This document shows, one piece after another, positions 1 through 64,000 of a stretch of 64,000 bases of DNA. The position numbers were made by a program, and so were the translations under genes. Each line of letters opens with the position of its first letter. Position 1 is the stretch's first letter. Origin of the DNA: Erysipelotrichaceae bacterium (lineage in GTDB: Bacteria > Bacillota_I > Bacilli_A > Erysipelotrichales > Erysipelotrichaceae); the NCBI GenBank assembly GCA_017404205.1, contig JAFRCV010000018.1:9029-73028 (forward strand). The letters run 5' to 3'. The notes under the pieces were generated by a model. It did not search any database. It saw only the letters and a program-made list of their open reading frames with translations, and was not told the origin of the DNA.

Positions 1-3000
1 TAGATCTATATAATGTACCGCCATAAACAACAATATCTCCATCAGCATTTTTGTTTCCTTTAGGTCTTAAAATCATATATGAACGCATAGCGAAGTCACT
101 AGCACATTGTTGATCTGTATAATTACCAACTAATGTATTTGTATATTTAGTTGTGCCTCCACCTTCTGAATAAATTGTATAGATATTACTTTCACGTGAA
201 TAAGCTCTTCCTTTAGCACCATGATTTGCCTTAAATGTACCATTACTATCTTTATATAAAGTTGGCTCTTCATCATTTGCTAAATCGCTTGCCCAACACA
301 TCAAAGTTCCATATTCCATAACTTGATAGCCATCAATACCATCATTTATTAATTGATTCTTCTTAGAAGTTGGTATAGAAGTAATAATTCTAATGCCCTT
401 ATTACCAGTTACTCTAATAGAAGCACCAGCATAAGACAAGATATTATCCAAATTAGGATGAGCTACAAGTTTATTGTTTTCAATTGTATATACTTTCATT
501 GATTTAGGATATTGGACATGTCTGTCGACACTTGTATTATTAGCGGTAACATATACAGCAGCAACACTAGCATCTTCTGGTATCTTAATATTGCCATCTG
601 AATTAACTACATATGGTTTACCATTGATATTTATAGATTCACCAACCTTAGCTATATTTGTAGGAACAGAAATCATTGGCGCAACTAGTTCCCACGTACC
701 TGCTAATGATGGCTTCCAATTGTCGTGAAGTTCTTTAGCTGTATATGTAACACTTCCATTAGTCCAGTTGCCTGATGGAAAATCAAAGTTATCTGGCCAA
801 TTAAAATTAGAACCTAATTTAATTTGTTCTAATGATGAACAACCATCAAATATGCTCTTTCCTATTGTCATAACTGCATTAGGCATAGTAATTGATTTTA
901 AAGATGAACATCCTTGGAATGCATAATTACCAATTGATGTTACTGAATCAGGGATAGTGATTGATGTTAAAGATGAACATCCAGAGAATACATAATTGCC
1001 AATCGTTTTAGCTGAACTAGGGATTGTGATTGATGTTAAAGATGAGCATCCACGGAATGCATAATTGCCAATTGATGTTATGTCATTTCCTATTACTACA
1101 TTTTCTATTGTGTTTCTATATCCATACCAAGGCGCACTATCTATTGAATAGTTATAAATATTACCACTTCCAGTAATTGTAATAGAATTATCAGCAAATA
1201 TCTTATAGGTTGCGTTGCTGCCACATTCTCCAGATTTAACAACAAGATAATTCCACTTTGCCTCTATTGTTTTATCACCTGTTGAATGATGAGGGATAGA
1301 AGTAATCTTTTCGTTATTCAAATACCAACCAACAAATGTATAGCCTTCTCTAGTAGGATCTAATAATGTGATTTCATTATCTTCATATGTATAAGTGCTT
1401 GGATTATTAGTATTATTAGTACCACCATTTAAAGTATATTTGATGTTATATGTATTCAATCCCCACTTAGCTTTTAATGTTATATTTTTTGCAGGTACTT
1501 TTAATGAAGTTACTTTAGTATCACCATCATACCATCCTAAGAAAGAATAACCTTTTCTAATAGGGTTAGGTAAATTTACTGACGTATTATAGTCTTGAGT
1601 AACTGGAGAAACAGCACTTCCTCCATCTGAATCAAATGTAATTGTATATTGATTAGGTATCCATCTAGCTTCAATTGTTTTATCACCTGTTGAATGATTA
1701 GGAATAGAAGTAATCTTTTCATTATTTAAATACCAACCATCAAATGTATAGCCTTCTCTAGTAGGATCTAATAATATTATTTCATTATCTTCATATGTAT
1801 AAGTTTTAGGATTATTAATATTATTAGTACCACTATTTATGTCATAGTAAATATTATATACTCTAGACCATGTACCTGCTAATGATGGTTTCCATTTATC
1901 ATACAGCTCTTGAGCTGTATATGTAACACTTCCATTGGTCCAATTACCTGATTTTAAACCTAAATTATTTGGCCAATTAAAAATAGGTCCACATTTAATC
2001 ATTGCTAAATTATCACATCCAAAGAATGCATAATCACCAATTGATGTTACTGAATCTGGGATTGTTATTGATGTTAAAGATGTACATCCACAGAATGCAT
2101 AATCACCAATTGATGTAATACCATCTTCTAGGACTAAGCTCGTTAATGTGTTTCTAGAATTATACCACGGAGATCTAAAATATGTGTTACTTGTATAGTT
2201 TATGCCAATTCCAGTTCCTCCAGTTAGTGTAACTGATTCTAAATTAGTAACACCATCAAAACTAGTAGATTCAATAGTAGCTGATATAGGTATTGTGAGA
2301 GATGTTAAACCAAAGCAGTCACAAAATGCGCATTCATCGATCGAAAGGATTGAATCAGGTATAGCAATTGAAGTTAAACTAGAACAACCAGAGAACGCAC
2401 TATGTCCAATTGAAGTTACTGAATCAGGGATGGTGATTGAGACTAAGCTTAAACAATATCTAAATGCTGAAGCAATTGAAGTTACCGAATTAGGGATTTC
2501 GTATGATGATCTATTATTCCCTATTGGATATAGTGCTAATTTAGTTGCAACTCCATTTGTTTTTTCAAATAAAACACCATCTATAGATACATAATTAGGA
2601 TTGTTCGAATCTACATTTATTGAGGTTAAACTAGTGCAATTATCGAATGCGGTTTCGCTAATAAAAGTGACTGAATTAGGAATAGTTATTGATGTTAAAC
2701 TAGTGCAATTATAAAATGCATAACCCTGAATTCTAGTAATAGAATTAGGAATCGTAATCGACTTTAAGTTATAACATTTACAAAATACATCGCTTTCAAT
2801 ACAAGTAACAGAATTGGGTATACATACTGAAACCAAACTAGAACAACCTTCAAATGAATAAGGTCGTATGCTAGTAATTGAGTTAGGAATATTGATTGAT
2901 GTTAGACTAGAACAATCTCTAAATGCACACCTGCCAATTGAAGTTATTTGGTTGCCAATTATTACATTAAAAATGTCGTTTCTGTATGAATACCAAGGCG

Positions 3001-3964
3001 CACGAGAAATAGAATCATAATCTTTTATGTAATTTTTACCACCACTACTAATTAATAGTGTTCCATCTTCATATAGTTTCCAATTGATATTATCATCTAA
3101 ACTTGAGTGTTCAACAGATCCATGAGAAACATTGGCATCAAATGTTTTAGTTAATCCTTTATATGTAACAGTTACTGTTTGAGTACCACCTTGATTAGGA
3201 TTATAGCCTGTAATTGTATAGCCAGTATTTATTCTTGGATTAGTAATGGAATAAGAACCACTAGTATAGTTTTCTTGTATACTTAATCCTGTTAAATCTA
3301 AATCTTCATGTAATTCATATTCTGTTTTAGTAGGAGGAGTTATAGATATATCAGTTAATGTAAATGGAGAATCTACTTCTATATAGGTAATACCATTATC
3401 TATACAATAGTTCTTAACATAATTGTTATTGTAGATATATACAGTTAGATTAGGGCAATCTAATAATGCTTCTTCTCCTATTGAAGTAACTGAGTTATTA
3501 ATAACTAAATATCTTAGATTACTACATTCATAGAAAGCACCTTCTTTTATAGTAGTTACAGAGCTTGGGATAAATACTGTTTCTAAGTTCGAACAGCCAT
3601 AAAAAGCACCTTCTCCTATATAAGTAACAGAATCTCCTATAGTTACTGATGTTAGATTAGTACATGAAGGGAAATCACTATCTCCAATAGAAGTAACAGC
3701 ATCTGATATTACTATACTTGTTATAGAATTCCTATAATCATGCCAAGGCGCAATTGTATTACCATAATCCGGCATGTCTCCAGTACCATTAATAGTTAAA
3801 GTACCTTCATCATCTAAAGCCCATTCTATATTTTGGTCTGTTCCTTGTCGAACAACTAATGAATTAAAAGTGTTTCGTTTGCTATCAGATTCCTTTGCAT
3901 CTATTTTGGCATACCAACAAGCAATAAATAATGAGCACAAAATAAGAACAATAATTCTTTTCAT
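1..3964 (-). CDS. BspA-type leucine-rich-repeat (LRR_5-like) cell-surface protein with Listeria/Bacteroides-type (Flg_new-like) repeats. The 5' end is complete; the 3' end runs off the window.
   Basis: I translated the minus strand by hand from the ATG at 3964 (SD GGAGGGAAG, complement of 3972-3980). Every stretch I read in that frame was open, and the frame runs to position 1 (at least 1321 codons); the whole length was not checked codon by codon. It is absent from the ORF track because there is no stop in the window. The N-terminus MKRIIVLILCSLFIACWYAKI looks like a signal peptide. There are many units of the form ITSIGxxAFxxCxSLTSITIPxSVTSIG, and units of the form REGYTFxGWYLNNEKITSIPxHSTGDKTIEAKW. 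Confidence 0.8.
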   Translation of the reverse strand, partial: MKRIIVLILCSLFIACWYAKIDAKESDSKRNTFNSLVVRQGTDQNIEWALDDEGTLTINGTGDMPDYGNTIAPWHDYRNSITSIVISDAVTSIGDSDFPSCTNLTSVTIGDSVTYIGEGAFYGCSNLETVFIPSSVTTIKEGAFYECSNLRYLVINNSVTSIGEEALLDCPNLTVYIYNNNYVKNYCIDNGITYIEVDSPFTLTDISITPPTKTEYELHEDLDLTGLSIQENYTSGSYSITNPRINTGYTITGYNPNQGGTQTVTVTYKGLTKTFDANVSHGSVEHSSLDDNINWKLYEDGTLLISSGGKNYIKDYDSISRAPWYSYRNDIFNVIIGNQITSIGRCAFRDCSSLTSINIPNSITSIRPYSFEGCSSLVSVCIPNSVTCIESDVFCKCYNLKSITIPNSITRIQGYAFYNCTSLTSITIPNSVTFISETAFDNCTSLTSINVDSNNPNYVSIDGVLFEKTNGVATKLALYPIGNNRSSYEIPNSVTSIASAFRYCLSLVSITIPDSVTSIGHSAFSGCSSLTSIAIPDSILSIDECAFCDCFGLTSLTIPISATIESTSFDGVTNLESVTLTGGTGIGINYTSNTYFRSPWYNSRNTLTSLVLEDGITSIGDYAFCGCTSLTSITIPDSVTSIGDYAFFGCDNLAMIKCGPIFNWPNNLGLKSGNWTNGSVTYTAQELYDKWKPSLAGTWSRVYNIYYDINSGTNNINNPKTYTYEDNEIILLDPTREGYTFDGWYLNNEKITSIPNHSTGDKTIEARWIPNQYTITFDSDGGSAVSPVTQDYNTSVNLPNPIRKGYSFLGWYDGDTKVTSLKVPAKNITLKAKWGLNTYNIKYTLNGGTNNTNNPSTYTYEDNEITLLDPTREGYTFVGWYLNNEKITSIPHHSTGDKTIEAKWNYLVVKSGECGSNATYKIFADNSITITGSGNIYNYSIDSAPWYGYRNTIENVVIGNDITSIGNYAFRGCSSLTSITIPSSAKTIGNYVFSGCSSLTSITIPDSVTSIGNYAFQGCSSLKSITMPNAVMTIGKSIFDGCSSLEQIKLGSNFNWPDNFDFPSGNWTNGSVTYTAKELHDNWKPSLAGTWELVAPMISVPTNIAKVGESININGKPYVVNSDGNIKIPEDASVAAVYVTANNTSVDRHVQYPKSMKVYTIENNKLVAHPNLDNILSYAGASIRVTGNKGIRIITSIPTSKKNQLINDGIDGYQVMEYGTLMCWASDLANDEEPTLYKDSNGTFKANHGAKGRAYSRESNIYTIYSEGGGTTKYTNTLVGNYTDQQCASDFAMRSYMILRPKGNKNADGDIVVYGGTLYRS
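688..2190 (-). repeat. Intragenic module duplication inside the LRR gene
   Basis: About 320 bp at 688-1010 is closely similar to 1870-2190. Both encode GNWTNGSVTYTAxELxDxWKPSLAGTW plus flanking LRR units. About 140 bp at 1262-1400 is near-identical to 1678-1815, a Flg_new-like unit. Confidence 0.7.
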
Positions 3965-3982
3965 CAATACTTCCCTCCAATA

Positions 3983-4777
3983 TTAAAAACTTACTGTACC
4001 CTGTAAATCGCTTTTCCCATATTCTTCATTTCCATTGGCAGGGTCTTCAATTAAACACTTATCTTTAATTTCTTTAATGATTTCTTTTGAAAGCTTTATC
4101 TTTAAAAAATGACAGTCTTCAATTATCGGATTCTTGTTCATTTCAACTATCAAACGACATTCTTTTTCGTATTTCCACCCATCTGCTTTAGACAAAAAAC
4201 TTGTTTCATCATAAAACTTCTTGTTGATTAAATAACGTTTTTTACCAAGTATTACAGTGGTTTCATTGTTGTAATGTTCTCTTATTTTGTTATTTTCTAC
4301 ATAATAAATATCAGCTAAATATATTTTCAACGATTTAATATTTAACGATGTTTTTTCTACGAATATACCATTTTTAAAGTTTCCTAGTTCGACTTCCCCA
4401 ATGTTGTTGATTATAGTTTCTAATAGTTTTTTAGGTAGTTTCATTAATAAACCACCATTTTGATCATAGCCATAATTATCTCTTCGATCTTGATTGTCTA
4501 TTCTTGCGTTAATTATCCATGTAGCCATGTTCTCAATCGTGTTATAGGTAAAACAAAATGCATATCTTTTTTTGTTTAACTTATCATTATTAAAATTATC
4601 TCTATCTATCTTATCATTCCATTTTGAACCATCGGTTAAATATAGAGCTTCATCATTTAAAGAACTAACTAACAATTTTCTTTGTTTATAGTGGCTATAA
4701 TATTTATGCTCTTTACCATTATTATGTATAGTATCCCTATCTAAATAACCAAGTAATTTTTTGTCTGTAATTATCAT
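3983..4777 (-). CDS. DUF2971-like protein of unknown function
   Basis: 264-aa ORF. Motifs resemble DUF2971: LYLTDGSKWNDKIDRDNF, YAFCFTYNTIENMATWI, GWKYEKECRLIV. It lies 18 nt upstream of the LRR gene with no terminator between them. Confidence 0.55.
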   Translation of the reverse strand: MIITDKKLLGYLDRDTIHNNGKEHKYYSHYKQRKLLVSSLNDEALYLTDGSKWNDKIDRDNFNNDKLNKKRYAFCFTYNTIENMATWIINARIDNQDRRDNYGYDQNGGLLMKLPKKLLETIINNIGEVELGNFKNGIFVEKTSLNIKSLKIYLADIYYVENNKIREHYNNETTVILGKKRYLINKKFYDETSFLSKADGWKYEKECRLIVEMNKNPIIEDCHFLKIKLSKEIIKEIKDKCLIEDPANGNEEYGKSDLQGTVSF

Positions 4778-4824
4778 TTTTCACAAGTCCTTTCAATAGA
4801 AGTCAATTTATGGAAATATTATAT

Positions 4825-4856
4825 CACCATTTTAATGGTGCTACCCATTTAAATGG
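4825..4856. promoter_or_regulatory. Two adjacent palindromic operator-like sites in the divergent DUF2971/XRE intergenic region
   Basis: CACCATTTTAATGGTG at 4825-4840 and CCATTTAAATGG at 4845-4856 share the half-site CCATTT/AAATGG. Their centres are about 18 bp apart. The second overlaps the ORF-track ATG at 4853. Confidence 0.4.
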
Positions 4857-4876
4857 TGATATTACAAAATGAAAGT

Positions 4877-5080
4877 ATGATAAGCTATAAACCTTTATGG
4901 GAAACAATGAAAAAGAGAAATATTACTAAATATTCTCTTGTTAAAGATTATGGACTTTCAAATGGAACTATCGATAGATTAAGAAATAATGATCACATTA
5001 GTACTTATACAATTGAAAAGCTATGCATCATATTAGATTGCACACCTAACGATATATTGATAATAATTAATGATAAATAA
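4877..5080 (+). CDS. XRE/Cro-C1 family helix-turn-helix transcriptional regulator
   Basis: MISYKPLWETMKKRNITKYSLVKDYGLSNGTIDRLRNNDHISTYTIEKLCIILDCTPNDIL matches the short HTH_26-type pattern. The track start at 4853 lies inside the palindrome, so I prefer the ATG at 4877. The start remains uncertain. Confidence 0.7.
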   Translation: MISYKPLWETMKKRNITKYSLVKDYGLSNGTIDRLRNNDHISTYTIEKLCIILDCTPNDILIIINDK

Positions 5081-5104
5081 TTGCTTATAATTAATAAGTT
5101 AATA

Positions 5105-5149
5105 AAAAAGTCCCTAGACTTGATATGAATATCAGTTTTGGAACTTTTT
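5105..5149. terminator. Imperfect bidirectional hairpin between the convergent XRE gene and leuS
   Basis: AAAAAGTCCC...GGAACTTTTT outer stem with a TGATAT/ATATCA inner stem, flanked by A and T runs. Confidence 0.45.
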
Positions 5150-5209
5150 ATAATATTGTCATTTTTAGGAGCATTTTAGACTATATTTTTGTCATTTTCC
5201 AAAAAAATA

Positions 5210-7606
5210 CTAAATTACAATATTTACCATCTTGTTTTTAATGACAAAATGTTTCTTTATTTCTTGTCCATCAATAAATTTAATAACATTTTCTTGTTTT
5301 AATGCTTCAGTATATAATTCTTCATCAGACATATCACTTGGTGCATTAAATTTAGCTCTTAACTTACCATTAACTTGAACAACAACTTCTTTTTCAGCTT
5401 TTACTAATTTAGATTCATCTACTGTTGGCCAAGCTCTATATGCTAAATCATCTTTACCTGTTAATATTTGATACATTTCACTTCCTATATGTGGAGCATA
5501 TACTGACAACATTTGGACAAAATTGATGGCATATTCTTTATATAACTTTTCTTCTTTATAACAGTCATTCACAAAAATCATCATTTGGGAAATAGCAGTA
5601 TTTAAACTTAGATTTTCAATGTCTTCGCTAACCTTTTTAACAGTGTAGTTATATGAATAATCTAATTTGCCATCATTGTCTTCACTAATCTTTCCTGATT
5701 CTACAATCAAACGCCATACTCTTTCAAGCCATTTAAATGTACCTTCAAGATTTTGTGTTGACCAAGGTTTATCAGCTTCTAGAGGTCCCATAAACATTTC
5801 ATATAGTCTTAATGTATCAGCACCATAGTCTCTAATTACATCATTTGGATTAACGACATATTCAGGGAAACGTTTACCCATCTTCAAACCATTTGATCCT
5901 AAGATATATCCTTGATGTACTAATTTTTGGAAAGGTTCAGCTGTTGGCACTAGGCCTTTATCATGTAGATAATTATTCCACATTCTTGAATATAATAAGT
6001 GACCTACCGCATGTTCTGGACCACCAATATATAAGTCTACTGGCATCCAATGTTTTAATAATTCATAATTGGCAAATTCTTTATCATTATGAGGATCAAT
6101 ATATCTTAAGAAATACCATGATGATCCAGCACTACCTGGCATTGTGGAAGTTTCTCTTTTTCCTTTCTTACCATGATATTCAACATTAACCCAATCACTT
6201 GCTTTATCAAGTGGAGCACCAGTTTTGCTTGGTCCATAGTCTTCAAGCTCTGGAAGAATTAATGGTAAATCTTTTTCATCCAAAATACCAATCGTTCCAT
6301 CTTCATAATGGATGACAGGAATTGGTTCGCCCCAATATCTTTGTCTGGCAAATATCCACTCTCTAATACGATAATTAATCTTCTTTGTGCCTAGTCCTCT
6401 TTCTTCTAGCCATTCAAGCATCTTATCAATGGCTTCCTTCTTATCAAGGCCATTTAAGAAATCAGAATTAATATGAAGGCCATCTTCAATATATGCTTCT
6501 TTGGAAATATCACCACCTTCAAGTACTTGAATTATTTCAATACCAAACTTCTTGGCAAATTCATAATCTCTTGTATCATGAGCGGGAACAGCCATAATAG
6601 CACCAGTTCCATAAGTCATAAGTACATAATCAGAAATCCAAATTGGAATCTTCTTATTATTAACTGGATTAAGTGCATAAGCACCAGTAAAGACCCCTGT
6701 CTTTTCTTTATTTAATTCTGTTCTTTCCATTTCCGATTTAGCTGCACATTGCTTTTGATAAGCTTCCACTTCTTCTTTCTTATCAGCACTAACAATCTTA
6801 TTTACTAATGGGTGTTCAGGTGACATAACACAATATGTAGCACCAAACAATGTATCACAACGTGTAGTAAAAACAGTAAATGTTTCATCACTATCGGCAA
6901 TCTTAAAATTAACTTCTGCACCAATTGATTTGCCAATCCAGTTTCTTTGCATTTCCTTAGTTGATTCTGGCCAATCAATAGTGTCTAAATTAGCTAATAG
7001 TTTTTCCGCAAAAGCTGGTATATCCATAATCCATTGTTTCATATTCTTACGAATTACAGGATAACCACCTCTTTCTGATTTACCATCAATTACTTCATCG
7101 TTAGCTAATACTGTTCCAAGTTCTTCACACCAGTTGACAGGCATTTCTACACATTTAGCATAGCCATCTTTAAATAATTCCATGAATATCCATTGTGTCC
7201 ATTTATAATATTCAGGATCACTTGTTGAAATAACTCTATCCCAATCATATGAAAAACCTAAATTCTTTAATTGATTAGTAAAGGTATCAATGTTTCTTTG
7301 CGTAAAGCCCGCAGGATGATTTCCTGTTTGAATGGCATATTGTTCAGCTGGTAATCCAAAAGAATCAAAGCCCATTGGATGCAAGACATTAAATCCCTTC
7401 ATTCTTTTATATCTAGACATGATATCAGTTGCGGTATAACCTTCTGGATGTCCTGCATGTAGTCCTACACCACTTGGATAAGGAAACATATCTAAGGCAT
7501 AATACTTAGGTTTAGAAAAATCATTGATATCTGTTTTAAATGTCTTATTTTCTTCCCAAAATTTTTGCCACTTCTTTTCAATTGTTTTAAAATCAAAAGC
7601 CCCCAT
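5210..7606 (-). CDS. leuS: Leucyl-tRNA synthetase
   Basis: 798 aa with class I signature (HAGHPEGY region), a KMGKR-type KMSKS variant, and full-length LeuS architecture. SD AGGAGG lies upstream. Confidence 0.97.
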
Positions 7607-7620
7607 AATTCCTCCTAAAA

Positions 7621-7800
7621 TAAAAAAGGTAGCAAAGGGCGCAAATGCGCGGTACCACCTTTAATTTTCACTCTTATCGTTAACGCCTGATACGATTAAT
7701 CATTTTCCTAAGCAAGTTCATTTTATCCAAGTTTTACTTTCCACCAACCAGTAAATCTCTATATCTCTTTTAAAATTACTACTCTTATTGATTACTCTAT
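7621..7800 (-). promoter_or_regulatory. T-box leader (Leu, candidate specifier CUU) controlling leuS
   Basis: The minus-strand RNA contains AGUA and AGAGA stem-I motifs and GAACUUG (CUU = complement of 7714-7716). It has the T-box core AAAGGUGGUACCGCG. A terminator, GGUACCGCGCAUUUGCGCCCUUUGCUACC plus a U-run, lies just before the SD. Confidence 0.8.
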
Positions 7801-8030
7801 AATGATAATTTTAATTTAATAAAAAAGCAATAATCATTATGGACCATTCCTTATTGAAAAGTTTTTATGCTTCAATTATTTTCAAATTGTAATCTATCTA
7901 ATAATTATCTTCTATAAATTCACTTGGAATTATTACTTTTTGTCAATCAATTCAAATATTTGAATTTATTAATCTGAATGCCTTTTTTTCAAATCTAATC
8001 TCCTTTAATAGTCTGCCCTAGCGTCTCGGT

Positions 8031-8207
8031 TTAAAATGCTTTCATAGCATATGAAACTGCATTAACAATTTTTAATTCATCATGTTCAACAACAAAAGTA
8101 ATCTTTTCTCCCGAATCAACACTCAAAACAATTCTAATCTCTTAGGCAATGTAGTTTGTTCCTTACTAGAAAATAACTGCATTTTTAGCAATAACTCTTT
8201 CGGACAT
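8031..8207 (-). pseudogene. Decayed AbrB/SpoVT/PrlF-like antitoxin gene with three in-frame stops
   Basis: The minus-strand frame from the ATG at 8207 (SD AGGGG) reads MSERVIAKNAVIF**GTNYIA*EIRIVLSVDSGEKITFVVEHDELKIVNAVSYAMKAF*. The stops are at complement 8166-8168, 8163-8165 and 8142-8144. The ..EIRxxLxxxxGxKIxF.. pattern is typical of looped-hinge-helix antitoxins. Confidence 0.5.
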
Positions 8208-8348
8208 GTAAATACCCCTAAAGTAAAGTATTATTTTCTTTCTAATAACAAAACAAACATGTAATTACAATAATTAATAAGCATACACAAATAACGAGTA
8301 GTATTCATCATATTAATGCAACTCCAAACCATCGCAAAAATCTTGATT

Positions 8349-8362
8349 ATATATATATATAT
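8349..8362. repeat. (AT)7 dinucleotide microsatellite
   Basis: A run of atatatatatatat sits between TTGATT (8343-8348) and TATAAT (8360-8365). Confidence 0.9.
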
Positions 8363-8417
8363 AATTTATGTAATCCATTTTGAATAATGGTCTAAATAAT
8401 TACATTAACGAGGTTTT

Positions 8418-8966
8418 ATGAAAGAAGAAAAACAAATACTTTATTGTAAAAAATGTAGGCAAACATATGATGGTTCTTATACTGATTTAAAATTTTGCGG
8501 AGAATGCGGAGGTCCACTATATAAAACAGAAATGGAAATTTATGATTGGCAGCAATTAACTGATGTAAAAAAAGAGGAATTAAAAACAAATTGGGATTCA
8601 GAATTAGATTTAAATAACAATTTTGAAAAAACAAATGTAAAATGTCCTAAATGTGGTTGCGAAATATCTTCTAACATAAAGTTCTGTCCAGAATGTGGAA
8701 CAAAATTAGATAATAAGGCTGGTGAAATAAGAGAAGAAAAAAATACAATGGCAATTGTGGGGTTTGTGTTATCTATACTTGCTGGTTTTCTTAATTTGTT
8801 TGGAATTATTTCGATATTGTCAGTTGTATTTTCCTCGATTGGATTATCAAATGCTAATAGACATAATGTTGGCGGAAAAGGTTTGTCTATTGCTGGATTA
8901 ATTATTGGTGCCATATGCTTTTTTTATTATGTTTACAGCATTTATGAACTATTAGATTTGTTCTAA
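8418..8966 (+). CDS. Zinc-ribbon protein with a DUF4190-like C-terminal membrane domain
   Basis: Two CxxC...CxxC pairs (CKKC..CGEC and CPKC..CPEC), followed by two hydrophobic helices (GFVLSILAGFLNLFGIISILSVVF and GLSIAGLIIGAICFFYYV). Confidence 0.7.
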   Translation: MKEEKQILYCKKCRQTYDGSYTDLKFCGECGGPLYKTEMEIYDWQQLTDVKKEELKTNWDSELDLNNNFEKTNVKCPKCGCEISSNIKFCPECGTKLDNKAGEIREEKNTMAIVGFVLSILAGFLNLFGIISILSVVFSSIGLSNANRHNVGGKGLSIAGLIIGAICFFYYVYSIYELLDLF

Positions 8967-8978
8967 GGAAGGTTTTTG

Positions 8979-10700
8979 ATGATTGGTTTTTGCACAAATT
9001 GTGGAAGTAAACTAAGACAAAATGTAAATTTTTGTCCTAGATGTGGAGCAAAAGTAATTGAAGACATTAGCAATGAAAAAATAAATAAAGAAAGTGTTGT
9101 TAAACTAAACGACAATAATAATGGCTATATTGAGCAAAATGATGATTTACTCTTTGTAAACAAACAACCGAAAAGGAACAAAGCTTCAATACCTGCAATC
9201 ATAATACTAATCCTTTGCATTCTTATTCCATTGATTATAACTGTTGATTATTGTGCTAGTAGTATTGGCACCGCTTCTAATTCTTCTAAAAAAGAAAACT
9301 ACGAAGTCGCCACTATTGAGCACAAGTATACTTTTGACAATCCTTTAACATGGAACAATATTGCAACATATTATACAGAAAGCGGGTGGAAGCTAACCAA
9401 AAACGATGATGGAACTTATACACAATTGTCTCCTGACGAAAAGAGCCTATTAAAATTTTATAATACTACATATACTGATGGTGATACGATATCTGATGAG
9501 GATATGTATTATCTTCTAGTTCAAAAAATTAAAAATATTAAAGCCTTTTCAGATTTGGAAGAAATTGAATACACGGAAGAAACAACATCCAATGGAATAA
9601 AATGTATATTTGTTTTTAATAATTATCATGATATAGAATATGGAGTCGCTTGTATAAGATTCGATAAAAAGCATGCAGCATGCATTATTTATGCTTCAGA
9701 TTTATATAACGATTGTGAACAATATTTAAAAGATTTTGTTAATCATATCTTGCCATATGCAAACAACGATAATAAAACAGTCAAATCCTCATCGCCTATG
9801 GCTAATGGTGCTAATCTTTATACTAAGTCGTCAAAAGATATGAATATTGGTGATGCTGTTGCTTATGATAATCTATATGTTGGTTTATCTTATGTCAAGA
9901 AGAGTGATCACTGCACTTATTTATATAATTATAAAAACTTTGCTCCTTCTGGACATGATTATATTTATGCGTTTGTAGAAGTTTTGAATACAGGGAAAAA
10001 ACCAATAACCATTCTTGATAGTGATTTCTCAATGTATGCTGATTCACAAAAAATAGAAGGCATAACAGATTTTATCTTTTCTTGTAAAGAAGACAAAGTA
10101 GTACAAAACTACAGTTATGAGTTAGATCCTGGCATGAGGGCATATATATTATTAGATTTTGAAGTTGATAGCGATTGGCAGGAATTGGATTTCTTTTATC
10201 AAAATAACAATTGGCACTTAACAAAAAATGATGTTTCTACTTCATCTTTTGATAGGAAGTCTATTTTCAATTACACGTTAAATGAGCCTTACAATAAAAC
10301 TGGTGATATCGTTGGTATTGGAAACAACTATACTATAACTTATGACAATGTCACTTTGAAAAAGGCTGGTGACTATTTTTCAGATGATGATTATGTTATA
10401 TTCATGTACACAATTCAAAATAATGGCAATTCTCCACTTGATTTGTCGCTAGTTGGATACAAAATGAGAGCTTACCAAAACGGAATATTATTAGGAAATG
10501 CAGAATATTTGCTTAATCAAGATACCATTAATGGTTATACAAACATATTCAGCGTTGACAACATTCAGGGAGGAATGAATGCAAAATTATTTGTGGCTTT
10601 CCCTACAGAAAGTTTTGAAGGATCATTTTACACAACATTAGATATGGGATATGCAAATAACGAAATAATAGGACATGTAAATATTGAAAAAGCACAATAA
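8979..10700 (+). CDS. Zinc-ribbon membrane-anchored protein with two DUF4352-like extracellular domains
   Basis: CTNCGSKL...CPRCGAK is followed by a TM helix (IPAIIILILCILIPLIITV). Two beta-rich modules resemble DUF4352 (YIYAFVEVLNTGKKPITI and YVIFMYTIQNNGNSPLDL). The track start at 8976 is TTG. I prefer the ATG at 8979, which follows SD AAGGAAGG. Confidence 0.65.
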   Translation: MIGFCTNCGSKLRQNVNFCPRCGAKVIEDISNEKINKESVVKLNDNNNGYIEQNDDLLFVNKQPKRNKASIPAIIILILCILIPLIITVDYCASSIGTASNSSKKENYEVATIEHKYTFDNPLTWNNIATYYTESGWKLTKNDDGTYTQLSPDEKSLLKFYNTTYTDGDTISDEDMYYLLVQKIKNIKAFSDLEEIEYTEETTSNGIKCIFVFNNYHDIEYGVACIRFDKKHAACIIYASDLYNDCEQYLKDFVNHILPYANNDNKTVKSSSPMANGANLYTKSSKDMNIGDAVAYDNLYVGLSYVKKSDHCTYLYNYKNFAPSGHDYIYAFVEVLNTGKKPITILDSDFSMYADSQKIEGITDFIFSCKEDKVVQNYSYELDPGMRAYILLDFEVDSDWQELDFFYQNNNWHLTKNDVSTSSFDRKSIFNYTLNEPYNKTGDIVGIGNNYTITYDNVTLKKAGDYFSDDDYVIFMYTIQNNGNSPLDLSLVGYKMRAYQNGILLGNAEYLLNQDTINGYTNIFSVDNIQGGMNAKLFVAFPTESFEGSFYTTLDMGYANNEIIGHVNIEKAQ

Positions 10701-10837
10701 ATGTCTATATAGCATGACAAAATAATCCACTTTTATACAAGGCTTTTTGATGTATATGGTTATTATGCGCATCATAAAACTCCTTGTATTATAAATACAG
10801 AATAGTGCCAACAACAATAATAAACTATAATAAATAT

Positions 10838-11779
10838 ATGCAAAACATCTTTCCTTATACATTAGATAATAAAAGATACCATACATTTAATTATTATTTA
10901 AAGAATAAATATAATGCTAAGGTAGCCAAAGTCATCATTGATGGTCATTTCACCTGTCCAAATCGTGATGGCAAAAAAGGACTAGGTGGTTGTATATATT
11001 GTTCAAATAATGGCAGTGGTGATTCAAATATAAATATCAAGGAAGATGTTTTAACTCAATATATAAGAAATAAGGAAGTAATGGATCATAAATGGCCAAA
11101 TAAGTTATATATTCCCTATTTCCAATCTTTTACTAATACCTATGGCCCACTTGAAAAGATTAAAAATATGTTGGAGCCATTTATCGATAAAGAAGAAGTA
11201 TGTGAAATATCAATTGCGACAAGATGTGATTGTTTAAATGAAGAAATAGTCAATTATTTAGATAGTCTATGTCTAAAAAAGCCTATTTGGTTAGAACTAG
11301 GCTTACAGACAACAAATGATAAAACAGGAGAATTTATTAATCGCTGTTATGACTTCGATGATTTTTTAAAAGCTATTGAACTATTAAATAAGACAAAAAT
11401 AAAAACATGTGTTCATATCATCAACGGCCTTCCTTATGAAGAAAAAGAAGATATGATAAAAACCATTAAAGACATCAATCATTTAAAATTTGATGCGATT
11501 AAAATACATATGCTTCATATCATTAAAAACACCAAATTAGCTCAAATCTATAAAGATAAACCTTTTAAAATTTTGACTAAAGAAGAATATGTAAAGATTG
11601 TGGTTGAACAATTAGAATTATTAAGACCAGAACTTATTATTGAAAGATTAACTGGTGATCCAATAAAGGAAGATCTAATTGAACCAGAATGGTTATTAAA
11701 TAAAACTAGTGTCTTAAATGAGATTGATAAATTGATGGCCAAACTCAATACTTATCAAGGAATAAAATATAAAGATTAA
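10838..11779 (+). CDS. TIGR01212-family radical SAM protein (YtqA-like)
   Basis: DGHFTCPNRDGKKGLGGCIYC is the cluster motif characteristic of this family. The start was moved to the ATG at 10838; the track start is a TTG-initiated extension. Confidence 0.85.
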   Translation: MQNIFPYTLDNKRYHTFNYYLKNKYNAKVAKVIIDGHFTCPNRDGKKGLGGCIYCSNNGSGDSNINIKEDVLTQYIRNKEVMDHKWPNKLYIPYFQSFTNTYGPLEKIKNMLEPFIDKEEVCEISIATRCDCLNEEIVNYLDSLCLKKPIWLELGLQTTNDKTGEFINRCYDFDDFLKAIELLNKTKIKTCVHIINGLPYEEKEDMIKTIKDINHLKFDAIKIHMLHIIKNTKLAQIYKDKPFKILTKEEYVKIVVEQLELLRPELIIERLTGDPIKEDLIEPEWLLNKTSVLNEIDKLMAKLNTYQGIKYKD

Positions 11780-11780
11780 T

Positions 11781-12311
11781 ATGCGAACTAATACATTTGT
11801 CCATAAATATTTAAAGGGATTAATTAATAAAGAGGACATCGTTGTCGATATGACTGTTGGCAATGGTAACGATACCCTTTTATTATGTCAATTGGCCAAA
11901 GAAGTAATTGGCTTTGATATAAATGAAGAAGCCATTATTAATACTGCTAATCGAGTTAAAGATTATTCTAATGTAAGACTCATAAAAGACAATCATATCA
12001 ATATTGATTTATATTTAAATGAAGGCATTAAACTATTTATCTTTAATCTCGGTTATTTACCACACAGTGATAATCCAAGCACCACCAAAGCAAGTGAAAC
12101 TCTAATTGCCTTTAAAAAAGCATATTCATTATTAAAAGATAATGGTTATATTATTATCACTTTCTATTTAGGACATAAAGGTGGCTATGATGAATATTAT
12201 TTATTAACTGATTATTTTAAAAATAATGATATTAATGTGATTGAAAAGTATCAAGCTCATTCATCATTAAAAGAACCAATAGTTTATATTATTAAAAAAG
12301 TGACAACTTAA
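11781..12311 (+). CDS. mnmM: Class I SAM-dependent methyltransferase, YtqB/MnmM-like
   Basis: VVDMTVGNGNDTLLL is a SAM-binding motif. Size and position directly after the ytqA-like gene match Bacillus. Confidence 0.65.
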   Translation: MRTNTFVHKYLKGLINKEDIVVDMTVGNGNDTLLLCQLAKEVIGFDINEEAIINTANRVKDYSNVRLIKDNHINIDLYLNEGIKLFIFNLGYLPHSDNPSTTKASETLIAFKKAYSLLKDNGYIIITFYLGHKGGYDEYYLLTDYFKNNDINVIEKYQAHSSLKEPIVYIIKKVTT

Positions 12312-12448
12312 TGTCACTTATTAATCTAATAATTCCATCTATAACAATGTTTGGGTTGATGATGTTAAAAGTATCACATCATGTAATACAAACATGCTAC
12401 AAAAAACTTGCCAGATGTAGAAATTCTATTATTTGATAAAATAGGGTT

Positions 12449-13267
12449 ATGAAAAAGAAGTCTTTATATATTTTGATTATAAGTATTGTTTTGTGTATAT
12501 CCTTATTATTAATAAATATGTTAATAATAAATCCAAAGCAATTAAAGATAAGAGAAGAAACAGTAATCACTAATGACTCTAATCTTGATGGTTTATTGAT
12601 TGCCTATTTTAGTGATATACATTACGGCAATAATTTTAATGAAAATAATCTAGATAAAGTGCTAAACAAATTAAATGAATTTAAACCTGACTTAATTATT
12701 TTTGGTGGTGACTTATTATCTAATATCAAAAAAGGTAATGAAGATTATTTAAAAGAAGCTTTAAGCAATTTAAAACCGAAATATGGAAAGATAGCTGTCA
12801 TGGGTGATGATGATTATTTAAATGATAGAGCTTATAATATATTATTAGAAAGCAATTTCTCTATATTAAATAATAGTCATAAGAAAATCAATATCAACAA
12901 TTCTTTTATTAATGTTGTAGGAATTGAAGCACTTATAAATGGTAATCCAAACATTGAAAATGCCTTTGAAGGTATTAACGATACATATTACACAATTTCT
13001 GTAAGTCATTGTCCTGATATTGTGAATAGATTGGGCGATTTAAAAACTAATTTATTCTTAAGTGGGCATAGTCTTGGCGGACCAATATATATTCCATTAA
13101 TTAATTATTTATATCGACCTAATGGTGCTAAAAATTATTATCATGGAAAATATAAGATTGAAAATATGGTATTAGATATAAGTAATGGTGTTGGAACCAT
13201 TAAAAAAGACATCCGTTTATTTGCGGATGCCGAAATTGTTTTTTATCGTTTTAAGAAGAGTAGCTAG
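12449..13267 (+). CDS. Membrane-anchored metallophosphoesterase (YkuE/calcineurin-like)
   Basis: N-terminal TM helix, plus the motifs FSDIHYG, GGDLL and GHSLGG. Confidence 0.8.
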   Translation: MKKKSLYILIISIVLCISLLLINMLIINPKQLKIREETVITNDSNLDGLLIAYFSDIHYGNNFNENNLDKVLNKLNEFKPDLIIFGGDLLSNIKKGNEDYLKEALSNLKPKYGKIAVMGDDDYLNDRAYNILLESNFSILNNSHKKININNSFINVVGIEALINGNPNIENAFEGINDTYYTISVSHCPDIVNRLGDLKTNLFLSGHSLGGPIYIPLINYLYRPNGAKNYYHGKYKIENMVLDISNGVGTIKKDIRLFADAEIVFYRFKKSS

Positions 13268-14502
13268 CGATTAGCTACTTTTTCTATATCTTCAATACTC
13301 TTAGGAATCTCAATTGACAATACTTCACAACCATCATCAGTTATTAATAAATCATCTTCAATTCTAATTCCTAATCCTTCATCTTCAATATATAAGCCTG
13401 GCTCATTTGTGATAACGTTGCCTTTTTCTAGTGTAATTGGCATACCACTGCCAACATCATGAGTATCTAAACCTAAATAATGAGATACACCATGGAAATA
13501 ATATTCACTTACATCTTTATTTAAACCATGTTTTGGCAGTTCTTCTTTATAGAAATCAACAACCATTTGATTCAATTGTCTTAAAGTTATACCTGGTTTA
13601 GCATTTTCTTCAACAATTTTTTGAGCTTTTAAAACAACTTCATAGATTTCTTTTTGACGATCACTAAATTTTCCATTAACTGGGAAAGTTCTTGAAATAT
13701 CTGCACAATAATTCTTATATGTTGCGCCAAGATCACATAAGAACATTTCACCATCATGCAATTTTTGATTATTATCATGATAATGCAGGATAGTCGCTCT
13801 TTTACCGCCTGCGCAAATTGTATCAAATGCCGTATTCTTACATAAATTTTGAGCTAGTACAAAATTAAATAAGCCCTCAAGAGTCATTTCATTGACACCA
13901 TCTTTTATTAACGCCATCATCTTTTTAATTCCGGCATTTGTGATATGAATGGCTTTTTTAATACAAGATATTTCATATTCATCTTTAACAAGACGCATTT
14001 TACATATTTTAGAATAAATGTCTTTAATTTCTACAGCTGGATGTTTTTCTTTAACATCCTTGGCAAAATTAAGTGCAGGTGTTAAGGCTTGATTTGCATC
14101 ATAATGCCATAAATCTAAATAAAGTTTATGTTCATCATTATGTCTATAACGATTAAAAATAGAAGCCATAAATGATGGAAAATCTTCATAATCATTAATG
14201 TTGCTGATTTCACTTATCTTTTCAGCATCTTCTTTTAAAATTCTGCCACCAACCCATTTAGCCATATATTCATCATATGGAAGAATAAACAAATATTCTC
14301 TTGTATCGTTTCCAACTTTATTTAAAACTAGAACCATTGATTCTTCTTCAAGCCCAGTCAAATAATAGAAATTACGATTTACTGAAAATGGATAAGATTC
14401 ATCTTCTGATTTATTAATTGATAAGCCCGAAAATAAAACTACTGTTCCATCAGTTTCAATACTGTTTAATAACTCTTTTCTTCTTTTAGAATAAACGTTC
14501 AT
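13264..14502 (-). CDS. Xaa-Pro aminopeptidase (M24B family)
   Basis: Creatinase-like N-domain plus M24 metal ligands (DLGATY..D, HGVSH, EPG, EDD). The ATG at 14502 lies 7 nt after AAGGAGG. The track start at 14508 is a TTG too close to the SD. Confidence 0.85.
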   Translation of the reverse strand: MNVYSKRRKELLNSIETDGTVVLFSGLSINKSEDESYPFSVNRNFYYLTGLEEESMVLVLNKVGNDTREYLFILPYDEYMAKWVGGRILKEDAEKISEISNINDYEDFPSFMASIFNRYRHNDEHKLYLDLWHYDANQALTPALNFAKDVKEKHPAVEIKDIYSKICKMRLVKDEYEISCIKKAIHITNAGIKKMMALIKDGVNEMTLEGLFNFVLAQNLCKNTAFDTICAGGKRATILHYHDNNQKLHDGEMFLCDLGATYKNYCADISRTFPVNGKFSDRQKEIYEVVLKAQKIVEENAKPGITLRQLNQMVVDFYKEELPKHGLNKDVSEYYFHGVSHYLGLDTHDVGSGMPITLEKGNVITNEPGLYIEDEGLGIRIEDDLLITDDGCEVLSIEIPKSIEDIEKVANR

Positions 14503-14514
14503 ATTCAATCCTCC

Positions 14515-15711
14515 TTAATATAACTGTTCATCATTTTTATCTTCATAAGATAGTTTATATATTTCGTCGCCTTCAAGACATTTTTCAATTAATGTTTCAT
14601 AATCAAATAATGATTCAAAATATAAACAATCTTTTTCTTTAGGTTTTGTAACTGGATTTTTAGGTTCAAATATTGTGCAACAATCTTCAAATGGCAAGAT
14701 TGAAGTTTCATAAGTGCCAATCTTTTTAGCCAATTCAATGCTTTCGATTTTATCCATCATACACATTGGACGCATAATTAATGTTTCACACACTTTAGCT
14801 ATAACAGAAATACTTTCTGGTGTTTGTGAAGCTACTTGACCAACAGATTCTCCATTAGTAATAAGTTGAATCTTTCTTTTTTTACAAAGTCTATCGGCAA
14901 TACGATACATCATTCTGCGCATAATCGTAATCGCATAAGCTTCTTTGGCGTGTTTATATATTTCTAATTGTAGATCTGTAAATGGAATAACATGAACAAT
15001 GATATCTCCTTGATAAACGCTTAACATCTTCGCCAAAGCAAATACTTTATCAAGTGCTTGTTTAGAGGTATATGGTTGACTTGCGAAATGAATACATTCA
15101 ATTCTTAATCCTCTTTTCATTGTTAAATAGGCAGCAACAGGTGAATCAATACCACCCGACATCATTACCATCGCTCTACCATTAATACCCGTTGGATAGC
15201 CACCAATTCCCTTTATCTTTTCATCCATTAAAATGATGTCATCTTTTTCAACTACGATATATATCATTAAATCAGGATTGTGAACATCTACTTTCAACTG
15301 ACTGTTTTTTAATATATGTGCAGCCACCTGTCTATTGATATCATCACTTCTTAATGGAAAGCTTTTATCACTTCTTCTTGTGTTGATTTTAAATGTTTTA
15401 TATTCTCTTTTTAAAGCTAATTTTAATGCTTCATTTTTTACTAATTGCAAATCTTTATCAACAATCAATGCTCCTGAAAAATATGCGTAACCAAAGACTT
15501 GTTTTAAATCTTCCTTTATTGATTCAAAGTTTTCACCATTTAATTTAATAAATAAGCCATCATGTAATGTCTTATATTCAAGACTTGGATAATGTTTAAG
15601 TCTTGTCTTAATATTAGATGTTAAAGCTTTAGTAAAGTCTCTTCTATTTTTTCCCTTTGTTGAAAGTTCACCATAACGAACAACAATATGATCATAAATT
15701 AGGTTAGACAT
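14515..15711 (-). CDS. thiI: tRNA 4-thiouridine(8) synthase ThiI
   Basis: THUMP-like N-terminus and the PP-loop SGGIDSPVAA. Confidence 0.9.
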   Translation of the reverse strand: MSNLIYDHIVVRYGELSTKGKNRRDFTKALTSNIKTRLKHYPSLEYKTLHDGLFIKLNGENFESIKEDLKQVFGYAYFSGALIVDKDLQLVKNEALKLALKREYKTFKINTRRSDKSFPLRSDDINRQVAAHILKNSQLKVDVHNPDLMIYIVVEKDDIILMDEKIKGIGGYPTGINGRAMVMMSGGIDSPVAAYLTMKRGLRIECIHFASQPYTSKQALDKVFALAKMLSVYQGDIIVHVIPFTDLQLEIYKHAKEAYAITIMRRMMYRIADRLCKKRKIQLITNGESVGQVASQTPESISVIAKVCETLIMRPMCMMDKIESIELAKKIGTYETSILPFEDCCTIFEPKNPVTKPKEKDCLYFESLFDYETLIEKCLEGDEIYKLSYEDKNDEQLY

Positions 15712-16816
15712 ATTTCTTTATATCCTCCTTTAGACATTCAATAAAATAATCAATTTCTTCTTTTGTGTTTTCATAATCAAATGAAATTCTTATTGCATAG
15801 TCTTCATCTACACTAATGGCTTTTAATGCCCTATTTAATTCATTCTTCTTAGAGCCACAAGTTGATTTACTTGAAACCATAATTCCTTCATTATTTAAAG
15901 CATTTAATAACACTTCGCTTTTAATTGGTGTTGAAATGTTAACTAATGTAGAGATACCATTATCAAGATTAATTCTTGCTTCAGGAATTTCTTTTAATCT
16001 TTCTTTAAAATATTTATATAATTCATCAATTTCTTTATAGTTAGATTCTCTATTTTCTAAAGCAATTCTTAAAGTTTTGGCTAAAACAATATCGACAAGG
16101 GCATTTGAAGTACCACCTCTAATGCCAAATTCTTGTTGGCCACCATTTATTAATGGTAATATTTCAACATGTTTTTTCTTAACTAACACGCCACTTCCCT
16201 TTAAACCATGTATCTTGTGTGCTGAAAAGCTAGCCATATCGATATCTTTTAAATCTACATCAATCTTTCCTAAACCTTGCGTAATGTCTGTATGGAAATA
16301 TGTGCCAGGATGTTTTTTGACAATTTCTTTTATTCCATTAATATCATTGATAGCACCTATTTCGTTATTCACTAACATGATGCTGACAAGTATTGTGTCT
16401 GGCCTTAGATTCTTTAAAACATCTTCTTTATTTATTTGCCCCTTTTCATTAGGAGATAAGTAAGTAATTTCATAGCCAAAATCATTTTCTAATTGTTTTA
16501 ATGCATTATGGACACTTGAATGTTCGTAGATAGATGAAATAATATGTTTTTTATTTGGGTTTTTTAAAGCTAGGCCTTTGATGGCTGTGCTATTTGCCTC
16601 ACTTGCCCCACTTGTAAAGATTATTTCTTCTTTTTGAACTTTTAAAAGTCTAGCGATATTCTCTCTAGACTTTTCTAACATGTTATAAATTTGTACACCA
16701 TCATCATATAAAGCATCAGCATTACAATAATAAGCATCTAACAATTTCTTGTAAGTATCTAACACTTCTTTATTGATCTTGGTTGTTGATACATTGTCAA
16801 AATAAATTTTTTTCAT
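15704..16816 (-). CDS. Cysteine desulfurase (NifS/IscS/NifZ class V aminotransferase)
   Basis: PLP lysine context SAHKIHGLKGSG and active-site Cys loop SSKSTCGS. It is paired with thiI, as in Bacilli. Confidence 0.9.
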   Translation of the reverse strand: MKKIYFDNVSTTKINKEVLDTYKKLLDAYYCNADALYDDGVQIYNMLEKSRENIARLLKVQKEEIIFTSGASEANSTAIKGLALKNPNKKHIISSIYEHSSVHNALKQLENDFGYEITYLSPNEKGQINKEDVLKNLRPDTILVSIMLVNNEIGAINDINGIKEIVKKHPGTYFHTDITQGLGKIDVDLKDIDMASFSAHKIHGLKGSGVLVKKKHVEILPLINGGQQEFGIRGGTSNALVDIVLAKTLRIALENRESNYKEIDELYKYFKERLKEIPEARINLDNGISTLVNISTPIKSEVLLNALNNEGIMVSSKSTCGSKKNELNRALKAISVDEDYAIRISFDYENTKEEIDYFIECLKEDIKKYV

Positions 16817-18519
16817 TAAATATTCTCTAAATAAGTTGAACTTTTTCGATTAGGAAAAAGCTTTTCCATACAAGCTATCGACATTGTCAATGCTTTTGTA
16901 TATTCGCCATTCAAATATGATAATTCAGCTCTTGATAAATCTCTTTCAACTTCAGGATGACTTGAACGGTATTTATTGCCAAAGACAATGGCGTTTTCTA
17001 CCATAATGGCCATACCAACGATATTATTTACATTGTTGTAGAAAGTGAAAATAAAATCTATTGTTTCATCAAGCGTAGAATTCAATAATTCTAGATTTAA
17101 TGGAACTTCAGCTAATAATTCTTTTATCTTAGCAACTTTTTCTCTTCCTTTTACTAAATCATCTTTATATGAGTCCGCAATTGCTGGTAAATGGTATTCT
17201 AAAACTTTAACTTCTACTTCATTTAAAACAACTTGTAACTTCATCAATTGATCTTTAGCTCTTTGTTCGTCAGTTGTATTCTTATCAAAAGTAGCTTTAT
17301 ATTTAGTCAAAATATCTTTATTAGTCTTAATTCTTTCATTTAACTCTTCAATTTCTTTAAAGATTTCACTTGCTGGACGCATATTATCAGCTATATCACC
17401 ATTTATAGCGATATAAGTTGCTTGAAAATCATTTGTAGCTTTTGTGTCATCTTTTAGATATGTATCAATGTCTTCAATGCCAAAGCGTTCCTTATCTTTT
17501 TGATATGCTTTTTCAACATAATTATGTAATGATTTAATTTCATTTATTTCATTAGCAATTTCATCGCTTTTGGCTTTTAAAGAAACATAATAATTATTTT
17601 CATTATTTAGAGCATTTAATAATCCATTTAATTTTTCTTTATAAACTTCAAGATGTTCTTTTACTTCGCCAATATTTCCTTCACTAAGTGTCTTAACATC
17701 TTCATTTAAAGCTTTCTGTATAGCTTCCATTTCTGAATCAATATTTAAATGTTCAGTATAAACACCTCTTTGTCTAGCTAAAGCAAATTGTCTATTTGTT
17801 TCATCTAATAATGCAGGAATAGCTCCTTTCGCATCTACTACAAGTTCTGGCAAAGAAATAATTGAATTTTCAATGTCATTTAAAGCATCATCAATCTTTT
17901 TTAATGTTTCTTTGGAACTTGTATAATCATTGATATATATGAATTCTTCTGATTGTGAAAACAATTCTTCTACTGCTTCAACTTTCTTTTCAACGCCACC
18001 TAAAGAAATAGCTAAAGTATTGGCATTTTCATTAATATATAGTTTTTCCTTACGAAATTTTTCTTTTAACTTACTTGAATTATCTCTTAATATGGTTTCT
18101 TCTTCAGAGAATTTCTCCAAGAATTTATCAATTTCATCAACTTCTTTTTCGCTTTGATCAAGGTTTTCCTTTGCTTCTTCAATGATTGCTCTTGCGTTAT
18201 AAAAGTTTTTTTCTGACAATTCATCTTCAAGATCTTCTAATAATGAAGAAATCTGATCAATATGTTTTTGGGCTTCTTCATATTTTTCATAATATGTCTT
18301 TACTTTATCAGCAGTTTCAGCATTTCTTTTCGCAATAGCTTGTGCCTTATTAATCTTAAATGCAAGCGGAATTGTCTTAATCGCGTTAAAACGAAAATGT
18401 AAGTCATCTACATCCTTTTTTAAATTAGATTTACGAGTATTATTAATAATGATTAAGACTAATATTATCGCTATTACAGCTAAGGCAATTATAAGGATTA
18501 ATTTTACTTGATCAGACAT
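16816..18519 (-). CDS. ezrA: Septation ring formation regulator EzrA
   Basis: N-terminal TM helix, then about 540 aa of coiled-coil. Position upstream of the desulfurase-thiI pair matches Bacilli. Confidence 0.85.
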   Translation of the reverse strand: MSDQVKLILIIALAVIAIILVLIIINNTRKSNLKKDVDDLHFRFNAIKTIPLAFKINKAQAIAKRNAETADKVKTYYEKYEEAQKHIDQISSLLEDLEDELSEKNFYNARAIIEEAKENLDQSEKEVDEIDKFLEKFSEEETILRDNSSKLKEKFRKEKLYINENANTLAISLGGVEKKVEAVEELFSQSEEFIYINDYTSSKETLKKIDDALNDIENSIISLPELVVDAKGAIPALLDETNRQFALARQRGVYTEHLNIDSEMEAIQKALNEDVKTLSEGNIGEVKEHLEVYKEKLNGLLNALNNENNYYVSLKAKSDEIANEINEIKSLHNYVEKAYQKDKERFGIEDIDTYLKDDTKATNDFQATYIAINGDIADNMRPASEIFKEIEELNERIKTNKDILTKYKATFDKNTTDEQRAKDQLMKLQVVLNEVEVKVLEYHLPAIADSYKDDLVKGREKVAKIKELLAEVPLNLELLNSTLDETIDFIFTFYNNVNNIVGMAIMVENAIVFGNKYRSSHPEVERDLSRAELSYLNGEYTKALTMSIACMEKLFPNRKSSTYLENI

Positions 18520-18639
18520 TTAATTCTCTCCTAAAACTAATAAATATTATACTATTATTGTTTTCTTTAGACAAAGCCCTAAATTAGTATACAAATTTAA
18601 AAAAATCTATTATTTAAATTGACTAAGTAAACAATAATT

Positions 18640-18801
18640 TGATAACATTAATAAGCACGTTAGAAGACGCATGTAAAGTTTTCGAAACAAGCGTTAATAG
18701 CCATTTGGCAGATTAGTAGCTTAGCGTAAAAAGTGAAAATTGTATATTGACACTCTTCGAAGATGATTTACACCTCTAACTGATGAAAAGGAGGAACAAA
18801 T
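18640..18801 (+). promoter_or_regulatory. Candidate structured 5' leader of rpsD (possible S4 autoregulatory leader)
   Basis: The promoter-like TTGACT-18-TAACAT at about 18620-18650 leaves a leader of about 150 nt. GTTAGA near the 5' end can pair with TCTAAC just before the SD. Internal TTCGAA palindromes are present. Confidence 0.3.
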
Positions 18802-19407
18802 ATGGCAAGAAACACTGGTCCAGTATGGCGTATATCTCGTCGTTTAAACTTCTCTATTCTTGAAACAGAAGAAGAATTAGCTAAACGTCCATATATTCCA
18901 GGACAACATGGTAGCCCAAGCAAAAGAATTAAACAATCAAACTATGGTTTACAACATGCTGAAAAACAAAAAATCAGACATATGTATGGCCTAAATGAAA
19001 AGCAATTCTATAACACTTACATTAGGGCTTCTAAGATGGCAGGCGTTACTGGTACTAATCTATTAATTCTTCTTGAATCAAGATTAGATAACTTAGTATA
19101 TCGCATGGGCTTTGCAAGAACTAGACGTGGTGCTAGACAACTTGTAAATCATGGTCACATCTTAGTAAATGGTAAGAAGGTTGATATTCCTAGTGCACAA
19201 ATCAAACCTGGTTCTACCATTGAAGTTAAAGAATCTAGTCGCAACAATGCTGCTATCGCTGATGCTTTAGAAGCAACTGCTTACTTCAAAGATTATGTTG
19301 AAGTAGACAAAGACGCTAGAAAAGGTAAATTCGTTAGACTACCTGAAAGAAAAGAATTAAATACTAAAGTTAACGAATTACTAGTTGTCGAATACTACAA
19401 TCGATAA
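18802..19407 (+). CDS. rpsD: 30S ribosomal protein S4
   Basis: MARNTGPVWRISRRL... with an S4 domain; 201 aa; strong SD AAAGGAGG. Confidence 0.97.
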   Translation: MARNTGPVWRISRRLNFSILETEEELAKRPYIPGQHGSPSKRIKQSNYGLQHAEKQKIRHMYGLNEKQFYNTYIRASKMAGVTGTNLLILLESRLDNLVYRMGFARTRRGARQLVNHGHILVNGKKVDIPSAQIKPGSTIEVKESSRNNAAIADALEATAYFKDYVEVDKDARKGKFVRLPERKELNTKVNELLVVEYYNR

Positions 19408-19412
19408 TAACT

Positions 19413-19445
19413 AAAAAAGAGATGATTAATTCATCTCTTTTTTTA
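19413..19445. terminator. Bidirectional intrinsic terminator between rpsD and gmk
   Basis: AGAGATGA-ttaat-TCATCTCT stem flanked by A-run and T-run. It overlaps the gmk stop. Confidence 0.6.
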
Positions 19446-19989
19446 TGATTTCTATTACTTCATTTACAGCTTTGTCTAAATCATCATTAATGATGTGATA
19501 CTTATAAGATTTAGCTGTTTTAATTTCTCTTTTTACTTGTTTAAGTCTTTTTTCGATGACGCTTATTTCATCAGTGCCTCTGCCTATTAGTCTGTTTTTT
19601 AATATCTCAATGCTTGGTGGTTCAATGAATAGACTAATAGCGTCTGGGCATTTTTCAATTACCTGTAGTCCACCTTGAACATCTATTTCCAAAATGACAT
19701 TTTTGCCTTTACTTCTTTTAGAATCAACATAAGCTTTAGGTGTGCCATAATAATTATCAACATAAGAAGCATATTCTAAGAATTCATCATTTTCGATAGC
19801 TTTTTCAAATTCTTCTTTTTCAACAAAAAAATAATCTTTTCCATCCTTTTCACCATCTCTAGGTTTTCTTGTTGTCATTGAAACAGAAAAAGCTAAATTA
19901 AGATCTTTTTCTTTTAAGACTTTAGACAAAATAGTGCTTTTTCCAACACCACTTGGCCCACTATATATAATCAACAATCCTTTTTTCAT
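19426..19989 (-). CDS. gmk: Guanylate kinase
   Basis: MKKGLLIIYSGPSGVGKST P-loop at the N-terminus. The track start at 20064 adds 25 non-homologous residues, so I prefer the ATG at 19989. Confidence 0.9.
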   Translation of the reverse strand: MKKGLLIIYSGPSGVGKSTILSKVLKEKDLNLAFSVSMTTRKPRDGEKDGKDYFFVEKEEFEKAIENDEFLEYASYVDNYYGTPKAYVDSKRSKGKNVILEIDVQGGLQVIEKCPDAISLFIEPPSIEILKNRLIGRGTDEISVIEKRLKQVKREIKTAKSYKYHIINDDLDKAVNEVIEIIKKEMN

Positions 19990-20035
19990 TATCTCTATTT
20001 TACTACATGCCATTCTATTTAAGTATAATAATAGT

Positions 20036-21658
20036 ATGGCATTAGATGGAATTATACTAAGCAAAGTAAAAGATGACTTAATTAGTCATCTTCCAATGCG
20101 TATAAATAAAATAAATGAAACATCTTCTACAGAGATTGTTTTTAATGTTCATTCTAATTCGCTTAGAACAAATCTTGTCATCTCTTTACATAGCATCTAT
20201 AATCATATAGCTTTATCAAATGCGAATTATACAAATTATAATGAGCCATCTACTTTTGTGATGGTTTTAAGAAAATATCTTACAAATGGCATAATTTATA
20301 AGATTGAACAATTTAACTATGATCGATATCTATTGATACATATCAGGGCATTAAATGATATGTATGATGAAAAGGAGTATCTGCTTAGTGTTGAACTTAT
20401 GGGCAAATATGCCAATTTAATTCTTATTGACAAAGAAAATAATAAAATAATTGATGCTTTGAAAAAGATACCTCCATATCTCAATAACAAGCGCACTATC
20501 CTTCAAGGGGCAATCTTTACTCTTCCTGAAAACCAAAATAAAAAAGATCCTTATAATGATTTAGATATTGATTTTAATGAATCTTTAGTTAAGCAAATAC
20601 AAGGTTTTTCTAAACAATTAGAAAGTGAAATAAGACATCGTTTAATAAATGAGCCATATGAACACATTATTGAAGAAATTAAAAATGCCAAAAGTCTTTT
20701 TGTATCTTCAAATAATGAATATCACATCATACCTTTAACATATTTAAATGAAAATTATAAAGAATATAGCTTTAGTGATGGTTTTGATTATCTATATTAC
20801 TCCGCAAATGAAAAAGAAAGAATTAAAAGTGTCACCGAAGATATCGATAAATTTATTAAAAGACAAAGTAAACACTTTGAAACAAAATTGATTAAATTAA
20901 GGCAAAGTTTAACTGATGGTGAGAATCTTTTAGATGATAAAGAAAATGGTGAATTGTTATATACTTATTCTAATCTTGAACAAAAAGGATTAAAAGAAAT
21001 TGAAATCACTGATTATGATGGTGAAAGTAAGACAATCAAATTAGATCCTAAACTATCAATTAAAGCTAATGCCAACAAATATTTCAATACATATACTAAA
21101 AAAAGAAAGGGCAAAGTCTACATTGAAGAACAGATCGACATAGCTGAAAAGGAATTAGAATACTTTAATGCTTTAAAGGAACAATTAGATATGGCTTCAT
21201 ATGATGATGCCCTTCAAATAAGAGAAGAATTAATAAAATATGGTTATCTAAAAAAGAAGCTAAATCATAAGCTTAAAAAACAAAAGAAAATTAATCTATA
21301 TCAAATTAAAGTTGATGGTTATACTATTACTTTTGGTAAGAATAATATACAAAATGACTATTTAACTTTTACTTTTGGCAAAGCACATTATACTTGGTTC
21401 CACGCTTTAAACTATCATGGTTGCCACTTAGTTGTTGATAGCGATAAGCCAAGTGAAAAAATCATTCGTTTGTGTGCTAATTTAGCTGCATATTATTCAA
21501 AAGGGCGTTATTCTAGTTCTTTGCCTGTTAGCTATTGTTTATTAAAAGATGTTAAGAAAATAAAAGGTGGCAAATTAGGTTTTGTCACCTTCAAGAACTA
21601 TAAGACAATTTATATTGATCCCGAATTTGATTCTAATCTACAAATTTCCATTATCTAA
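20036..21658 (+). CDS. rqcH: NFACT-family ribosome quality-control protein RqcH (FbpA-like)
   Basis: MALDGIILSKVKDDL... NFACT-N, a coiled-coil middle, and NFACT-R (HGCHLVV). The start was moved to the ATG at 20036. Confidence 0.85.
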   Translation: MALDGIILSKVKDDLISHLPMRINKINETSSTEIVFNVHSNSLRTNLVISLHSIYNHIALSNANYTNYNEPSTFVMVLRKYLTNGIIYKIEQFNYDRYLLIHIRALNDMYDEKEYLLSVELMGKYANLILIDKENNKIIDALKKIPPYLNNKRTILQGAIFTLPENQNKKDPYNDLDIDFNESLVKQIQGFSKQLESEIRHRLINEPYEHIIEEIKNAKSLFVSSNNEYHIIPLTYLNENYKEYSFSDGFDYLYYSANEKERIKSVTEDIDKFIKRQSKHFETKLIKLRQSLTDGENLLDDKENGELLYTYSNLEQKGLKEIEITDYDGESKTIKLDPKLSIKANANKYFNTYTKKRKGKVYIEEQIDIAEKELEYFNALKEQLDMASYDDALQIREELIKYGYLKKKLNHKLKKQKKINLYQIKVDGYTITFGKNNIQNDYLTFTFGKAHYTWFHALNYHGCHLVVDSDKPSEKIIRLCANLAAYYSKGRYSSSLPVSYCLLKDVKKIKGGKLGFVTFKNYKTIYIDPEFDSNLQISII

Positions 21659-22363
21659 ATATTTCTTAAGTTTAACTACTTCAATTGGTTTTAATTTTCG
21701 ATATTCACCTACTTGTAGTTTACCTAATGTGATATTAGCTTCTTTTATGCGATTTAATCGTGTAACTTTAAAATCAAATGTTTCAAACATCTTTCTGATT
21801 TGACGATTTCTACCTTCGTGAATTGTCACTTCTAAGAAGCTTGTTTTTTTATTTTCATTAATGCGAAGCAATTTAATTGAACAGGGAGCTGTTTTTCTTC
21901 CATCGACAATAACACCTTTTTCAAGCTTTTCAATTATATCTTTTGTGATTAGACCATTAATAGTAACTTCATATACTTTATCAATATTGTATTTTGGATG
22001 TAGCATCTTTTGTGTCAATGTTCCATCGTTTGTTAGTAAAATCAAACCACTGCTATCAAAATCTAATCTTCCTATTGGATATAAGCGATATTCACATTCT
22101 ACAAGATCAACAACTGTTTTGCGGTCTTTATCATCGCTAGCACTTGAAATAATACCTTTTGGCTTATTTAAAAGATAGACCACTTTTTCTTCTTTTCCAA
22201 GTGGCTTTCCATTTATTTTTATATCAGCTTCTTTCTCACATTTAAAACCAAGTTCTTTAATGGTTTTTCCATCAACTGATACTTTTCCACTAACAATTAA
22301 TTCTTCAGCTTTTCTTCTTGAACAATAGCCGCTTTCAGCAATAATTTTTTGTAGTCTTTCCAT
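21638..22363 (-). CDS. rluB: Pseudouridine synthase, RsuA/RluB family
   Basis: S4 domain (MERLQKIIAESGYCSRRKAEELI) and catalytic motif GRLDFDSSGLILLTNDG. Confidence 0.85.
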   Translation of the reverse strand: MERLQKIIAESGYCSRRKAEELIVSGKVSVDGKTIKELGFKCEKEADIKINGKPLGKEEKVVYLLNKPKGIISSASDDKDRKTVVDLVECEYRLYPIGRLDFDSSGLILLTNDGTLTQKMLHPKYNIDKVYEVTINGLITKDIIEKLEKGVIVDGRKTAPCSIKLLRINENKKTSFLEVTIHEGRNRQIRKMFETFDFKVTRLNRIKEANITLGKLQVGEYRKLKPIEVVKLKKYLDNGNL

Positions 22364-25041
22364 GTTTTTTCTTTTAATCTTTCTATTATCATATACACAA
22401 TAATCATCGCTATTCCATACAATATTAACACAAATCCAATTGTACCAATAATGAAAAAGTTTTGATTATCGACAGCTGAATTACTAGAATTAATGTTCTC
22501 TAAATAATCAGGAATATCATAAGTGTTGACACTGTCCCTTGCCAAGATGACAAAATCACCTGTCTTTTTAGTTAAAAATTGAATATAAGAATTACTTTGA
22601 CTTGTACGGCATTTAACTATATCACCATCATCATATCTATAAACTGTATAAGTCTTGTTTGTATCTTTATTTGGAATCTTCAAAGAGAAGATTAAGGCGC
22701 CATCAATATTTACACGCTTAAAATTCAAAGATAAAGATATATTAATGTTGTCAACAACACTAAAACCATAGGCTTCACCTATTTCTTTTAAATGTTTATT
22801 ATTGACATTTTTGATATGTACATAATATGTATCACTAATCGGTTTGAATAAGAAAAACTTATTTCTTTCGGGCAAACTTAAAGAAAGTCCAGACACTGAC
22901 AAATCATAATTATTATCATCAATATGATATTTTGAATCATCATTTAACAATAATGCCTGGTCTATTATTCTAATATCATTGAAGTCATAATTGTAGTTAA
23001 CTTTGCTTAGATTATTCTTTATTTCTTTTATTTCATCAAGATTAAAATTATTACTATTAAATGAATTTATATTCTTCTGAATTAATGAACGTGTGACATC
23101 ATTAAGATTATTTAAATACTTAGATACATTAATCTCTTTATTGATGTTAAGGCCACAATAAGAAATATTTAAATTCTGTGTACCATCTTGATAGATATTA
23201 ATTCCACTTAGCATATTAGAATCAACAGGTATTTTTTCTTTGTGATTGTTTTCATAAGTAAGCGTCAAATAGACATCCCTTAAATCAAAATAAGATCCTA
23301 ACTCAATACTACTATCTAACTTTGAATTAATGTCGATTGATTTAATTTTTTTATATTTTGCGGTATATGTTTTTTCTTCATTGGCTGGACTTAATTCTTC
23401 TTCAAATCCGTTAAATAAATAATTAGTATACTGTGGTTTAACAGTAATTGGCATTTTATCTTTTAAGAATTTGATTTCAATTTTTGAAGAATTGTTAATT
23501 GTTCCACCGTTTCCATCAAAAGTAATTTTGATTAATTCGTTTTGATGCATATTATCTTCATTCATCACATAATCAAAATATTCTTTATCAACATATGCAA
23601 TTGAATTATCAAAATCATATAAATAATCGCTTGAAAAGCTTGGATCAACTTGAACCTTATAGGAATTATCATTTTTGTTTAAGATAATTAACGAATAGTC
23701 TTCTATTCCATTTATTGTAAATCTATTTCTTTTTAATTCATCACTTGTATAAAAGTTCACTTTTGGGCCATTTAATATAATGCCCAAACAATAGCTATTA
23801 TAATCTTTAAACCCTAAGTTCTTATCTAATTTATAGTAATTAGAAGCAGCTCTTTCTCCCCAATATGCATCAAGTGAATATTCAACATTCATTCCACTTA
23901 ATTTATTGCCAAAAAATGAGCCGTTGTATAAGGAATTGCGATAATTACAATAACGATCAGAAATGTAATACTTTGTATATGAATAAACAGAATCGCTGAT
24001 ACTTGAATAGTGATTATCATTTCTTTCACTATCGCTATCATATGCTGAATTATAGAAAAGATTATTTTCGCTATATGCTCTAAAATTCTTTCCATAAGCA
24101 CTTTCATTTATTGATACAGCTAAAGACATTAAGGCATTAACACCATAGATATTTTGATAGGCAAAGAAAGAATCTAATTCACCATAATATTGTGATCTAT
24201 TAATAACATCATTGGCTCCATCTTTGGCCTGATCATCATAATTATTTATCTTGCCATTAATCTTTAAAACATCATAGAAATAATCTTCAATTTCACTATA
24301 TTCATAATTTGTAAGGCTTCTTTGTGGAAGATACATATAATAGTTATAATAGGCAACATCATTTATAGCGTTTGTATAATTATCATTTTTATAATCATCA
24401 ATCATTTTATAAAAATCATCATAAAAATAATGGCCATCATAACTATAATAATCAACATTATCATTTAAAAAAGATAAAGATTTATCTAATTCAAGCACAC
24501 TAGAATAATAATCTAAATCCAATTGTGTTTTAATCTTATGATTAAAGGAACCATCAATATTTTCATATGTTGATATACGAACATCTAATAACTCATATGG
24601 ATGTAATATAACATCATCGCTGTTAATCATTCCAATATCGCCTGAGTATTTAAAATAGATATATCTTCCATCATTGCTTGTATTTAAATATGCAGCATCA
24701 ATTCCATAACAAGCATTAATGCTTGTTGAAGAATTACGAATTTGGGAACGATATTCAATATTCAAGCTACAGGCATCGTTGCTGGCGAATTCAACAACTC
24801 CATATTCCATTTTGATAACTTTGTCATTTTCATATAAAACTAAATTATCATAATCATTTAAAAGAATTGAATAACTATAATTTGCACTTGTATAGTCATC
24901 ATAATATTCAATTATTTCTTTTTTTCCTTTTGAGACATCGGCAAGATAATACCCATCTTCTGCTCTAACATGAAAAGAAATACTATAAGTGAAAATAGCA
25001 CTCAACAAGAATATCAAAATCAATTTATTGACTTTGCGCAT
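22297..25041 (-). CDS. Large secreted, C-terminally membrane-anchored protein with a GH73 (N-acetylglucosaminidase)-like domain and Ig-like/Flg_new-like modules
   Basis: Signal peptide MRKVNKLILIFLLSAIFTYSISFHVRA. GH73-like motifs: LAVSINESAYGKN, NNLFY, AYWGERAASNYY. ITFDGNGGT is Flg_new-like. A Big_3-like segment is present. The C-terminal TM helix is FFIIGTIGFVLILYGIAMIIVYMII. Confidence 0.65.
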   Translation of the reverse strand: MRKVNKLILIFLLSAIFTYSISFHVRAEDGYYLADVSKGKKEIIEYYDDYTSANYSYSILLNDYDNLVLYENDKVIKMEYGVVEFASNDACSLNIEYRSQIRNSSTSINACYGIDAAYLNTSNDGRYIYFKYSGDIGMINSDDVILHPYELLDVRISTYENIDGSFNHKIKTQLDLDYYSSVLELDKSLSFLNDNVDYYSYDGHYFYDDFYKMIDDYKNDNYTNAINDVAYYNYYMYLPQRSLTNYEYSEIEDYFYDVLKINGKINNYDDQAKDGANDVINRSQYYGELDSFFAYQNIYGVNALMSLAVSINESAYGKNFRAYSENNLFYNSAYDSDSERNDNHYSSISDSVYSYTKYYISDRYCNYRNSLYNGSFFGNKLSGMNVEYSLDAYWGERAASNYYKLDKNLGFKDYNSYCLGIILNGPKVNFYTSDELKRNRFTINGIEDYSLIILNKNDNSYKVQVDPSFSSDYLYDFDNSIAYVDKEYFDYVMNEDNMHQNELIKITFDGNGGTINNSSKIEIKFLKDKMPITVKPQYTNYLFNGFEEELSPANEEKTYTAKYKKIKSIDINSKLDSSIELGSYFDLRDVYLTLTYENNHKEKIPVDSNMLSGINIYQDGTQNLNISYCGLNINKEINVSKYLNNLNDVTRSLIQKNINSFNSNNFNLDEIKEIKNNLSKVNYNYDFNDIRIIDQALLLNDDSKYHIDDNNYDLSVSGLSLSLPERNKFFLFKPISDTYYVHIKNVNNKHLKEIGEAYGFSVVDNINISLSLNFKRVNIDGALIFSLKIPNKDTNKTYTVYRYDDGDIVKCRTSQSNSYIQFLTKKTGDFVILARDSVNTYDIPDYLENINSSNSAVDNQNFFIIGTIGFVLILYGIAMIIVYMIIERLKEKTWKDYKKLLLKAAIVQEEKLKN

Positions 25042-25077
25042 AACTTAATTTTAACATTACTAGCTAAAAGTTGTATT

Positions 25078-25311
25078 CTACAACAAATATAAAATCTTGG
25101 ACTTAGGCAATTTAAAACTACTTAATGGCACTTCTTTATTTAAAGCTACATGTTTTTCTAAATCATAGATATAGTTTTCTTGTTTAAAACTAAGTGTCTT
25201 GATTGTTTTTAATAATTCAAAGTTTTCTATAAAACTCAACCTTGAATCAAAAATGACCTCAATAAGTTCTGAACTTTTTACTATATAAAAGCGCAATAAT
25301 ATTTTATTCAT
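25078..25311 (-). CDS. Small protein, possible YukD/EsaB-like ubiquitin-fold T7SS accessory protein
   Basis: 77 aa, overlapping the EssC-like stop by 8 nt. Size, position and the C-terminal ..ILYLL loosely resemble EsaB/YukD. No strong motif. Confidence 0.3.
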   Translation of the reverse strand: MNKILLRFYIVKSSELIEVIFDSRLSFIENFELLKTIKTLSFKQENYIYDLEKHVALNKEVPLSSFKLPKSKILYLL

Positions 25312-28300
25312 ATTCTACTATTCTTATTTTTTCTCCTTTATTATTTCTTAAATAAAAGGCTTCATTATCATTTAATTCTTCTTTCCCATCGATATAAAAA
25401 AGTCTTTGAGAATATAGACCATCGCCAACCCACAAATAATGATAATTATTCTTCTTATTTAAAGCTTCGATATATTTTAAAACTTCAATATTCTCATTGT
25501 CTTTATATATTTTTCTCAGCTTTTCTAATATTTCATCATCATATGAAGAAATAATTAATTTTTCTTTATCTGTTATATAGATCTTTTCTCGTTTTATTAA
25601 ACTATAACCAATTAATAATTTATTGTTTATTCTTTCGTATTTAATATTGTTTGGAATATGCTTAATATATGGTTTGTATATGCTTTCTTCTTGTATAAAA
25701 TCTTCAATCAGACATGGAACAAAAGGAATCAAATGTTCATCATAATAAAAAGAATCACCTTTATAAGCACTTCTTTCTGCAAATATGTTCATTAAATCTT
25801 GATTATCGTTAATATTGATTACATATTTATTCTTAAAACTGTTTAATAATTTAAAGGATATTGTTGATTGTTTACTAATCGCAATTATTCTAATGCCACC
25901 CACAATGCTTCTTGCGAGTAATTGAAATAAACAAGAACTGTAAATATCATCATATGATAATAAACACGACAAATCTTCAATAATTAAATTTATATCTTTA
26001 TTCTCTTTCATTAAACTTTTAAATAGATATATGATGTCTTCACTATCTTCAAACAATAAGCTATCGCTTATGTACTTATTGGCATAATGTTTAAAACCTA
26101 TGACAATTGTTTGTTTATTTAATGAATTTAATATATTATTTATTTCCTTACGATTTGAATATATAAATGCATTCTCTTTATCATTGAGAAACAATACATT
26201 TTTCAAGTCATTTAAATAATCATCAATTTCACCCAAAATTATTTTTGAATCTATATGGTATTTTTCTTTAATGTCCATTAATGTTAGTGGCTTTGGTTTA
26301 TTAAAATCTAATAATTCTTTTTTAATCTTCAAGTCCTCACAAGCACTATTGATCTTATTAACTATATAACTAGCTTCTGTAAAAGGGGTATTCTTTTTTA
26401 ATACTTTTTTGTTTATGATATTTAAACGATTATCTAATAGTGAAACTTCGTAAGTACTTTTATTATTGACATCATTTTTACTATAAATGGCTTTGCCTTT
26501 TAAAAGATTATCATCAATAGCTAAATAAAATTCTCCTGCTTTATGCAAATAAGCAGCAGATTTAGACTTAATAATATCATTGGAATCTTTTTCAGTTAGA
26601 ACTTTTAACGCAATCTTAAAATGGCTGTTTGACCATATCTCTTCATCAATAATTCCACTTGGCTTTTGAGTAGCTAATATTAAATGTAAGCCCAAGCTTC
26701 TTCCTATCCTGGAAAACGAAATAAGGTTTTTGATGAATTCAGGGTTTTCTTTTTTTAATTCAGCGAATTCATCAACAACTATCAATAAATGGGCAATATT
26801 GGGCAAATTGTATTCTGCACTATTATTGTCTATATAATCATCAATATTCATGATGGATGTCATCGCTTTGTTAGATAATTCTTTAAATAGTTTTTGCCTT
26901 TTCTTGCATTCAAAATCAATTGATACAATAAGCCTTTCAAATATATCGCTTTCAAGATTATTTACTGATGCAATAATGTGGGGAAGTCTTTTATTCATAT
27001 AAGAAAGTGATTCTTCTATTCCCCCTCCCTTATAATCTATTAAAATAACATTTAAATAATCAGGTCTATAAACAATAGCTAAAGATAGTATTAATGAAAT
27101 AATTAATTCACTTTTGCCACTTCCTGTACTACCACCTATCAAGCCATGTGGACCGCTTTTACTTTCATGAAGGTCAAAATTCAATAATTCATTTCCGACG
27201 AAGGCAAATTTAGCTTTAAGACCTTCCTGTTTTTGAATATAATTGTTCGTTATATCAAAATCATCAAATATGTTTTTAAAAGAAGCATTATCCTCAATGG
27301 CTTTATTATCTTGATATGTGCTTATCAAATGACATGCGCTTGTATAATTAATATCTTCTAATTTATATTTAAATTGTTTTTTATCTTCTTCATAAATATA
27401 TGAATTCTCATTATCATATTCAATTAATACATCACTATCTTTATAAATATCGTTTTTTTCTGATGTAAAATAGATTATTTTTAATAAGTTATTATTAATC
27501 TCAAAATCTAAATGATCACACGCAAATAAAATAATTGGCTTTTCAAACTTTATACTGTTTAATTCCTGAACCTCTATTTTTTTATTTAGAGTTAAGCGAT
27601 TATTATTAAAGAAAAGCTGTGGCAATCCAAAAAAATCTTTATATGTATATAAGTCCTCACTATAAATAGCTAAGTAAAAGTCATCATAATAATACTTGCT
27701 GCTTAATTCTAATAAAAACTTTTTAGCCAACAATTCTTTGGTCTTCTTATTTGCCAATATCGTTATTCTTGCATATCTTTTTATATCTAAAAAATATGGT
27801 GTATTCTCTACATTCAAAAGTCGATATTTAATTCTTCTTAAAGCTTCATCAATGTCCTTGTCGTCGTATTCTTTAATTTCAATATCGTATTTGCTTGTAA
27901 TATGACCAATTGAGATATTGAGAAACTGGTCGTTTTTATCTGTAATATTAAATAATTTATCTTGTTCTATTTCTCCATTAAAAAATAATTTTTCTTCTTG
28001 TTTAAGATATGCTGATATTTTTGAATCTAAATCAATGGCATATTTTTTAAGATAATCCAAATATCTATTCTTATTATCTTTTATTAAGTTTCTGTTTTCT
28101 TTTTTCTCGCTAGTAGAAGAAATAATTGGCCACATAACTCCAGATATCAACATTGTTAAGGGCATCAACAAGTATATTAGACTATTTTGTATAGGCGCAT
28201 CATTTAAATAATTATTGTAAACATTTATAAGGGCAATGGACAACATCGCTAAGGACATTGTAATGCTTGGACCAATTTGATAGACTAATTTCTTTTGTTT

Positions 28301-28951
28301 AGTTGCGTGTATTTTTGAATATTCTTTTATTTTTGGAATTTCTAATTCTTTTCTTTTAGATAAATAATAATTATTAGTAAGTGGCCGATTGTTTTCATAT
28401 TTAATGATCTTCTCGCTTAATTCAATTCTTTTGACATTATTCTTATTTTTGAAACTATTAATATATAAAAAATCTTTGTAATAAAAAAATATGAAATTAT
28501 GTAAGCTAATCTTATCACCATCATTTAATTCCTCACCACTGTAGAAGTGGTTATTTAGTAATAAATCTGGATAATTTGTCTCTATTATATTTTCTTTTAA
28601 ATATAGATAAATATCACTTAAATATTCATCTTCATTAATAATGTTGGCTTTATTACTTTTTGCATAAATAAATGATTTGTTTTCATAAAGATGATAATCA
28701 TTAAAACCTTCATCGTTGTCATAAACGTATATTTCTAAAACTATGAGAAAATTAGTATTATAAATTTTATACTTTCTTCTCTTTATTCTCTTTGTTGTTT
28801 CGTTATTTAAGAACCTAAGCCCTCTTTTTGAAACAAGATAATAATCATTATCTTGTTTAATGATCTCTATATTCGCGTATTTATATGGCAGTTTCGTTTT
28901 TTCAAGAATTAGTCTTTTAAATATGTTTCCATCTTTTATAACAATGAACAT
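25304..28951 (-). CDS. EssC/YukBA-like FtsK/SpoIIIE-family T7SS ATPase, shortened, with a single intact P-loop
   Basis: N-terminal FHA-like segment (..NDGDKISLHNFIFFYYKDFLYIN). Two TM helices (IGPSITMSLAMLSIALINVY and LIYLLMPLTMLISGVMWPIISS). Walker A is GGSTGSGKSE, Walker B is LLIVVDEFAEL, followed by GLHLILATQKPSG. The C-terminal ~350 aa has no P-loop. Confidence 0.8.
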   Translation of the reverse strand: MFIVIKDGNIFKRLILEKTKLPYKYANIEIIKQDNDYYLVSKRGLRFLNNETTKRIKRRKYKIYNTNFLIVLEIYVYDNDEGFNDYHLYENKSFIYAKSNKANIINEDEYLSDIYLYLKENIIETNYPDLLLNNHFYSGEELNDGDKISLHNFIFFYYKDFLYINSFKNKNNVKRIELSEKIIKYENNRPLTNNYYLSKRKELEIPKIKEYSKIHATKQKKLVYQIGPSITMSLAMLSIALINVYNNYLNDAPIQNSLIYLLMPLTMLISGVMWPIISSTSEKKENRNLIKDNKNRYLDYLKKYAIDLDSKISAYLKQEEKLFFNGEIEQDKLFNITDKNDQFLNISIGHITSKYDIEIKEYDDKDIDEALRRIKYRLLNVENTPYFLDIKRYARITILANKKTKELLAKKFLLELSSKYYYDDFYLAIYSEDLYTYKDFFGLPQLFFNNNRLTLNKKIEVQELNSIKFEKPIILFACDHLDFEINNNLLKIIYFTSEKNDIYKDSDVLIEYDNENSYIYEEDKKQFKYKLEDINYTSACHLISTYQDNKAIEDNASFKNIFDDFDITNNYIQKQEGLKAKFAFVGNELLNFDLHESKSGPHGLIGGSTGSGKSELIISLILSLAIVYRPDYLNVILIDYKGGGIEESLSYMNKRLPHIIASVNNLESDIFERLIVSIDFECKKRQKLFKELSNKAMTSIMNIDDYIDNNSAEYNLPNIAHLLIVVDEFAELKKENPEFIKNLISFSRIGRSLGLHLILATQKPSGIIDEEIWSNSHFKIALKVLTEKDSNDIIKSKSAAYLHKAGEFYLAIDDNLLKGKAIYSKNDVNNKSTYEVSLLDNRLNIINKKVLKKNTPFTEASYIVNKINSACEDLKIKKELLDFNKPKPLTLMDIKEKYHIDSKIILGEIDDYLNDLKNVLFLNDKENAFIYSNRKEINNILNSLNKQTIVIGFKHYANKYISDSLLFEDSEDIIYLFKSLMKENKDINLIIEDLSCLLSYDDIYSSCLFQLLARSIVGGIRIIAISKQSTISFKLLNSFKNKYVININDNQDLMNIFAERSAYKGDSFYYDEHLIPFVPCLIEDFIQEESIYKPYIKHIPNNIKYERINNKLLIGYSLIKREKIYITDKEKLIISSYDDEILEKLRKIYKDNENIEVLKYIEALNKKNNYHYLWVGDGLYSQRLFYIDGKEELNDNEAFYLRNNKGEKIRIVEYE

Positions 28952-30882
28952 TATTTTTTGCTTACCAGAATATTTATAGATGCTTCGTATTTTTGATCAT
29001 TTGTCATTATTTTTACCTCGGATGATCCCATCTTTTTTGCGATTATCTGCCCCTTATTGACTCCTACAATATTGTTGTCTGAACTTTTTAAAACAATATC
29101 ATTATAGCTATAGCCATTGGGAATTTGTTTAATTGGGATATCATATGTATCACCAACATATAATACAGCAGCATATTTTTCTAATATGATCTTTTCAACA
29201 TTTTGTGTTATTGAATTATCCTTGATTTTCTTTAATTGTTTTTTTCTTGTACATGAATTCATTAATATGCCATTTTCAATATGTGTTTTATTGCCAAATA
29301 TTTGATTAGCAGTATCCAAGATATTTAGGTTTTTTGATAGGCCAAACTTATTCAGTAGCGTTTTTGATGTATTGAAATTCAAATCTAACACCCAATTTAA
29401 TGAAATATCGCCACATATCTTTACGTTGTTATTTTCTTTAGCGATTTCATCTAATGATGAATATGGCAGTTCACTTTGAATAATTTCTTCTTCACCTTCC
29501 TCATCATATAAATGAAATGTTGATTTAACGTTTGCTTTTATGCCACCATCAATTTCAAAGTCCATCAATCGATTATTTATTGCTTCTAAATTAAAATTGA
29601 TCCCTATTAAAGCTTTAGCGCTTCCTCCTAAAATAAAATCAACATCAGCATCGTTTTCATTTATTGTTCTTAGTAATCCGTTTTTTATTTCAAAGCCATT
29701 TTCTCTTCTGTTAGCCAAGACTACTTCAGCTTTGCCACTTGTGTAAATTTTAACCACAACTTCAATATTAAAATATGCACTTGGTATGTTGGGAATTGGC
29801 GTTTTAACTTCACATATTCGAATACTTGCTTCTACTTTGTCATCTTGTGGTTTAATTACTGACTTTAGCGAATTCAAAAAATTTTTTGCATCTAATTCTT
29901 TAAAATCTAAATAATAATTGTTATATCGTTCAACAGATACACCTAATTCGCTTGTTGTTTGATATGCCACTTTAAAATATGCTTCTTTTAGTTTTCCTTC
30001 TTTATAATCCCATTTATATGCGGGCTTCACATCACTTAAAGCTAAATCATAAAATACATTTACACCTTTAATGTTTTTCGATATATGAATGTCAATTCCA
30101 TTACTTTTAAAACTATAGCTTATGCGAAAGCCATCGTTATAAAACACTTTACTGTTAGATGATGACAATAATTGACGATTTAGATTTTGATATACTTGCC
30201 TTTCATCAACTAGATCACCTCCAGGAATATCGATAGCTTCATTAAAATCTATTTCATATGAGTCTTCAATGTTGATATCCTCAAATACTTCATTAACACT
30301 TGCGTTTTTTAATATATATCCATCTTCTTTTATTTCTTTGACTATTTTATAATCGCCATCAATAAGAAGGATGTCACCTACTTCATATTCCTCAAAACTT
30401 TTTAAAATTGTTCCATCATATTGTTCAATGTCTTTAACATCTTTAATATTTTCTTTCTCTTTATATTCATAACTTGAAATAAATGTTTGATTATTAATAA
30501 TATCAATGGCTTTATCTATTATCTCATTTGTTTCTTTTTTGCTTATGAGATTATTTTCTTTTTTATTCTTCGGAATAATATTTATATTTTTTAATTCGTT
30601 TAAATAGTTACTTTCAATATCTAATAGGCGACCAATTGTTATTGAAAGATATTTATAATCTAAGCCTAAATATAATTTATCTAATTCTTCTTGCTTTACT
30701 ACACCCCAAACTATTAAGTTACTTATTTTGTCATCTTCATTACTTAAGCCTGCTTTATCGCTTAACAGGCTTAAGTATTCTTTTCTTGTATAAGTATCAA
30801 CCTTTTTACATGATGCACATGTTATTAAGATTAATATTATGCAAAACGCTTTAATAATCTTATTACTCAAAGTTCGATGCAT
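28951..30882 (-). CDS. Lipoprotein of unknown function with a C-terminal Big_2-like Ig domain
   Basis: MHRTLSNKIIKAFCIILILITCASC looks like a lipoprotein signal. The C-terminal segment VGDTYDIPIK...SSDNNIVGVNKGQIIAKKMGSSEVKI is Big_2-like. The start overlaps the WXG gene by 20 nt, and the stop abuts the EssC-like start. Confidence 0.6.
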   Translation of the reverse strand: MHRTLSNKIIKAFCIILILITCASCKKVDTYTRKEYLSLLSDKAGLSNEDDKISNLIVWGVVKQEELDKLYLGLDYKYLSITIGRLLDIESNYLNELKNINIIPKNKKENNLISKKETNEIIDKAIDIINNQTFISSYEYKEKENIKDVKDIEQYDGTILKSFEEYEVGDILLIDGDYKIVKEIKEDGYILKNASVNEVFEDINIEDSYEIDFNEAIDIPGGDLVDERQVYQNLNRQLLSSSNSKVFYNDGFRISYSFKSNGIDIHISKNIKGVNVFYDLALSDVKPAYKWDYKEGKLKEAYFKVAYQTTSELGVSVERYNNYYLDFKELDAKNFLNSLKSVIKPQDDKVEASIRICEVKTPIPNIPSAYFNIEVVVKIYTSGKAEVVLANRRENGFEIKNGLLRTINENDADVDFILGGSAKALIGINFNLEAINNRLMDFEIDGGIKANVKSTFHLYDEEGEEEIIQSELPYSSLDEIAKENNNVKICGDISLNWVLDLNFNTSKTLLNKFGLSKNLNILDTANQIFGNKTHIENGILMNSCTRKKQLKKIKDNSITQNVEKIILEKYAAVLYVGDTYDIPIKQIPNGYSYNDIVLKSSDNNIVGVNKGQIIAKKMGSSEVKIMTNDQKYEASINILVSKK

Positions 30883-31159
30883 TTGAAGTAATTGTTGATT
30901 CTAAAGAATCGTATGTAGATACAGTGTAGTCTAAAAATTTTGCGTACTCTTCGATAGTTTGGCTTTCATCAATAAAGCGTGTTGCGAATTTCTGAAATCT
31001 TGCAATTATAGCTTCTTCTGCATTTGATTTCCATATAGAGCTAAGATCTAACATCATGCGATTGACATTACTTAACACATCATCCAAATTGGCATTTATA
31101 TTTCGAATGTTAATTGCACAATTGCTAACTTCTGGTAAAGTTATTCTAATATCTTCCAT
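30863..31159 (-). CDS. WXG100-like small helical protein (degenerate WxG, C-terminal YxxxE)
   Basis: 98 aa with SIWKSNAEEAIIARFQKF at mid-protein and STYDSLEST near the C-terminus. SD TAGGAGGAA. Confidence 0.6.
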   Translation of the reverse strand: MEDIRITLPEVSNCAINIRNINANLDDVLSNVNRMMLDLSSIWKSNAEEAIIARFQKFATRFIDESQTIEEYAKFLDYTVSTYDSLESTITSNASNFE

Positions 31160-31167
31160 AATTCCTC

Positions 31168-31470
31168 CTATATTTTTAGTCTGCTTGCTGCGCTAGTTAA
31201 TTCATCTTGGACTTCTTGATATGCTCTTGCACTAGCTCTTAAAAATTCTGCGTATTGGCGCATAATTATTGAAATTTGCCTAAAGTCATCCTCATACGAT
31301 TTAATTCGGCCATAAAAAGCCAAATTGTCCTTTCCTCCCCAATTTCCTGAAAGCTTATCAACTTCACTATAGAGACTTTGGTAAAGCCTTTGATAATCTC
31401 CATCGGCACTTTCAATCCTATTAGCTGTATTTAAAAGCTTACTTGGTTCAACATTAATTGATGTATTCAT
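31168..31470 (-). CDS. WXG100-family (EsxA-like) protein
   Basis: 100 aa from the ATG at 31470 (SD AGGAGGAA). LSGNWGGKDNLAFYGRI is a central W-x-G turn. The C-terminal pattern LRASARAYQEVQDEL is typical. Confidence 0.75.
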   Translation of the reverse strand: MNTSINVEPSKLLNTANRIESADGDYQRLYQSLYSEVDKLSGNWGGKDNLAFYGRIKSYEDDFRQISIIMRQYAEFLRASARAYQEVQDELTSAASRLKI

Positions 31471-31523
31471 GTTTTTTCCTCCTAATTCTTTATTATTCAA
31501 ATAAATAAAAAATCCTTATTTTT

Positions 31524-31559
31524 GTATAAAAAAATCGATTGCTTTTAAACAATCGATTT
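31524..31559 (-). terminator. Intrinsic terminator separating the SPFH operon from the WXG100 genes
   Basis: On the minus strand, AAATCGATTG-8 nt-CAATCGATTT is followed by UUUUUUUAUA. Confidence 0.7.
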
Positions 31560-31581
31560 GATAAAAGAATTTATTCTTATT

Positions 31582-31719
31582 TTATTTCTTACTGAAGCCT
31601 ATAATTGCGATTATAGCGAAAACAATAAGAGCAATAGCTAAACCTATGCCACTTGTCAATAAGCTGACAACTATAAGCATTGAGATAAAGCCGATAATTG
31701 AGCCACCATATTTTCCCAT
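31582..31719 (-). CDS. 45-aa hydrophobic small membrane protein (below the ORF-track cutoff)
   Basis: MGKYGGSIIGFISMLIVVSLLTSGIGLAIALIVFAIIAIIGFSKK, with SD GGAG upstream and a strong terminator after it. Confidence 0.4.
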   Translation of the reverse strand: MGKYGGSIIGFISMLIVVSLLTSGIGLAIALIVFAIIAIIGFSKK

Positions 31720-31757
31720 ACTTACTCCTTCACTTATAAGCTTAATTTAATTATACT

Positions 31758-31946
31758 TTAATTTTGTTTTTCAAATACAAGATCATATTCAAGTATATTT
31801 CCATAAGATCCAATAACAATTGGCAAATAACCTTTAAATGTGTATCCTTTTTTTGCCATGTCGAAGATTACTTCTTCGCTATCTTCAAAGCTATTAGATA
31901 ATAATCCGTTTTTTGATTTTACTCTAATTAATTGTACGTCTATCAT
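31758..31946 (-). CDS. DUF4177-like small protein
   Basis: 62 aa. The ..FDMAKKGYTFKGYLPIV..YDLVFEK pattern resembles DUF4177. It immediately follows the SPFH gene. Confidence 0.4.
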   Translation of the reverse strand: MIDVQLIRVKSKNGLLSNSFEDSEEVIFDMAKKGYTFKGYLPIVIGSYGNILEYDLVFEKQN

Positions 31947-31955
31947 ATTATCTTC

Positions 31956-32741
31956 CTAATTAGCTAAATCAATAATTGTGCCATTACCACCAGTTACTGT
32001 TGGCAATTCACCGTTCCATTTTTCAATCTTTTTGTATTCTATTACATTACTACTTAATGATTTAGATAAAATGTCATTTGCCTCAGCTTCAGCTTCTGCT
32101 TTGATTTTTAAAGTTTCGGCTTCAGCTTCTGCCTTTGTGATTGCCGTTTGTTTTTCTGTCTCAGCAGTTAATAATTTTTGTTGTGCAACTTGTTTTTCTT
32201 CTATTGCGTTAATATAAGCATCAGAGAATTCATAATTAATAATATTAACATCTGTAACAAACAAACCGAATTCATTTAGTTTTTCATTTAAACCCTCTAC
32301 TAAGCCTTCTGAAATAAGCACACGATTAACAACTGATTCTTCAGCAGTATATTGAGAAGTAATAGCTTTTAATACTTCATTTACTGCTGGAATAACGAGG
32401 ATGTTTTCATATTCAGAACCAATGTTTTTATAAATGTTATAAGATTGATTCTTATCTATACGATAATTGATCGCTAAATTTGTTTGTACTGTTTGCAAAT
32501 CTTTTGAAAAAGCTTCAGTTTCAACTTCTAGTTTTACAATACGGTTATCAATTTCAACGATCTTTTGAATAAATGGTACTTTCAAATGAAAGCCTTCTTG
32601 AAGCACATTATCTTCTACTTTTCCCATTGTAACAATTACACCAGTGTGTCCAGGTTTAACAGTTTTAATACTGCTTAATAATAAGATTAAAATAAATACT
32701 CCAACAATAGAACTAATAACAATTTTCTTTACGTTTTTCAT
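31956..32741 (-). CDS. SPFH/band-7 (prohibitin-like) membrane protein
   Basis: N-terminal TM helix, an SPFH core, and a C-terminal Ala/Glu-rich coiled-coil (AEAEAETLKIKAEAEAEAN). Confidence 0.85.
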   Translation of the reverse strand: MKNVKKIVISSIVGVFILILLLSSIKTVKPGHTGVIVTMGKVEDNVLQEGFHLKVPFIQKIVEIDNRIVKLEVETEAFSKDLQTVQTNLAINYRIDKNQSYNIYKNIGSEYENILVIPAVNEVLKAITSQYTAEESVVNRVLISEGLVEGLNEKLNEFGLFVTDVNIINYEFSDAYINAIEEKQVAQQKLLTAETEKQTAITKAEAEAETLKIKAEAEAEANDILSKSLSSNVIEYKKIEKWNGELPTVTGGNGTIIDLAN

Positions 32742-32751
32742 TTTGTCTCCT

Positions 32752-33279
32752 TTAATATTCTTCTAATTTCTTTAAATGGCTTTTTGCAAGCTTTTTATAT
32801 TCACTAGCAAGATAAGCATTTACCATCACTTCAAGAGCCATAAATAATTTCTCATTTTTTTTGTATTTTGATGGCATAGCTTCTTCAATTGCTTTGTGAG
32901 TATCTTCGTTTTTTAAATGATAGATTGAATTAGCGAATAGATTATATAAGTCTGCCTCACTTAATAAATCATCACTTTCATCTTCAACATCGCCATTAAC
33001 AAGTTCTAATAATTTGCCAATATCTTCAATTCTCATTGCTTCCTTTAATGAATTTATAAGCAGAATTCTTGCGACTTGTTTATCATAATATTTCTTTTTT
33101 ATCGGCTTAGCTACATATAACCTTTTGACCCAGTTTTGAATTACGCTTGGATCAAGTCCGCTTAAGGAACATATTTGGCCTAAACTCAATCCATCTGTTA
33201 ATTCAATAATGTTACTAAATTCCTCAAAAGGATTTGGGCCTTTAAATGGTTTTGTTGTTCCAGGTATCAGCTTTTTCAT
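32752..33279 (-). CDS. DUF1836-family protein (MerR-like HTH)
   Basis: LSLGQICSLSGLDPSVIQNWVKRLYVAKPIKKKYYDKQVARILLINSLK matches the DUF1836 pattern. Confidence 0.65.
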   Translation of the reverse strand: MKKLIPGTTKPFKGPNPFEEFSNIIELTDGLSLGQICSLSGLDPSVIQNWVKRLYVAKPIKKKYYDKQVARILLINSLKEAMRIEDIGKLLELVNGDVEDESDDLLSEADLYNLFANSIYHLKNEDTHKAIEEAMPSKYKKNEKLFMALEVMVNAYLASEYKKLAKSHLKKLEEY

Positions 33280-33303
33280 CTATCATTTCCTCCTTCTACT
33301 ATG

Positions 33304-33332
33304 ATAGTATCATATGGTCATTTGACTGTCAA
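33304..33332 (-). promoter_or_regulatory. Sigma-A-type promoter of the DUF1836-SPFH operon
   Basis: Minus strand: TTGACA (33327-33332), a 17 nt spacer, then TACTAT (33304-33309). Confidence 0.5.
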
Positions 33333-33344
33333 CAAGTATTTAAT

Positions 33345-33372
33345 AAAAAAGTCACATTTTTTGTGACTTTTA
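33345..33372. terminator. Bidirectional hairpin terminator
   Basis: AAAAGTCACA-ttttt-TGTGACTTTT. Confidence 0.65.
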
Positions 33373-33378
33373 GTAATT

Positions 33379-33687
33379 TTATCTGTATGCTTTATTTAAC
33401 TTATCTTTAATAGAATTTTCTTGTTGAAGACCTAAGAATTGATCTACAACTTCGCCATCCTTTAAGAAGAATACAGATGGAATAGACATTACACCGTAAC
33501 TAACCGCAAGGTCTTGTTCATCATCTACATTAACTTTAACAAATGTAACATCAGGATATTCTTCAGCAACTTTTTCCATGATAGGTCCAAGCATCTTACA
33601 AGGCCCACACCAATCTGCGAAGAAATCAACTACAAGATTACCATTGTTTTTTAATTCGTTAAATTCTTGTTCATTAACAATGCACAT
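33379..33687 (-). CDS. trxA: Thioredoxin
   Basis: 102 aa with the WCGPC active site. Confidence 0.93.
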   Translation of the reverse strand: MCIVNEQEFNELKNNGNLVVDFFADWCGPCKMLGPIMEKVAEEYPDVTFVKVNVDDEQDLAVSYGVMSIPSVFFLKDGEVVDQFLGLQQENSIKDKLNKAYR

Positions 33688-33697
33688 ATTTCGCTCC

Positions 33698-34423
33698 TTA
33701 TCTATTTAATAATTTTGCGGCACTTTCATCTACCACTACTACTACATTATCATGTTTTTGCAAAATTGATGCTGGACATGCTTCTTGAATTTCACCTTCA
33801 ACCATTGCTTTTACAGCTTCAGCCTTATTTTCGCCTGTAGCAATCAAGATAATCTTTTTAGCTCTCATAATAGTTGCTATACCTTGAGTTACAGCTTGAT
33901 GAGGAACTTTGTTCATATCAAAGTCAAAGAATCTCGCATTATCTTTGATTGTTGGTTCAAGTAAATCAGTAACATGTGTAATAGAATCAAATGGTGTTCC
34001 TGGCTCATTAAAAGCAATATGCCCATCACTTCCAATTCCTAATACTTGAATATCAATTGGATTTTCTTCAATCATTTTGTCATAAGCTAAAGCTTGGCCT
34101 TCCAAGTCTTCGCCTAATCCGCTTGGAACATGAGTATTTTCCTCAGGAATATCAATATGATTGAATAGATTTGTATGCATAAATGCATAATAACTTTCAG
34201 GATGAGTAATTGGTAAACCAACATATTCATCTAGATTAAATGTTTTGATGTCTTTATAAGAAGTTCCATTCTTTTTATGATCATCAACCATTCTTGCATA
34301 TAGGCCAAGTGGACTAGAACCAGTAGCTAAGCCTAATACTTTGCCAGCAACAAGATATTCTTTCATTTCCTTAAACATCACATCACTAGCTTCTTCATAA
34401 TTTTTTGTTACTATAACTTTCAT
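33698..34423 (-). CDS. nagB: Glucosamine-6-phosphate deaminase/isomerase
   Basis: 241 aa with GLATGSSP, FNLDEYVGL and LGIGSDGHIAFNEPG. SD AGGAGG. Confidence 0.92.
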   Translation of the reverse strand: MKVIVTKNYEEASDVMFKEMKEYLVAGKVLGLATGSSPLGLYARMVDDHKKNGTSYKDIKTFNLDEYVGLPITHPESYYAFMHTNLFNHIDIPEENTHVPSGLGEDLEGQALAYDKMIEENPIDIQVLGIGSDGHIAFNEPGTPFDSITHVTDLLEPTIKDNARFFDFDMNKVPHQAVTQGIATIMRAKKIILIATGENKAEAVKAMVEGEIQEACPASILQKHDNVVVVVDESAAKLLNR

Positions 34424-34444
34424 AATATCCTCCTAAAAAGCTTG

Positions 34445-34600
34445 ATATTTTAAGAGTAAAATAATTCCTTCGCTATGTATCTGTTTTGAGATTGTTCTCA
34501 TATTTGTCACAACGTTCGTGTAGGTAACACGTAGGAGCATCCGCCGAATCTTTCGAGAACCCCTATCCTCGTCAACCCCATGGGTCCAGGCGCTAATACC
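34445..34600 (-). ncRNA. glmS-type GlcN6P-dependent self-cleaving ribozyme in the nagB 5' leader
   Basis: The minus-strand RNA reads AGCGCCUGGACCCAUGGGGUUGACGAGGAUAGGGGUUCUCGAAAGAUUCGGCGGAUGCUCCUACGUGUUACCUACACG... It reproduces the glmS core blocks AGCGCC, GACGAGGAU and UCGAA..UUCGGCGGAUGC, with P1, P3 and P4-like hairpins. A TATAAT box (34612-34617) lies about 15 nt upstream. Confidence 0.8.
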
Positions 34601-34623
34601 AAGCTTTTATCATTATACAACAA

Positions 34624-34650
34624 CACAATAAAAGTGTGGATAACCACACT
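34624..34650 (-). terminator. Intrinsic terminator after the nfnB-like gene
   Basis: Minus strand: AGTGTGG-ttat-CCACACT followed by UUUUAUU, overlapping the stop codon. Confidence 0.6.
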
Positions 34651-36053
34651 TAATTATTTAAATATTCATCAATTGATTTAGCTGCTATCTTACCAGCTCC
34701 CATTGCTGAAATAACAGTTGCAGCGCCCGTAACAGCATCTCCACCAGCATAAACTCTATCTTTGCTGGTCTTTCCACTTTCATCAACAATGATTCCGCCT
34801 TTTCTTGTTACTTCAAGACCTTCAGTTGTTGATTTAATAAGTGGATTTGGTGTTGTGCCGATAGCCATAATTACACAATCAACATCCATTTCAAATTCAC
34901 TGCCTGCAATTTCAACAGGTCTTCTTCTTCCATTTTCATCAGGTTCACCAAGTTCCATCTTTATGCATCTAATTCCTTTTACATAACCATTTTTAGGATC
35001 TTTTGGATCATCTTGATTGTTGTATGCAATAATTTCAACTGGATTATTTAATAATTTAAAATCAATCCCTTCTTCAATGGCATGTTCAACTTCTTCTTTT
35101 CTTGCAGGAAGTTCTTCCATTGAACGGCGATAAATAATATAAACATGTTTTGCTCCAAGCCTTAAAGCCGTTCTTGCAGCATCCATTGCCACATTACCTC
35201 CACCAACAACAGCGACATTGCCACCTTTCATGATTGGCGTTTCTGGATTATCTTTGTAAGCCTTCATTAAATTAGAACGTGTTAGAAATTCATTTGCTGA
35301 ATAAACACCATTCAATGATTCACCAGGAATTCCCATAAAAGAAGGAAGACCAGCACCTGAACCAATATATACGGCTTCATATTCTTCTAATAATTCATCA
35401 ACTGTCAATGTTTTTCCAATAATAACATTCGTATTTATTGTTACACCTAAGGCAATTAAATTATCAACTTCTTTTTGAACAATTGATTTAGGAAGTCTAA
35501 ATTCAGGAATGCCATATACTAATACACCACCTGCTTTGTGCAATGCTTCATAAATGCTTACTTCATAACCTTTTTTAGCTAAATCGCCAGCACAAGTTAA
35601 ACCACTTGGGCCACTTCCTACAACAGCGACTTTATGCCCATTTGAAACAGGCTTTTTAACATCAATATTTAAATTATTATGGTAATCGGCAACAAATCTT
35701 TCAAGTCTGCCAATACCTACTGGCTCGCCTTTAATGCCTCTTACACATTTTGCCTCACATTGGCTTTCTTGTGGGCAAACTCTTCCACAAACTGCAGGAA
35801 GTGCCGATGATTTTGAAATTACTTCATATGCACCATTGTAGTCTTTTTCTTTAATTCTTGAGATAAACTCAGGAATCGAAATATTAACAGGACAGCCTGA
35901 AACGCACAATGGATTCTTACAATTTAAACAACGTTCAGCTTCAAGTAAAGCTGTTTCTTCACTATATCCATAAGTTACTTCATTAAAGTTTTTAGATCTT
36001 GTCAAGGCATCTTGCATTGGCATTGGATTTTTAGTCATGCTCATATTAGGCAT
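34650..36053 (-). CDS. NADPH-dependent glutamate synthase small-subunit-like oxidoreductase (NfnB/GltD-like)
   Basis: Two Fe-S Cys clusters (CLNCKNPLCVSGCP and CGRVCPQESQCEAKC). FAD/NAD folds VAVVGSGPSGL and VAVVGGGNVAMD. Confidence 0.8.
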   Translation of the reverse strand: MPNMSMTKNPMPMQDALTRSKNFNEVTYGYSEETALLEAERCLNCKNPLCVSGCPVNISIPEFISRIKEKDYNGAYEVISKSSALPAVCGRVCPQESQCEAKCVRGIKGEPVGIGRLERFVADYHNNLNIDVKKPVSNGHKVAVVGSGPSGLTCAGDLAKKGYEVSIYEALHKAGGVLVYGIPEFRLPKSIVQKEVDNLIALGVTINTNVIIGKTLTVDELLEEYEAVYIGSGAGLPSFMGIPGESLNGVYSANEFLTRSNLMKAYKDNPETPIMKGGNVAVVGGGNVAMDAARTALRLGAKHVYIIYRRSMEELPARKEEVEHAIEEGIDFKLLNNPVEIIAYNNQDDPKDPKNGYVKGIRCIKMELGEPDENGRRRPVEIAGSEFEMDVDCVIMAIGTTPNPLIKSTTEGLEVTRKGGIIVDESGKTSKDRVYAGGDAVTGAATVISAMGAGKIAAKSIDEYLNN

Positions 36054-36055
36054 AT

Positions 36056-36907
36056 TTACTTTGCCTCCTTTAATAAATTACATGTTTCTTCATATTTATG
36101 TCTTTCAAAAGATGCATACATTTTATTTCTTGCCATGGCTTCATCAAAATCAACTTCATAGCCGTCAAAGTCTGGACCATCAACACAAGCAAATTTAGTG
36201 ACTTTTTTGCCATCAATATTTAATGTTAAACGACAGCAACCACACATACCAGTTCCATCAATCATTATCGGATTCATCGAAACATCAACTGGCATATTAA
36301 ATTCTTTACATGTTAAAACAACATATTTCATCATGATAAGTGGGCCTATCGTAATGACTTTATCAAATTTTTCGCCCTTTTCTAATAATTCTTTTAAAGG
36401 AAGAGTAACATTGCCTTTTCTTCCATATGAACCATCATCACTCATAACGATTAAATTATTTGAAACTTCATTAAACTCTTTTTCCAATATCAACAAATCT
36501 TTATTTCTAAAGCCAATAATAGATGTTACTTCACATCCTAAATCATGTAATGCTCTAGCAACTGGTAAAGCAATGGCACAACCAACGCCACCACCTACAA
36601 CACAAACTTTCTTAAGCCCTTCAACCTTAGTAGGCATTCCTAATGGGCCAGCAAAATCTTCAATATAATCGCCTTCATTTTTTTGATTTAGTTCTAGAGT
36701 TGTTGAACCAACAATTTGAAAAATAATCTCAACACTTCCATCTATTGGATTACTTCCTGCGATAGTCAAAGGTATTCTTTCGCCATCTTCATTAACCCTT
36801 AGAATAATAAACTGCCCAGCTTTAGCTTTTGAAGCAATCAATGGTGCTAAGATAAGCATTCTGGTTACTGTTGGATTTAATACTTCTTTTTTAATAATCT
36901 TATACAT
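36056..36907 (-). CDS. Sulfide/dihydroorotate dehydrogenase-like FAD/NAD-binding subunit (NfnA-like)
   Basis: 283 aa with a ferredoxin-reductase fold, VVGGGVGCA, and a C-terminal CGCCR..C 2Fe-2S motif. It is paired with the gene above. Confidence 0.8.
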   Translation of the reverse strand: MYKIIKKEVLNPTVTRMLILAPLIASKAKAGQFIILRVNEDGERIPLTIAGSNPIDGSVEIIFQIVGSTTLELNQKNEGDYIEDFAGPLGMPTKVEGLKKVCVVGGGVGCAIALPVARALHDLGCEVTSIIGFRNKDLLILEKEFNEVSNNLIVMSDDGSYGRKGNVTLPLKELLEKGEKFDKVITIGPLIMMKYVVLTCKEFNMPVDVSMNPIMIDGTGMCGCCRLTLNIDGKKVTKFACVDGPDFDGYEVDFDEAMARNKMYASFERHKYEETCNLLKEAK

Positions 36908-36916
36908 ATTGCCTCC

Positions 36917-38725
36917 CTAATTGTGTTCTTCTTCAATATCTTCTAATTTATTAAAATAATAATCATGTGCATTTTGATATTCAAGATTAAATGTTGTATC
37001 ATCGCCACGATGAAGTGATGACATATATTCGTGGGCTTCAATTTGTTCTTTAAGATTAGCTCTAACAATTGTCGCTACCCCTACATTTGAACAAACATCA
37101 GAAATTCTTTCGATATCATTTAATAGATTTAAAAATACTGTTCCTGTATATAAATTACAATTTCCACGATTAAGTCTTCTAATATGATTATCTTTTAATG
37201 TTGATGTAATGTCATCTACAACTTCTTCAAGTGGTTCAATTGATTTAGCAGCATTGACATCACGTTTAACGAAAGCTTGTTTTGCGTAGTCCAATATGTG
37301 ATCAATAACTTCTTTGACAACATCTAATTCTTCAAATGCTTCAATAGAGAATTTTTCACCTTTTTTATTTAGCTCAACTGCATAATCACAAATGTTTTTA
37401 GCATGATCACCAAGCCTTTCAAATTCTGTAGCTATTGAATAATATTGCGACATGATTTTAGCATTGGAATCACTATTTATATGTGATGATAATAAAACTA
37501 AATAATTATTTACTTTATCAGTTAACAAATCGATATTGTCTTCATCACGTACTAATTCTTCAACCTTCTTTTGGTCAAAGTCTTTTAATAAATTAAATGA
37601 TAAATCAATATTTTTTCTTGCGAGTTCATACATTTTAATCAACACTTTATAACAAGAATTAAAGGCAAGCGAAGGTGATTCAAATAGTTTTGTATCTAAA
37701 GAATCAATTAAGTCACTATATTCATTTGATTCTTTTTTGTTGTCTTTAACGATTCTATTTGTTATTTTTTCAAATACATTTAAGATTGGTAAAACAATTA
37801 ATGCACAAACAATATTAAATATCGAATTTGTATTGGCAATTAGACTTGAATTAGCTGTTTCTTCCCATATTCCATTTAATAAGCCTATCTTATGGAATAT
37901 AAAAACGCCAATTATTACAATCAATGTCTTTGCGATATTATATAAAACATTGACGATGCCTACTTTCCTTGCCTCTGCTTTTGCGCCGATAGAACAAACA
38001 ATCGCTGTCGTCAAACAATCACCTAAATAAATACCTAATATAACTGGATAAATTGATTTAAAAAATAATTGTCCTGATACAGAGAAGGCTTGTAAAATAC
38101 CTACCGCTGCACTAGATGATTGTAAGATGAAAGATACAATAAAACCAATGCCATATCCCAAAATTGGGCTTTTTGATAAATGCACAAACAACATATCAAA
38201 AACACCACTATTGTTTAATTCACTTACACCACTAGTCATATTCATTAATCCAGTAAACAAAATTCCAAAGCCCATCAATATTGTGCCTGTGTTATCAGAT
38301 TTACTGTTTGTCACAAACATAATTAAAATAATTCCAATAATTAACGCAAGTGGAGCTAGTGTTGAAGGTTTAAAAAACTGTAGCCAGGCAGTTGATGAAG
38401 AATCAATATCCATCAAACGAATAATCTGTCCAGTTACAGTTGTACCAATATTTGCGCCAACGACAACACCTAATGACTGTTTGAAAGTTAAAAGGTTTGC
38501 AGCTACAAGTCCCGATGTAATTACAATAGTAGCAGTTGATGATTGAATAAGCGCTGTTACAATAACTCCTAATAAAAAAGATTTAATAAAATTATCAGTT
38601 ACCTTTGAAAGGATTGCTTTTAAGGTGCCAGTTGAACTTTCTCTTAAAGCTCCTGACATCATACGCATTCCATATAGAAATAAAGCTAATCCGCCAAATA
38701 AGGTGATAATGTTTAATATTGACAT
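36917..38725 (-). CDS. Na/Pi cotransporter family protein with a C-terminal PhoU-like domain
   Basis: Duplicated QSSSA(T/A) motifs in a polytopic N-half, and PhoU-like helical repeats in the C-half. Confidence 0.85.
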   Translation of the reverse strand: MSILNIITLFGGLALFLYGMRMMSGALRESSTGTLKAILSKVTDNFIKSFLLGVIVTALIQSSTATIVITSGLVAANLLTFKQSLGVVVGANIGTTVTGQIIRLMDIDSSSTAWLQFFKPSTLAPLALIIGIILIMFVTNSKSDNTGTILMGFGILFTGLMNMTSGVSELNNSGVFDMLFVHLSKSPILGYGIGFIVSFILQSSSAAVGILQAFSVSGQLFFKSIYPVILGIYLGDCLTTAIVCSIGAKAEARKVGIVNVLYNIAKTLIVIIGVFIFHKIGLLNGIWEETANSSLIANTNSIFNIVCALIVLPILNVFEKITNRIVKDNKKESNEYSDLIDSLDTKLFESPSLAFNSCYKVLIKMYELARKNIDLSFNLLKDFDQKKVEELVRDEDNIDLLTDKVNNYLVLLSSHINSDSNAKIMSQYYSIATEFERLGDHAKNICDYAVELNKKGEKFSIEAFEELDVVKEVIDHILDYAKQAFVKRDVNAAKSIEPLEEVVDDITSTLKDNHIRRLNRGNCNLYTGTVFLNLLNDIERISDVCSNVGVATIVRANLKEQIEAHEYMSSLHRGDDTTFNLEYQNAHDYYFNKLEDIEEEHN

Positions 38726-38771
38726 AATCTAATTTTATGAGTTTTTAGTATTATTTACAATTACAAAAGCC

Positions 38772-39302
38772 TTATTTTATTATTCTTAAAAGCCCTGGAG
38801 CCAATAACATATTTATTACTAATTCAATTAAAAAGTTAATTGAAATAAATAGTCCAAAAGCAGCTGCAAATGCAGTATCAAAGAATAAGATCAAGAATAT
38901 TATTAATGTACCAGTATTGCATATTGGAGCTAGTGCACCAGCAACAACAATAGCAGCCTTCTTGTTGTTTATTTTTTTATAAACTAATCCTGGAACAAAA
39001 CCTGCTAAAAATCCTTTCAATAAACATACAATAGTTGTATGAACTGGATGTACAGCAAACATACTTGCACCACCAACATCAGCACCAACAACAACCATCG
39101 CCAAAACGATTGCTCCAAAGATTAGGCCCATTAAACCACCCTCAAATGGTCCATATTTAGCAGCAATTATTACAACAGGAACAAGTGTGAGCGTAATTGG
39201 AAAGCTTCCAATCTTGATAAATGTTGCGACCAATTGTAAAACAACAACAATTGCTCCAAATACTGCTAAAGTTACGAGTTTCTTTGTCTTTTCATTTTTC
39301 AT
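38772..39302 (-). CDS. Small polytopic membrane protein, likely an ECF-transporter S component (substrate unknown)
   Basis: 176 aa with about 6 TM helices. Size and hydrophobic pattern are typical of S components. No diagnostic motif. Confidence 0.45.
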   Translation of the reverse strand: MKNEKTKKLVTLAVFGAIVVVLQLVATFIKIGSFPITLTLVPVVIIAAKYGPFEGGLMGLIFGAIVLAMVVVGADVGGASMFAVHPVHTTIVCLLKGFLAGFVPGLVYKKINNKKAAIVVAGALAPICNTGTLIIFLILFFDTAFAAAFGLFISINFLIELVINMLLAPGLLRIIK

Positions 39303-39332
39303 AATAAGTATTATAACATTTATATAAACTTT

Positions 39333-40046
39333 ATGATTAAGTCTAACTGGAAGCTTATAAAAGAAGGATTAATAGATGGTGTGCCTATTGGACTTGGCTA
39401 TTTTGCTGTTGCTTTTTCTTTGGGCATTTTAGCTACTAAAGCTAATCTAACTGCCCTTCAAGGTTTTGTTGCATCATTACTTTGTAATGCATCGGCTGGT
39501 GAGTATGCTGGATTTCTAGTTATCATCAGTAATGCTTCATACTTGCAAATGATCATAATGACGCTAGTAGCTAATATGCGTTATTTATTGATGTCAGCAT
39601 CTTTATCACAAAGATGTGATAAAGATTTAAATATTAAGCATCGTCTTATACTATCTTTCTATATAACTGATGAATTATTCGGCATAACAATCGCTAGAAA
39701 AGGAAAACTAAATCCTTACTATACATATGGTGCAATATTGCCAGCTACTTTGATGTGGTCACTTGGAACAGCAATTGGCATAATTGCTGGAGAAGTTTTA
39801 CCAACAAGAATAGTTAGTGCACTATCTGTAGCCCTTTATGGAATGTTTTTAGCGATTATTATTCCTCCTTGTAAAGAAGATAAAAGAATTCTGTGTCTAA
39901 TTATTACTAGTTTTACATTAAGCTTTCTAGGTTCTTATTATTTGCCATATTTAAAAGATTTATCAAATGGCACAAGAACCATTATACTTACAATTATTAT
40001 CGCAAGTATAGCCAGCATTATATGGCCAAGGAGGGAAGATGCATAA
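39333..40046 (+). CDS. azlC: AzlC-family branched-chain amino acid exporter subunit
   Basis: GVPIGLGYFAVAFSLG N-terminal pattern. It is paired with the azlD-like gene, overlapping by 8 nt. Confidence 0.8.
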   Translation: MIKSNWKLIKEGLIDGVPIGLGYFAVAFSLGILATKANLTALQGFVASLLCNASAGEYAGFLVIISNASYLQMIIMTLVANMRYLLMSASLSQRCDKDLNIKHRLILSFYITDELFGITIARKGKLNPYYTYGAILPATLMWSLGTAIGIIAGEVLPTRIVSALSVALYGMFLAIIIPPCKEDKRILCLIITSFTLSFLGSYYLPYLKDLSNGTRTIILTIIIASIASIIWPRREDA

Positions 40047-40344
40047 TCCTTGGATATACATATTAATAATGGCAACAGTGACCTATGTGATTAGAGTCTT
40101 GCCAATGATTTTATTGCGTAAACCTATTAATAATATATTTATTAAATCCTTTTTATATTATGTTCCTTATGTTACTTTAGCAATTATGACTTTCCCAGCA
40201 ATTATTGAAGCTTGTGAATCAAGTGTTGCAGCTTATATATCATTAATTGTTGGCATTATAGCCGCTTATAAAAAAGTTTCATTAATTGGTGTAGCTAGCA
40301 TATGTTGTTTGGTTGTTTTGTTTGTTGAAAGCATTGTCCTATAA
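40039..40344 (+). CDS. azlD: AzlD-family branched-chain amino acid transport protein
   Basis: 101 aa with 3-4 TM helices and the YVIRVLPMILL motif. Confidence 0.75.
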   Translation: MHNPWIYILIMATVTYVIRVLPMILLRKPINNIFIKSFLYYVPYVTLAIMTFPAIIEACESSVAAYISLIVGIIAAYKKVSLIGVASICCLVVLFVESIVL

Positions 40345-40351
40345 TATAAAT

Positions 40352-41419
40352 ATGAAGAAGTTTTTTATTATATTGTTAGTGTTATGTTTATTTGCTTGTA
40401 GTGAAAAGCCGCTACCTAAGCCAGAACTTGCTGATGGTATTCGTGGAAGTCAATTTGGAATTGACAAAAACATCAATGAAGAAACAATTGATAATTATTT
40501 AAATAGAAAAGATAGTGTTTATATTGATTGTCGAATGCTAAAAGATGAAGCTAATTATGAAGCCATTGGTGGTGATTCATATTTAAGTGGCTATGTAAAA
40601 GGCTTTGAAATAATTCCTTTCCCATATATTTGCAATGTTGTTGGTCTACCAGAAGAGGTTGGAAATACTTATAGTGGAAAAACATTATATACGCTTAATG
40701 ATGATGGAACATATAGTCCAAATTTTGAAGAATCAAATACAATAATTGAAAAATTATATCCAAAAGATAAAGTAATCTTTCTAATGTGTGGTGGCGGAGG
40801 CTACGCAGGTATGGCTAAAAACTTTTTAATTGCCAACGGCTATGATGAAAATAAAATCTATAATGTTGGTGGCTTTTGGTTTTACAATGGCAAAAACGCT
40901 ATCAGCACAAAACAAGATGATGGCACTTATGATTTTTCAGGAATTAAATATCACGAAATTAATTTCGATGCTTTAACACCAATTAATAGCGATAAAAATA
41001 TCGATATTGATCCTCGAAATACAACTATTAAAGAAATTGAAAATGTTGATGATTTATTAAGTGGTAATTCAGATGCTCTATTATTTATTTATTTACCAGC
41101 TTGTAGTTCATGTGCCTCATTTAGACCAATAGTTGAAGAATTCGCAAATAGTAAGCAAATTGATGTTTATTCAATTACATTAGATAAATTAAAAGAAAAA
41201 GATGACTTTAAAGATGTAAAATTTACTCCTTCGTTAGCTATTATTAAAGAAGGAAAAATATTAGATTTCCTTAAAGCCGATAACAACGAAGATAGTAAAT
41301 ATTATGAAAATGTATATAATCTATCTACTTGGATTTCAGAATATTTAGATACCAACATTATTGAAGGAGAAGCAAGTACATCTTTAGAAGAATGTGAAGA
41401 TGCTTGTACTTTGGGATAA
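40352..41419 (+). CDS. Lipoprotein with a rhodanese-like domain fused to a thioredoxin-like (CSSC) domain
   Basis: MKKFFIILLVLCLFAC is a lipobox. FLMCGGGGYAG is a rhodanese-type Cys loop. LFIYLPACSSCASFRP is thioredoxin-like CxxC. The start was moved from the track start at 40313. Confidence 0.55.
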   Translation: MKKFFIILLVLCLFACSEKPLPKPELADGIRGSQFGIDKNINEETIDNYLNRKDSVYIDCRMLKDEANYEAIGGDSYLSGYVKGFEIIPFPYICNVVGLPEEVGNTYSGKTLYTLNDDGTYSPNFEESNTIIEKLYPKDKVIFLMCGGGGYAGMAKNFLIANGYDENKIYNVGGFWFYNGKNAISTKQDDGTYDFSGIKYHEINFDALTPINSDKNIDIDPRNTTIKEIENVDDLLSGNSDALLFIYLPACSSCASFRPIVEEFANSKQIDVYSITLDKLKEKDDFKDVKFTPSLAIIKEGKILDFLKADNNEDSKYYENVYNLSTWISEYLDTNIIEGEASTSLEECEDACTLG

Positions 41420-41420
41420 T

Positions 41421-41449
41421 TTGACATTTAGCGAAAATTGTTTGATAAT
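41421..41449 (+). promoter_or_regulatory. Near-consensus sigma-A promoter upstream of rpmG-secE-nusG
   Basis: TTGACA (41421-41426), a 17 nt spacer, then GATAAT (41444-41449). Confidence 0.5.
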
Positions 41450-41455
41450 ATAAGA

Positions 41456-41480
41456 GGTTATTGGGAACAATAACTTTTTA
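41456..41480 (+). terminator. Terminator-like hairpin between the promoter and the rpmG start
   Basis: GGTTATTG-ggaa-CAATAACT followed by TTTTT. It sequesters the only purine-rich SD-like element (AAGAGG). Confidence 0.35.
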
Positions 41481-41490
41481 AATACTTTTT

Positions 41491-41643
41491 ATGAAAGACA
41501 AAAACAAAGTTATACTTACATGTAGCGAATGCTTATCAAGAAATTATGTTACGCACAAGAACAAAAGTTCTTCTTTAAGATTGGAAATAATGAAATTTTG
41601 TCCTAAATGCAATAAACATACACTACACAAAGAAACTAAATAG
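41491..41643 (+). CDS. rpmG: 50S ribosomal protein L33 (below the ORF-track cutoff)
   Basis: [50 protein letters not shown], with a CxxC...CxxC zinc ribbon. It lies immediately upstream of secE-nusG. Confidence 0.9.
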
Positions 41644-41655
41644 GAGGAAAAAAAT

Positions 41656-41838
41656 ATGAGTTGGTTTAACCCTGCTGCTATCGTAAAAGAAATTTCTAAA
41701 ATTAGATGGCCAAAGAGAAATGATTTACTTACAAATTCTGTACAAGTTGTTATTTTCACTGCATTCTTCGCTTTATACTTCTTTGGATGTCAATTCTTAA
41801 TTTCTTTATTACTAAGACTTGTAGGAGTTATTAGATAA
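41656..41838 (+). CDS. secE: Preprotein translocase subunit SecE
   Basis: 60 aa with a single TM helix. The KEISKIRWPKRNDL motif is present. SD AGGAGGAAA. Confidence 0.85.
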   Translation: MSWFNPAAIVKEISKIRWPKRNDLLTNSVQVVIFTAFFALYFFGCQFLISLLLRLVGVIR

Positions 41839-42386
41839 TGAGCGAAATTAATGAAAAACGTTGGTATGTCGTTAATACCTATGCTGGACATGAAAATAGA
41901 GTTAAAGAAAATCTTGAAAAAAGAATGGAAACAATGGGAATTTCTGATAACCTATTTAGAGTTGTTGTAGCAGAAGAAACCCAAATTGAAGTTAAAAACG
42001 AAAAGACAAAAGAAGTAGTTAAAAACATCTTCCCAGGTTACTTATTCGTAGAAATGGTTATGACTGATGAAGCTTGGTATGTTGTAAGAAATACTCCAGG
42101 TGTAACAGGATTTATTGGTTCTTCTGGTGGTGGCGCAAAACCAATTCCAGTTAAAGACCCTGAAATTGAAGCTATATTACGTAGAATAGGCAAATCTGAT
42201 AAAGCTGTTGAAGTTGAATTTAAAGTTGGTGACAATGTTAAAATTCTATCTGGCCCATTCTCTGGTATGGAAGGTGTTGTTGAATCAATGAACGATCAAA
42301 CACAAGTTGCTACAGTATTAATCATCTTGTTTGGTAGAGAAACACCTACTGATATCAACTATGTTGATTTAGGACCAATCGATTAA
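41838..42386 (+). CDS. nusG: Transcription termination/antitermination factor NusG
   Basis: NGN domain (WYVVNTYAGHENRVK) and KOW motif (FKVGDNVKILSGPFSGMEGVV). Confidence 0.95.
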   Translation: MSEINEKRWYVVNTYAGHENRVKENLEKRMETMGISDNLFRVVVAEETQIEVKNEKTKEVVKNIFPGYLFVEMVMTDEAWYVVRNTPGVTGFIGSSGGGAKPIPVKDPEIEAILRRIGKSDKAVEVEFKVGDNVKILSGPFSGMEGVVESMNDQTQVATVLIILFGRETPTDINYVDLGPID

Positions 42387-42391
42387 CCATA

Positions 42392-42425
42392 AAAGCCGTT
42401 AATTTATAACGGCTTTATTTTTTAT
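42392..42425. terminator. Bidirectional terminator between nusG and folD
   Basis: AAAGCCGTTA-attta-TAACGGCTTT followed by a T-run. Confidence 0.65.
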
Positions 42426-43260
42426 TTCTTATGCATGCAGTCACAACATTATTTATTAATACTGCTGTTGTTACAGAACCTACACCTCCTGGAACTGGTG
42501 TAATGTTTTTTACTAATGGTTCAACTTCTTCAAATTGGACATCACCACATAATTTTCCTTTTTCTTGATTCCAAGATATACCAACATCAATGATTGTTTG
42601 ATTAGGATTGGTGTATGTTTTATCAATAGATTCCATTTGGCCAGTTGCACAAATTAGAATATCGCTATTGGATGCAATCTTTTCAATGTCCTTTGTCTTG
42701 CTGTGGCAAATGGTTACTGTTGCATTTTTATTTAATAGTAACAATGAAACAGGTTTGCCGATAACAAGTGATCTTCCAAGTACAACAACACTTTTTCCAG
42801 AAACATCGACATTATAATAATCTAATATTTCAATAGCTGCTTTTGCAGTAGCAGGAGCAAAGCCCTTTTCGCTATTTGTTAATAGGCCAGCAAGAGATCC
42901 ATCACCACAACCATCAACATCTTTTTCAGTTGCAATATAGTTTCTAAGCTTTGCATCATCAAATCTTTTTGGAAATGGTCTAAATATTAAAATGCCATGA
43001 ATGTTTACATCGCTATTAGCTTCATCAAGCTTTTGATAGAAAGCTTCTTCATCGACATCTTCTTTAAAAATATATTTTCTAATTTCTAAGCCAACTTCAC
43101 TAGCCTTTTTTTCAATTCCTCTTTCATATGAAAGATCATTGTCTTTTTCACCAAGTCTAAATATTGCCAAACAAGGTCTAATATTATTTTTTTCGACTAC
43201 TTCTTTGCTTCTATTAATTATTTCTAAAGCAACATCTTTTCCTTTTAAAAGATTAGCCAT
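42415..43260 (-). CDS. folD: Bifunctional methylene-THF dehydrogenase/methenyl-THF cyclohydrolase
   Basis: 281 aa with VVVLGRSLVIGKP and PVPGGVGSVT. Confidence 0.92.
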   Translation of the reverse strand: MANLLKGKDVALEIINRSKEVVEKNNIRPCLAIFRLGEKDNDLSYERGIEKKASEVGLEIRKYIFKEDVDEEAFYQKLDEANSDVNIHGILIFRPFPKRFDDAKLRNYIATEKDVDGCGDGSLAGLLTNSEKGFAPATAKAAIEILDYYNVDVSGKSVVVLGRSLVIGKPVSLLLLNKNATVTICHSKTKDIEKIASNSDILICATGQMESIDKTYTNPNQTIIDVGISWNQEKGKLCGDVQFEEVEPLVKNITPVPGGVGSVTTAVLINNVVTACIRNKK

Positions 43261-43873
43261 TATCAGTCAACCTCTTACAAATATTGTCAAATATATTTAA
43301 TGCTTTTACAGAATATTTATCGACTATCTCGATTGCTTCTTTATTCATTCTTAAAGCATATTCTTGATCTTTCATTAATCTTGTATTAACTAAGATATTT
43401 ACATAAGCACCATACAAGCATCCATGAGCTATCATAACACTAGTAGCGGCATCAGAAACAGAAAGCTTAGAGCCGATAACGGCAAGCCTTTCATCCAATT
43501 CAATTATTCTTTTACAGTATTTTAGAATCATCATTGGCGAATCAGCTGCTTGTCTTAAACATTTCTCTAGATTTTCATAATAGCCTTCTTCATCTTTTGA
43601 CATAGCATAAGCTTTCGCTAGTGGTTCAAATGCTTTAGCATCACCATTTATACAAGCTAATAAATTACATCTAATTAATTCTAATTCTTTTTTTATATCT
43701 TCTAGTTCATCTGTAAAACTAATATATTTAGATTTACCAATAGTTAAATTAGTTACCATTTCTCCTAGTGCTGCAGCTAATGCACCTATATTTGCGCATA
43801 CTCCACCACCTCCAGGTACAGGGCTTTTACTAGCAGTTAATTCTGAAAATTCTTTGATACTTTTATTTTCCAT
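43253..43873 (-). CDS. fchA: Cyclodeaminase/cyclohydrolase-family protein (FchA/FTCD-C-like)
   Basis: SKSPVPGGGGVCANIGALAAALGEMV N-terminal motif. It lies between fhs and folD. Confidence 0.8.
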   Translation of the reverse strand: MENKSIKEFSELTASKSPVPGGGGVCANIGALAAALGEMVTNLTIGKSKYISFTDELEDIKKELELIRCNLLACINGDAKAFEPLAKAYAMSKDEEGYYENLEKCLRQAADSPMMILKYCKRIIELDERLAVIGSKLSVSDAATSVMIAHGCLYGAYVNILVNTRLMKDQEYALRMNKEAIEIVDKYSVKALNIFDNICKRLTDNG

Positions 43874-45543
43874 TAGAATAGCCCCGTAATAACGCCATTG
43901 TCATCAACATCAATCTTTTCAGCTGCTGGAACTTTAGGAAGGCCTGGCATTGTCATAATCTCTCCAGTTAAAGCAACTATAAATCCAGCGCCAGCACTTA
44001 CTTTTAAATTTCTAACACTGACAGTAAAGCCTTTTGGCGCACCCAATAAAGTTGGATCATCAGAGAAGCTATATTGTGTTTTTGCCATACAAATTGGTAA
44101 TGAGTCAAAATTATTGTCTTTTAATTGTTGAAGTTGTTTAACTGCATTTCCAACAAGTTGAACACCATCAGCATGATATATCTTCTTACAAATATCTTCT
44201 AATTTCTTTTCAATTGGATCATTTATATCATAAGCAAAAGTGAAATCATTTTCTTCTTCACATAATTTGACAACTTCTTCAGCAAGTTTCTTACCGCCTT
44301 GACCACCTTTTGCCCACACTTCGCTTAATGCGACATTGACACCAAGTTCTTTACATTTATTTTCAATTAAATCAAGTTCAGCTTTTGTATCAGTTGGGAA
44401 AGCATTGATTGCGACAACACATGGAAGCTTGTAAACATTTTTAATATTATCAACATGTTGTAATAAGTTTGGAAGTCCTTTTTCTAGAGCTTCTAAATTT
44501 TCTTTTCCTAAATCATTCTTATTGACACCACCATTATATTTAAGAGCTCTAACTGTAGCTACCAATACAACAGCGCTTGGTTTTAGATTAGCTTTGCGGC
44601 ATTTAATATCTAAGAATTTTTCAGCACCTAAATCAGCACCGAATCCAGCCTCTGTTACCGCATAATCTCCAAGTTTTAATGCAAGTCTAGTAGCTGTTAC
44701 TGAATTACATCCATGAGCAATGTTGGCAAATGGACCACCATGAATAAATGTTGGTGTTCCTTCAAGTGTTTGAACAAGGTTTGGTTTTAATGCATCTTTT
44801 AATAAAGCAGCCATTGCACCTTGTGCCTTTAAATCACCAGCTGTAACTGGTTTATTATCATAATTGTAGGCAACAACTATTGAAGCAAGCTTTTTCTTTA
44901 AATCAGCTATATCGTTTGCTAAACAAAGAACAGCCATTACTTCAGAGGCAACCGTAATATCAAAACCATCTTGTCTTGGCACACCATCAGCTCTTACGCC
45001 TAATCCATCAACAATATTTCTAAGTTGACGATCATTCATATCAACAGCTCTTCTCCATATAATGCGACGTGGGTCAATATTTAATGAATTGCCTTGATGG
45101 ATATGATTATCAAGCATAGCAGCAAGTAAATTATTGGCAGCACCTATAGCGTGGAAATCACCAGTAAAATGTAAATTAATATCTTCCATTGGCACTACTT
45201 GTGCATAACCGCCGCCAGCTGCACCACCTTTGACTCCAAATACGGGACCTAAACTTGGTTCTCTTAAAGCCAAAACAACTTTTTTGCCTATCTGTCTTAA
45301 ACCATCAGCTAAACCAACTGAAGTTGTTGTTTTGCCTTCTCCTGCAGGAGTAGGATTTATAGCTGTTACTAGAATAAGCTTTCCATCTTGTTTTTCTTTC
45401 AAGTCATTTAATAATTTATAATCTACTTTAGCTTTGTAATTGCCATAAAGTTCCAAATACTCTTCTGGCACATTAGCTTCATTGGCTACATCAATTATTT
45501 TCTTTTTTTCACACGCTTGAGCAATTTGAATATCACTTAACAT
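43873..45543 (-). CDS. fhs: Formate-tetrahydrofolate ligase
   Basis: 556 aa with [13 protein letters not shown] and full-length FTHFS similarity. Confidence 0.97.
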
Positions 45544-45609
45544 AACTTGCCTCCTTGCTATTCTTTTTTATTATTATATAAATTTGTCATTTAATAATTA
45601 AGTATGTGA

Positions 45610-46284
45610 TTAAATAAACAATCTATCTATTCTTTCTTCTTGTTTTTTAGATATGCGATAGCTATCATGAGCCTTAGAAATTGTCTTTCTTAAAGTCCAT
45701 TCATCAATTTTGTTTTTTTCTAAAAAATCTATTGTCTCTTCATAATTTTTTGCTAGTGCGCTAGCAAAGTACCACGCTTTCATCATGTTCACATAATAGG
45801 TATCATATTTCACATTTGCGACATCTTTTAAATATTCAACTTTTAAGTCTTCACCTAAATAATAAGTCATTAGCGCATTAATTCCATATCGCACGGTATA
45901 TTCATCCTTAGATTTTAGCCATCTTTTTATTCTTTTTATTAATTCATCTTTATGCTTGTTGAAACATTTGATTTTAATTGAATCACATGTTGCCCAATTA
46001 TCGACATATGGTAAAAAAATCTCTAGTTCTTCGATTGCTAAATCATAATCTTTTATTCCATTTAAGATATAGGCATGTAACTGATTTTCTTCAAAAAAGA
46101 AATGTGGTAAAGCGCTTAAAAACTCTTTATCATATCCTATCTCTTTAGCCATTTTCTTTAGTTCTGGTGTTCTAACGCCAATAAAAATGTCGCTATTTAA
46201 AACAGGATTTAATTTAATAGAGAATTCTTTATAAACTAAATCCTGTTTTTTGTATAATTCTTTAACTATTTTTGTTTTCTTCAT
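45610..46284 (-). CDS. DNA alkylation repair protein (AlkD/HEAT-repeat family)
   Basis: 224 aa, all-helical, with FIGVRTPELKKMAK and W..SKDEYTVRYGI patterns. Confidence 0.7.
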   Translation of the reverse strand: MKKTKIVKELYKKQDLVYKEFSIKLNPVLNSDIFIGVRTPELKKMAKEIGYDKEFLSALPHFFFEENQLHAYILNGIKDYDLAIEELEIFLPYVDNWATCDSIKIKCFNKHKDELIKRIKRWLKSKDEYTVRYGINALMTYYLGEDLKVEYLKDVANVKYDTYYVNMMKAWYFASALAKNYEETIDFLEKNKIDEWTLRKTISKAHDSYRISKKQEERIDRLFI

Positions 46285-46811
46285 TTCTTTCTTTTGATAT
46301 ATGTAAGATATAAACTATACGTAAATTCATAAATTGCCGCAATAATAGTTATACCAACAGTCATCCACGCAAAAGGTGTTAAAAACCTTGTATTAATCAA
46401 TAAGACAATAACAAATAGCATAACCGTTGACGCTTTATTTAAAAAAGTATGTGAAGTTAAAAACTCTTTTTTATATAAAGCGTTAAGTATATACATCAAA
46501 ATTCTAAAGGCGATAATGGCACTCACAAAATGCCAAATCATCTTAGGAAGCTGCTCAATAAGTAAAGGCAAAACTTTTAACAGTGATATTCCAAAAAATG
46601 TTAAATCAGATATACTATCTAATTTTGATCCAAATTCTGTTTCACCGCCCATTTTTCTAGCTACAAAGCCATCAACTGCATCAGATGCACCAGAAATAAT
46701 ATAGATGATATAAAATGGTATACTAAGTGGCTTTAGAAATAATAAGATTATTGCGCCAAATAAACGAATTGATGTTACAAAATTAGGTATTGTTAAATAT
46801 TCTTTTTTCAT
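46281..46811 (-). CDS. CDP-alcohol phosphatidyltransferase family protein
   Basis: DAVDGFVARKMGGETEFGSKLDSISD matches DGx2ARx8Gx3Dx3D. Confidence 0.8.
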   Translation of the reverse strand: MKKEYLTIPNFVTSIRLFGAIILLFLKPLSIPFYIIYIISGASDAVDGFVARKMGGETEFGSKLDSISDLTFFGISLLKVLPLLIEQLPKMIWHFVSAIIAFRILMYILNALYKKEFLTSHTFLNKASTVMLFVIVLLINTRFLTPFAWMTVGITIIAAIYEFTYSLYLTYIKRKK

Positions 46812-46918
46812 ATCAATAATTATTATATGCTTTTTTTATTTTATTAATTATTTTTTTATCAAAAAATCGCATTTTGATATACTTGAATTATTAAATATGA
46901 TATTATTATTAAGCAATT

Positions 46919-46992
46919 AGGGGTGTGGTACAATGGTAGCACATCGGTCTCCAAAACCGCTAATGCGGGTTCGATTCCTGCCACCCCTGCCA
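46919..46992 (+). tRNA. trnW: tRNA-Trp (anticodon CCA)
   Basis: AGGGGTG/CACCCCT acceptor stem, anticodon loop CUCCAAA, GGTTCGATTCC T-loop, encoded CCA end. Confidence 0.93.
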
Positions 46993-47026
46993 TTTATTTA
47001 TTTGACAGTTAATGTCTTTACATAGA

Positions 47027-47050
47027 AAGTTGAATTTATTCAACTTTTTT
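47027..47050 (+). terminator. Intrinsic terminator after tRNA-Trp
   Basis: AAGTTGAA-ttta-TTCAACTT followed by TTTT. Confidence 0.55.
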
Positions 47051-47203
47051 AATTTATATAAATATAATCATCAAAATATCAAATATTAAAAGAACCAAAC
47101 ATTAATCTATCGTTTGGATACATTAAATAATGAAATTATTACCGTTATTATAATTACCTTTTATTTAGTTTAAGTATGGTTGAATTAATATCTTTATTTT
47201 TAA

Positions 47204-48121
47204 TTATAAGAAAAATAATAATATAGAATGGCCAATGAATAGTATCAATGTAAAAACTATTGTAGGTGTACTCAAGAACAATAATCCCACTCTACTGTTT
47301 GTATCTGATTTTTTAATTTTTATGAAATGATATTTTTTTGTAGCCAATAATATAAAAGCTAATATCAGCATTACCGTCAACGCAATAACAACATATAAAG
47401 AATAGTGTTCTGATGCGATTAACATTAAAAACAATGAAGCATTAAATAGTATATGCATGATGATGGTTGGCTTAATTGATTTATAATAGAGAACTTTTTT
47501 TGATAGAATCAAACCCATAAAGAAACTAGGAATCATTTCAACAAACGATCCATGGGCAAGCGCATAAATTAATGAACTTGCGATAACCGCAAAATATTTT
47601 CCATATTTTGATAAGCATTTAAGTAGAACACCTCTAAAGGCATATTCTTCTAAAATAGGAGTTATAACGATAAATGAAATTACATAAAAAATATCATTTA
47701 AATATTCACTATTGAAAGTGATGCCTATGCTTGATACAAGTTGACCACTTACATTGATATATTGTGCTAACATCATTGTCACAAACATCAATGCAGCACC
47801 ACAGAAAAAGAAAACGATAAAATTGATTAAATGTTCAACAAAACTAATTTCTGTTTTATTATTAAAATCTTTAATATTGTCTTTACTTGTTATAGATAAT
47901 AATGAAAAAGGAATAATGGTTCCTACTATCAGACAAATATTTTGTCTTAATATTGGAGAATCAAATATTTTTAAAAAAGGAAAATTCAAAAGCGTCCAAG
48001 CTTTATTTAAAAATAATGGTATATACAAAACAAATAAACAGTACACTATCAAGACAAGCCCAATAGTATAAAACTGCCTCTTTACATATTTTTTTGAAAC
48101 TTTCTTTTTACTAGAATCCAT
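47204..48121 (-). CDS. CPBP-family intramembrane glutamic endopeptidase (CAAX/Abi-like)
   Basis: Polytopic, with the motifs EEYAFRGVLL, YALAHG and MHILFN. Confidence 0.8.
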   Translation of the reverse strand: MDSSKKKVSKKYVKRQFYTIGLVLIVYCLFVLYIPLFLNKAWTLLNFPFLKIFDSPILRQNICLIVGTIIPFSLLSITSKDNIKDFNNKTEISFVEHLINFIVFFFCGAALMFVTMMLAQYINVSGQLVSSIGITFNSEYLNDIFYVISFIVITPILEEYAFRGVLLKCLSKYGKYFAVIASSLIYALAHGSFVEMIPSFFMGLILSKKVLYYKSIKPTIIMHILFNASLFLMLIASEHYSLYVVIALTVMLILAFILLATKKYHFIKIKKSDTNSRVGLLFLSTPTIVFTLILFIGHSILLFFL

Positions 48122-48177
48122 AAAACAATTATATCTTAGTTATGTAATGTCAACAAATACGCTAGTATAATAAAAAT

Positions 48178-49722
48178 ATGCTACTAATAAGTGAGATTAA
48201 ATTAAATATTGATGATAATGAAGAAGATTTAATAAAGATTATAAAAAAGAAACTTCATTTACATAATAATGAAATTAAATCTTTTAAAATACATAAAAAA
48301 TCATTAGATGCCAGAAAAGATGTTGTATATAAATACCAAGTTTTAGTTGAATTAAAAAATGAAAACAAGTATTTAAAAAATAAAAATGTTGTTAAGTATC
48401 ATAAAGTCGATACAAGTGTTAAAAAAATAAATAGTGATATTAGGCCCTTAATAGTCGGCTATGGACCTAGTGGAATATTTGCGACTTTTAGATTATTAGA
48501 AGCTGGTCTAAAACCAATTGTTTTTGAAAAAGGAAAAAGAATTAAGGAACGTCAAAAAGATGTTGAAGACTTTTTTAATAAAGGTATTTTAAATCCTAAC
48601 AGTAATGTTCAATTTGGAGAAGGAGGAGCTGGCACTTTTTCTGATGCTAAACTTACTACAAGAATTAAAGATCCTTTTATTGAATATATCCTTGATATCT
48701 TTATTAAATTTGGTGCTAAAGAGAATATTAAATATATACCTCACGCTCATATTGGAACTGATGAAATACGTAAAATAATTGAAAGAATGACTGATTATTT
48801 AATTAGTCAAGGTGTCGAATTTCATTTTGAAGAAGAAATGGAACAATTACTATTAGATAAAAAGCATGCCATTCAAGGTATAAAAACAAATAAAGGTGAT
48901 TATTTAAGCTCGATTGTCGTATTGGGAATCGGCCATAGTGCTTATAAAACAATAAAAAATATTTATGATCAAGGCATTAATATAAGTCCAAAAGATATGG
49001 CTATTGGTTTTAGAGTGGAACATCCTCAATCGTTAATCAATGCCAATCAATTAAAAGGATTAAATACTAATGAAGCAAGTGAATATTTCTTGAGATATAA
49101 CGATGAAAAAGCCGTATATTCATTTTGTATGTGTCCTGGAGGAATGGTAATACCAGCAAGCTCTGATTTAAATAGAATCGTTACTAATGGTATGTCATAT
49201 TCTTTAAGAAATTCTGGCTTTGCCAACTCCGCCATATTGGTTCAAATAAATAAAGAAGAATATGAGCCTGGTGATTTAGGAGGTTTTGAATTATTAAAAG
49301 AATATGAAGAAAAAGCTTTCCAAATATCTTCTTCTTATAAAGCTTTATCAATGAATATCAAAGATTATATTGAGGGAACAAATTCACCATTAATATTCAA
49401 ACCATCATATCCGCTTGGAACTATTGTATATGACTTTAATAAATTCTTTAACGAAAAAGACAATGGATATTTCAAAAAAGCTTTAAAAGATTTTGATAAA
49501 AAGATTCCCGGCTTTATTAAAGAAGGAATAATGATTGGTCCTGAGACAAGAAGCAGTAGTCCAATAAGAATTAATCGTGATGAAACTTATCAAAGCATTA
49601 ACACTAAAGGATTATACCCTACTGGAGAAGGTGCTGGTTATGGTGGAGGGATTATGTCTTGCAGCCTAGATGGCATAAGAATTGCCAATGCTATTATTGC
49701 AAAAATTCATAATTCAGTTTAA
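48178..49722 (+). CDS. FAD-dependent oxidoreductase (COG2509-like)
   Basis: IVGYGPSGIFA is a dinucleotide fold. GEGGAGTFSDAKL and a C-terminal YPTGEGAGYGGGI are present. Confidence 0.75.
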   Translation: MLLISEIKLNIDDNEEDLIKIIKKKLHLHNNEIKSFKIHKKSLDARKDVVYKYQVLVELKNENKYLKNKNVVKYHKVDTSVKKINSDIRPLIVGYGPSGIFATFRLLEAGLKPIVFEKGKRIKERQKDVEDFFNKGILNPNSNVQFGEGGAGTFSDAKLTTRIKDPFIEYILDIFIKFGAKENIKYIPHAHIGTDEIRKIIERMTDYLISQGVEFHFEEEMEQLLLDKKHAIQGIKTNKGDYLSSIVVLGIGHSAYKTIKNIYDQGINISPKDMAIGFRVEHPQSLINANQLKGLNTNEASEYFLRYNDEKAVYSFCMCPGGMVIPASSDLNRIVTNGMSYSLRNSGFANSAILVQINKEEYEPGDLGGFELLKEYEEKAFQISSSYKALSMNIKDYIEGTNSPLIFKPSYPLGTIVYDFNKFFNEKDNGYFKKALKDFDKKIPGFIKEGIMIGPETRSSSPIRINRDETYQSINTKGLYPTGEGAGYGGGIMSCSLDGIRIANAIIAKIHNSV

Positions 49723-49767
49723 TTTCACATAAAAGACCTATAATAAAAAACGATGGAGGCAATAAAT

Positions 49768-50871
49768 ATGAAAATGAATTTTAAATCTATATTAATTATC
49801 TTTCTAGTTGCCCTATTGGGAGGGGCAGTTGGCACCTATGGCGTTATTGAAATAAACAAATCTCAAGAAAAAGAAAATATTCAAACAGTTACAAACCAAA
49901 CAAGTGTTGTTGAACAAGTGCTATATACAAACGATCATACAGGTACTTATATTGAGGCTATTGATAAAGCTGTCAATACTGTTGTGGAAATAACTACACA
50001 AGCTGAAGTAACTTCAAATGGTTTCTTTGGACCTTCGACTTCAAATGTAACCAGTTTAGGTTCTGGTGTTATCATTTCTGCCGATGGCTATATTGCGACA
50101 AATAATCACGTTGTACAAGATGCAACTTCAGTAAATGTGAAACTTCAAAATGGTGAATCATATGAAGCAACGGTAGTTGGCAGTGATCCCAAAACTGATT
50201 TAGCACTAATTAAAATTGATGCCAACAACCTGCAATTTGCATCACTAGTTGATTCAAATACTATTAAAGTTGGCCAAGAAGTTATCGCTATTGGGAATGG
50301 CTTAGGAGAAGGTACAACATCTTCTAATGGTATTATTTCAGCACTTAATCGTGAAGTAACAATTAAGAATTACACAATGACTTTAATACTTACAAATGCT
50401 GAAATAAACTCTGGCAATTCAGGCGGTGGATTATTTGATTTAAATGGTAATCTAATTGGTATTGTAAATGCTAAAACATCTAACTCGGGTTTAGCTAGTA
50501 CAAGTATTGAAGGAATTGGCTACGCTATTCCAGCCAATACCGTAAAAACAATTACTGATGAAATACTTCAAAACGGTTATGTAAAAGATCGTGCAACCTT
50601 AGGAGTTAAAATCTATGATTCATCATATAACTATTACTACAATATTGAGGGTCTTGTAATTAGTGAAGTTATTGAAGGATCAGCTGCCGAAAAAGCTGGC
50701 TTACAAACAGGTGATATTATTAAGTCAATGGATGGTGTTGAATTGAGTGAATTCTCACAACTCGCAAGACTTTTAGATGATTATAATATTGGTGATAAAG
50801 TGAACCTTATCATTGAAAGAAAAGGAGAAAGAATTCAAGTTAGTTGTATTCTTCAAGATGCATCAAATTAA
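49768..50871 (+). CDS. htrA: HtrA/DegP-family serine protease with a PDZ domain
   Basis: TM anchor and catalytic triad context (TNNHV, DLALIKI, GNSGGGLF), plus a C-terminal PDZ. I prefer the ATG at 49768, 8 nt after GGAGG. Confidence 0.88.
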   Translation: MKMNFKSILIIFLVALLGGAVGTYGVIEINKSQEKENIQTVTNQTSVVEQVLYTNDHTGTYIEAIDKAVNTVVEITTQAEVTSNGFFGPSTSNVTSLGSGVIISADGYIATNNHVVQDATSVNVKLQNGESYEATVVGSDPKTDLALIKIDANNLQFASLVDSNTIKVGQEVIAIGNGLGEGTTSSNGIISALNREVTIKNYTMTLILTNAEINSGNSGGGLFDLNGNLIGIVNAKTSNSGLASTSIEGIGYAIPANTVKTITDEILQNGYVKDRATLGVKIYDSSYNYYYNIEGLVISEVIEGSAAEKAGLQTGDIIKSMDGVELSEFSQLARLLDDYNIGDKVNLIIERKGERIQVSCILQDASN

Positions 50872-50903
50872 TACTTCTAAAAGGAACATGTTAAAATATA
50901 TTC

Positions 50904-51275
50904 ATGAGTAAAAGCGAAACATATCAAAACTATTTAGAAGCTATATACATCACTTCTTTAAAAAAAGGCAATGTCAAAGCTATTGATATTGTAAATTATT
51001 TAAATTTTTCTAGACCTACTGTTTCGATTGCCTTAAAAGAACTAGCAAAAGAAAAATATATTGAAATGTCTGGATATGATATTTTGTTAACAGAAAGTGG
51101 AAAAAAGATAGCTGAAGAGATGTATGAAAGGCATGAATATATAGCCAAATTGTTGATTCACTTTGGAGTCGATAATAAAACAGCCTACGAAGATTCTTGT
51201 TTAATTGAACACGATTTGTCCAAAGAAAGCTTCGAGGCTATTAAAAAAGCTACTAAACATATTAAACTAAAATAA
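50904..51275 (+). CDS. DtxR/MntR-family metal-dependent transcriptional regulator
   Basis: YLEAIY... wHTH N-domain and the helix HEYIAKLL..FGVD..A..DSCLIEH. Confidence 0.75.
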   Translation: MSKSETYQNYLEAIYITSLKKGNVKAIDIVNYLNFSRPTVSIALKELAKEKYIEMSGYDILLTESGKKIAEEMYERHEYIAKLLIHFGVDNKTAYEDSCLIEHDLSKESFEAIKKATKHIKLK

Positions 51276-51296
51276 GACTTTGATAAGTCTTATTTT

Positions 51297-51857
51297 TTAT
51301 GCTCTACTTGAATATTTTCCATCAGCTGTAGAAACAATGATTCTTTCTCCATTTTCAATAAACATTGGAACTTTAACTTGAAGTCCTGTTTCACATACAG
51401 CATTCTTTAATGCACTTGTAGCAGTATCACCTTTAACAGCTAACTCACATTCAACTAATTCTAATTCAACTTTATCTGGCAAGTTTATACCTAAGATTTC
51501 ATTTCCTTCATATACAAGTACACTTACTTCCAAATTTGGTGTAAGGAATTTTAATTCCCATTCAAGTCTATCTTTTGGAATTTCAATTTGTTCATAAGAT
51601 TCGCCATCCATGAAGACACAATTTGTGCCATCATCATATAGATATTGCATAGTTCTCTTATCAATATGAGCTTCACCAACTTTATCGCCAGATATTAAGC
51701 TTAATTCTTTTACTACACCAGTTCTTGGAACTTTAACTTTTACTTTAACTTTCATCTTTGCCATAGCTGTTTTATTTAGGGCAATGTCTATACATTGATA
51801 TAGTTCATTTTCCCAAGTAAAACATTGACCAGGTTTAATTTCAGTACAATTTATCAT
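51297..51857 (-). CDS. efp: Elongation factor P with a non-canonical loop
   Basis: 186 aa with three-domain EF-P similarity (MQYLY, FMD..SYEQIEI, VKGDTA, ETGLQVKVP). The loop reads LNKTAMAK instead of VKPGKGAA. Confidence 0.93.
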   Translation of the reverse strand: MINCTEIKPGQCFTWENELYQCIDIALNKTAMAKMKVKVKVKVPRTGVVKELSLISGDKVGEAHIDKRTMQYLYDDGTNCVFMDGESYEQIEIPKDRLEWELKFLTPNLEVSVLVYEGNEILGINLPDKVELELVECELAVKGDTATSALKNAVCETGLQVKVPMFIENGERIIVSTADGKYSSRA

Positions 51858-52215
51858 GATAATTCTCCTTATTTACCATATTATTTTAATACATAAGTAT
51901 TATTTTAGAAAACAGTAATTGTTTATGAGCATATAAAAAGATCTACTATTTTGTAAGTGGAATTTAATGATTAGACAATATGTGTATCTAGAACACTATA
52001 TACAAATCTTTATGCATTCTTATATGCGATTATATAAGTTGAGAATTTATTAGAATTGAAAGTAAACTGTGCTATTTGTTTAAACAAATTCTTCAATTAT
52101 GTCATCGAACTTTAAATAACATATATTATTTTACATAAGCATTTGAAATATTTTTTAATCCTTCAAGCACATCAATCGAAATAGAAATTGAACTTTTTAT
52201 CTTATTTTAAGTTCA

Positions 52216-52560
52216 TCATTCTATTGAATAATCAATTATCATTTTATCTTCAATACTTAAAAGATATGAACAATCATTATAAGATAATAAAAACTTATTA
52301 TCTATTTTTTCTACATTGACTTCACCATTTGATAATAAAAAGTTATCTAATTTGCCATTATTTAATAGATAGCATTTAGCTTCATTGATAAGCTTAGCTT
52401 CATCATAAAAATCATCAATAAAATCTTTTAATTCGCCATTGATCTTATTATATGTAATCAAATAATTAGAAATCGATATGATCATCGTCATTATGTTGAT
52501 CATTATTATTAGAAAAGTCAGCGAGATAAAACCCTTTTTCTTTGCCAATATTCTTTTCAT
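52216..52560 (-). CDS. comGG: ComGG-like competence pseudopilus minor component
   Basis: The last ORF of the comG cluster, with an N-terminal hydrophobic helix after KKKGF. Called by position only. Confidence 0.4.
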   Translation of the reverse strand: MKRILAKKKGFISLTFLIIMINIMTMIISISNYLITYNKINGELKDFIDDFYDEAKLINEAKCYLLNNGKLDNFLLSNGEVNVEKIDNKFLLSYNDCSYLLSIEDKMIIDYSIE

Positions 52561-52936
52561 ATTCCTTGCCTTTATTTGTTATATAAGTTAAATAGATTGA
52601 TCCATTCTTAGTATTGAAATTAATCTCCTTTATATCGTTTAAATATATTTGTGTACCTGGTTGTAATACAAGCTTGTTATTTGATAGACGCAAAACATAA
52701 TTTTCATTGTGATATATAAAGTGCATTTCATGAGAATTTATTTTAATATCATATGCTAGTAAAAGCACTCTTCTTAAATCCATGATTGATATCTCGTTGC
52801 TTAAAAGATTGTAGTCGATATTATATTTCGCTATTAGGCTATAAGCGCTTATAAGAATTGGCAATATTGTTAACACTATCAATATGGCAATCATTGTTCT
52901 TGTATAGATGAATCCTCTATTATTTGACATTTGCAT
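52466..52936 (-). CDS. comGF: ComGF-like minor pseudopilin
   Basis: NRGFIYTRTMIAILIVLTILPIL is a prepilin-like N-terminus. Position fits. Confidence 0.5.
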   Translation of the reverse strand: MQMSNNRGFIYTRTMIAILIVLTILPILISAYSLIAKYNIDYNLLSNEISIMDLRRVLLLAYDIKINSHEMHFIYHNENYVLRLSNNKLVLQPGTQIYLNDIKEINFNTKNGSIYLTYITNKGKEYEKNIGKEKGFYLADFSNNNDQHNDDDHIDF

Positions 52937-53112
52937 TCCTTTAAATTATTAAATAATGTTTCGTATTCCTCATTGCTTTGTCTATTATATTCTTCATAAA
53001 TTATTTCATTTTTATTTATCATTTGATATAAGCTGATGCTTAAAAGACCAACAGAAACAACAACGAAGATACATATTAAAGAATCAATTAATAAAAACCC
53101 CTTATTATTCAT
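52891..53112 (-). CDS. comGE: ComGE-like minor pseudopilin
   Basis: MNNKGFLLIDSLICIFVV is a prepilin-like N-terminus; 73 aa. Confidence 0.5.
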   Translation of the reverse strand: MNNKGFLLIDSLICIFVVVSVGLLSISLYQMINKNEIIYEEYNRQSNEEYETLFNNLKECKCQIIEDSSIQEQ

Positions 53113-53398
53113 ATGTTAAATAGCCATTACCTAAGTGAATAATTATATGATGTCCATTTATATCGATGCTTCTTGCTTGGTTGACTCTTCCACTTTTATT
53201 GAAATGAATATTATAATCGTTCATGCTGTTTCTTTGTTTTTTAGTTAATGATTCTATTTGCATGTCAAAATAATCATTAATCATGCTTAAGTGTTTATCT
53301 TCAAGAAAAATAGCTCTTTTAATCGTTAATAGCGATAAAGATGTCAATACCATTAAAACTAGTAACATACTAAGTAAACTGAAACCTTTTTCATTCAT
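53105..53398 (-). CDS. comGD: ComGD-like minor pseudopilin
   Basis: MNEKGFSLLSMLLVLMVL is a prepilin signal. The ATG at 53398 overlaps the comGC stop by 8 nt. Confidence 0.6.
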   Translation of the reverse strand: MNEKGFSLLSMLLVLMVLTSLSLLTIKRAIFLEDKHLSMINDYFDMQIESLTKKQRNSMNDYNIHFNKSGRVNQARSIDINGHHIIIHLGNGYLTYE

Positions 53399-53687
53399 GG
53401 TGCGCACTCCCATCGCTAATATAAATGCTCTTTCCATTTGAACAACTTGCTTGATCTTCGCTTATTAATCCAGCAGCTATTAAATCATTAGTTGAATTTG
53501 GATATTGACCATAAGTCAACTTGTATTGAACAATAGCTGAATCAACTACTCTTGTAAGCGCATCACAAGCATTATCATCTACAATATTGATTACTTTAGA
53601 AACATTAGGAATAGTTAATAAGAATAATATCGCTACAATCATCACCACTACTACCATTTCCAATAATGTAAAACCTTTTTTATTCAT
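53391..53687 (-). CDS. comGC: ComGC major competence pseudopilin
   Basis: MNKKGFTLLEMVVVVMIVAILF is a type IV prepilin signal with Glu at +5. The ATG at 53687 follows TAAGGAGGAA. Confidence 0.85.
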   Translation of the reverse strand: MNKKGFTLLEMVVVVMIVAILFLLTIPNVSKVINIVDDNACDALTRVVDSAIVQYKLTYGQYPNSTNDLIAAGLISEDQASCSNGKSIYISDGSAHHE

Positions 53688-53697
53688 CTTTTCCTCC

Positions 53698-54705
53698 TTA
53701 GAAATTTCCAATCATTTGCATTGGCAAAAACAATATTTGATAAACAAAGATAATAATGACGCCAATAAATATATATGAGCTTATTTGTATACTTAATATA
53801 ATTTTCTTTGTAAAAGATATGATTTTTTCTTTACATAAAGTGAGATATTTATGCAAAATAAAACTGAAATCATTTGTATAAACAGCTACATTGATAAATT
53901 TACTCAATGTCTCATCAAAATATATTTGCTTACTAGCATCTTTTAAACTATTGCCTTTTAATAAACTCTCTTCTAAATGAAATGCTAAAAATGACACAAT
54001 TGGCTTATTGTGTAATGCTTTTAATATATTTAACACTTCTTTTGTTTTGTATCCTGAGTCTAAACAAATAAGAAATAGATTGATAAATTCCTCACAGAAA
54101 TATACTTGAATTAAACTATTTCTTATGTGCTTAGAAACAAAAATATACATTAGCGCAATATTCTTTTCTTTTGAAAAATAGATAATCAGAATCATAATTA
54201 TCAACATTCCAAAATAAAAAATATAAATAATAATTCTAAAAACATTCCTTAGTACAGTTAAACTTGAAAAATCACTTTTAAATGTCTTTAACATATTAAT
54301 GATCGCATCAAGCCCATAGGCATCAAATAAATAGAGTGCACTTATAGCAATAAACAATAGAATAACAGGATAAAGAATATTCTTTTCAATTGTTTTTTGA
54401 TTATTCAAATTCTTATTCAAGAAATTCAATGATAGCTCTAAGCTTTCTGAAAAGCTCATATTTTTAATGAGTTCTTTAATATAGGAAGCTATCTTTTTTG
54501 GAAGAAAGTCAATCATTATTTCCTCAATTAATAATCCTTTATTGAGTTTTGAAATTATTGTTTCGATAATGATATTGTTACTTTTTGTCTTTATTAAAAA
54601 TAGACAATCTTTAATCGAAAGACCAGCTTTTAATAATTCATTTATAGAACTAAGATCATCCATTGTTAATGTTTTTTGTTTATTTAATAAGTTTAATAAT
54701 CCCAT
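53698..54705 (-). CDS. comGB: ComGB / GspF-family platform membrane protein
   Basis: Two GspF-like repeats with TM segments. I prefer the ATG at 54705 (SD AGGGGAA). The start is uncertain. Confidence 0.75.
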   Translation of the reverse strand: MGLLNLLNKQKTLTMDDLSSINELLKAGLSIKDCLFLIKTKSNNIIIETIISKLNKGLLIEEIMIDFLPKKIASYIKELIKNMSFSESLELSLNFLNKNLNNQKTIEKNILYPVILLFIAISALYLFDAYGLDAIINMLKTFKSDFSSLTVLRNVFRIIIYIFYFGMLIIMILIIYFSKEKNIALMYIFVSKHIRNSLIQVYFCEEFINLFLICLDSGYKTKEVLNILKALHNKPIVSFLAFHLEESLLKGNSLKDASKQIYFDETLSKFINVAVYTNDFSFILHKYLTLCKEKIISFTKKIILSIQISSYIFIGVIIIFVYQILFLPMQMIGNF

Positions 54706-55633
54706 CTTCAATTCCCCTATTAATTTGTTTTTCAATACTTATGAAAGAATTAGAGTTGCAATGATTCATTGAATAATATTCAATTTCTTTTTTATCCATA
54801 ATTTCATATACTACTTGTTTTTCACCTTTTTTGATAATCATCCTTTGATTGATAACACACAACAACATTTCATATAAATGATTTTCGTTAGCTCCTAAAT
54901 CTATCATCCTGCTTATACAAGAACTAGCACTTGATGCATGGATAGTCGCTAAGACTAGGTGTCCTGTGTTAGCTGCCCTAATAGCCATAGTTGCAGCCTT
55001 TTTATCTCTTATTTCGCCAATCATTATGATGTCAGGGTCGTGCCTCATAATTTGTTTAATTCCTTCTTCATAATCAAGATTTTGCTTTTCATTTATTTGT
55101 ACTTGAATAAAATTATCATTGTAGATTTCAATTGGATCTTCGATTGTATATATTATTTTGTCTTTTTTAGTATTCAATAATGAATATAAAGTAGTAGTCT
55201 TGCCTGATCCTGTTGGACCTGAAAAAAGAACTAAACCATTTCGCATATTTAATAGATTTTTAAAGAAGATATTTTGTGAATCATTATTAGATAGTCTGTT
55301 TCCATCAATTTTTAAGTTGTTATTTAAGATTCTTAATACACCGCTAACTAATTTTAAAGATCTAACAAAGGCAAAACGAAGCGATAATAAACTGTTATCA
55401 ACTTCAATTTCAAATTGTCCTGTTTGGGGAATGTTTAATTGGCCCACATCAAGATTAGCTAAATATTGTAAATAACGAATAAGCTTTTTATCTCCTGGCA
55501 TAATCTTAATTTTTCTATTCTCACCATCAATACGCATTAAAATATTCATTTTTCCCTCCTTAACAATAAAATGAATATCGCTCGCTTTTGTGATTATCGC
55601 TAAACGAAGTAAGGCCAATAATCTTTCTTCCAT
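54680..55633 (-). CDS. comGA: ComGA / GspE-family type II/IV secretion ATPase
   Basis: Walker A is GPTGSGKTTT. Also DPIE, IIMIGEIRD and TGHLVLATIHA. Confidence 0.88.
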   Translation of the reverse strand: MEERLLALLRLAIITKASDIHFIVKEGKMNILMRIDGENRKIKIMPGDKKLIRYLQYLANLDVGQLNIPQTGQFEIEVDNSLLSLRFAFVRSLKLVSGVLRILNNNLKIDGNRLSNNDSQNIFFKNLLNMRNGLVLFSGPTGSGKTTTLYSLLNTKKDKIIYTIEDPIEIYNDNFIQVQINEKQNLDYEEGIKQIMRHDPDIIMIGEIRDKKAATMAIRAANTGHLVLATIHASSASSCISRMIDLGANENHLYEMLLCVINQRMIIKKGEKQVVYEIMDKKEIEYYSMNHCNSNSFISIEKQINRGIEDGIIKLIK

Positions 55634-55705
55634 AATTCTTTATTACTGAAATAATCATAAAATCCTAACTATTTGCACTAGAAAATAAATAGTGTTATAA
55701 ATATA

Positions 55706-55732
55706 TTAGCACTCAAGGACTATGAGTGCTAA
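55706..55732. promoter_or_regulatory. CIRCE operator (HrcA binding site) upstream of htpG
   Basis: A perfect TTAGCACTC-N9-GAGTGCTAA lies between a TTGCAC..TTATAA promoter-like region and the htpG SD. Confidence 0.85.
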
Positions 55733-55744
55733 AGGAGTGATATT

Positions 55745-57604
55745 ATGGCAATAAAACAATTTAAAACAGAATCAAAAAGACTTCTAGATTTAATGGCAAA
55801 TTCCATTTATACAAATACCGACATCTTTTTAAGAGAGTTAATATCTAACGCTTCTGATGCCTTAGATAAACGCTATTTTTTATCATTAACAGATACAAAC
55901 ATTAAAAGCGAAGACTTAAAAATAAAAATATATGCCGATAAGAAAGAAAAGACGATTACGATTATTGACAATGGTATTGGTATGTCTAAAGAAGATTTAG
56001 AAAACAACCTAGGAACTATCGCTAAATCTGGATCATTTGAATTCAAAGAAAACTTAGATGAAAAAGAAAAAGTCGATATCATTGGACAATTTGGTGTTGG
56101 CTTCTATAGTGCATTTATGGTAGCTGATAAAATTGAAGTTTTATCTAAAAAAATAAATGAAGATAAAGCTTATTTATGGACAGGAACACTAGATGGCTAT
56201 GAAGTTAAACAAGCCAAGAAAGATGATTTTGGTACTACAATAATTCTTTATATTAAGGACAATTCTAAAGAAAAGAAATATGATCAATATTTAAATATCG
56301 ATAATCTAGAAATGTTAGTAAAAAAATATTCTGATTTCATTAGATATCCAATCATCATGAATATTGAAAGCTATGGAGAAAATGGCGCCAAAGAAACTAA
56401 AGAAACAACCGTCAACTCAATGGTACCTATTTGGAAGAAACCAAAAAAAGAATTAAAAGATGAAGATTATCAAATGTTCTATAGTACAAATTATTATGAC
56501 TTTGAAAAGCCACTAAGTACTTTACATTATAAAGTTGAAGGAAATACATCTTATAGTGCCTTATTATTTATTCCAAGTGTAAGACCATTAAATTATTTTT
56601 CTAATGATTATAAATTAGATTTAAAACTTTATTCTAAAGGTGTTTTCATCAAAGATGAAGCTAAAGAATTAATATCCGATTATTTTAGATTTGTAAGAGG
56701 TGTTGTTGATAGCGATGATTTATCTTTAAATATTTCAAGAGAAATCTTGCAAGAGAATCATCAAATGGCTGCATTAAAGAAATCGATTGATAAAAAAATA
56801 AAATCAACACTTGTAAAGATGTTAGAGAATAATCGTGAAGACTATGAAAAATTCTTTGAACAATTTGGCCAACAATTAAAATTCGGTGCATATGATCATT
56901 ATGGTGCAAACAAAGATGAATTAGTTGACTTATTAATCTTCAAATCAAGCTATGAGGATAAATATGTAACATTAAAAGAATATGTTTCAAGAATGAAAGA
57001 AGACCAAAAAGAAATCTACTTCGCAAGTGGTCCAAGCATTAAAGCTATTAAGGAACTACCAGAACTTGAAACTGTACTTGATAAGGGCTATGAAATATTA
57101 TATTTCACTGATAGTGTTGATGAATTCATGGCTAATGTTCTTCATGATTATGATGGTAAGATATTTAAATCACTTCAACAGGGCAATTTAGATTTTGATA
57201 CAAAAGAAGAAAAAGAAAAAATCGAAAAGAAAGCTAAAGATAATGAAGATTTAATCAATAAGATCAAAGAAGAATTAAAAGATAAAGTAAACGATGTTCG
57301 CTTAACAAACCGTTTAAAATCTTCTGCCGTATGCCTAGTTTCGGATGATGGCTTATCATTCAATATGGAAAAAACTTTAAATGCGATTAATCAAGGCGCA
57401 GTTAAAGCTAATAAGATTCTTGAAATTAATCCAAATCATGAATTGTTCAAAGCATTGAATTCAGTTTATAAAAAAGGCAATGATATAAAAGATTATTCAA
57501 TTCTATTATATGAACAAGCACAACTAATTGCAGGGCTTCCATTAGAAGATCCAATTGCCTATAGTAAAAGAGTAGCTGATTTAATGTTGAAAGCTATGTC
57601 TTAG
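55745..57604 (+). CDS. htpG: Molecular chaperone HtpG (Hsp90)
   Basis: 619 aa with LRELISNASDALDK, GQFGVGFYS and full-length Hsp90 architecture. Confidence 0.96.
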   Translation: MAIKQFKTESKRLLDLMANSIYTNTDIFLRELISNASDALDKRYFLSLTDTNIKSEDLKIKIYADKKEKTITIIDNGIGMSKEDLENNLGTIAKSGSFEFKENLDEKEKVDIIGQFGVGFYSAFMVADKIEVLSKKINEDKAYLWTGTLDGYEVKQAKKDDFGTTIILYIKDNSKEKKYDQYLNIDNLEMLVKKYSDFIRYPIIMNIESYGENGAKETKETTVNSMVPIWKKPKKELKDEDYQMFYSTNYYDFEKPLSTLHYKVEGNTSYSALLFIPSVRPLNYFSNDYKLDLKLYSKGVFIKDEAKELISDYFRFVRGVVDSDDLSLNISREILQENHQMAALKKSIDKKIKSTLVKMLENNREDYEKFFEQFGQQLKFGAYDHYGANKDELVDLLIFKSSYEDKYVTLKEYVSRMKEDQKEIYFASGPSIKAIKELPELETVLDKGYEILYFTDSVDEFMANVLHDYDGKIFKSLQQGNLDFDTKEEKEKIEKKAKDNEDLINKIKEELKDKVNDVRLTNRLKSSAVCLVSDDGLSFNMEKTLNAINQGAVKANKILEINPNHELFKALNSVYKKGNDIKDYSILLYEQAQLIAGLPLEDPIAYSKRVADLMLKAMS

Positions 57605-57628
57605 TTCACTTATAAAGTGAACTTTTTT
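57603..57628 (+). terminator. Intrinsic terminator after htpG
   Basis: AGTTCACTT-ata-AAGTGAACT followed by TTTTT. Confidence 0.65.
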
Positions 57629-57658
57629 ATTATAAAATATTGCTATGAGGTGAAAGCA

Positions 57659-58633
57659 ATGGGCATAAGATTTAGAAAAAGCATCAAAATTGCCAATGGC
57701 ATAAGATTAAATGTCAGCAAGTCTGGCGTTAGTTTATCATTAGGAAAAAAAGGTTTACACTATTCAATTAATTCTAAAGGCACATCTACAGCAACCGCAA
57801 GCCTTCCAGGTACTGGCTTGTCATATCAAAAGAAATTCAATACATTTGGTGGCTTAAAAAAATTATTTGAAGGCGATGATTCAAAAACAAAATATATTAA
57901 AGAAACTAACGAAATAGTACCAATTGATAATGAATTAGAAGACAAATACAATGATTTCAATGAATATATTAAAGATATTAAGTCATTTCATAAAAATGTA
58001 TCGGAAAAAATTGATTGGGAAATTCTTTCTAACGGTCAAATAAAAGAAGACGCAAGCGAAGAAGAAAAAGAACAATATGTAAATGCCATTAGCTTAGCTA
58101 AAAGAGTATTAAATAAAGATAGTGATGCCTATTTAGAAGTAATGGATAAGTATTCACCGATGGAAGAAATATCGGCATTTGGTTCTGATTTTGAATTTGG
58201 AAGTGATGATGGTGATGTTTTATTATGTAGATTTAATGTCAAAATAAATGATGTTGTGCCTAAAACTGGCTTTAAGAAAAGTGAAACAACAAATAAAATT
58301 AGTGAATGTGAAATAAAGGGAAGCCAATTTAATGATTTAGCACAAGATTATGTATGTAGTTGTGCAATAAGAATCGCAAGAGAAGCTTTCGCTTTATTGC
58401 CTGTAGACTTCGTGGTTGTCAATGCAGAAGATTTATTATTTGATTCTTCAACAGGCAATCAAAGAGATGCCACTATTCTTTCTGTTTTATTTGTAAGAGA
58501 AGGTTTTAAAGATATTAATTTTGAAATGATTGATCCAAGCGATTTTGTCGCAAGATTCAAATCAAATTTGTCTTTCAGTAAAACAAATGGATTTAAAGAA
58601 GTTAAAGATATTGAAATTCCAAAATTTAGATAA
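57659..58633 (+). CDS. DUF4236-domain protein of unknown function
   Basis: MGIRFRKSIKIANGIRLNVSKSGVSLSLGKKGLHYSINSKG is the DUF4236 signature. I prefer the ATG at 57659 (SD GAGGTGA). The track start is a GTG inside the htpG terminator. Confidence 0.7.
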   Translation: MGIRFRKSIKIANGIRLNVSKSGVSLSLGKKGLHYSINSKGTSTATASLPGTGLSYQKKFNTFGGLKKLFEGDDSKTKYIKETNEIVPIDNELEDKYNDFNEYIKDIKSFHKNVSEKIDWEILSNGQIKEDASEEEKEQYVNAISLAKRVLNKDSDAYLEVMDKYSPMEEISAFGSDFEFGSDDGDVLLCRFNVKINDVVPKTGFKKSETTNKISECEIKGSQFNDLAQDYVCSCAIRIAREAFALLPVDFVVVNAEDLLFDSSTGNQRDATILSVLFVREGFKDINFEMIDPSDFVARFKSNLSFSKTNGFKEVKDIEIPKFR

Positions 58634-58659
58634 AGTTATTCGCATGAATAACTTTTTTT
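58632..58659 (+). terminator. Intrinsic terminator after the DUF4236 gene
   Basis: AAAGTTATTC-gcat-GAATAACTTT followed by TTTT. Confidence 0.65.
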
Positions 58660-58740
58660 ATTAGCCAATATGATTATGTGGCCTTTTATTATAAAATATT
58701 GTTAAGAACAATAAACAAATAATTAATAAGGAGAGCCCAT

Positions 58741-60231
58741 ATGGAGTACAAAAGACTCATAAGCAAGGACAAATATAAAAAGCTTACTTTGCTACATTCA
58801 AATGATATGCATGGTGATTTCTTTGAAGAAAAAATCGATGAGAAATTAACTGGAGGCGTATCTATGCTTTCAGGTTATCTAACAAAATGCCGCAATGAAG
58901 ATCCAAATGTTATTTATGCAATAGCTGGTGATATGTTTAGAGGATCAGTTATTGATTCAGAATTTCATGGCCTCTCTACAATTCAAATTGTTAATCAGCT
59001 TGCTCCAGATATTGTTACCTTAGGAAATCATGAAACTGATTATGGTGTAGCTCATTTATTATTCTTAGAAAAAATGGCTACTTTCCCTATCATAAATGCT
59101 AATTTATATATTAAAGGAAATGATACAAGATTATTTAAGCCATATCATATTATTGAAATTGATGGTATAAGAATCTTGTTCATTGGCATTTTAACTGAAG
59201 AAGTAATATCACAAACAAAAGGCGAAAACTTAATTGGATCGTTTATTGGCATTGAAGAAGCTGCTAAAGAAGTTGGCAAGATTTGTAATGCCTATAATGG
59301 TTTAGATATCGATTTAACTGTTTTATTGACACATATTGGTTTTGAAGAAGATAAAAAATTAGCTGCTATCTTAGATCCATCTTGGGGTGTTGATATTATC
59401 ATTGGTGGACATTCTCATACCTTTATTGATGAACCAGCAATAGTAAATAATATCTTAATTGTTCAAGCAGGAACAGGAACAGACCAAATTGGTAGATTTG
59501 ATTTAATAATTGATACTGATGAAAACTGCATTGATTCTTATTCATGGCAAGCTGTTCCTATTAATGAAGAAAACTGTCCAAGAGATAAAAGAATTGAGGA
59601 TTTAATTCATTCAATAAAAGCTAAAACTGATTTGAAATATGCCAAAGTTGTAGCTAATTTTGATTATGAACTAACTCATCCAGACAGATGGACACAAACA
59701 GATTTAGGTGGTGTCTTTGCGGATGCAATGAAAGATAGTTTAAAGACTGATATTTACTTGATGGGCTCAGGCTCTGTAAGAAAGACTAAAATGGGACCAA
59801 TTGTAACATTCCAAGACTTCAGTGAATGCTATCCATATGATGGAAAATCATATGGTCTAAAGCTGAGTGGTGCTCAATTAAAGAAAGCTTTATTGCATAT
59901 TTATCGTGATGAAGCTTGGCTTGGCGATCATACTGAATTCTATCAATTATCAAAAGGCATGCATGTTGTTTATTCTAAGTCTAAGCACGAATTATTAACA
60001 TGCGAATTAAATGGTGAAGCAATTGAAGATGATAAATATTATATTGTTGGCATTGGCGAATTCCATTACAACAATTTGGAAGCATTCTTTAATTTAACTT
60101 ATGATGAAGTTAAAGCTAATGATGAGCCTATCATCTTAACAACAAGTGATGTACAAACATTATTAGAATATTTTGAAAACAATAAGCATCTAGGTTTTGG
60201 GCTTGAAGGACGCCTTGAGGTCTTAGATTGA
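58741..60231 (+). CDS. Metallophosphatase/5'-nucleotidase family protein with no signal peptide
   Basis: LLHSNDMHGDF, AGDMFRG, GNHETDYG and GGHSHT motifs plus a C-terminal 5'-nucleotidase domain. The N-terminus is hydrophilic. Confidence 0.85.
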   Translation: MEYKRLISKDKYKKLTLLHSNDMHGDFFEEKIDEKLTGGVSMLSGYLTKCRNEDPNVIYAIAGDMFRGSVIDSEFHGLSTIQIVNQLAPDIVTLGNHETDYGVAHLLFLEKMATFPIINANLYIKGNDTRLFKPYHIIEIDGIRILFIGILTEEVISQTKGENLIGSFIGIEEAAKEVGKICNAYNGLDIDLTVLLTHIGFEEDKKLAAILDPSWGVDIIIGGHSHTFIDEPAIVNNILIVQAGTGTDQIGRFDLIIDTDENCIDSYSWQAVPINEENCPRDKRIEDLIHSIKAKTDLKYAKVVANFDYELTHPDRWTQTDLGGVFADAMKDSLKTDIYLMGSGSVRKTKMGPIVTFQDFSECYPYDGKSYGLKLSGAQLKKALLHIYRDEAWLGDHTEFYQLSKGMHVVYSKSKHELLTCELNGEAIEDDKYYIVGIGEFHYNNLEAFFNLTYDEVKANDEPIILTTSDVQTLLEYFENNKHLGFGLEGRLEVLD

Positions 60232-61895
60232 TGAGAAAAAAATTAATAATAACATTACTCTTTTCTTTAACAATTTCATTGTTTGTGATTCATCATCACG
60301 AACATATTCACGCTATTGATTCTTGTCCAAATTGTGGAAGCACAAATATTAATTTAACTATGTCACAACTTCCTATAGGCTGCGAAGATCCTGGTTTTGA
60401 AACATATGAATGTGCTGATTGTTTTAATGTTTGGCAAAACAGCTTGCCTGCAGTTGGCCATAATTGGGGAGTAGCTTCGATTGTTACGGCTGCAACTTGT
60501 AATAGTTCTGGAAGTTCAATTCAAACTTGTTCAAGGTGTGGAACAACAAGAACAAATACGATTGCACCTTTGGGACATAATTATGTAATCACATCACAAA
60601 AAGAAGCCACTTGTCTAACATCTGGCTTTACTACATATAAATGTTCTAGATGTGTAGAAACATATACAAATAATATCGCTGCTTTAGGACATGATTATGA
60701 GTATGAGGAAGTAGATGCAAGTTGTAATGAAGAAGGCCACAAGATTGGCATTTGTAAAAGATGTAATGATAAAACAGAAGAAATATTTCCAGCGCTAGGA
60801 CACGATATGGCTGATCCTGTGATCGTTCAAGAAGCCACATGCACCAAAGATGGTTTAAAGGAAGGAATTTGTAAACGTTGCGAAGAAAAGATAAGTGAAA
60901 TAATTCCAATGCTTGGCCACGATTTTGGTGATTGGGTAATTCAAGTTGAAGCAACTTATTTTAAAGAAGGACTACAATTTAAAACTTGTTCAAGATGCGA
61001 TGAAAGATTAGAAGAAACCATAGCTAAATTAAATCCTACTCCTTTAATCACTAAGGCAGGCATTGGTGTTGTTGGGCTTGGAATAGTTGGCAGTGGCATA
61101 TATTTTGGCCTTACAAAATCTGGAATAATTGGTAAAAAGATTGTTAAAAATGTTGTGGAAGCTGCAGGTAAAAAGTTTATTCCTAAATTTGAAACCAAAA
61201 CAATTATCACAACTTTTAAAGATTACAAATTATTTGAATTGTTAAAAAAGCAAAGATACCTATCAGTTAAAACATGTGATTTTGCATCTCTAGATTCATC
61301 AATTGAAGAAAATGAACCACATCTAATAATTATTGATGTCTTAAGTGACGAACATTTAAATGAATTAGTAGATATTATTAATGATGAAGAAAACGAAAAC
61401 AAATTTGCTTTCCTTGTTCATCCTGATGTATTAAATGATCATAAAGATGAGCTTGATGGTCTAAAGAAAAATAAAAAATTTATTGGCTATGTAAGTATCT
61501 TAGATGATCCTTATCTAGGACTTGTAAAACTTATCTTGCCTATTTTAAAACCAGAGATTAAATCTGATGAAACACTTGAAAATATTGGTGGAATAGCTGA
61601 TGCTTTAGGCGTTCCTGGAATTTCTAAAATTATTGATGTATACATTAGCGGAAGAGATATCAAAGCGACACTTGATGAAGGTGAGCTTGGTATAAGCGAA
61701 GATGCATCCATCATCTCAAATATCGCTTCAATCTTGGGTTTTGATACAATTGCATCTGTTACCGGCTTAGTTGAAGATATTAATGATATTAAAACAGCCG
61801 TTGATAAGGAGTCAGGGTTAAGTGAAGAAGTTGACGGTGTTGAAGCTGCTAAAGATGTGGTTGAAGTTATTTCTGATTTAATAAATAAAGAATAA
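60231..61895 (+). CDS. Bitopic membrane protein: signal peptide, tandem Cys3-His repeats, TM helix, acidic cytoplasmic domain
   Basis: MRKKLIITLLFSLTISLFVI, then repeats, then the TM helix AGIGVVGLGIVGSGIYFGL, then about 270 aa of unknown domain. The ATG at 60231 shares one nucleotide with the upstream TGA (TGATG). The track start is TTG. Confidence 0.6.
   Translation: MRKKLIITLLFSLTISLFVIHHHEHIHAIDSCPNCGSTNINLTMSQLPIGCEDPGFETYECADCFNVWQNSLPAVGHNWGVASIVTAATCNSSGSSIQTCSRCGTTRTNTIAPLGHNYVITSQKEATCLTSGFTTYKCSRCVETYTNNIAALGHDYEYEEVDASCNEEGHKIGICKRCNDKTEEIFPALGHDMADPVIVQEATCTKDGLKEGICKRCEEKISEIIPMLGHDFGDWVIQVEATYFKEGLQFKTCSRCDERLEETIAKLNPTPLITKAGIGVVGLGIVGSGIYFGLTKSGIIGKKIVKNVVEAAGKKFIPKFETKTIITTFKDYKLFELLKKQRYLSVKTCDFASLDSSIEENEPHLIIIDVLSDEHLNELVDIINDEENENKFAFLVHPDVLNDHKDELDGLKKNKKFIGYVSILDDPYLGLVKLILPILKPEIKSDETLENIGGIADALGVPGISKIIDVYISGRDIKATLDEGELGISEDASIISNIASILGFDTIASVTGLVEDINDIKTAVDKESGLSEEVDGVEAAKDVVEVISDLINKE
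60450..61023 (+). repeat. Five tandem ~37-aa coding repeats, each G-H-[DN]-x...C-x8-9-C-x2-C
   Basis: The five units are: GHNWGVASIVTAATCNSSGSSIQTCSRCGTTRTNTIAPL; GHNYVITSQKEATCLTSGFTTYKCSRCVETYTNNIAAL; GHDYEYEEVDASCNEEGHKIGICKRCNDKTEEIFPAL; GHDMADPVIVQEATCTKDGLKEGICKRCEEKISEIIPML; GHDFGDWVIQVEATYFKEGLQFKTCSRCDERLEETIAKL. Confidence 0.8.
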
Positions 61896-61897
61896 AT

Positions 61898-61950
61898 AAA
61901 AGGGGCAACCCTTTAAACTAATCACTTAGTTTTTGGACAGCCCCTTTTTT
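61898..61950. terminator. Compound hairpin between convergent genes
   Basis: AAAAGGGGC...GCCCCTTTT outer stem enclosing AAACTAA-tcac-TTAGTTT. Confidence 0.45.
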
Positions 61951-61951
61951 A

Positions 61952-62488
61952 TTATTTACGATTATCATATGCCAAATCTTCTTTGTTGACTTCTTTAATT
62001 CCTTTTAAAACTTCATTGGCATATTCACTACTTATTGAAACAACTATATTACTCATATCTTCAGGAATGAAACAAATTGAATAATTATTAATGACTATTG
62101 AATGGATACTGCTCCAATTAGTTAGAAAGTCTCTTTTATCATCCTTAAATCTTACACCTTCATCATTTATCTCAATTATTTTTGTACCTGTATTATTAAT
62201 ATATTCTTTAATTCTCTTATTTGCGTTTAATAAGACAAATATATAATATGCAAGAAGTATACTGCTGATGCCAGCTAAATATATAAACAATAAATCATGA
62301 AATGCTTTATTCGCAATAAACATAATTGCGATATAAATGATTAATAATACGATAAATACTGATAAATATTTTGTTAAGCTGTGGACCTTTACACGAGGAT
62401 TCTTTTTAATCTTTTTGTAATATGATAAAACATATAACATTTCATCATAATATTCTCTTGGACCAGGTGTAGAAATCTCTAGTTTCAT
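61952..62488 (-). CDS. YcxB-like membrane protein of unknown function
   Basis: Two central TM helices followed by a soluble C-terminal domain. The layout resembles the YcxB family. No strong motif. Confidence 0.4.
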   Translation of the reverse strand: MKLEISTPGPREYYDEMLYVLSYYKKIKKNPRVKVHSLTKYLSVFIVLLIIYIAIMFIANKAFHDLLFIYLAGISSILLAYYIFVLLNANKRIKEYINNTGTKIIEINDEGVRFKDDKRDFLTNWSSIHSIVINNYSICFIPEDMSNIVVSISSEYANEVLKGIKEVNKEDLAYDNRK

Positions 62489-63882
62489 TATTCACTCTCC
62501 TTTTCAGCAAAGAAGACATCATTTAAATCATAATATGAACCGATATAACCGTTGTCACCATCATCAATAGTGCCAGCGCCTTCTGATACATAGCCCTTCA
62601 TTATTTCTTCATAATATGGGCTATCTGAATCAACAAAGCCATTCATAACTAAGTCAATCTTACCTTTAGCTATTTCGATATTCTTTTCATATGTAACAAC
62701 ATAATATACAGCATCAATTAATTGACCTTCTCCATCTAAGAAGAAATTATCAATTGTATAACCTTCTTCAAATGTCTTAGCTAATGCGAACAATGTTTCT
62801 TTCTCTTCACTTGAGAAATTGTTTTCACATATTAAGTCCATTAGCCAACTCATGCCAACCATTTCTAAAATATATGGATGAGTTGCGATTTTTTTAATCA
62901 AACTGTTAATGATTAAAGCTTGATTTCTGATACGCCCCATATCGTTATTTACAATGCCATCATATTTACGATTTCTCGCAAGTGCCAAAGCGCTTTCTCC
63001 ATATAGATTTTGATATCCTTTTTCAAGTCTTTGTGGATTTGCGACATTACGATTAGAATCCATATCAAGATGCATATTCATTGGTACATTTACTCTTACG
63101 CCACCAAGCTTATTGATTCCATCAACAAAAGATGTAAATGATGTCATACAGTAATAAGGTATTTCAACGCCCAACACTTCACCTAAAGATTGTGATGGAT
63201 TCTGTGGACCGTCTTGGCAAAAATGTGTGAATTTATCATAATAGCCTGTTTTAACATTTCTTATTCTTGTATCACGAGGAATAGAAATAATTAAAACGTG
63301 CTTCTTTTGAGGATTAACAACAAGCAAATGATTTACATCATTGCGATAATTACGCCATTGGTGAAGCGAATTTTTGCCATAGCCATCTAAGCCATGAATC
63401 ATAACCATAAATGGTTCCTCGTATAAAGCTTTCACTAGATTACTAGTATCTTCGGCTTCCTTTTCCTCGTAGTAAGGCTTTTGATATGTCGCTAAAGTAT
63501 TATAATCTTCAGCATGATAATCGCCACGAAAACCATTGATTGTATCTTCACGATTATCGTATATTACCCACGCATCAATTTCGCCTTCATCAATCATCGG
63601 TTTAATAGCAGCATAATCATAAAACCAAACTAAATTGTCTTCGCTTAATTCTATGCCTTCATTAGCTAATTGTTCAAGAACATATTCTGAATATTCTCTA
63701 TCAAATGATTCATGAACAGCTAATTTCTTATCAACTAAATCTTGAACTGATTGTAAGTCTTTAGTGACTATACGAATATCTTTTGAATAAAATAAAGGTT
63801 CTTTAACCTCTTCTTCTTGTTTAGGCGTACATGCACAAAGCAACATTAAACAAGAAATCAATAATATAAAAATCTTTTTCAT
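62488..63882 (-). CDS. LytR-CpsA-Psr (LCP) family cell-wall glycopolymer ligase with an N-terminal lipoprotein signal and an extra N-domain
   Basis: MKKIFILLISCLMLLCAC is a lipobox. The LCP core is LIISIPRDTRI...FTSFVDGINKLGGVRVNVP...ALALARNRKY. I prefer the ATG at 63882. Confidence 0.8.
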   Translation of the reverse strand: MKKIFILLISCLMLLCACTPKQEEEVKEPLFYSKDIRIVTKDLQSVQDLVDKKLAVHESFDREYSEYVLEQLANEGIELSEDNLVWFYDYAAIKPMIDEGEIDAWVIYDNREDTINGFRGDYHAEDYNTLATYQKPYYEEKEAEDTSNLVKALYEEPFMVMIHGLDGYGKNSLHQWRNYRNDVNHLLVVNPQKKHVLIISIPRDTRIRNVKTGYYDKFTHFCQDGPQNPSQSLGEVLGVEIPYYCMTSFTSFVDGINKLGGVRVNVPMNMHLDMDSNRNVANPQRLEKGYQNLYGESALALARNRKYDGIVNNDMGRIRNQALIINSLIKKIATHPYILEMVGMSWLMDLICENNFSSEEKETLFALAKTFEEGYTIDNFFLDGEGQLIDAVYYVVTYEKNIEIAKGKIDLVMNGFVDSDSPYYEEIMKGYVSEGAGTIDDGDNGYIGSYYDLNDVFFAEKESE

Positions 63883-63948
63883 ACCAATTCTCCAACACAA
63901 TAATTATATACTTTAATCTTTTCCTTAAAAAATGATATTCTAAATATA

Positions 63949-64000
63949 TGGAAATAAATTATGCACAAGAAATAGAAAATCTTACTAAAAAACTTGTTTC
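63949..64000 (+). CDS. Start of an unidentified ORF truncated by the window end
   Basis: The ATG at 63949 gives MEINYAQEIENLTKKLV... Only 17 codons are visible. Confidence 0.2.

What the first reader, a model, noticed from the sequence alone, without database searches (positions are those of the whole stretch)
22297..31500. Reduced, rewired type VII-like (WXG100 + EssC-like) secretion operon without recognisable EsaA/EssA/EssB
Seen in the sequence:
- A strong terminator lies at 31524-31559. After it, six minus-strand genes follow with abutting or overlapping junctions (20-nt, 1-nt and 8-nt overlaps) and no internal terminator.
- Gene 1 is a WXG100 protein (LSGNWGGKDNLAF).
- Gene 2 is a second ~100-aa helical WXG-like protein.
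- Gene 3 is a 643-aa lipoprotein with a Big_2-like C-terminus.
- Gene 4 is a 1215-aa FtsK/SpoIIIE ATPase with EssC layout: FHA-like N-terminus, two TM helices, Walker A GGSTGSGKS, Walker B LLIVVDEF.
- Gene 5 is a 77-aa protein of YukD/EsaB size.
- Gene 6 is a 914-aa protein with a signal peptide, a GH73-like domain and a C-terminal TM anchor.

Established knowledge: genetic linkage of WXG100 proteins with an FtsK/SpoIIIE ATPase is the defining signature of type VII secretion. Firmicute T7SSb loci normally also encode EsaA/YueB, EssA/YueC and the pseudokinase-fold EssB/YukC, plus an EssC of about 1450-1500 aa with three ATPase domains.

I recognise none of those three membrane components here. 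The positions they usually occupy are taken by Sec-dependent envelope proteins.

Inference: this is either a minimal T7SS that uses a lipoprotein and a wall hydrolase as its envelope module, or a distinct WXG-export apparatus not described for this lineage.
Basis: partly seen in the sequence, partly recalled or inferred. Interest (0 to 1): 0.85.

Follow-up and report, generated by a model that had tools for sequence, protein, structure and literature searches.

The report
Compact type VII secretion variant, Erysipelotrichaceae
This is a real, conserved five-gene protein-export machine of the type VII family in gut and rumen Erysipelotrichaceae; it uses a shortened motor protein and a previously undescribed surface lipoprotein instead of the usual membrane partners, and the neighbouring wall-cutting enzyme is probably just a neighbour.

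Summary
The six minus-strand genes exist as described. Both small proteins are WXG100 family. The 1215-aa protein is an EssC/YukB-type ATPase, not a DNA translocase. The 77-aa protein is YukD/EsaB-like. The 643-aa protein is a lipoprotein, and the 914-aa protein is a LytB-like GH73 glucosaminidase.

The order WXG–WXG–lipoprotein–EssC–YukD-like recurs in about 17 independent loci, including Holdemania filiformis and several Erysipelotrichaceae genome bins; fragmentary Solobacterium contigs carry the lipoprotein gene too. These EssCs form one clade in a crude tree.

The EssC has lost the phosphothreonine-binding residues of its FHA region. It keeps one intact P-loop (D1) and has a degenerate D2. 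Only a ~110-aa vestige stands where D3 should be. No EssB, EsaA, EssA, kinase, phosphatase or LXG gene lies in the 64-kb window or in the Pfam-annotated flanks of three related loci.

The GH73 gene is backbone. Full-length homologues sit upstream of the same rluB and NFACT genes in relatives that have no type VII genes there.

The closest described systems are T7SSe and T7SSj of Garrett et al. 2024. None of subtypes a–j has this gene set, a lipoprotein, or an EssC lacking D3. I rate it a new variant of a known kind, of moderate interest. Whether missing parts are encoded elsewhere in the genome could not be tested.

The parts
31532..31559 (-). Intrinsic-terminator-like hairpin (12 pairs plus a T-run) that ends the upstream Band_7/small-ORF unit, just 5' of the cassette
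31168..31470 (-). g1 = TsxA1-type WXG100 protein. It is 100 aa from the ATG at 31470; the mechanical ORF runs to the TTG at 31500. It has the W-G-G-KDN motif and the conserved C-terminal motif AY(R/Q)E(T/V)QDEL.
30863..31159 (-). g2 = TsxA2-type WXG100 paralogue (98 aa). It has W-x-S in place of W-x-G, a conserved YDSLE (YxxxE) motif and a NAS-x-F tail. It passes NCBIfam NF035934.
28951..30882 (-). g3 = conserved type VII-associated lipoprotein (643 aa). Signal peptide and lipobox are at residues 1-25. A helical SLH-like domain spans 33-130 and a small beta domain 137-220. A large beta domain of very long strands (~245-545) has no structural match. A Big_2 Ig-like domain spans 565-641.
25304..28951 (-). 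g4 = shortened EssC/TsxC ATPase (1215 aa). Its parts are a degenerate FHA-like region (1-~200), a TM hairpin (226-279), D0 (285-585), catalytic D1 (586-850), degenerate D2 (851-1106) and a ~110-aa alpha/beta vestige (1107-1215) in place of D3.
27110..27136 (-). D1 Walker A, GGSTGSGKS (g4 residues 606-614)
26765..26788 (-). D1 Walker B, LLIVVDEF (g4 residues 722-729)
26135..26167 (-). Degenerate P-loop position of D2, FIYSNRKEINN (no GK[ST]). Long EssCs have GVAGSGKT in their D2.
25307..25633 (-). C-terminal ~110-aa alpha/beta domain of g4 (block pLDDT mostly 76-89). It gives no hit to a D3 profile. Its beta-beta-beta-alpha-beta order resembles the start of a P-loop domain without a P-loop.
25078..25311 (-). 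g5 = YukD/EsaB/TsxB-like ubiquitin-fold protein (77 aa), overlapping the end of g4 by 8 nt
22297..25041 (-). g6 = LytB-like GH73 N-acetylglucosaminidase (914 aa). It has a signal peptide, a GH73 core at 279-412 with the motif SINESAYGKN, an Ig-like domain at 553-640, a TM helix at 860-890 and a conserved 24-aa cytoplasmic tail. It is adjacent to the cassette and possibly co-transcribed, but it belongs to the g6-rluB-NFACT backbone.

Best explanation
[quoted passage not shown] Its core is five genes in a fixed order. The sixth gene, a GH73 glucosaminidase, is most likely a housekeeping wall hydrolase of the flanking backbone. Here it lies 36 nt downstream with no terminator between.

The five core genes (shown):
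- Two non-identical WXG100 proteins. A1 has W-x-G. A2 has W-x-S plus a YxxxE motif.
- A surface lipoprotein of about 620-710 aa.
- A shortened EssC-type ATPase.
- A YukD-like ubiquitin-fold protein.

How it probably works (inferred steps marked):
- The EssC hexamerises, and its TM hairpins line the membrane channel, as proposed for other T7SS (inferred).
- Only D1 can hydrolyse ATP. It keeps the Walker A and B motifs and the RIGRSLG-HLILATQ motif. D2 has no P-loop, and D3 is reduced to a ~110-aa stub (shown).
- The YukD-like protein binds and stabilises EssC, as YukD does for YukB in B. subtilis (inferred from Oka et al. 2025, PMC12637312).
- A1 and A2 form a heterodimer that is the main and perhaps only substrate. 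Its signal must be read without a D3 pocket (inferred).
- The FHA-like region has lost the phosphothreonine-binding residues (shown). This fits the absence of the kinase, phosphatase and FHA partners found in the related T7SSe/j-type loci (shown for the neighbourhood only).
- The lipoprotein is translationally coupled to EssC. It would provide the extracytoplasmic part of the machine, lipid-anchored at the membrane and reaching into the wall through its SLH-like, beta-rich and Ig-like domains. It would stand in for the ectodomains of EsaA, EssB and EssA, or for TsxI (inferred).
For: Family assignment:
- WXG100 hits for g1 and g2.
- g4 scores 1e-97 against TIGR03928 EssC, but only 1.6e-10 against FtsK.
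- A profile of 20 g4 homologues aligns positions 127-874 to B. subtilis YukB residues 163-964, E=1.9e-95.
- The AF2 model of residues 285-1215 (pLDDT 86.3) best matches the EccC cytoplasmic domain 4nh0, E=2e-32.

YukD-like protein:
- hhalign of the g5 family against the small proteins encoded downstream of long EssCs gives probability 98.3%, E=2e-14.
- Two of those small proteins match Pfam YukD below threshold.
- The best PDB hit of the g5 profile is a ubiquitin-like protein, E=0.027.

Short EssC:
- The N-terminus, D0 and D2 align to long EssCs with probabilities 97.4, 99.0 and 99.2%.
- A D3 profile finds nothing in the short EssCs, while two long EssCs score 1e-55 and 7e-78; those two were part of the alignment the profile was built from.
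- The D2 P-loop is degenerate in the family consensus.
- The FHA residues GR, SxxH and NG are kept in long EssCs and replaced in the short clade.

Conservation:
- The same five-gene order occurs in L002, L003/4, L005/6, L008-L010, L012, L015, L032 (Holdemania filiformis DSM 12042), L039, L049 and L094. L013 and L092 show it up to the contig end. Fragmentary Solobacterium contigs L021 and L056 carry the lipoprotein gene.
- The short EssCs form one clade in an NJ tree.

Lipoprotein:
- 68 homologues at 32-97% identity.
- A profile search of 1.84 billion representatives gave 114 end-to-end matches of 560-760 aa among the best 150, and at least 89 of them have a lipobox.
- The AF2 model has pLDDT 85.7.

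No other T7 parts nearby.

g6 is backbone.
Against: - No secretion has been shown.
- Only 64 kb of this genome, and about 20 kb around each related locus, could be read. Genes for EssB, EsaA or EssA, or for a kinase or phosphatase, could therefore lie elsewhere.
- The loop between the two EssC TM helices is only about 13 residues. There is no obvious surface on EssC for the lipoprotein to bind outside the membrane, and no complex prediction could be run.
- g5 has no Pfam hit of its own. Its link to YukD goes through an intermediate family whose own YukD hits are below threshold.
- The NJ tree is crude. It used BLOSUM distances, and columns where the short proteins have gaps may pull them together. 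No reference TsaC-TsjC sequences were included.
- g6 shares the strand, lies 36 nt downstream with no terminator, and has a conserved cytoplasmic tail. Functional recruitment in this lineage is therefore not excluded.
Confidence: 0.7

Rival explanations
1. The six-gene reading of the first reader: the GH73 hydrolase is a dedicated envelope component, opening the wall for the machine as EssH does for S. aureus T7SSb.
For: - g6 is on the same strand, 36 nt after g5, with no terminator-like site between them.
- g6 homologues follow the cassette in L002, L003/4, L008, L011 and L094.
- g6 has the topology of TsxI (signal peptide plus C-terminal TM helix) and an Ig-like domain.
- Its cytoplasmic tail is conserved.
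- There is a precedent: EssH is required for T7SSb secretion (PMC13059805).
- In L009 an unrelated putative glycosyl hydrolase (DUF4015 plus SH3) lies downstream instead; L010 has a look-alike ORF that was not profiled.
Against: - Full-length g6 homologues P0411 and P0420 (37-38% identity) lie directly upstream of the same rluB and NFACT genes in L088-L091. There is no T7 gene within 10 kb upstream. Mur ligase, Ddl and VanY genes lie upstream instead.
- The five-gene cassette occurs without any g6 homologue in L005/6, L012, L015, L032, L039 and L049.
- The adjacency is therefore explained by a shared chromosomal position.
Confidence: 0.15
2. An ordinary split T7SSb: essB, esaA and essA are encoded elsewhere in the genome and work with this EssC.
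For: Only 64 kb of the genome is visible. The EssC is most similar in sequence to Bacillota EssC/YukB.
Against: - The EssC lacks D3 and has a degenerate D2, unlike T7SSb EssC.
- There are two different WXG100 genes rather than a single esxA.
- The cassette keeps the same five genes in many genomes and in different chromosomal contexts, with a lipoprotein always in front of essC.
- Garrett et al. found no T7SSa/b orthologues elsewhere in the genomes that encode T7SSc, another non-T7SSb arrangement.
Confidence: 0.08
3. A plain member of an already named subtype (T7SSe or T7SSj), whose kinase, phosphatase, FHA protein and small TM proteins happen to be encoded elsewhere.
For: - It shares the A1+A2 pair, TsxB downstream of TsxC, and an EssC with an FHA-type N-terminus.
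- g3-like lipoproteins also occur in Clostridia loci L038, L026 and L081; L038 carries DUF6382+FHA, PP2C and kinase genes.
- The nearest non-family EssCs in the genome scan are from Bacillus, Neobacillus and Paenibacillus loci of that general type.
Against: - The defining extra genes (TsxD, F, H, J, K) are absent from the Pfam-annotated flanks of four cassette loci.
- The pThr-binding residues of the FHA region, conserved in TseC/TsjC according to the paper and in the long EssCs here, are lost.
- D3 is missing, whereas the paper states that all TsxC have four NTPase domains.
- Gene order differs: A1-A2-lipoprotein-C-B here, against C-B-A1-A2-lipoprotein in the Clostridia loci.
- The short EssCs form their own clade.
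Confidence: 0.12
4. A decaying, non-functional remnant of a type VII system.
For: D3 is lost, D2 and the FHA motifs are degenerate, and accessory genes are absent.
Against: - All five ORFs are intact, and translationally coupled in the window, across loci whose EssCs share down to about 24-30% identity with g4.
- The D1 catalytic motifs are largely invariant.
- The lipoprotein family has more than 100 clusters at 50% identity with end-to-end conservation.
- The AF2 models are confident.
Confidence: 0.04
5. The ATPase is a DNA translocase or conjugative coupling protein, and the WXG100 linkage is coincidental.
For: The FtsK_SpoIIIE Pfam domain is the only Pfam hit. Weak TraG-D_C and TcpA similarities exist.
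Against: - EssC and YukB profile scores exceed FtsK scores by tens of orders of magnitude in E-value.
- The EssC-specific N-terminus, TM hairpin and D0 all align to EssC.
- There are no relaxase or conjugation genes nearby.
- The WXG100 and YukD-like genes are invariably linked to it.
Confidence: 0.01

Closest known systems
T7SSe / T7SSj (Garrett, Higginson & Palmer 2024, Microlife 5:uqae013; PMC11217815)
   Same: - T7SSe has a non-identical WXG100 pair (TsxA1/A2).
- A YukD-like TsxB is encoded next to the ATPase.
- The TsxC has an FHA-type N-terminus.
- A large Sec-exported envelope protein is present in the locus.
- g3-like lipoproteins occur in Clostridia loci; the one profiled here (L038) has that gene content.
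   Different: - No TsxD kinase, TsxF PP2C phosphatase, TsxJ (DUF6382+FHA), TsxH or TsxK in the locus or its Pfam-annotated flanks.
- The FHA pThr-binding residues are lost.
- The EssC has three rather than four NTPase-like domains.
- The envelope partner is a lipoprotein. TseI by contrast has a Sec signal peptide plus a C-terminal TM helix.
- Gene order differs.
T7SSb (S. aureus Ess; B. subtilis Yuk/Yue)
   Same: - An EssC-type ATPase with FHA-like N-terminus, TM hairpin, D0 and D1. The g4 profile aligns to YukB over about 750 positions.
- A YukD/EsaB-like protein.
- A WXG100 substrate.
- Monoderm Bacillota host.
   Different: - No EssB/YukC, EsaA/YueB or EssA/YueC recognisable.
- Two WXG100 paralogues instead of one EsxA.
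- No D3.
- No LXG toxin or immunity genes nearby.
T7SSg (Acetivibrio/Paenibacillus; same paper)
   Same: A small predicted core: A1, A2, B, C and one extra protein.
   Different: - TsgC lacks FHA domains.
- The fifth component, TsgL, is a DUF5050 beta-propeller, not this lipoprotein.
- T7SSg lies next to Tad pilus genes, which is not the case here.
EssH, the peptidoglycan hydrolase of S. aureus T7SSb (PMC13059805)
   Same: A wall hydrolase gene next to a type VII locus. EssH is needed for EsaA to cross the wall.
   Different: - EssH is a secreted CHAP amidase/peptidase. g6 is a membrane-anchored GH73 glucosaminidase related to pneumococcal LytB.
- g6 keeps its chromosomal place in relatives with no T7 genes beside it.

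Membership tests
Type VII secretion systems in the broad sense (T7SSa-j) | Membrane-bound FtsK/SpoIIIE-family ATPase of the EccC/EssC (TsxC) type | tested here: met
   TIGR03928 E=1e-97 (below the equivalog cutoff) against FtsK at 1.6e-10. YukB 9qks E=1.9e-95 over profile positions 127-874. Foldseek best match EccC 4nh0, E=2e-32. Two TM segments.
Type VII secretion systems in the broad sense (T7SSa-j) | WXG100 (EsxA/TsxA) gene linked to the ATPase | tested here: met
   g1 scores above the Pfam and TIGR03930 cutoffs. g2 scores above the Pfam WXG100 and NF035934 cutoffs. The linkage is conserved in all related loci.
Type VII secretion systems in the broad sense (T7SSa-j) | Ubiquitin-fold EsaB/YukD/TsxB protein (near-universal, absent only in T7SSd) | tested here: met
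   hhalign probability 98.3%, E=2e-14, to the small proteins downstream of long EssCs. Two of those hit Pfam YukD at E=3e-5 and 7.5e-3. The g5 profile's top PDB hit is a ubiquitin-like protein, E=0.027. g5 alone has no Pfam hit.
Type VII secretion systems in the broad sense (T7SSa-j) | ATPase-dependent export of the WXG100 proteins | not testable with these tools
   Needs a secretome comparison of wild type against a Walker A mutant.
T7SSb (canonical Bacillota system) | EssB/YukC pseudokinase membrane protein | tested here: not met
   No hit in the six products, in the rest of the 64-kb window, or in the Pfam-annotated flanks of three related loci. The rest of the genome could not be read.
T7SSb (canonical Bacillota system) | EsaA/YueB and EssA/YueC membrane proteins | tested here: not met
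   Same searches as for EssB. The only envelope proteins in the locus are a lipoprotein and a GH73 enzyme.
T7SSb (canonical Bacillota system) | EssC of about 1500 aa with D1, D2 and D3 P-loop domains | tested here: not met
   The protein is 1215 aa. The D3 profile gives no hit, against 1e-55 and 7e-78 in two long EssCs from the training alignment. The C-terminus aligns to D2 only. AF2 shows three P-loop-like domains plus a ~110-aa stub. The D2 P-loop is degenerate.
T7SSe / T7SSj (Garrett et al. 2024) | Pair of non-identical WXG100 proteins (a defining feature of T7SSe) plus TsxB and TsxC | tested here: met
T7SSe / T7SSj (Garrett et al. 2024) | Membrane Ser/Thr kinase TsxD, PPM phosphatase TsxF and DUF6382+FHA protein TsxJ in the cluster | tested here: not met
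   None within +/-10 kb in the window contig or in L002, L003 and L005. All three were readily detected in the comparison locus L038.
T7SSe / T7SSj (Garrett et al. 2024) | TsxC FHA domain with a conserved phosphothreonine-binding motif, and four NTPase domains | tested here: not met
   GR, SxxH and NG are kept in long EssCs and replaced in the short clade, for example AK and SDIY in g4. D3 is absent.
T7SSe / T7SSj (Garrett et al. 2024) | TsxI: large protein with a Sec signal peptide, Ig-like domains and a C-terminal TM helix | tested here: inconclusive
   g6 has this topology and one Ig-like domain, but it is a GH73 enzyme and belongs to the backbone. g3 has a Big_2 domain but is a lipoprotein with no C-terminal TM helix.
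T7SSg (Garrett et al. 2024) | TsgL DUF5050 beta-propeller protein, a TsgC without FHA, and adjacent Tad pilus genes | tested here: not met
   No DUF5050 hit. The g4 N-terminus is homologous to the FHA region of long EssCs. No Tad genes flank the locus.
Bacterial lipoproteins (g3) | N-terminal signal peptide ending in a lipobox cysteine | tested here: met
   The sequence reads MHRTLSNKIIKAFCIILILITCASCKK. C22 and C25 are nearly invariant in 53 homologues. At least 89 of 114 full-length representatives match a lipobox pattern. No dedicated predictor was available.
GH73 N-acetylglucosaminidases (g6) | GH73 catalytic domain with the conserved glutamate motif | tested here: met
   The profile matches LytB structures 7pj3 and 4q2w at E=2e-19 over residues 279-412. 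The motif SINESAYGKN aligns with LytB's SALESNWGRS. PF01832 is precomputed in most homologues.

The most novel reading that the evidence does not exclude
[quoted passage not shown] A three-domain EssC with a single working ATPase site, a YukD-like protein and a dedicated lipoprotein would make up the whole machine. The WXG100 heterodimer would be recognised without any D3 pocket. That would make it the smallest natural T7SS core in a monoderm, and it would make the lipoprotein's unmatched long-stranded beta domain a new kind of extracytoplasmic secretion component.
Probability: 0.45. Interest if true: 0.7.

Novelty: new variant of a known kind. Interest (0 to 1): 0.58.

Why it matters
- Type VII secretion is defined by EssC/EccC plus WXG100 proteins, but which parts are truly indispensable is still debated.
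- In the solved EccC–signal complex, the substrate signal sits on the ATPase 2–3 fragment (PDB 4n1a). By my recollection of Rosenberg et al. 2015, the contact is with the last domain, D3. A natural, widely conserved system that has dispensed with D3 and with all known membrane partners would show that signal recognition and channel formation can be done with much less.
- It would give structural biologists a smaller target.
- It adds a new, abundant lipoprotein family to the list of type VII-linked envelope proteins. More than 100 clusters at 50% identity match end to end, and the lipoprotein also occurs in kinase-regulated Clostridia loci.
- It extends the a–j classification to a bacterial family that is common in human, ruminant and other animal guts (Holdemania, Solobacterium and relatives), where no type VII biology has been described in the literature I could search.
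- Because no toxin cargo is encoded nearby, the WXG100 pair itself is the likely effector. That makes its function directly testable.

Tried and rejected
- **Fold of the g3 core.** Foldseek against the PDB and against BFVD matched only the Big_2 domain and, weakly, an SLH domain (6cwl_B, probability 1.0 but E=0.11). The long-stranded beta domain gave only low-probability hits to membrane beta-barrels and MACPF pores. I do not rely on those.
- **Direct hits for g5.** Pfam and NCBIfam found nothing. The link to YukD had to go through profile-profile comparison.
- **Is the tail of g4 a diverged D3?** hhalign gave probability 0.6% and hmmsearch found nothing. I call it a vestige only because its secondary-structure order resembles the start of a P-loop domain. 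That is an inference.
- **Literature.** Searches for T7SSk/l, and for type VII secretion together with Erysipelotrichaceae, Solobacterium or Holdemania, found nothing relevant. The main text of Garrett et al. 2024 mentions neither these taxa nor lipoproteins, and its held supplements do not mention these taxa. The library is incomplete, so this is not proof of absence.
- **Genome-wide search for essB/esaA/essA.** This was not possible.
- **Is the whole block a mobile island?** Rejected. The flanks are housekeeping genes, and synteny is conserved within sub-clades (rluB/NFACT/gmk in one, rbfA in another).
- **Promoter.** The promoter scan was uninformative in this AT-rich DNA: 76 sites found against 85 expected. 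The cassette's own promoter, in the ~60 nt between the terminator and g1, was not identified.

Full report
**1. What is in the sequence**

The junctions are as stated:
- g2/g3 overlap by 20 nt.
- g3/g4 share one base (TAATG).
- g4/g5 overlap by 8 nt, and g6 starts 36 nt after g5.

A 12-pair hairpin with a T-run at 31559-31532 lies just upstream. It is the only minus-strand terminator-like site between 21500 and 32500. It ends the preceding Band_7/small-ORF unit.

g1 most likely begins at the ATG at 31470, behind an AGGAGG, giving 100 aa. That is how the gene is called on the source contig.

The window is part of a metagenomic contig. Its proteins are identical to those of an NCBI genome bin labelled Erysipelotrichaceae bacterium, where g3, g4 and g6 are all annotated 'hypothetical protein'.

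**2. Identity of the six products**

*g1 and g2.* Both are WXG100 proteins (Pfam E=1e-9 and 1.7e-6). g1 passes TIGR03930 and g2 passes NF035934. They are distinct, separately conserved paralogues:
- The g1 family keeps W-x-G-KDN and a C-terminal AY(R/Q)E(T/V)QDEL.
- The g2 family has W-x-S and a conserved YDSLE (YxxxE) followed by a NAS-x-F tail.

*g4.* This is an EssC-type ATPase.
- It scores 1e-97 against TIGR03928 EssC, but 1.6e-10 against FtsK.
- A 20-sequence profile aligns positions 127-874 to B. subtilis YukB residues 163-964, E=1.9e-95.
- It has two TM segments, at 226-244 and 258-279.
- Walker A (GGSTGSGKS), Walker B (LLIVVDEF) and the RIGRSLG-HLILATQ motif are largely invariant across homologues of 28-61% identity.

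*g5.* It has no Pfam hit. Its family aligns to the small proteins encoded downstream of long EssCs with hhalign probability 98.3%, E=2e-14. Two of those proteins match Pfam YukD below threshold. The best PDB hit of the g5 profile is a ubiquitin-like protein (E=0.027, full length). I accept it as YukD/EsaB/TsxB-like.

*g3.* It has a signal peptide and lipobox, with two nearly invariant cysteines. An AlphaFold2 model built from 53 homologues is confident (pLDDT 85.7, pTM 0.71). The model shows:
- a helical domain at 33-130 with a weak SLH-like match;
- a small beta domain;
- a large domain of very long antiparallel strands (~245-545), with no credible match in the PDB or BFVD;
- a C-terminal Big_2 domain.

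*g6.* A profile of g6 and four homologues matches the GH73 catalytic domain of pneumococcal LytB at E=2e-19. The glutamate motif is retained. [quoted passage not shown]

**3. The EssC is truncated in a specific way**

Profile-profile comparison with 59 long EssCs (1490-1600 aa) from fetched loci gave these results:
- The g4 N-terminus aligns to their FHA region (probability 97.4%).
- Residues 285-590 align to D0 (99.0%).
- Residues 835-1131 align to D2 (99.2%).
- Nothing aligns to D3.

An HMM of D3 scores 1e-55 and 7e-78 in two long EssCs, both members of its own training alignment, so this shows only that the model is not empty. It gives no hit in any short EssC.

The D2 P-loop position reads FIYSNRKEINN, and the family consensus has no GK[ST] there. 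Long EssCs have GVAGSGKT in D2.

An AF2 model of residues 285-1215 (pLDDT 86.3) shows three P-loop-like domains and then a compact alpha/beta domain of about 110 aa. Its best structural match is the EccC cytoplasmic domain (4nh0, E=2e-32). The strand-helix order of the last domain resembles the beginning of a P-loop domain without a P-loop. I therefore call it a vestige of D3, as an inference.

In the FHA-like region, the residues that bind phosphothreonine (GR, SxxH, NG) are present in the long EssCs and replaced throughout the short clade.

**4. Conservation and distribution**

Homologues of g4 of 1193-1223 aa (38-98% identity) form 37 clusters, and a 1273-aa relative (35% identity) is a 38th. 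Canonical ~1500-aa EssCs match only part of the query.

The order WXG-WXG-lipoprotein-EssC-YukD-like is found in every related locus I could read:
- L002, L003/4 and L005/6;
- L008-L010 and L012;
- L015 and L032, which is Holdemania filiformis DSM 12042;
- L039 and L049, which is Erysipelotrichaceae bacterium NK3D112;
- L013, where the contig ends inside the EssC gene;
- L094 and L092/93, reached independently through lipoprotein homologues; in L092/93 the gene after the lipoprotein is cut by the contig end and was not annotated.

Fragmentary Solobacterium contigs L021 and L056 carry the lipoprotein gene, but their gene order could not be read.

These EssCs are 1195-1309 aa long, apart from the contig-cut L013. 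They form one clade in a crude NJ tree, apart from all long EssCs (with caveats about gap treatment).

A profile search of 1.84 billion representatives with the lipoprotein alignment gave 114 end-to-end matches of 560-760 aa among the best 150. At least 89 have a recognisable lipobox. The family is therefore abundant in public data.

The flanks are housekeeping genes. Synteny is stable within sub-clades (rluB/NFACT/gmk in one, rbfA in another). The cassette is therefore chromosomal and vertically inherited.

**5. What is missing**

No YukC/EssB, EsaA/YueB, EssA/YueC, LXG, kinase, PP2C or extra FHA protein was found in any of these places:
- the six products;
- the rest of the window;
- the 10-kb flanks of L002, L003 and L005.

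The rest of the genome could not be examined. This remains the main gap in the argument.

**6. The hydrolase is a neighbour, not a part**

g6 homologues follow the cassette only in the closest relatives: L002, L003/4, L008, L011 and L094.

Two full-length homologues of 37-38% identity (P0411, P0420) lie in L088-L091 directly upstream of the same rluB and NFACT genes. No type VII gene lies within 10 kb upstream of them. A Mur ligase, Ddl, VanY and an unknown 300-aa protein lie upstream instead.

The five-gene cassette also occurs without g6 in L005/6, L012, L015, L032, L039 and L049.

The simplest reading is that g6-rluB-NFACT is ancestral backbone and the cassette sits in front of it in one lineage. 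Co-transcription here is possible, because the gap is 36 nt and there is no terminator. A conserved cytoplasmic tail keeps a recruited role imaginable. The EssH precedent in S. aureus is relevant. Even so, I give that reading only about 15%.

**7. Comparison with what is known**

Garrett, Higginson and Palmer 2024 (PMC11217815) defined T7SSc-j from RefSeq neighbourhoods.
- All share TsxA (except T7SSi, where none could be pinpointed) and TsxC. All except T7SSd share TsxB.
- The paper states that every TsxC has four NTPase domains.
- T7SSe has an A1/A2 pair, TsxB, an FHA-bearing TsxC with conserved pThr-binding residues, a kinase, a PPM phosphatase, a DUF6382+FHA protein, small TM proteins, and TseI (Sec signal peptide plus a C-terminal TM helix).
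- T7SSg is small (A1, A2, B, C, L), but TsgC has no FHA and TsgL is a DUF5050 propeller.
- The main text mentions neither Erysipelotrichaceae, Holdemania nor lipoproteins, and the held supplements do not mention these taxa.

Among my fetched loci, three Clostridia loci (L038, L026, L081) have C-B-A1-A2 followed by a g3-like lipoprotein. In L038, Pfam confirms DUF6382+FHA, PP2C and kinase genes further downstream. The lipoprotein family is thus shared with kinase-regulated systems of the T7SSe/j type.

[Eubacterium] hominis (L014) has a kinase, an FHA protein, an Ig-rich signal-peptide protein, a 1328-aa EssC with canonical FHA motifs but no D3 hit, then B, A1 and A2. It looks like an intermediate form.

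The window's system is best seen as a stripped-down relative of those systems. Regulation by phosphorylation has gone, along with the FHA binding residues. D3 has gone. The lipoprotein gene has moved directly in front of essC.

No paper in the searchable library describes this arrangement.

**8. Mechanism proposed**

Shown:
- the component identities;
- a single intact ATPase site;
- loss of D3 and of the pThr-binding residues;
- strict genetic coupling of the lipoprotein to EssC.

Inferred:
- EssC hexamers form the channel.
- The YukD-like protein stabilises their assembly, as in B. subtilis (Oka et al. 2025).
- The A1/A2 heterodimer is the substrate, and possibly the only one, since no toxin genes are nearby.
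- Its signal is read by D2 or the C-terminal stub.
- The lipoprotein forms the extracytoplasmic module.

Weak point: the extracellular loop of EssC is only about 13 residues, so how the lipoprotein would dock is unclear.

**9. Verdict**

This is a new variant of a known kind. Interest is moderate. The existence of further T7SS arrangements is no longer surprising after 2024. A naturally D3-less EssC with a dedicated lipoprotein and no other known partner is still unusual, and it can be tested in cultivable Holdemania or Solobacterium.

Noticed in passing
window 34461-34605 (-), upstream of 33698-34423 (-): A full-length glmS ribozyme (Rfam RF00234, 63 bits, E=4e-12) sits in front of a Glucosamine_iso (NagB-like GlcN6P deaminase) gene rather than a glmS synthase gene. 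This is an unusual placement for this ribozyme.
   Followed up: no
L038:15283-17844, L026:14275-16563, L081:15723-18047: Lipoproteins of 762-853 aa homologous to g3 (central beta domain plus Big_2) are encoded after C-B-A1-A2 in Clostridia loci with long (~1520-aa) EssCs. L038 also carries DUF6382+FHA, PP2C and Ser/Thr kinase genes. The lipoprotein family is therefore not restricted to the short-EssC cassette, and it is not a named component in Garrett et al. 2024.
   Followed up: partly
L014 ([Eubacterium] hominis) 3714-14360: This locus has an FHA protein, a Ser/Thr kinase, a 1017-aa Ig-rich signal-peptide protein, a 1328-aa EssC, a YukD-like protein and two WXG100 genes. Its EssC keeps the canonical FHA pThr-binding residues, yet it also gives no D3 profile hit. 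It may be an intermediate between T7SSe/j-type systems and the compact cassette.
   Followed up: partly
L009:13913-15529 and L010:16647-18299: In two relatives that lack a g6 homologue, a 538-550-aa membrane-anchored protein lies 1-3 kb downstream of the cassette. The L009 protein has an SH3_3 domain and a DUF4015 'putative glycosyl hydrolase' domain (E=2e-61); the L010 ORF was not profiled. This could be coincidence or a functional substitute.
   Followed up: no
L011 (CAVBAX010000047.1) and L008 (CAVKAO010000028.1): Contigs carrying the cassette with Erysipelotrichaceae-type synteny (g6, gmk) are labelled 'Candidatus Methanomethylophilaceae archaeon' and 'Oscillospiraceae bacterium' in their genome bins. 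They are probably mis-binned contigs.
   Followed up: no
window ~52216-55633 (-): A ComG-type competence pseudopilus operon is present: T2SSE ATPase, T2SSF platform, ComGC-like pilin and several small pilin-like ORFs. It is unrelated to the type VII cassette.
   Followed up: no
window 31581-31946 (-): Two small ORFs lie between the Band_7 (SPFH) gene and the terminator. One is 62 aa. The other is a 45-aa, almost entirely hydrophobic peptide (MGKYGGSIIGFISMLIVVSLLTSGIGLAIALIVFAIIAIIGFSKK). Both are called as genes on the source contig and have no family hit. They are not found next to the cassette in L002, L003 or L005.
   Followed up: no
window 60228-62488 and 3983-4777: ORFs of 555, 178 and 264 aa have no Pfam hit at E<=0.001. 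A pair of zinc-ribbon membrane proteins (DUF4190, DUF4352) lies at 8418-10700.
   Followed up: no

Follow-up and report, generated by a model that had tools for sequence, protein, structure and literature searches.

A glmS-class ribozyme ahead of nagB in an Erysipelotrichaceae bacterium and its bearing on the direction of the NagB reaction

The glmS ribozyme, the textbook metabolite-dependent ribozyme, is presented as a regulator devoted to glmS, and efforts to target it with antibacterials rest on that view. McCown and colleagues reportedly stated in a 2011 abstract that all but two glmS ribozymes sit in glmS mRNAs, and RNase J-type decay of the cleaved message has been shown for B. subtilis glmS. 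As for NagB, E. coli glmS suppressors described by Vogler and colleagues in 1989 are said to overexpress nagB at high ammonium, and aminating NagB activities are attributed to Tanaka 2005 and Kwiatkowska-Semrau 2015, as cited in PMC5902328. Literature searches on the glmS ribozyme or riboswitch turned up no description of its linkage to nagB. Here we analyze such a linkage in the window, a 64-kb stretch of DNA from an uncultured rumen or gut Erysipelotrichaceae bacterium, and compare it with related loci.

The ribozyme and its transcription unit

An Rfam cmscan of the whole window gave a sole match to the glmS ribozyme model RF00234, at 34461-34605 of the minus strand (63.1 bits, E 3.7e-12, against a gathering score of 37 bits), which spans the full model from 1 to 167. 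The features of the unit, in the direction of transcription, are the following:

34632..34651, minus: intrinsic terminator hairpin of the upstream nfnB/gltA-like gene, AAGUGUGGUUAUCCACACUU then a U-rich tail
34612..34640, minus: predicted Sigma-70-type promoter, with -35 TCCACA at 34640-34635, a 17-nt spacer and -10 TATAAT at 34617-34612
34595..34608, minus: predicted closing helix P0, 5' strand (AAAAGCUUGGUAUU), directly 5' of the cleavage site at the predicted transcript 5' end
34461..34605, minus: glmS-class ribozyme, predicted to be GlcN6P-dependent and self-cleaving (RF00234 score, orthologous copies, covariation)
A34594 / G34593, minus: predicted cleavage site, in the core A/GCGCC
34586-34574, minus: P1 hairpin GACCC-AUG-GGGUU
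34573-34566, minus: GACGAGGA block
34565-34560 with 34537-34532, minus: P2 UAGGGG/CUCCUA
34556-34553 with 34547-34544, minus: P2a
34531-34517, minus: P3
34514-34508 with 34477-34471, minus: outer P4
34500-34487, minus: inner P4 (nested)
34436..34449, minus: predicted closing helix P0, 3' strand (AAUAUCAAGCUUUU), in the linker, stopping 1 nt short of the Shine-Dalgarno region
34429..34434, minus: nagB Shine-Dalgarno AGGAGG, unpaired in predicted folds
33698..34423, minus: nagB, glucosamine-6-phosphate deaminase/isomerase, 241 aa, short Gram-positive type (MBQ3419752.1)
33379..33687, minus: trxA, thioredoxin with the WCGPC motif (TIGR01068, 114 bits against a cutoff of 96.8)
33347..33371, no strand assigned: hairpin with T/A runs on both sides, directly after trxA (terminator scan, scored on the plus strand)

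The invariant catalytic core of RF00234 comprises A/GCGCC, GACGAGGA and UCGA...UCGGCGGAUG, and the window sequence carries all of the blocks undisrupted and in the correct order (A/GCGCC, GACGAGGA, UCGA...UUCGGCGGAUG). RNAalifold places the P2.2 core pseudoknot between the CGCC 3' of the cleavage site and the GGCG of the UCGGCGGAUG block, segments that are complementary and invariant, so that covariation neither supports nor opposes this helix. By its sequence the element is a genuine glmS-class ribozyme linked to nagB, with GlcN6P-dependent cleavage predicted. The first-pass annotation, which had recognized a glmS-type ribozyme ahead of nagB, is borne out by the model score and the intact core, and its AGCGCC junction, P1 hairpin, later blocks and P3/P4 hairpins all lie where it put them. 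Its placement of the element was right, but its interval clipped the 5' end, since the 5' limits lie at 34605 for the ribozyme, 34608 for the closing helix and 34640 for the promoter.

The TATAAT box that had been noted ahead of the ribozyme blocks is accompanied by the -35 box, together agreeing with the consensus at 10 of 12 positions, and lies 3' of the nfnB terminator, whose 3' arm overlaps the -35 box. From the spacing, transcription is predicted to start at about 34606-34604. The clade's four full-length leaders all share TGTTGTATAAT without a change, and the sequence upstream of it is unalignable; promoter, ribozyme and linker are conserved, while the adjoining terminators cannot be aligned and those found at the same place in relatives are unrelated in sequence. 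The terminator scan found four terminators against 0.5 expected in shuffles. P0, which both the MFE and the centroid fold show for the leaders of the window and of L088, is modeled as a lineage-specific helix joining the predicted transcript 5' end to the linker before the Shine-Dalgarno; its ten shared pairs are 100% paired, two of them with compensatory double changes.

The ORF 3' of the ribozyme is NagB, as had been claimed, and not GlmS. It has the Glucosamine_iso fold of family PF01182 over its 241 aa and scores 274 bits on the TIGR00502 equivalog (cutoff 236.9), whereas both paralogous models, AgaI (132.9, cutoff 271) and pgl (83.2, cutoff 124), stay below their cutoffs; in the PDB it is closest to 2RI0/2RI1 and 2BKV, NagB structures from S. 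mutans and B. subtilis. The translation contains the motifs FNLDEYVGL and GSDGHIAFNEPG, of which we take the Asp of NLDEY and the His and Glu of DGHIAFNEP to be catalytic, by analogy with the E. coli enzyme. It does not have the length of about 600 aa, the Met-Cys nucleophile, or the GATase and two SIS domains of GlmS, and a tblastn search with the GlmS of a Ruminococcus sp. MAG locus (L217) as query found no GlmS either in the window or in 13 related loci. A search of the 64-kb window for RNase J, glmM, glmU-like and nagA genes gave no match, and no nagA, PTS or NagR gene lies beside nagB.

As previously noted, trxA follows nagB after a gap of 10 nt. There is no terminator between them, the trxA Shine-Dalgarno overlaps the nagB stop codon, and the pair is kept in all relatives; trxA is, on this gene arrangement, predicted to be co-transcribed with nagB. 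Read on the minus strand, the hairpin after trxA is AAAAGUCACAAAAAAUGUGACUUUUUUAUU; it probably terminates transcription from both sides and so closes the ribozyme-nagB-trxA unit.

Conservation and recurrence of the linkage

The unit nfnB-ribozyme-nagB-trxA is kept in two sister species (L088/L089/L090 and L091), whose ribozymes score 74-77 bits on RF00234. All 42 modeled pairs are kept across the window and these four loci, with standard pairs in 100% of 193 pair cells, and five pairs show compensatory double changes against 0-1 in slid controls, in a set of five sequences that represents only three species-level lineages. P1, P2, P2a, P3 and the nested P4 are thus maintained with covariation. 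The relatives derive from ruminant-gut MAG collections, according to their record names.

Could the leader be a relic that lost its glmS in a rearrangement, acquired nagB-trxA as its new neighbor, and now has no adaptive role? Rearrangements are frequent around nagB-trxA in this group, and a nested relative (L082/L083) has lost the ribozyme unit through a rearrangement, so the ribozyme is dispensable in at least one lineage. However, lineages whose NagB and NfnB proteins have diverged in amino-acid sequence by about 10% and about 13%, respectively, still carry the unit, the substitutions in the helices, the five compensatory ones included, are all pair-preserving, and glmS stands downstream of nfnB in no relative examined. 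A relic is therefore disfavored by the pattern of conservation, and we regard it as very improbable, as we do the decaying duplicate that the first-pass annotation had allowed for, which conservation with compensatory changes contradicts. A former glmS downstream of nfnB, replaced in situ, was also considered but finds no support, since in the next relatives nfnB precedes GntR or MarR genes and not glmS. Among the GTDB-contig NagB loci listed (at least 80, at 62% identity or less), none showed the ribozyme core pattern, and the closest 11 of those listed had no Rfam match.

A second lineage also speaks against a relic, since there the linkage arose or persisted independently with a different NagB subfamily. 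In Ruminococcus-like Clostridia, nagB genes encoding a 263-aa protein, 39.5% identical to the window NagB, are likewise preceded by their own variant of the glmS ribozyme, and P1 and P2, with stems extracted per sequence, covary across the two lineages. The ribozyme-nagB linkage thus recurs independently. Horizontal transfer of a ribozyme-nagB module between the lineages was rejected because identity is only 39.5% between the NagB proteins and about 70% between the ribozymes. Among metagenome loci that match the core pattern, glmS lies downstream in 113 of 120. In three of the Clostridial loci (L157, L217 and L218), the operon reads ribozyme-nagB-(GlmU-C-like LbH acetyltransferase)-glmM, with GlmM scoring 536 bits on TIGR01455 (cutoff 447.55). 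The L217 locus also has an intact 608-aa GlmS adjoining the operon; this glmS is without ribozyme motifs, and the ribozyme is therefore dedicated to the nagB operon there.

The nagB-linked copies could have drifted from the canonical ligand or turned constitutive, becoming a GlcN6P-independent processing or insulator element, or a sensor of a related amine, that sets the stability of the nagB-trxA mRNA. The short P1 and the trimmed P3 and P4 lower the Rfam score below the typical (63 bits in the window and 46-72 bits for the Clostridial nagB-linked copies, compared with 81 bits for the glmS-linked L152), and a non-canonical gene context invites altered function. However, the Rfam-conserved core blocks are unchanged in the nagB-linked copies of both lineages, with L214 as a partial exception (GACGAGGC, GGCGGAUU), and the downstream gene still uses GlcN6P, so that the canonical ligand is the most economical assumption. 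We consider such drift improbable.

Direction of NagB and sign of the switch

Why would a ribozyme of known GlcN6P-repressing action control an enzyme that is usually regarded as catabolic? Negative feedback would operate only if NagB supplies GlcN6P, so NagB would run, at least conditionally, in the aminating direction, from Fru6P and ammonium to GlcN6P, and this is the most likely direction for the window enzyme. We favor, at a probability of about 0.55, a canonical GlcN6P-triggered OFF switch on a NagB that aminates Fru6P using ammonium. Transcription would start a few bases past the TATAAT box, and the transcript 5' end would pair with the linker in P0, enclosing the ribozyme and possibly shielding the 5' end of the full-length mRNA. 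When abundant, GlcN6P would bind the conserved core as the cofactor with which the RNA cuts itself between A34594 and G34593; the 3' fragment with nagB-trxA would then expose a 5'-OH and be degraded by an RNase J-type 5' exonuclease, and NagB synthesis would fall. An aminating NagB would provide a glutamine-independent route to GlcN6P, suited to ammonia-rich rumen or gut habitats. Cleavage in response to GlcN6P, repression as its outcome, the function of P0 and the way in which NagB runs are inferences, whereas the identity of the ribozyme, its linkage to nagB, its conservation and covariation and its independent recurrence are observed.

The argument that feedback is sensible only if NagB makes GlcN6P had been advanced in the first-pass annotation, and it gains independent support from the nagB-glmM operon of the second lineage, in which glmM and the GlmU-C-terminal-like acetyltransferase, the next biosynthetic steps, are co-operonic with the ribozyme-controlled nagB. 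The further suggestion that NagB might be replacing GlmS is not needed, because an intact GlmS adjoins ribozyme-nagB in L217. Gut ammonium reaches tens of mM, and aminating activity has been reported for some NagB enzymes (PMC5902328). Against an aminating role stand the preference of characterized NagB enzymes for deamination and the case of Akkermansia, which is without GlmS and whose NagB, with a Km of about 41 mM for NH4+ and about 5.5 mM for Fru6P, could not supply GlcN6P (PMC5902328). The window operon couples nagB to trxA, not to glmM, and its own context is not overtly biosynthetic, which also counts against this role.

The preference of known NagB enzymes for deamination would fit a switch of the opposite sign, one form of the rewired logic that the first-pass annotation had kept as its fallback, in which NagB is catabolic and GlcN6P-triggered cleavage strips the 5' leader and P0 and thereby raises expression. 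Excess GlcN6P would then induce its consumers, NagB here and NagB, GlmM and the acetyltransferase in the Clostridia, which would also be homeostatic; all three ribozyme-controlled genes in L157, L217 and L218 take GlcN6P or its immediate product as substrate, and the unregulated GlmS adjoining the operon in L217 could be the sole synthase. The conserved P0 links leader and linker at a distance of 1-9 nt from the Shine-Dalgarno, and cleavage would break it into a two-piece duplex. However, the predicted folds of the uncleaved leader leave the Shine-Dalgarno single-stranded, with no obvious sequestration for cleavage to lift, and we know of no glmS ribozyme shown to activate expression. In Firmicutes, the 5'-OH left by glmS cleavage is known to mark the message for fast degradation (Collins et al. 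2007, cited in PMC5473149). Activation by cleavage is, in our judgment, unlikely; if true, it would make this the first ribozyme-riboswitch whose sign has been inverted in nature.

If the repressing switch on an aminating NagB is correct, bacteria of ammonia-rich gut ecosystems can make their cell-wall amino sugars without glutamine, and metabolic models that score NagB as purely catabolic, or glmS-less genomes as auxotrophic, need revising. The occurrence of ribozyme-nagB here and independently in Ruminococcus-like Clostridia suggests that both lineages use NagB and ammonium to make a cell-wall precursor under feedback. Two unrelated Firmicutes lineages keep the glmS ribozyme ahead of nagB under selection, in some cases with a ribozyme-less glmS alongside and in others at the head of a nagB-glmM biosynthetic operon, and the regulon is thus more flexible than has been assumed. 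This is natural evidence that bears on an old question: can NagB be a physiological ammonium-dependent GlcN6P synthase? MBQ3419752.1 and GCA_036342195.1 offer directly testable systems.

Comparison with known systems

The window element shares with the canonical glmS ribozymes of B. subtilis, B. anthracis and T. tengcongensis (RF00234) the invariant core, the P1/P2/P2a/P3/P4 layout, a position in a 5' UTR behind its own promoter, and a metabolite that is interconverted by the downstream enzyme. The canonical ribozyme controls the glutamine-dependent GlmS of about 600 aa, whereas the window copy precedes a 241-aa NagB and then trxA; the 5' UTR of glmS, a typical but not class-defining context, is not where it is found. 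It differs further in its minimal P1 (5 bp with a 3-nt loop) and its lineage-specific P0, and the Clostridial regulon extends to glmM and the GlmU-C-like acetyltransferase. The catabolic nagAB/nagE regulons (NagR in B. subtilis and streptococci, NagC in E. coli) likewise join the NagB family to an amino-sugar-phosphate response, but there GlcN6P or GlcNAc6P induces nagB, in contrast to the repressing action known for this ribozyme. The GlmY/GlmZ/RapZ system of Enterobacteria is reminiscent of the proposed switch in that it feeds back on GlcN6P supply after transcription, by way of mRNA stability or translation, but it uses protein and sRNA, targets glmS, and has neither a ribozyme nor a nagB target. 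The proposed role of NagB, making GlcN6P from Fru6P and NH4+, is that of the reverse reaction in E. coli suppressors and in vitro, and Akkermansia NagB is the counter-example in which the reverse reaction is physiologically insufficient. Unlike those laboratory suppressors and in vitro activities, the nagB genes described here come with a natural feedback sensor and, in the Clostridia, a biosynthetic operon, which points to a routine anabolic use of the enzyme.

The ribozyme-nagB-trxA locus

A scan of the whole 64-kb window against Rfam at gathering threshold returned two matches, a tRNA and the glmS ribozyme family RF00234, the latter scoring well above threshold over the full-length model, with its core blocks in order. 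The first-pass annotation had proposed a glmS-type ribozyme, preceded by a TATAAT box, in front of nagB instead of glmS, with trxA 10 nt further on, and each of these elements is confirmed.

Features of the locus, in order of transcription
34650-36053, minus: NfnB/GltA-like gene, 467 aa, lying 5' of the ribozyme unit
34651-34632, minus: nfnB terminator hairpin, after the NfnB/GltA-like stop codon
34617-34612, minus: -10 TATAAT of the nagB promoter (-35 TCCACA), between nfnB terminator and ribozyme
34461-34605, minus: glmS ribozyme, RF00234, 63.1 bits (threshold 37), E 3.7e-12
between A34594 and G34593, minus: cleavage site A|GCGCC, predicted from sequence
within the ribozyme, minus: minimal P1, GACCC-AUG-GGGUU, then GACGAGGA
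within the ribozyme, minus: P2, UAGGGG/CUCCUA, around UCGA-AAGAU-UCGG plus the strand CGGAUG; P3 and nested P4 follow
between ribozyme and nagB, minus: 25-nt linker, then the SD AGGAGG
33698-34423, minus: nagB, 241 aa, TIGR00502 equivalog, 274 bits against a cutoff of 236.9
33379-33687, minus: trxA, TIGR01068, 10 nt 3' of nagB
about 33371-33347: closing hairpin with T-runs, ending the ribozyme-nagB-trxA unit

The NagB falls under the cutoffs of the AgaI and 6-phosphogluconolactonase models, and its nearest solved structures are the short Gram-positive NagBs 2RI0/2RI1 and 2BKV. The exact protein is GenBank MBQ3419752.1 ("MAG: Erysipelotrichaceae bacterium"), present on 48 contigs. A tblastn search of the window with a GlmS query was empty, and no GlmS, GlmM, NagA or LbH gene was found in the window and 13 related loci.

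In the leader alignment the -10 region, ribozyme and linker are conserved, whereas the nfnB terminators just 5' of them are unalignable. Seven helices (the closing helix P0, P1, P2, P2a, P3, outer P4 and inner P4) comprising 42 pairs were counted in a small sample of five sequences from three lineages: standard pairs occupy 193/193 cells, and in five pairs both partners have changed (P0 holds two of these; P1, outer P4 and inner P4 hold one apiece). With the 3' partners slid by 1 to 3 columns as a control, pairing fell to 26-48%, with 0-1 double-change pairs. A decaying duplicate is rejected, because every helix substitution in these five sequences preserves pairing. We are about 95% confident that a genuine glmS ribozyme, kept by selection, is linked to nagB here.

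The 5' strand of P0 is the 14 nt that directly precede the cleavage site (34608-34595, AAAAGCUUGGUAUU), and it is complementary to the linker (34449-34436, AAUAUCAAGCUUUU), with one G-U pair. Its counterpart in the relatives L088 and L091 is a 10-bp helix, GUUUAAUAUU/AAUAUUAAAC, which differs from that of the window by U-A to C-G, A-U to G-C and A-U to G-U. The helix begins close to the predicted transcription start and is present when the window and L088 leaders are folded, in the MFE as well as the centroid structures, in which the SD is predicted to be unpaired. Protective 5' stem-loops exist in Firmicutes, and before cleavage P0 would similarly bury the mRNA's 5' end, sharpening the contrast with the 5'-OH cleavage product. 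Judging from the leaders compared, P0 is lineage-specific, because the leader of the Ruminococcus locus L217 forms a local hairpin 5' of the cleavage site in its place.

The window as a whole has a G+C content of 29.4%, and its annotated large ORFs are housekeeping genes (LeuRS, EzrA, NFACT/RqcH, HtpG and LCP). It also contains a type VII secretion-like cluster, which includes a 643-aa ORF.

Other features of the window
22297-31500, minus: type VII secretion-like cluster, with two WXG100 genes and FtsK/SpoIIIE (EssC-like)
30863-31159 and 31168-31500, minus: the two WXG100 genes
25304-28951, minus: FtsK/SpoIIIE (EssC-like) ORF of the cluster, 1215 aa
22297-25041, minus: ORF of the cluster, 914 aa, no Pfam match at E <= 1e-8
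8976-10700, plus: ORF, 574 aa, no Pfam match at E <= 1e-8
60228-61895, plus: ORF, 555 aa, no Pfam match at E <= 1e-8
46919-46989, plus: tRNA-Trp, 60.2 bits, anticodon loop CU-CCA-AA

Ribozyme-nagB linkage in two lineages

A survey of relatives, which the first-pass annotation had suggested, found the linkage again in loci L088-L091 and in Clostridia (L157, L217, L218 and others). Gene neighbourhoods around NagB and NfnB homologues showed that the nfnA-nfnB-[~240 nt]-nagB-trxA arrangement recurs in two more species-level lineages (L088/L089/L090 and L091; NagB ~90% and NfnB ~87% identical to the window), with ribozymes of 74-77 bits. The ribozyme is absent from L082/L083 (NagB 90%) and from L084-L087 (NagB 74-78%), where just 55-85 nt lie 5' of nagB, and the nearest 11 GTDB loci among the matches listed gave no Rfam match. 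At the edge of the clade, relatives with NfnB 82-85% identical have GntR or MarR genes, and no nagB, after nfnB. Because NagB of L082 is 93.7% identical to that of L088, and the window NagB ~90% to all three, L082 is nested inside the group, and the likeliest history is that the common ancestor of this small clade had the ribozyme-nagB-trxA unit and that a rearrangement removed it once, assuming that the NagB tree follows the species tree. In L082 (8869-10176) and L083 (665-1972), which represent one nested relative, a PTAC/PduL-family gene ends 15 nt 5' of nagB; the synteny 3' of nagB (trxA-rnfCDGEAB) is that of ribozyme-bearing L091, which puts the breakpoint precisely at the 5' end of nagB. 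Record names of the relatives (RUG, RGIG, goat, buffalo and yak samples) point to a ruminant gut habitat.

In all Erysipelotrichaceae relatives examined (window 33379-34423, minus strand; L082-L091; 74-100% NagB identity), nagB and trxA are neighbours separated by 10-60 nt, regardless of ribozyme presence. Thioredoxin would therefore be under GlcN6P control in ribozyme carriers, for which we offer no explanation, and the pair says nothing about the direction of NagB, since it is kept with or without the ribozyme.

A metagenome scan with one degenerate ribozyme-core pattern matched at least 120 loci. Among the 120 matches listed, 113 have a GlmS ORF (MCG(I/L)xG) downstream, four (L157, L178, L198, L200) a 263-aa ORF starting MRVVIQ, and one an unclear gene; the other two (L123, L156) share the ribozyme variant of those four and end before the downstream gene. 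The MRVVIQ ORFs are NagBs (TIGR00502, 362-371 bits), 39.5% identical to the window NagB and preceded by ribozymes of 46-64 bits, and their close homologues are labelled Ruminococcus sp. and Stomatobaculum sp. by the sources. The ribozyme precedes nagB alone in L214 and L215, and nagB-LbH-glmM in L217 (GCA_036342195.1, a Ruminococcus sp. MAG) and L218; in L157, nagB is followed by a hexapeptide acetyltransferase resembling the GlmU C-terminal part and by GlmM (TIGR01455, 536 bits, cutoff 447.55). L216 has the order LbH-nagB-glmM (7332-10143, GCA_965340255.1), with no Rfam glmS match and just ~119 nt 5' of the LbH gene.

All nagB-linked ribozymes, L214 with small deviations, retain A|GCGCC, GACGAGG and UCGA...UCGGCGGAU and have a short, always paired P1 and a 6-bp P2 that varies in sequence while keeping complementarity (UAGGGG/CUCCUA, UAGGAG/CUCCUA, UGGCAG/CUGCCA, GGGCAG/CUGCCC, UGACAG/CUGUCA). 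The Clostridial ones are 75-80% identical to each other and ~70% to the window clade. That the ribozymes cluster apart and the NagB proteins are divergent argues for separate recruitment to nagB in the two lineages. The GC-rich (64%) ribozyme of L214 (7804-7956, 55.7 bits), with GACGAGGC replacing GACGAGGA and GGCGGAUU replacing GGCGGAUG in otherwise invariant blocks, could usefully serve structure-function studies as a natural variant. On the rumen-type contig of L152 (4424-4660 and 9951-10104), a glmS-linked ribozyme (81 bits) has a P2 loop resembling the Clostridial nagB-linked variant, and a T-box leader lies elsewhere.

Direction of NagB and regulatory logic

Why would nagB be placed behind a glmS ribozyme? 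GlcN6P is the cofactor of cleavage (Winkler 2004 as summarised in PMC5473149), and in B. subtilis the 5'-OH cleavage product is quickly degraded by RNase J1 (Collins 2007 as summarised in PMC5473149). High GlcN6P would thus trigger cleavage and lower NagB and TrxA. With an aminating NagB this would be ordinary end-product feedback; with a deaminase it would make no regulatory sense, because it would be positive feedback on the enzyme's own substrate. We give an OFF switch controlling an aminating NagB slightly better than even odds.

What most favours an anabolic NagB is the Clostridial operons, where nagB occupies the place expected of glmS, directly 5' of the genes for the two steps that come next on the way to UDP-GlcNAc. 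The anabolic logic of the first-pass annotation is strengthened by them, but replacement of GlmS, which it also raised, is conjectural and not required: L217 encodes an intact 608-aa GlmS (MCGIVGYVG...), divergent from the ribozyme operon across a shared 605-nt intergenic region, and on the glmS strand of this region all ribozyme core motifs are missing. In this locus (5572-10798) the "glmS" ribozyme heads nagB-LbH-glmM, not the divergent glmS. An ON switch, in which GlcN6P induces its own consumers, would be equally homeostatic, above all beside such an unregulated GlmS, and NagB, GlmM and the acetyltransferase all consume GlcN6P; it is less likely given the known decay mechanism of the cleaved mRNA and the unpaired SD. 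Against an anabolic, GlcN6P-repressed NagB, characterised NagBs favour deamination, and its co-regulated partner in the window, trxA, is also counted on that side. So is Akkermansia, which lacks GlmS and cannot rely on its own NagB (Km for NH4+ ~41 mM) for making GlcN6P (PMC5902328); gut ammonium reaches such levels, and aminating activity is reported elsewhere (PMC5902328).

Relation to known glmS ribozymes

No description of a glmS ribozyme linked to nagB was found in the literature searched, a search that lay outside the survey papers likeliest to list exceptions. All but two of 463 glmS ribozyme representatives in a 2011 survey were reportedly in glmS mRNAs, and isolated exceptions may have been seen before; we are aware of no study that analyses a conserved regulon of nagB under this ribozyme. 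The RNA itself belongs to a known class, and it is the wiring that is new: a regulon of nagB, nagB-trxA or nagB-LbH-glmM, with glmS sometimes left without a ribozyme.
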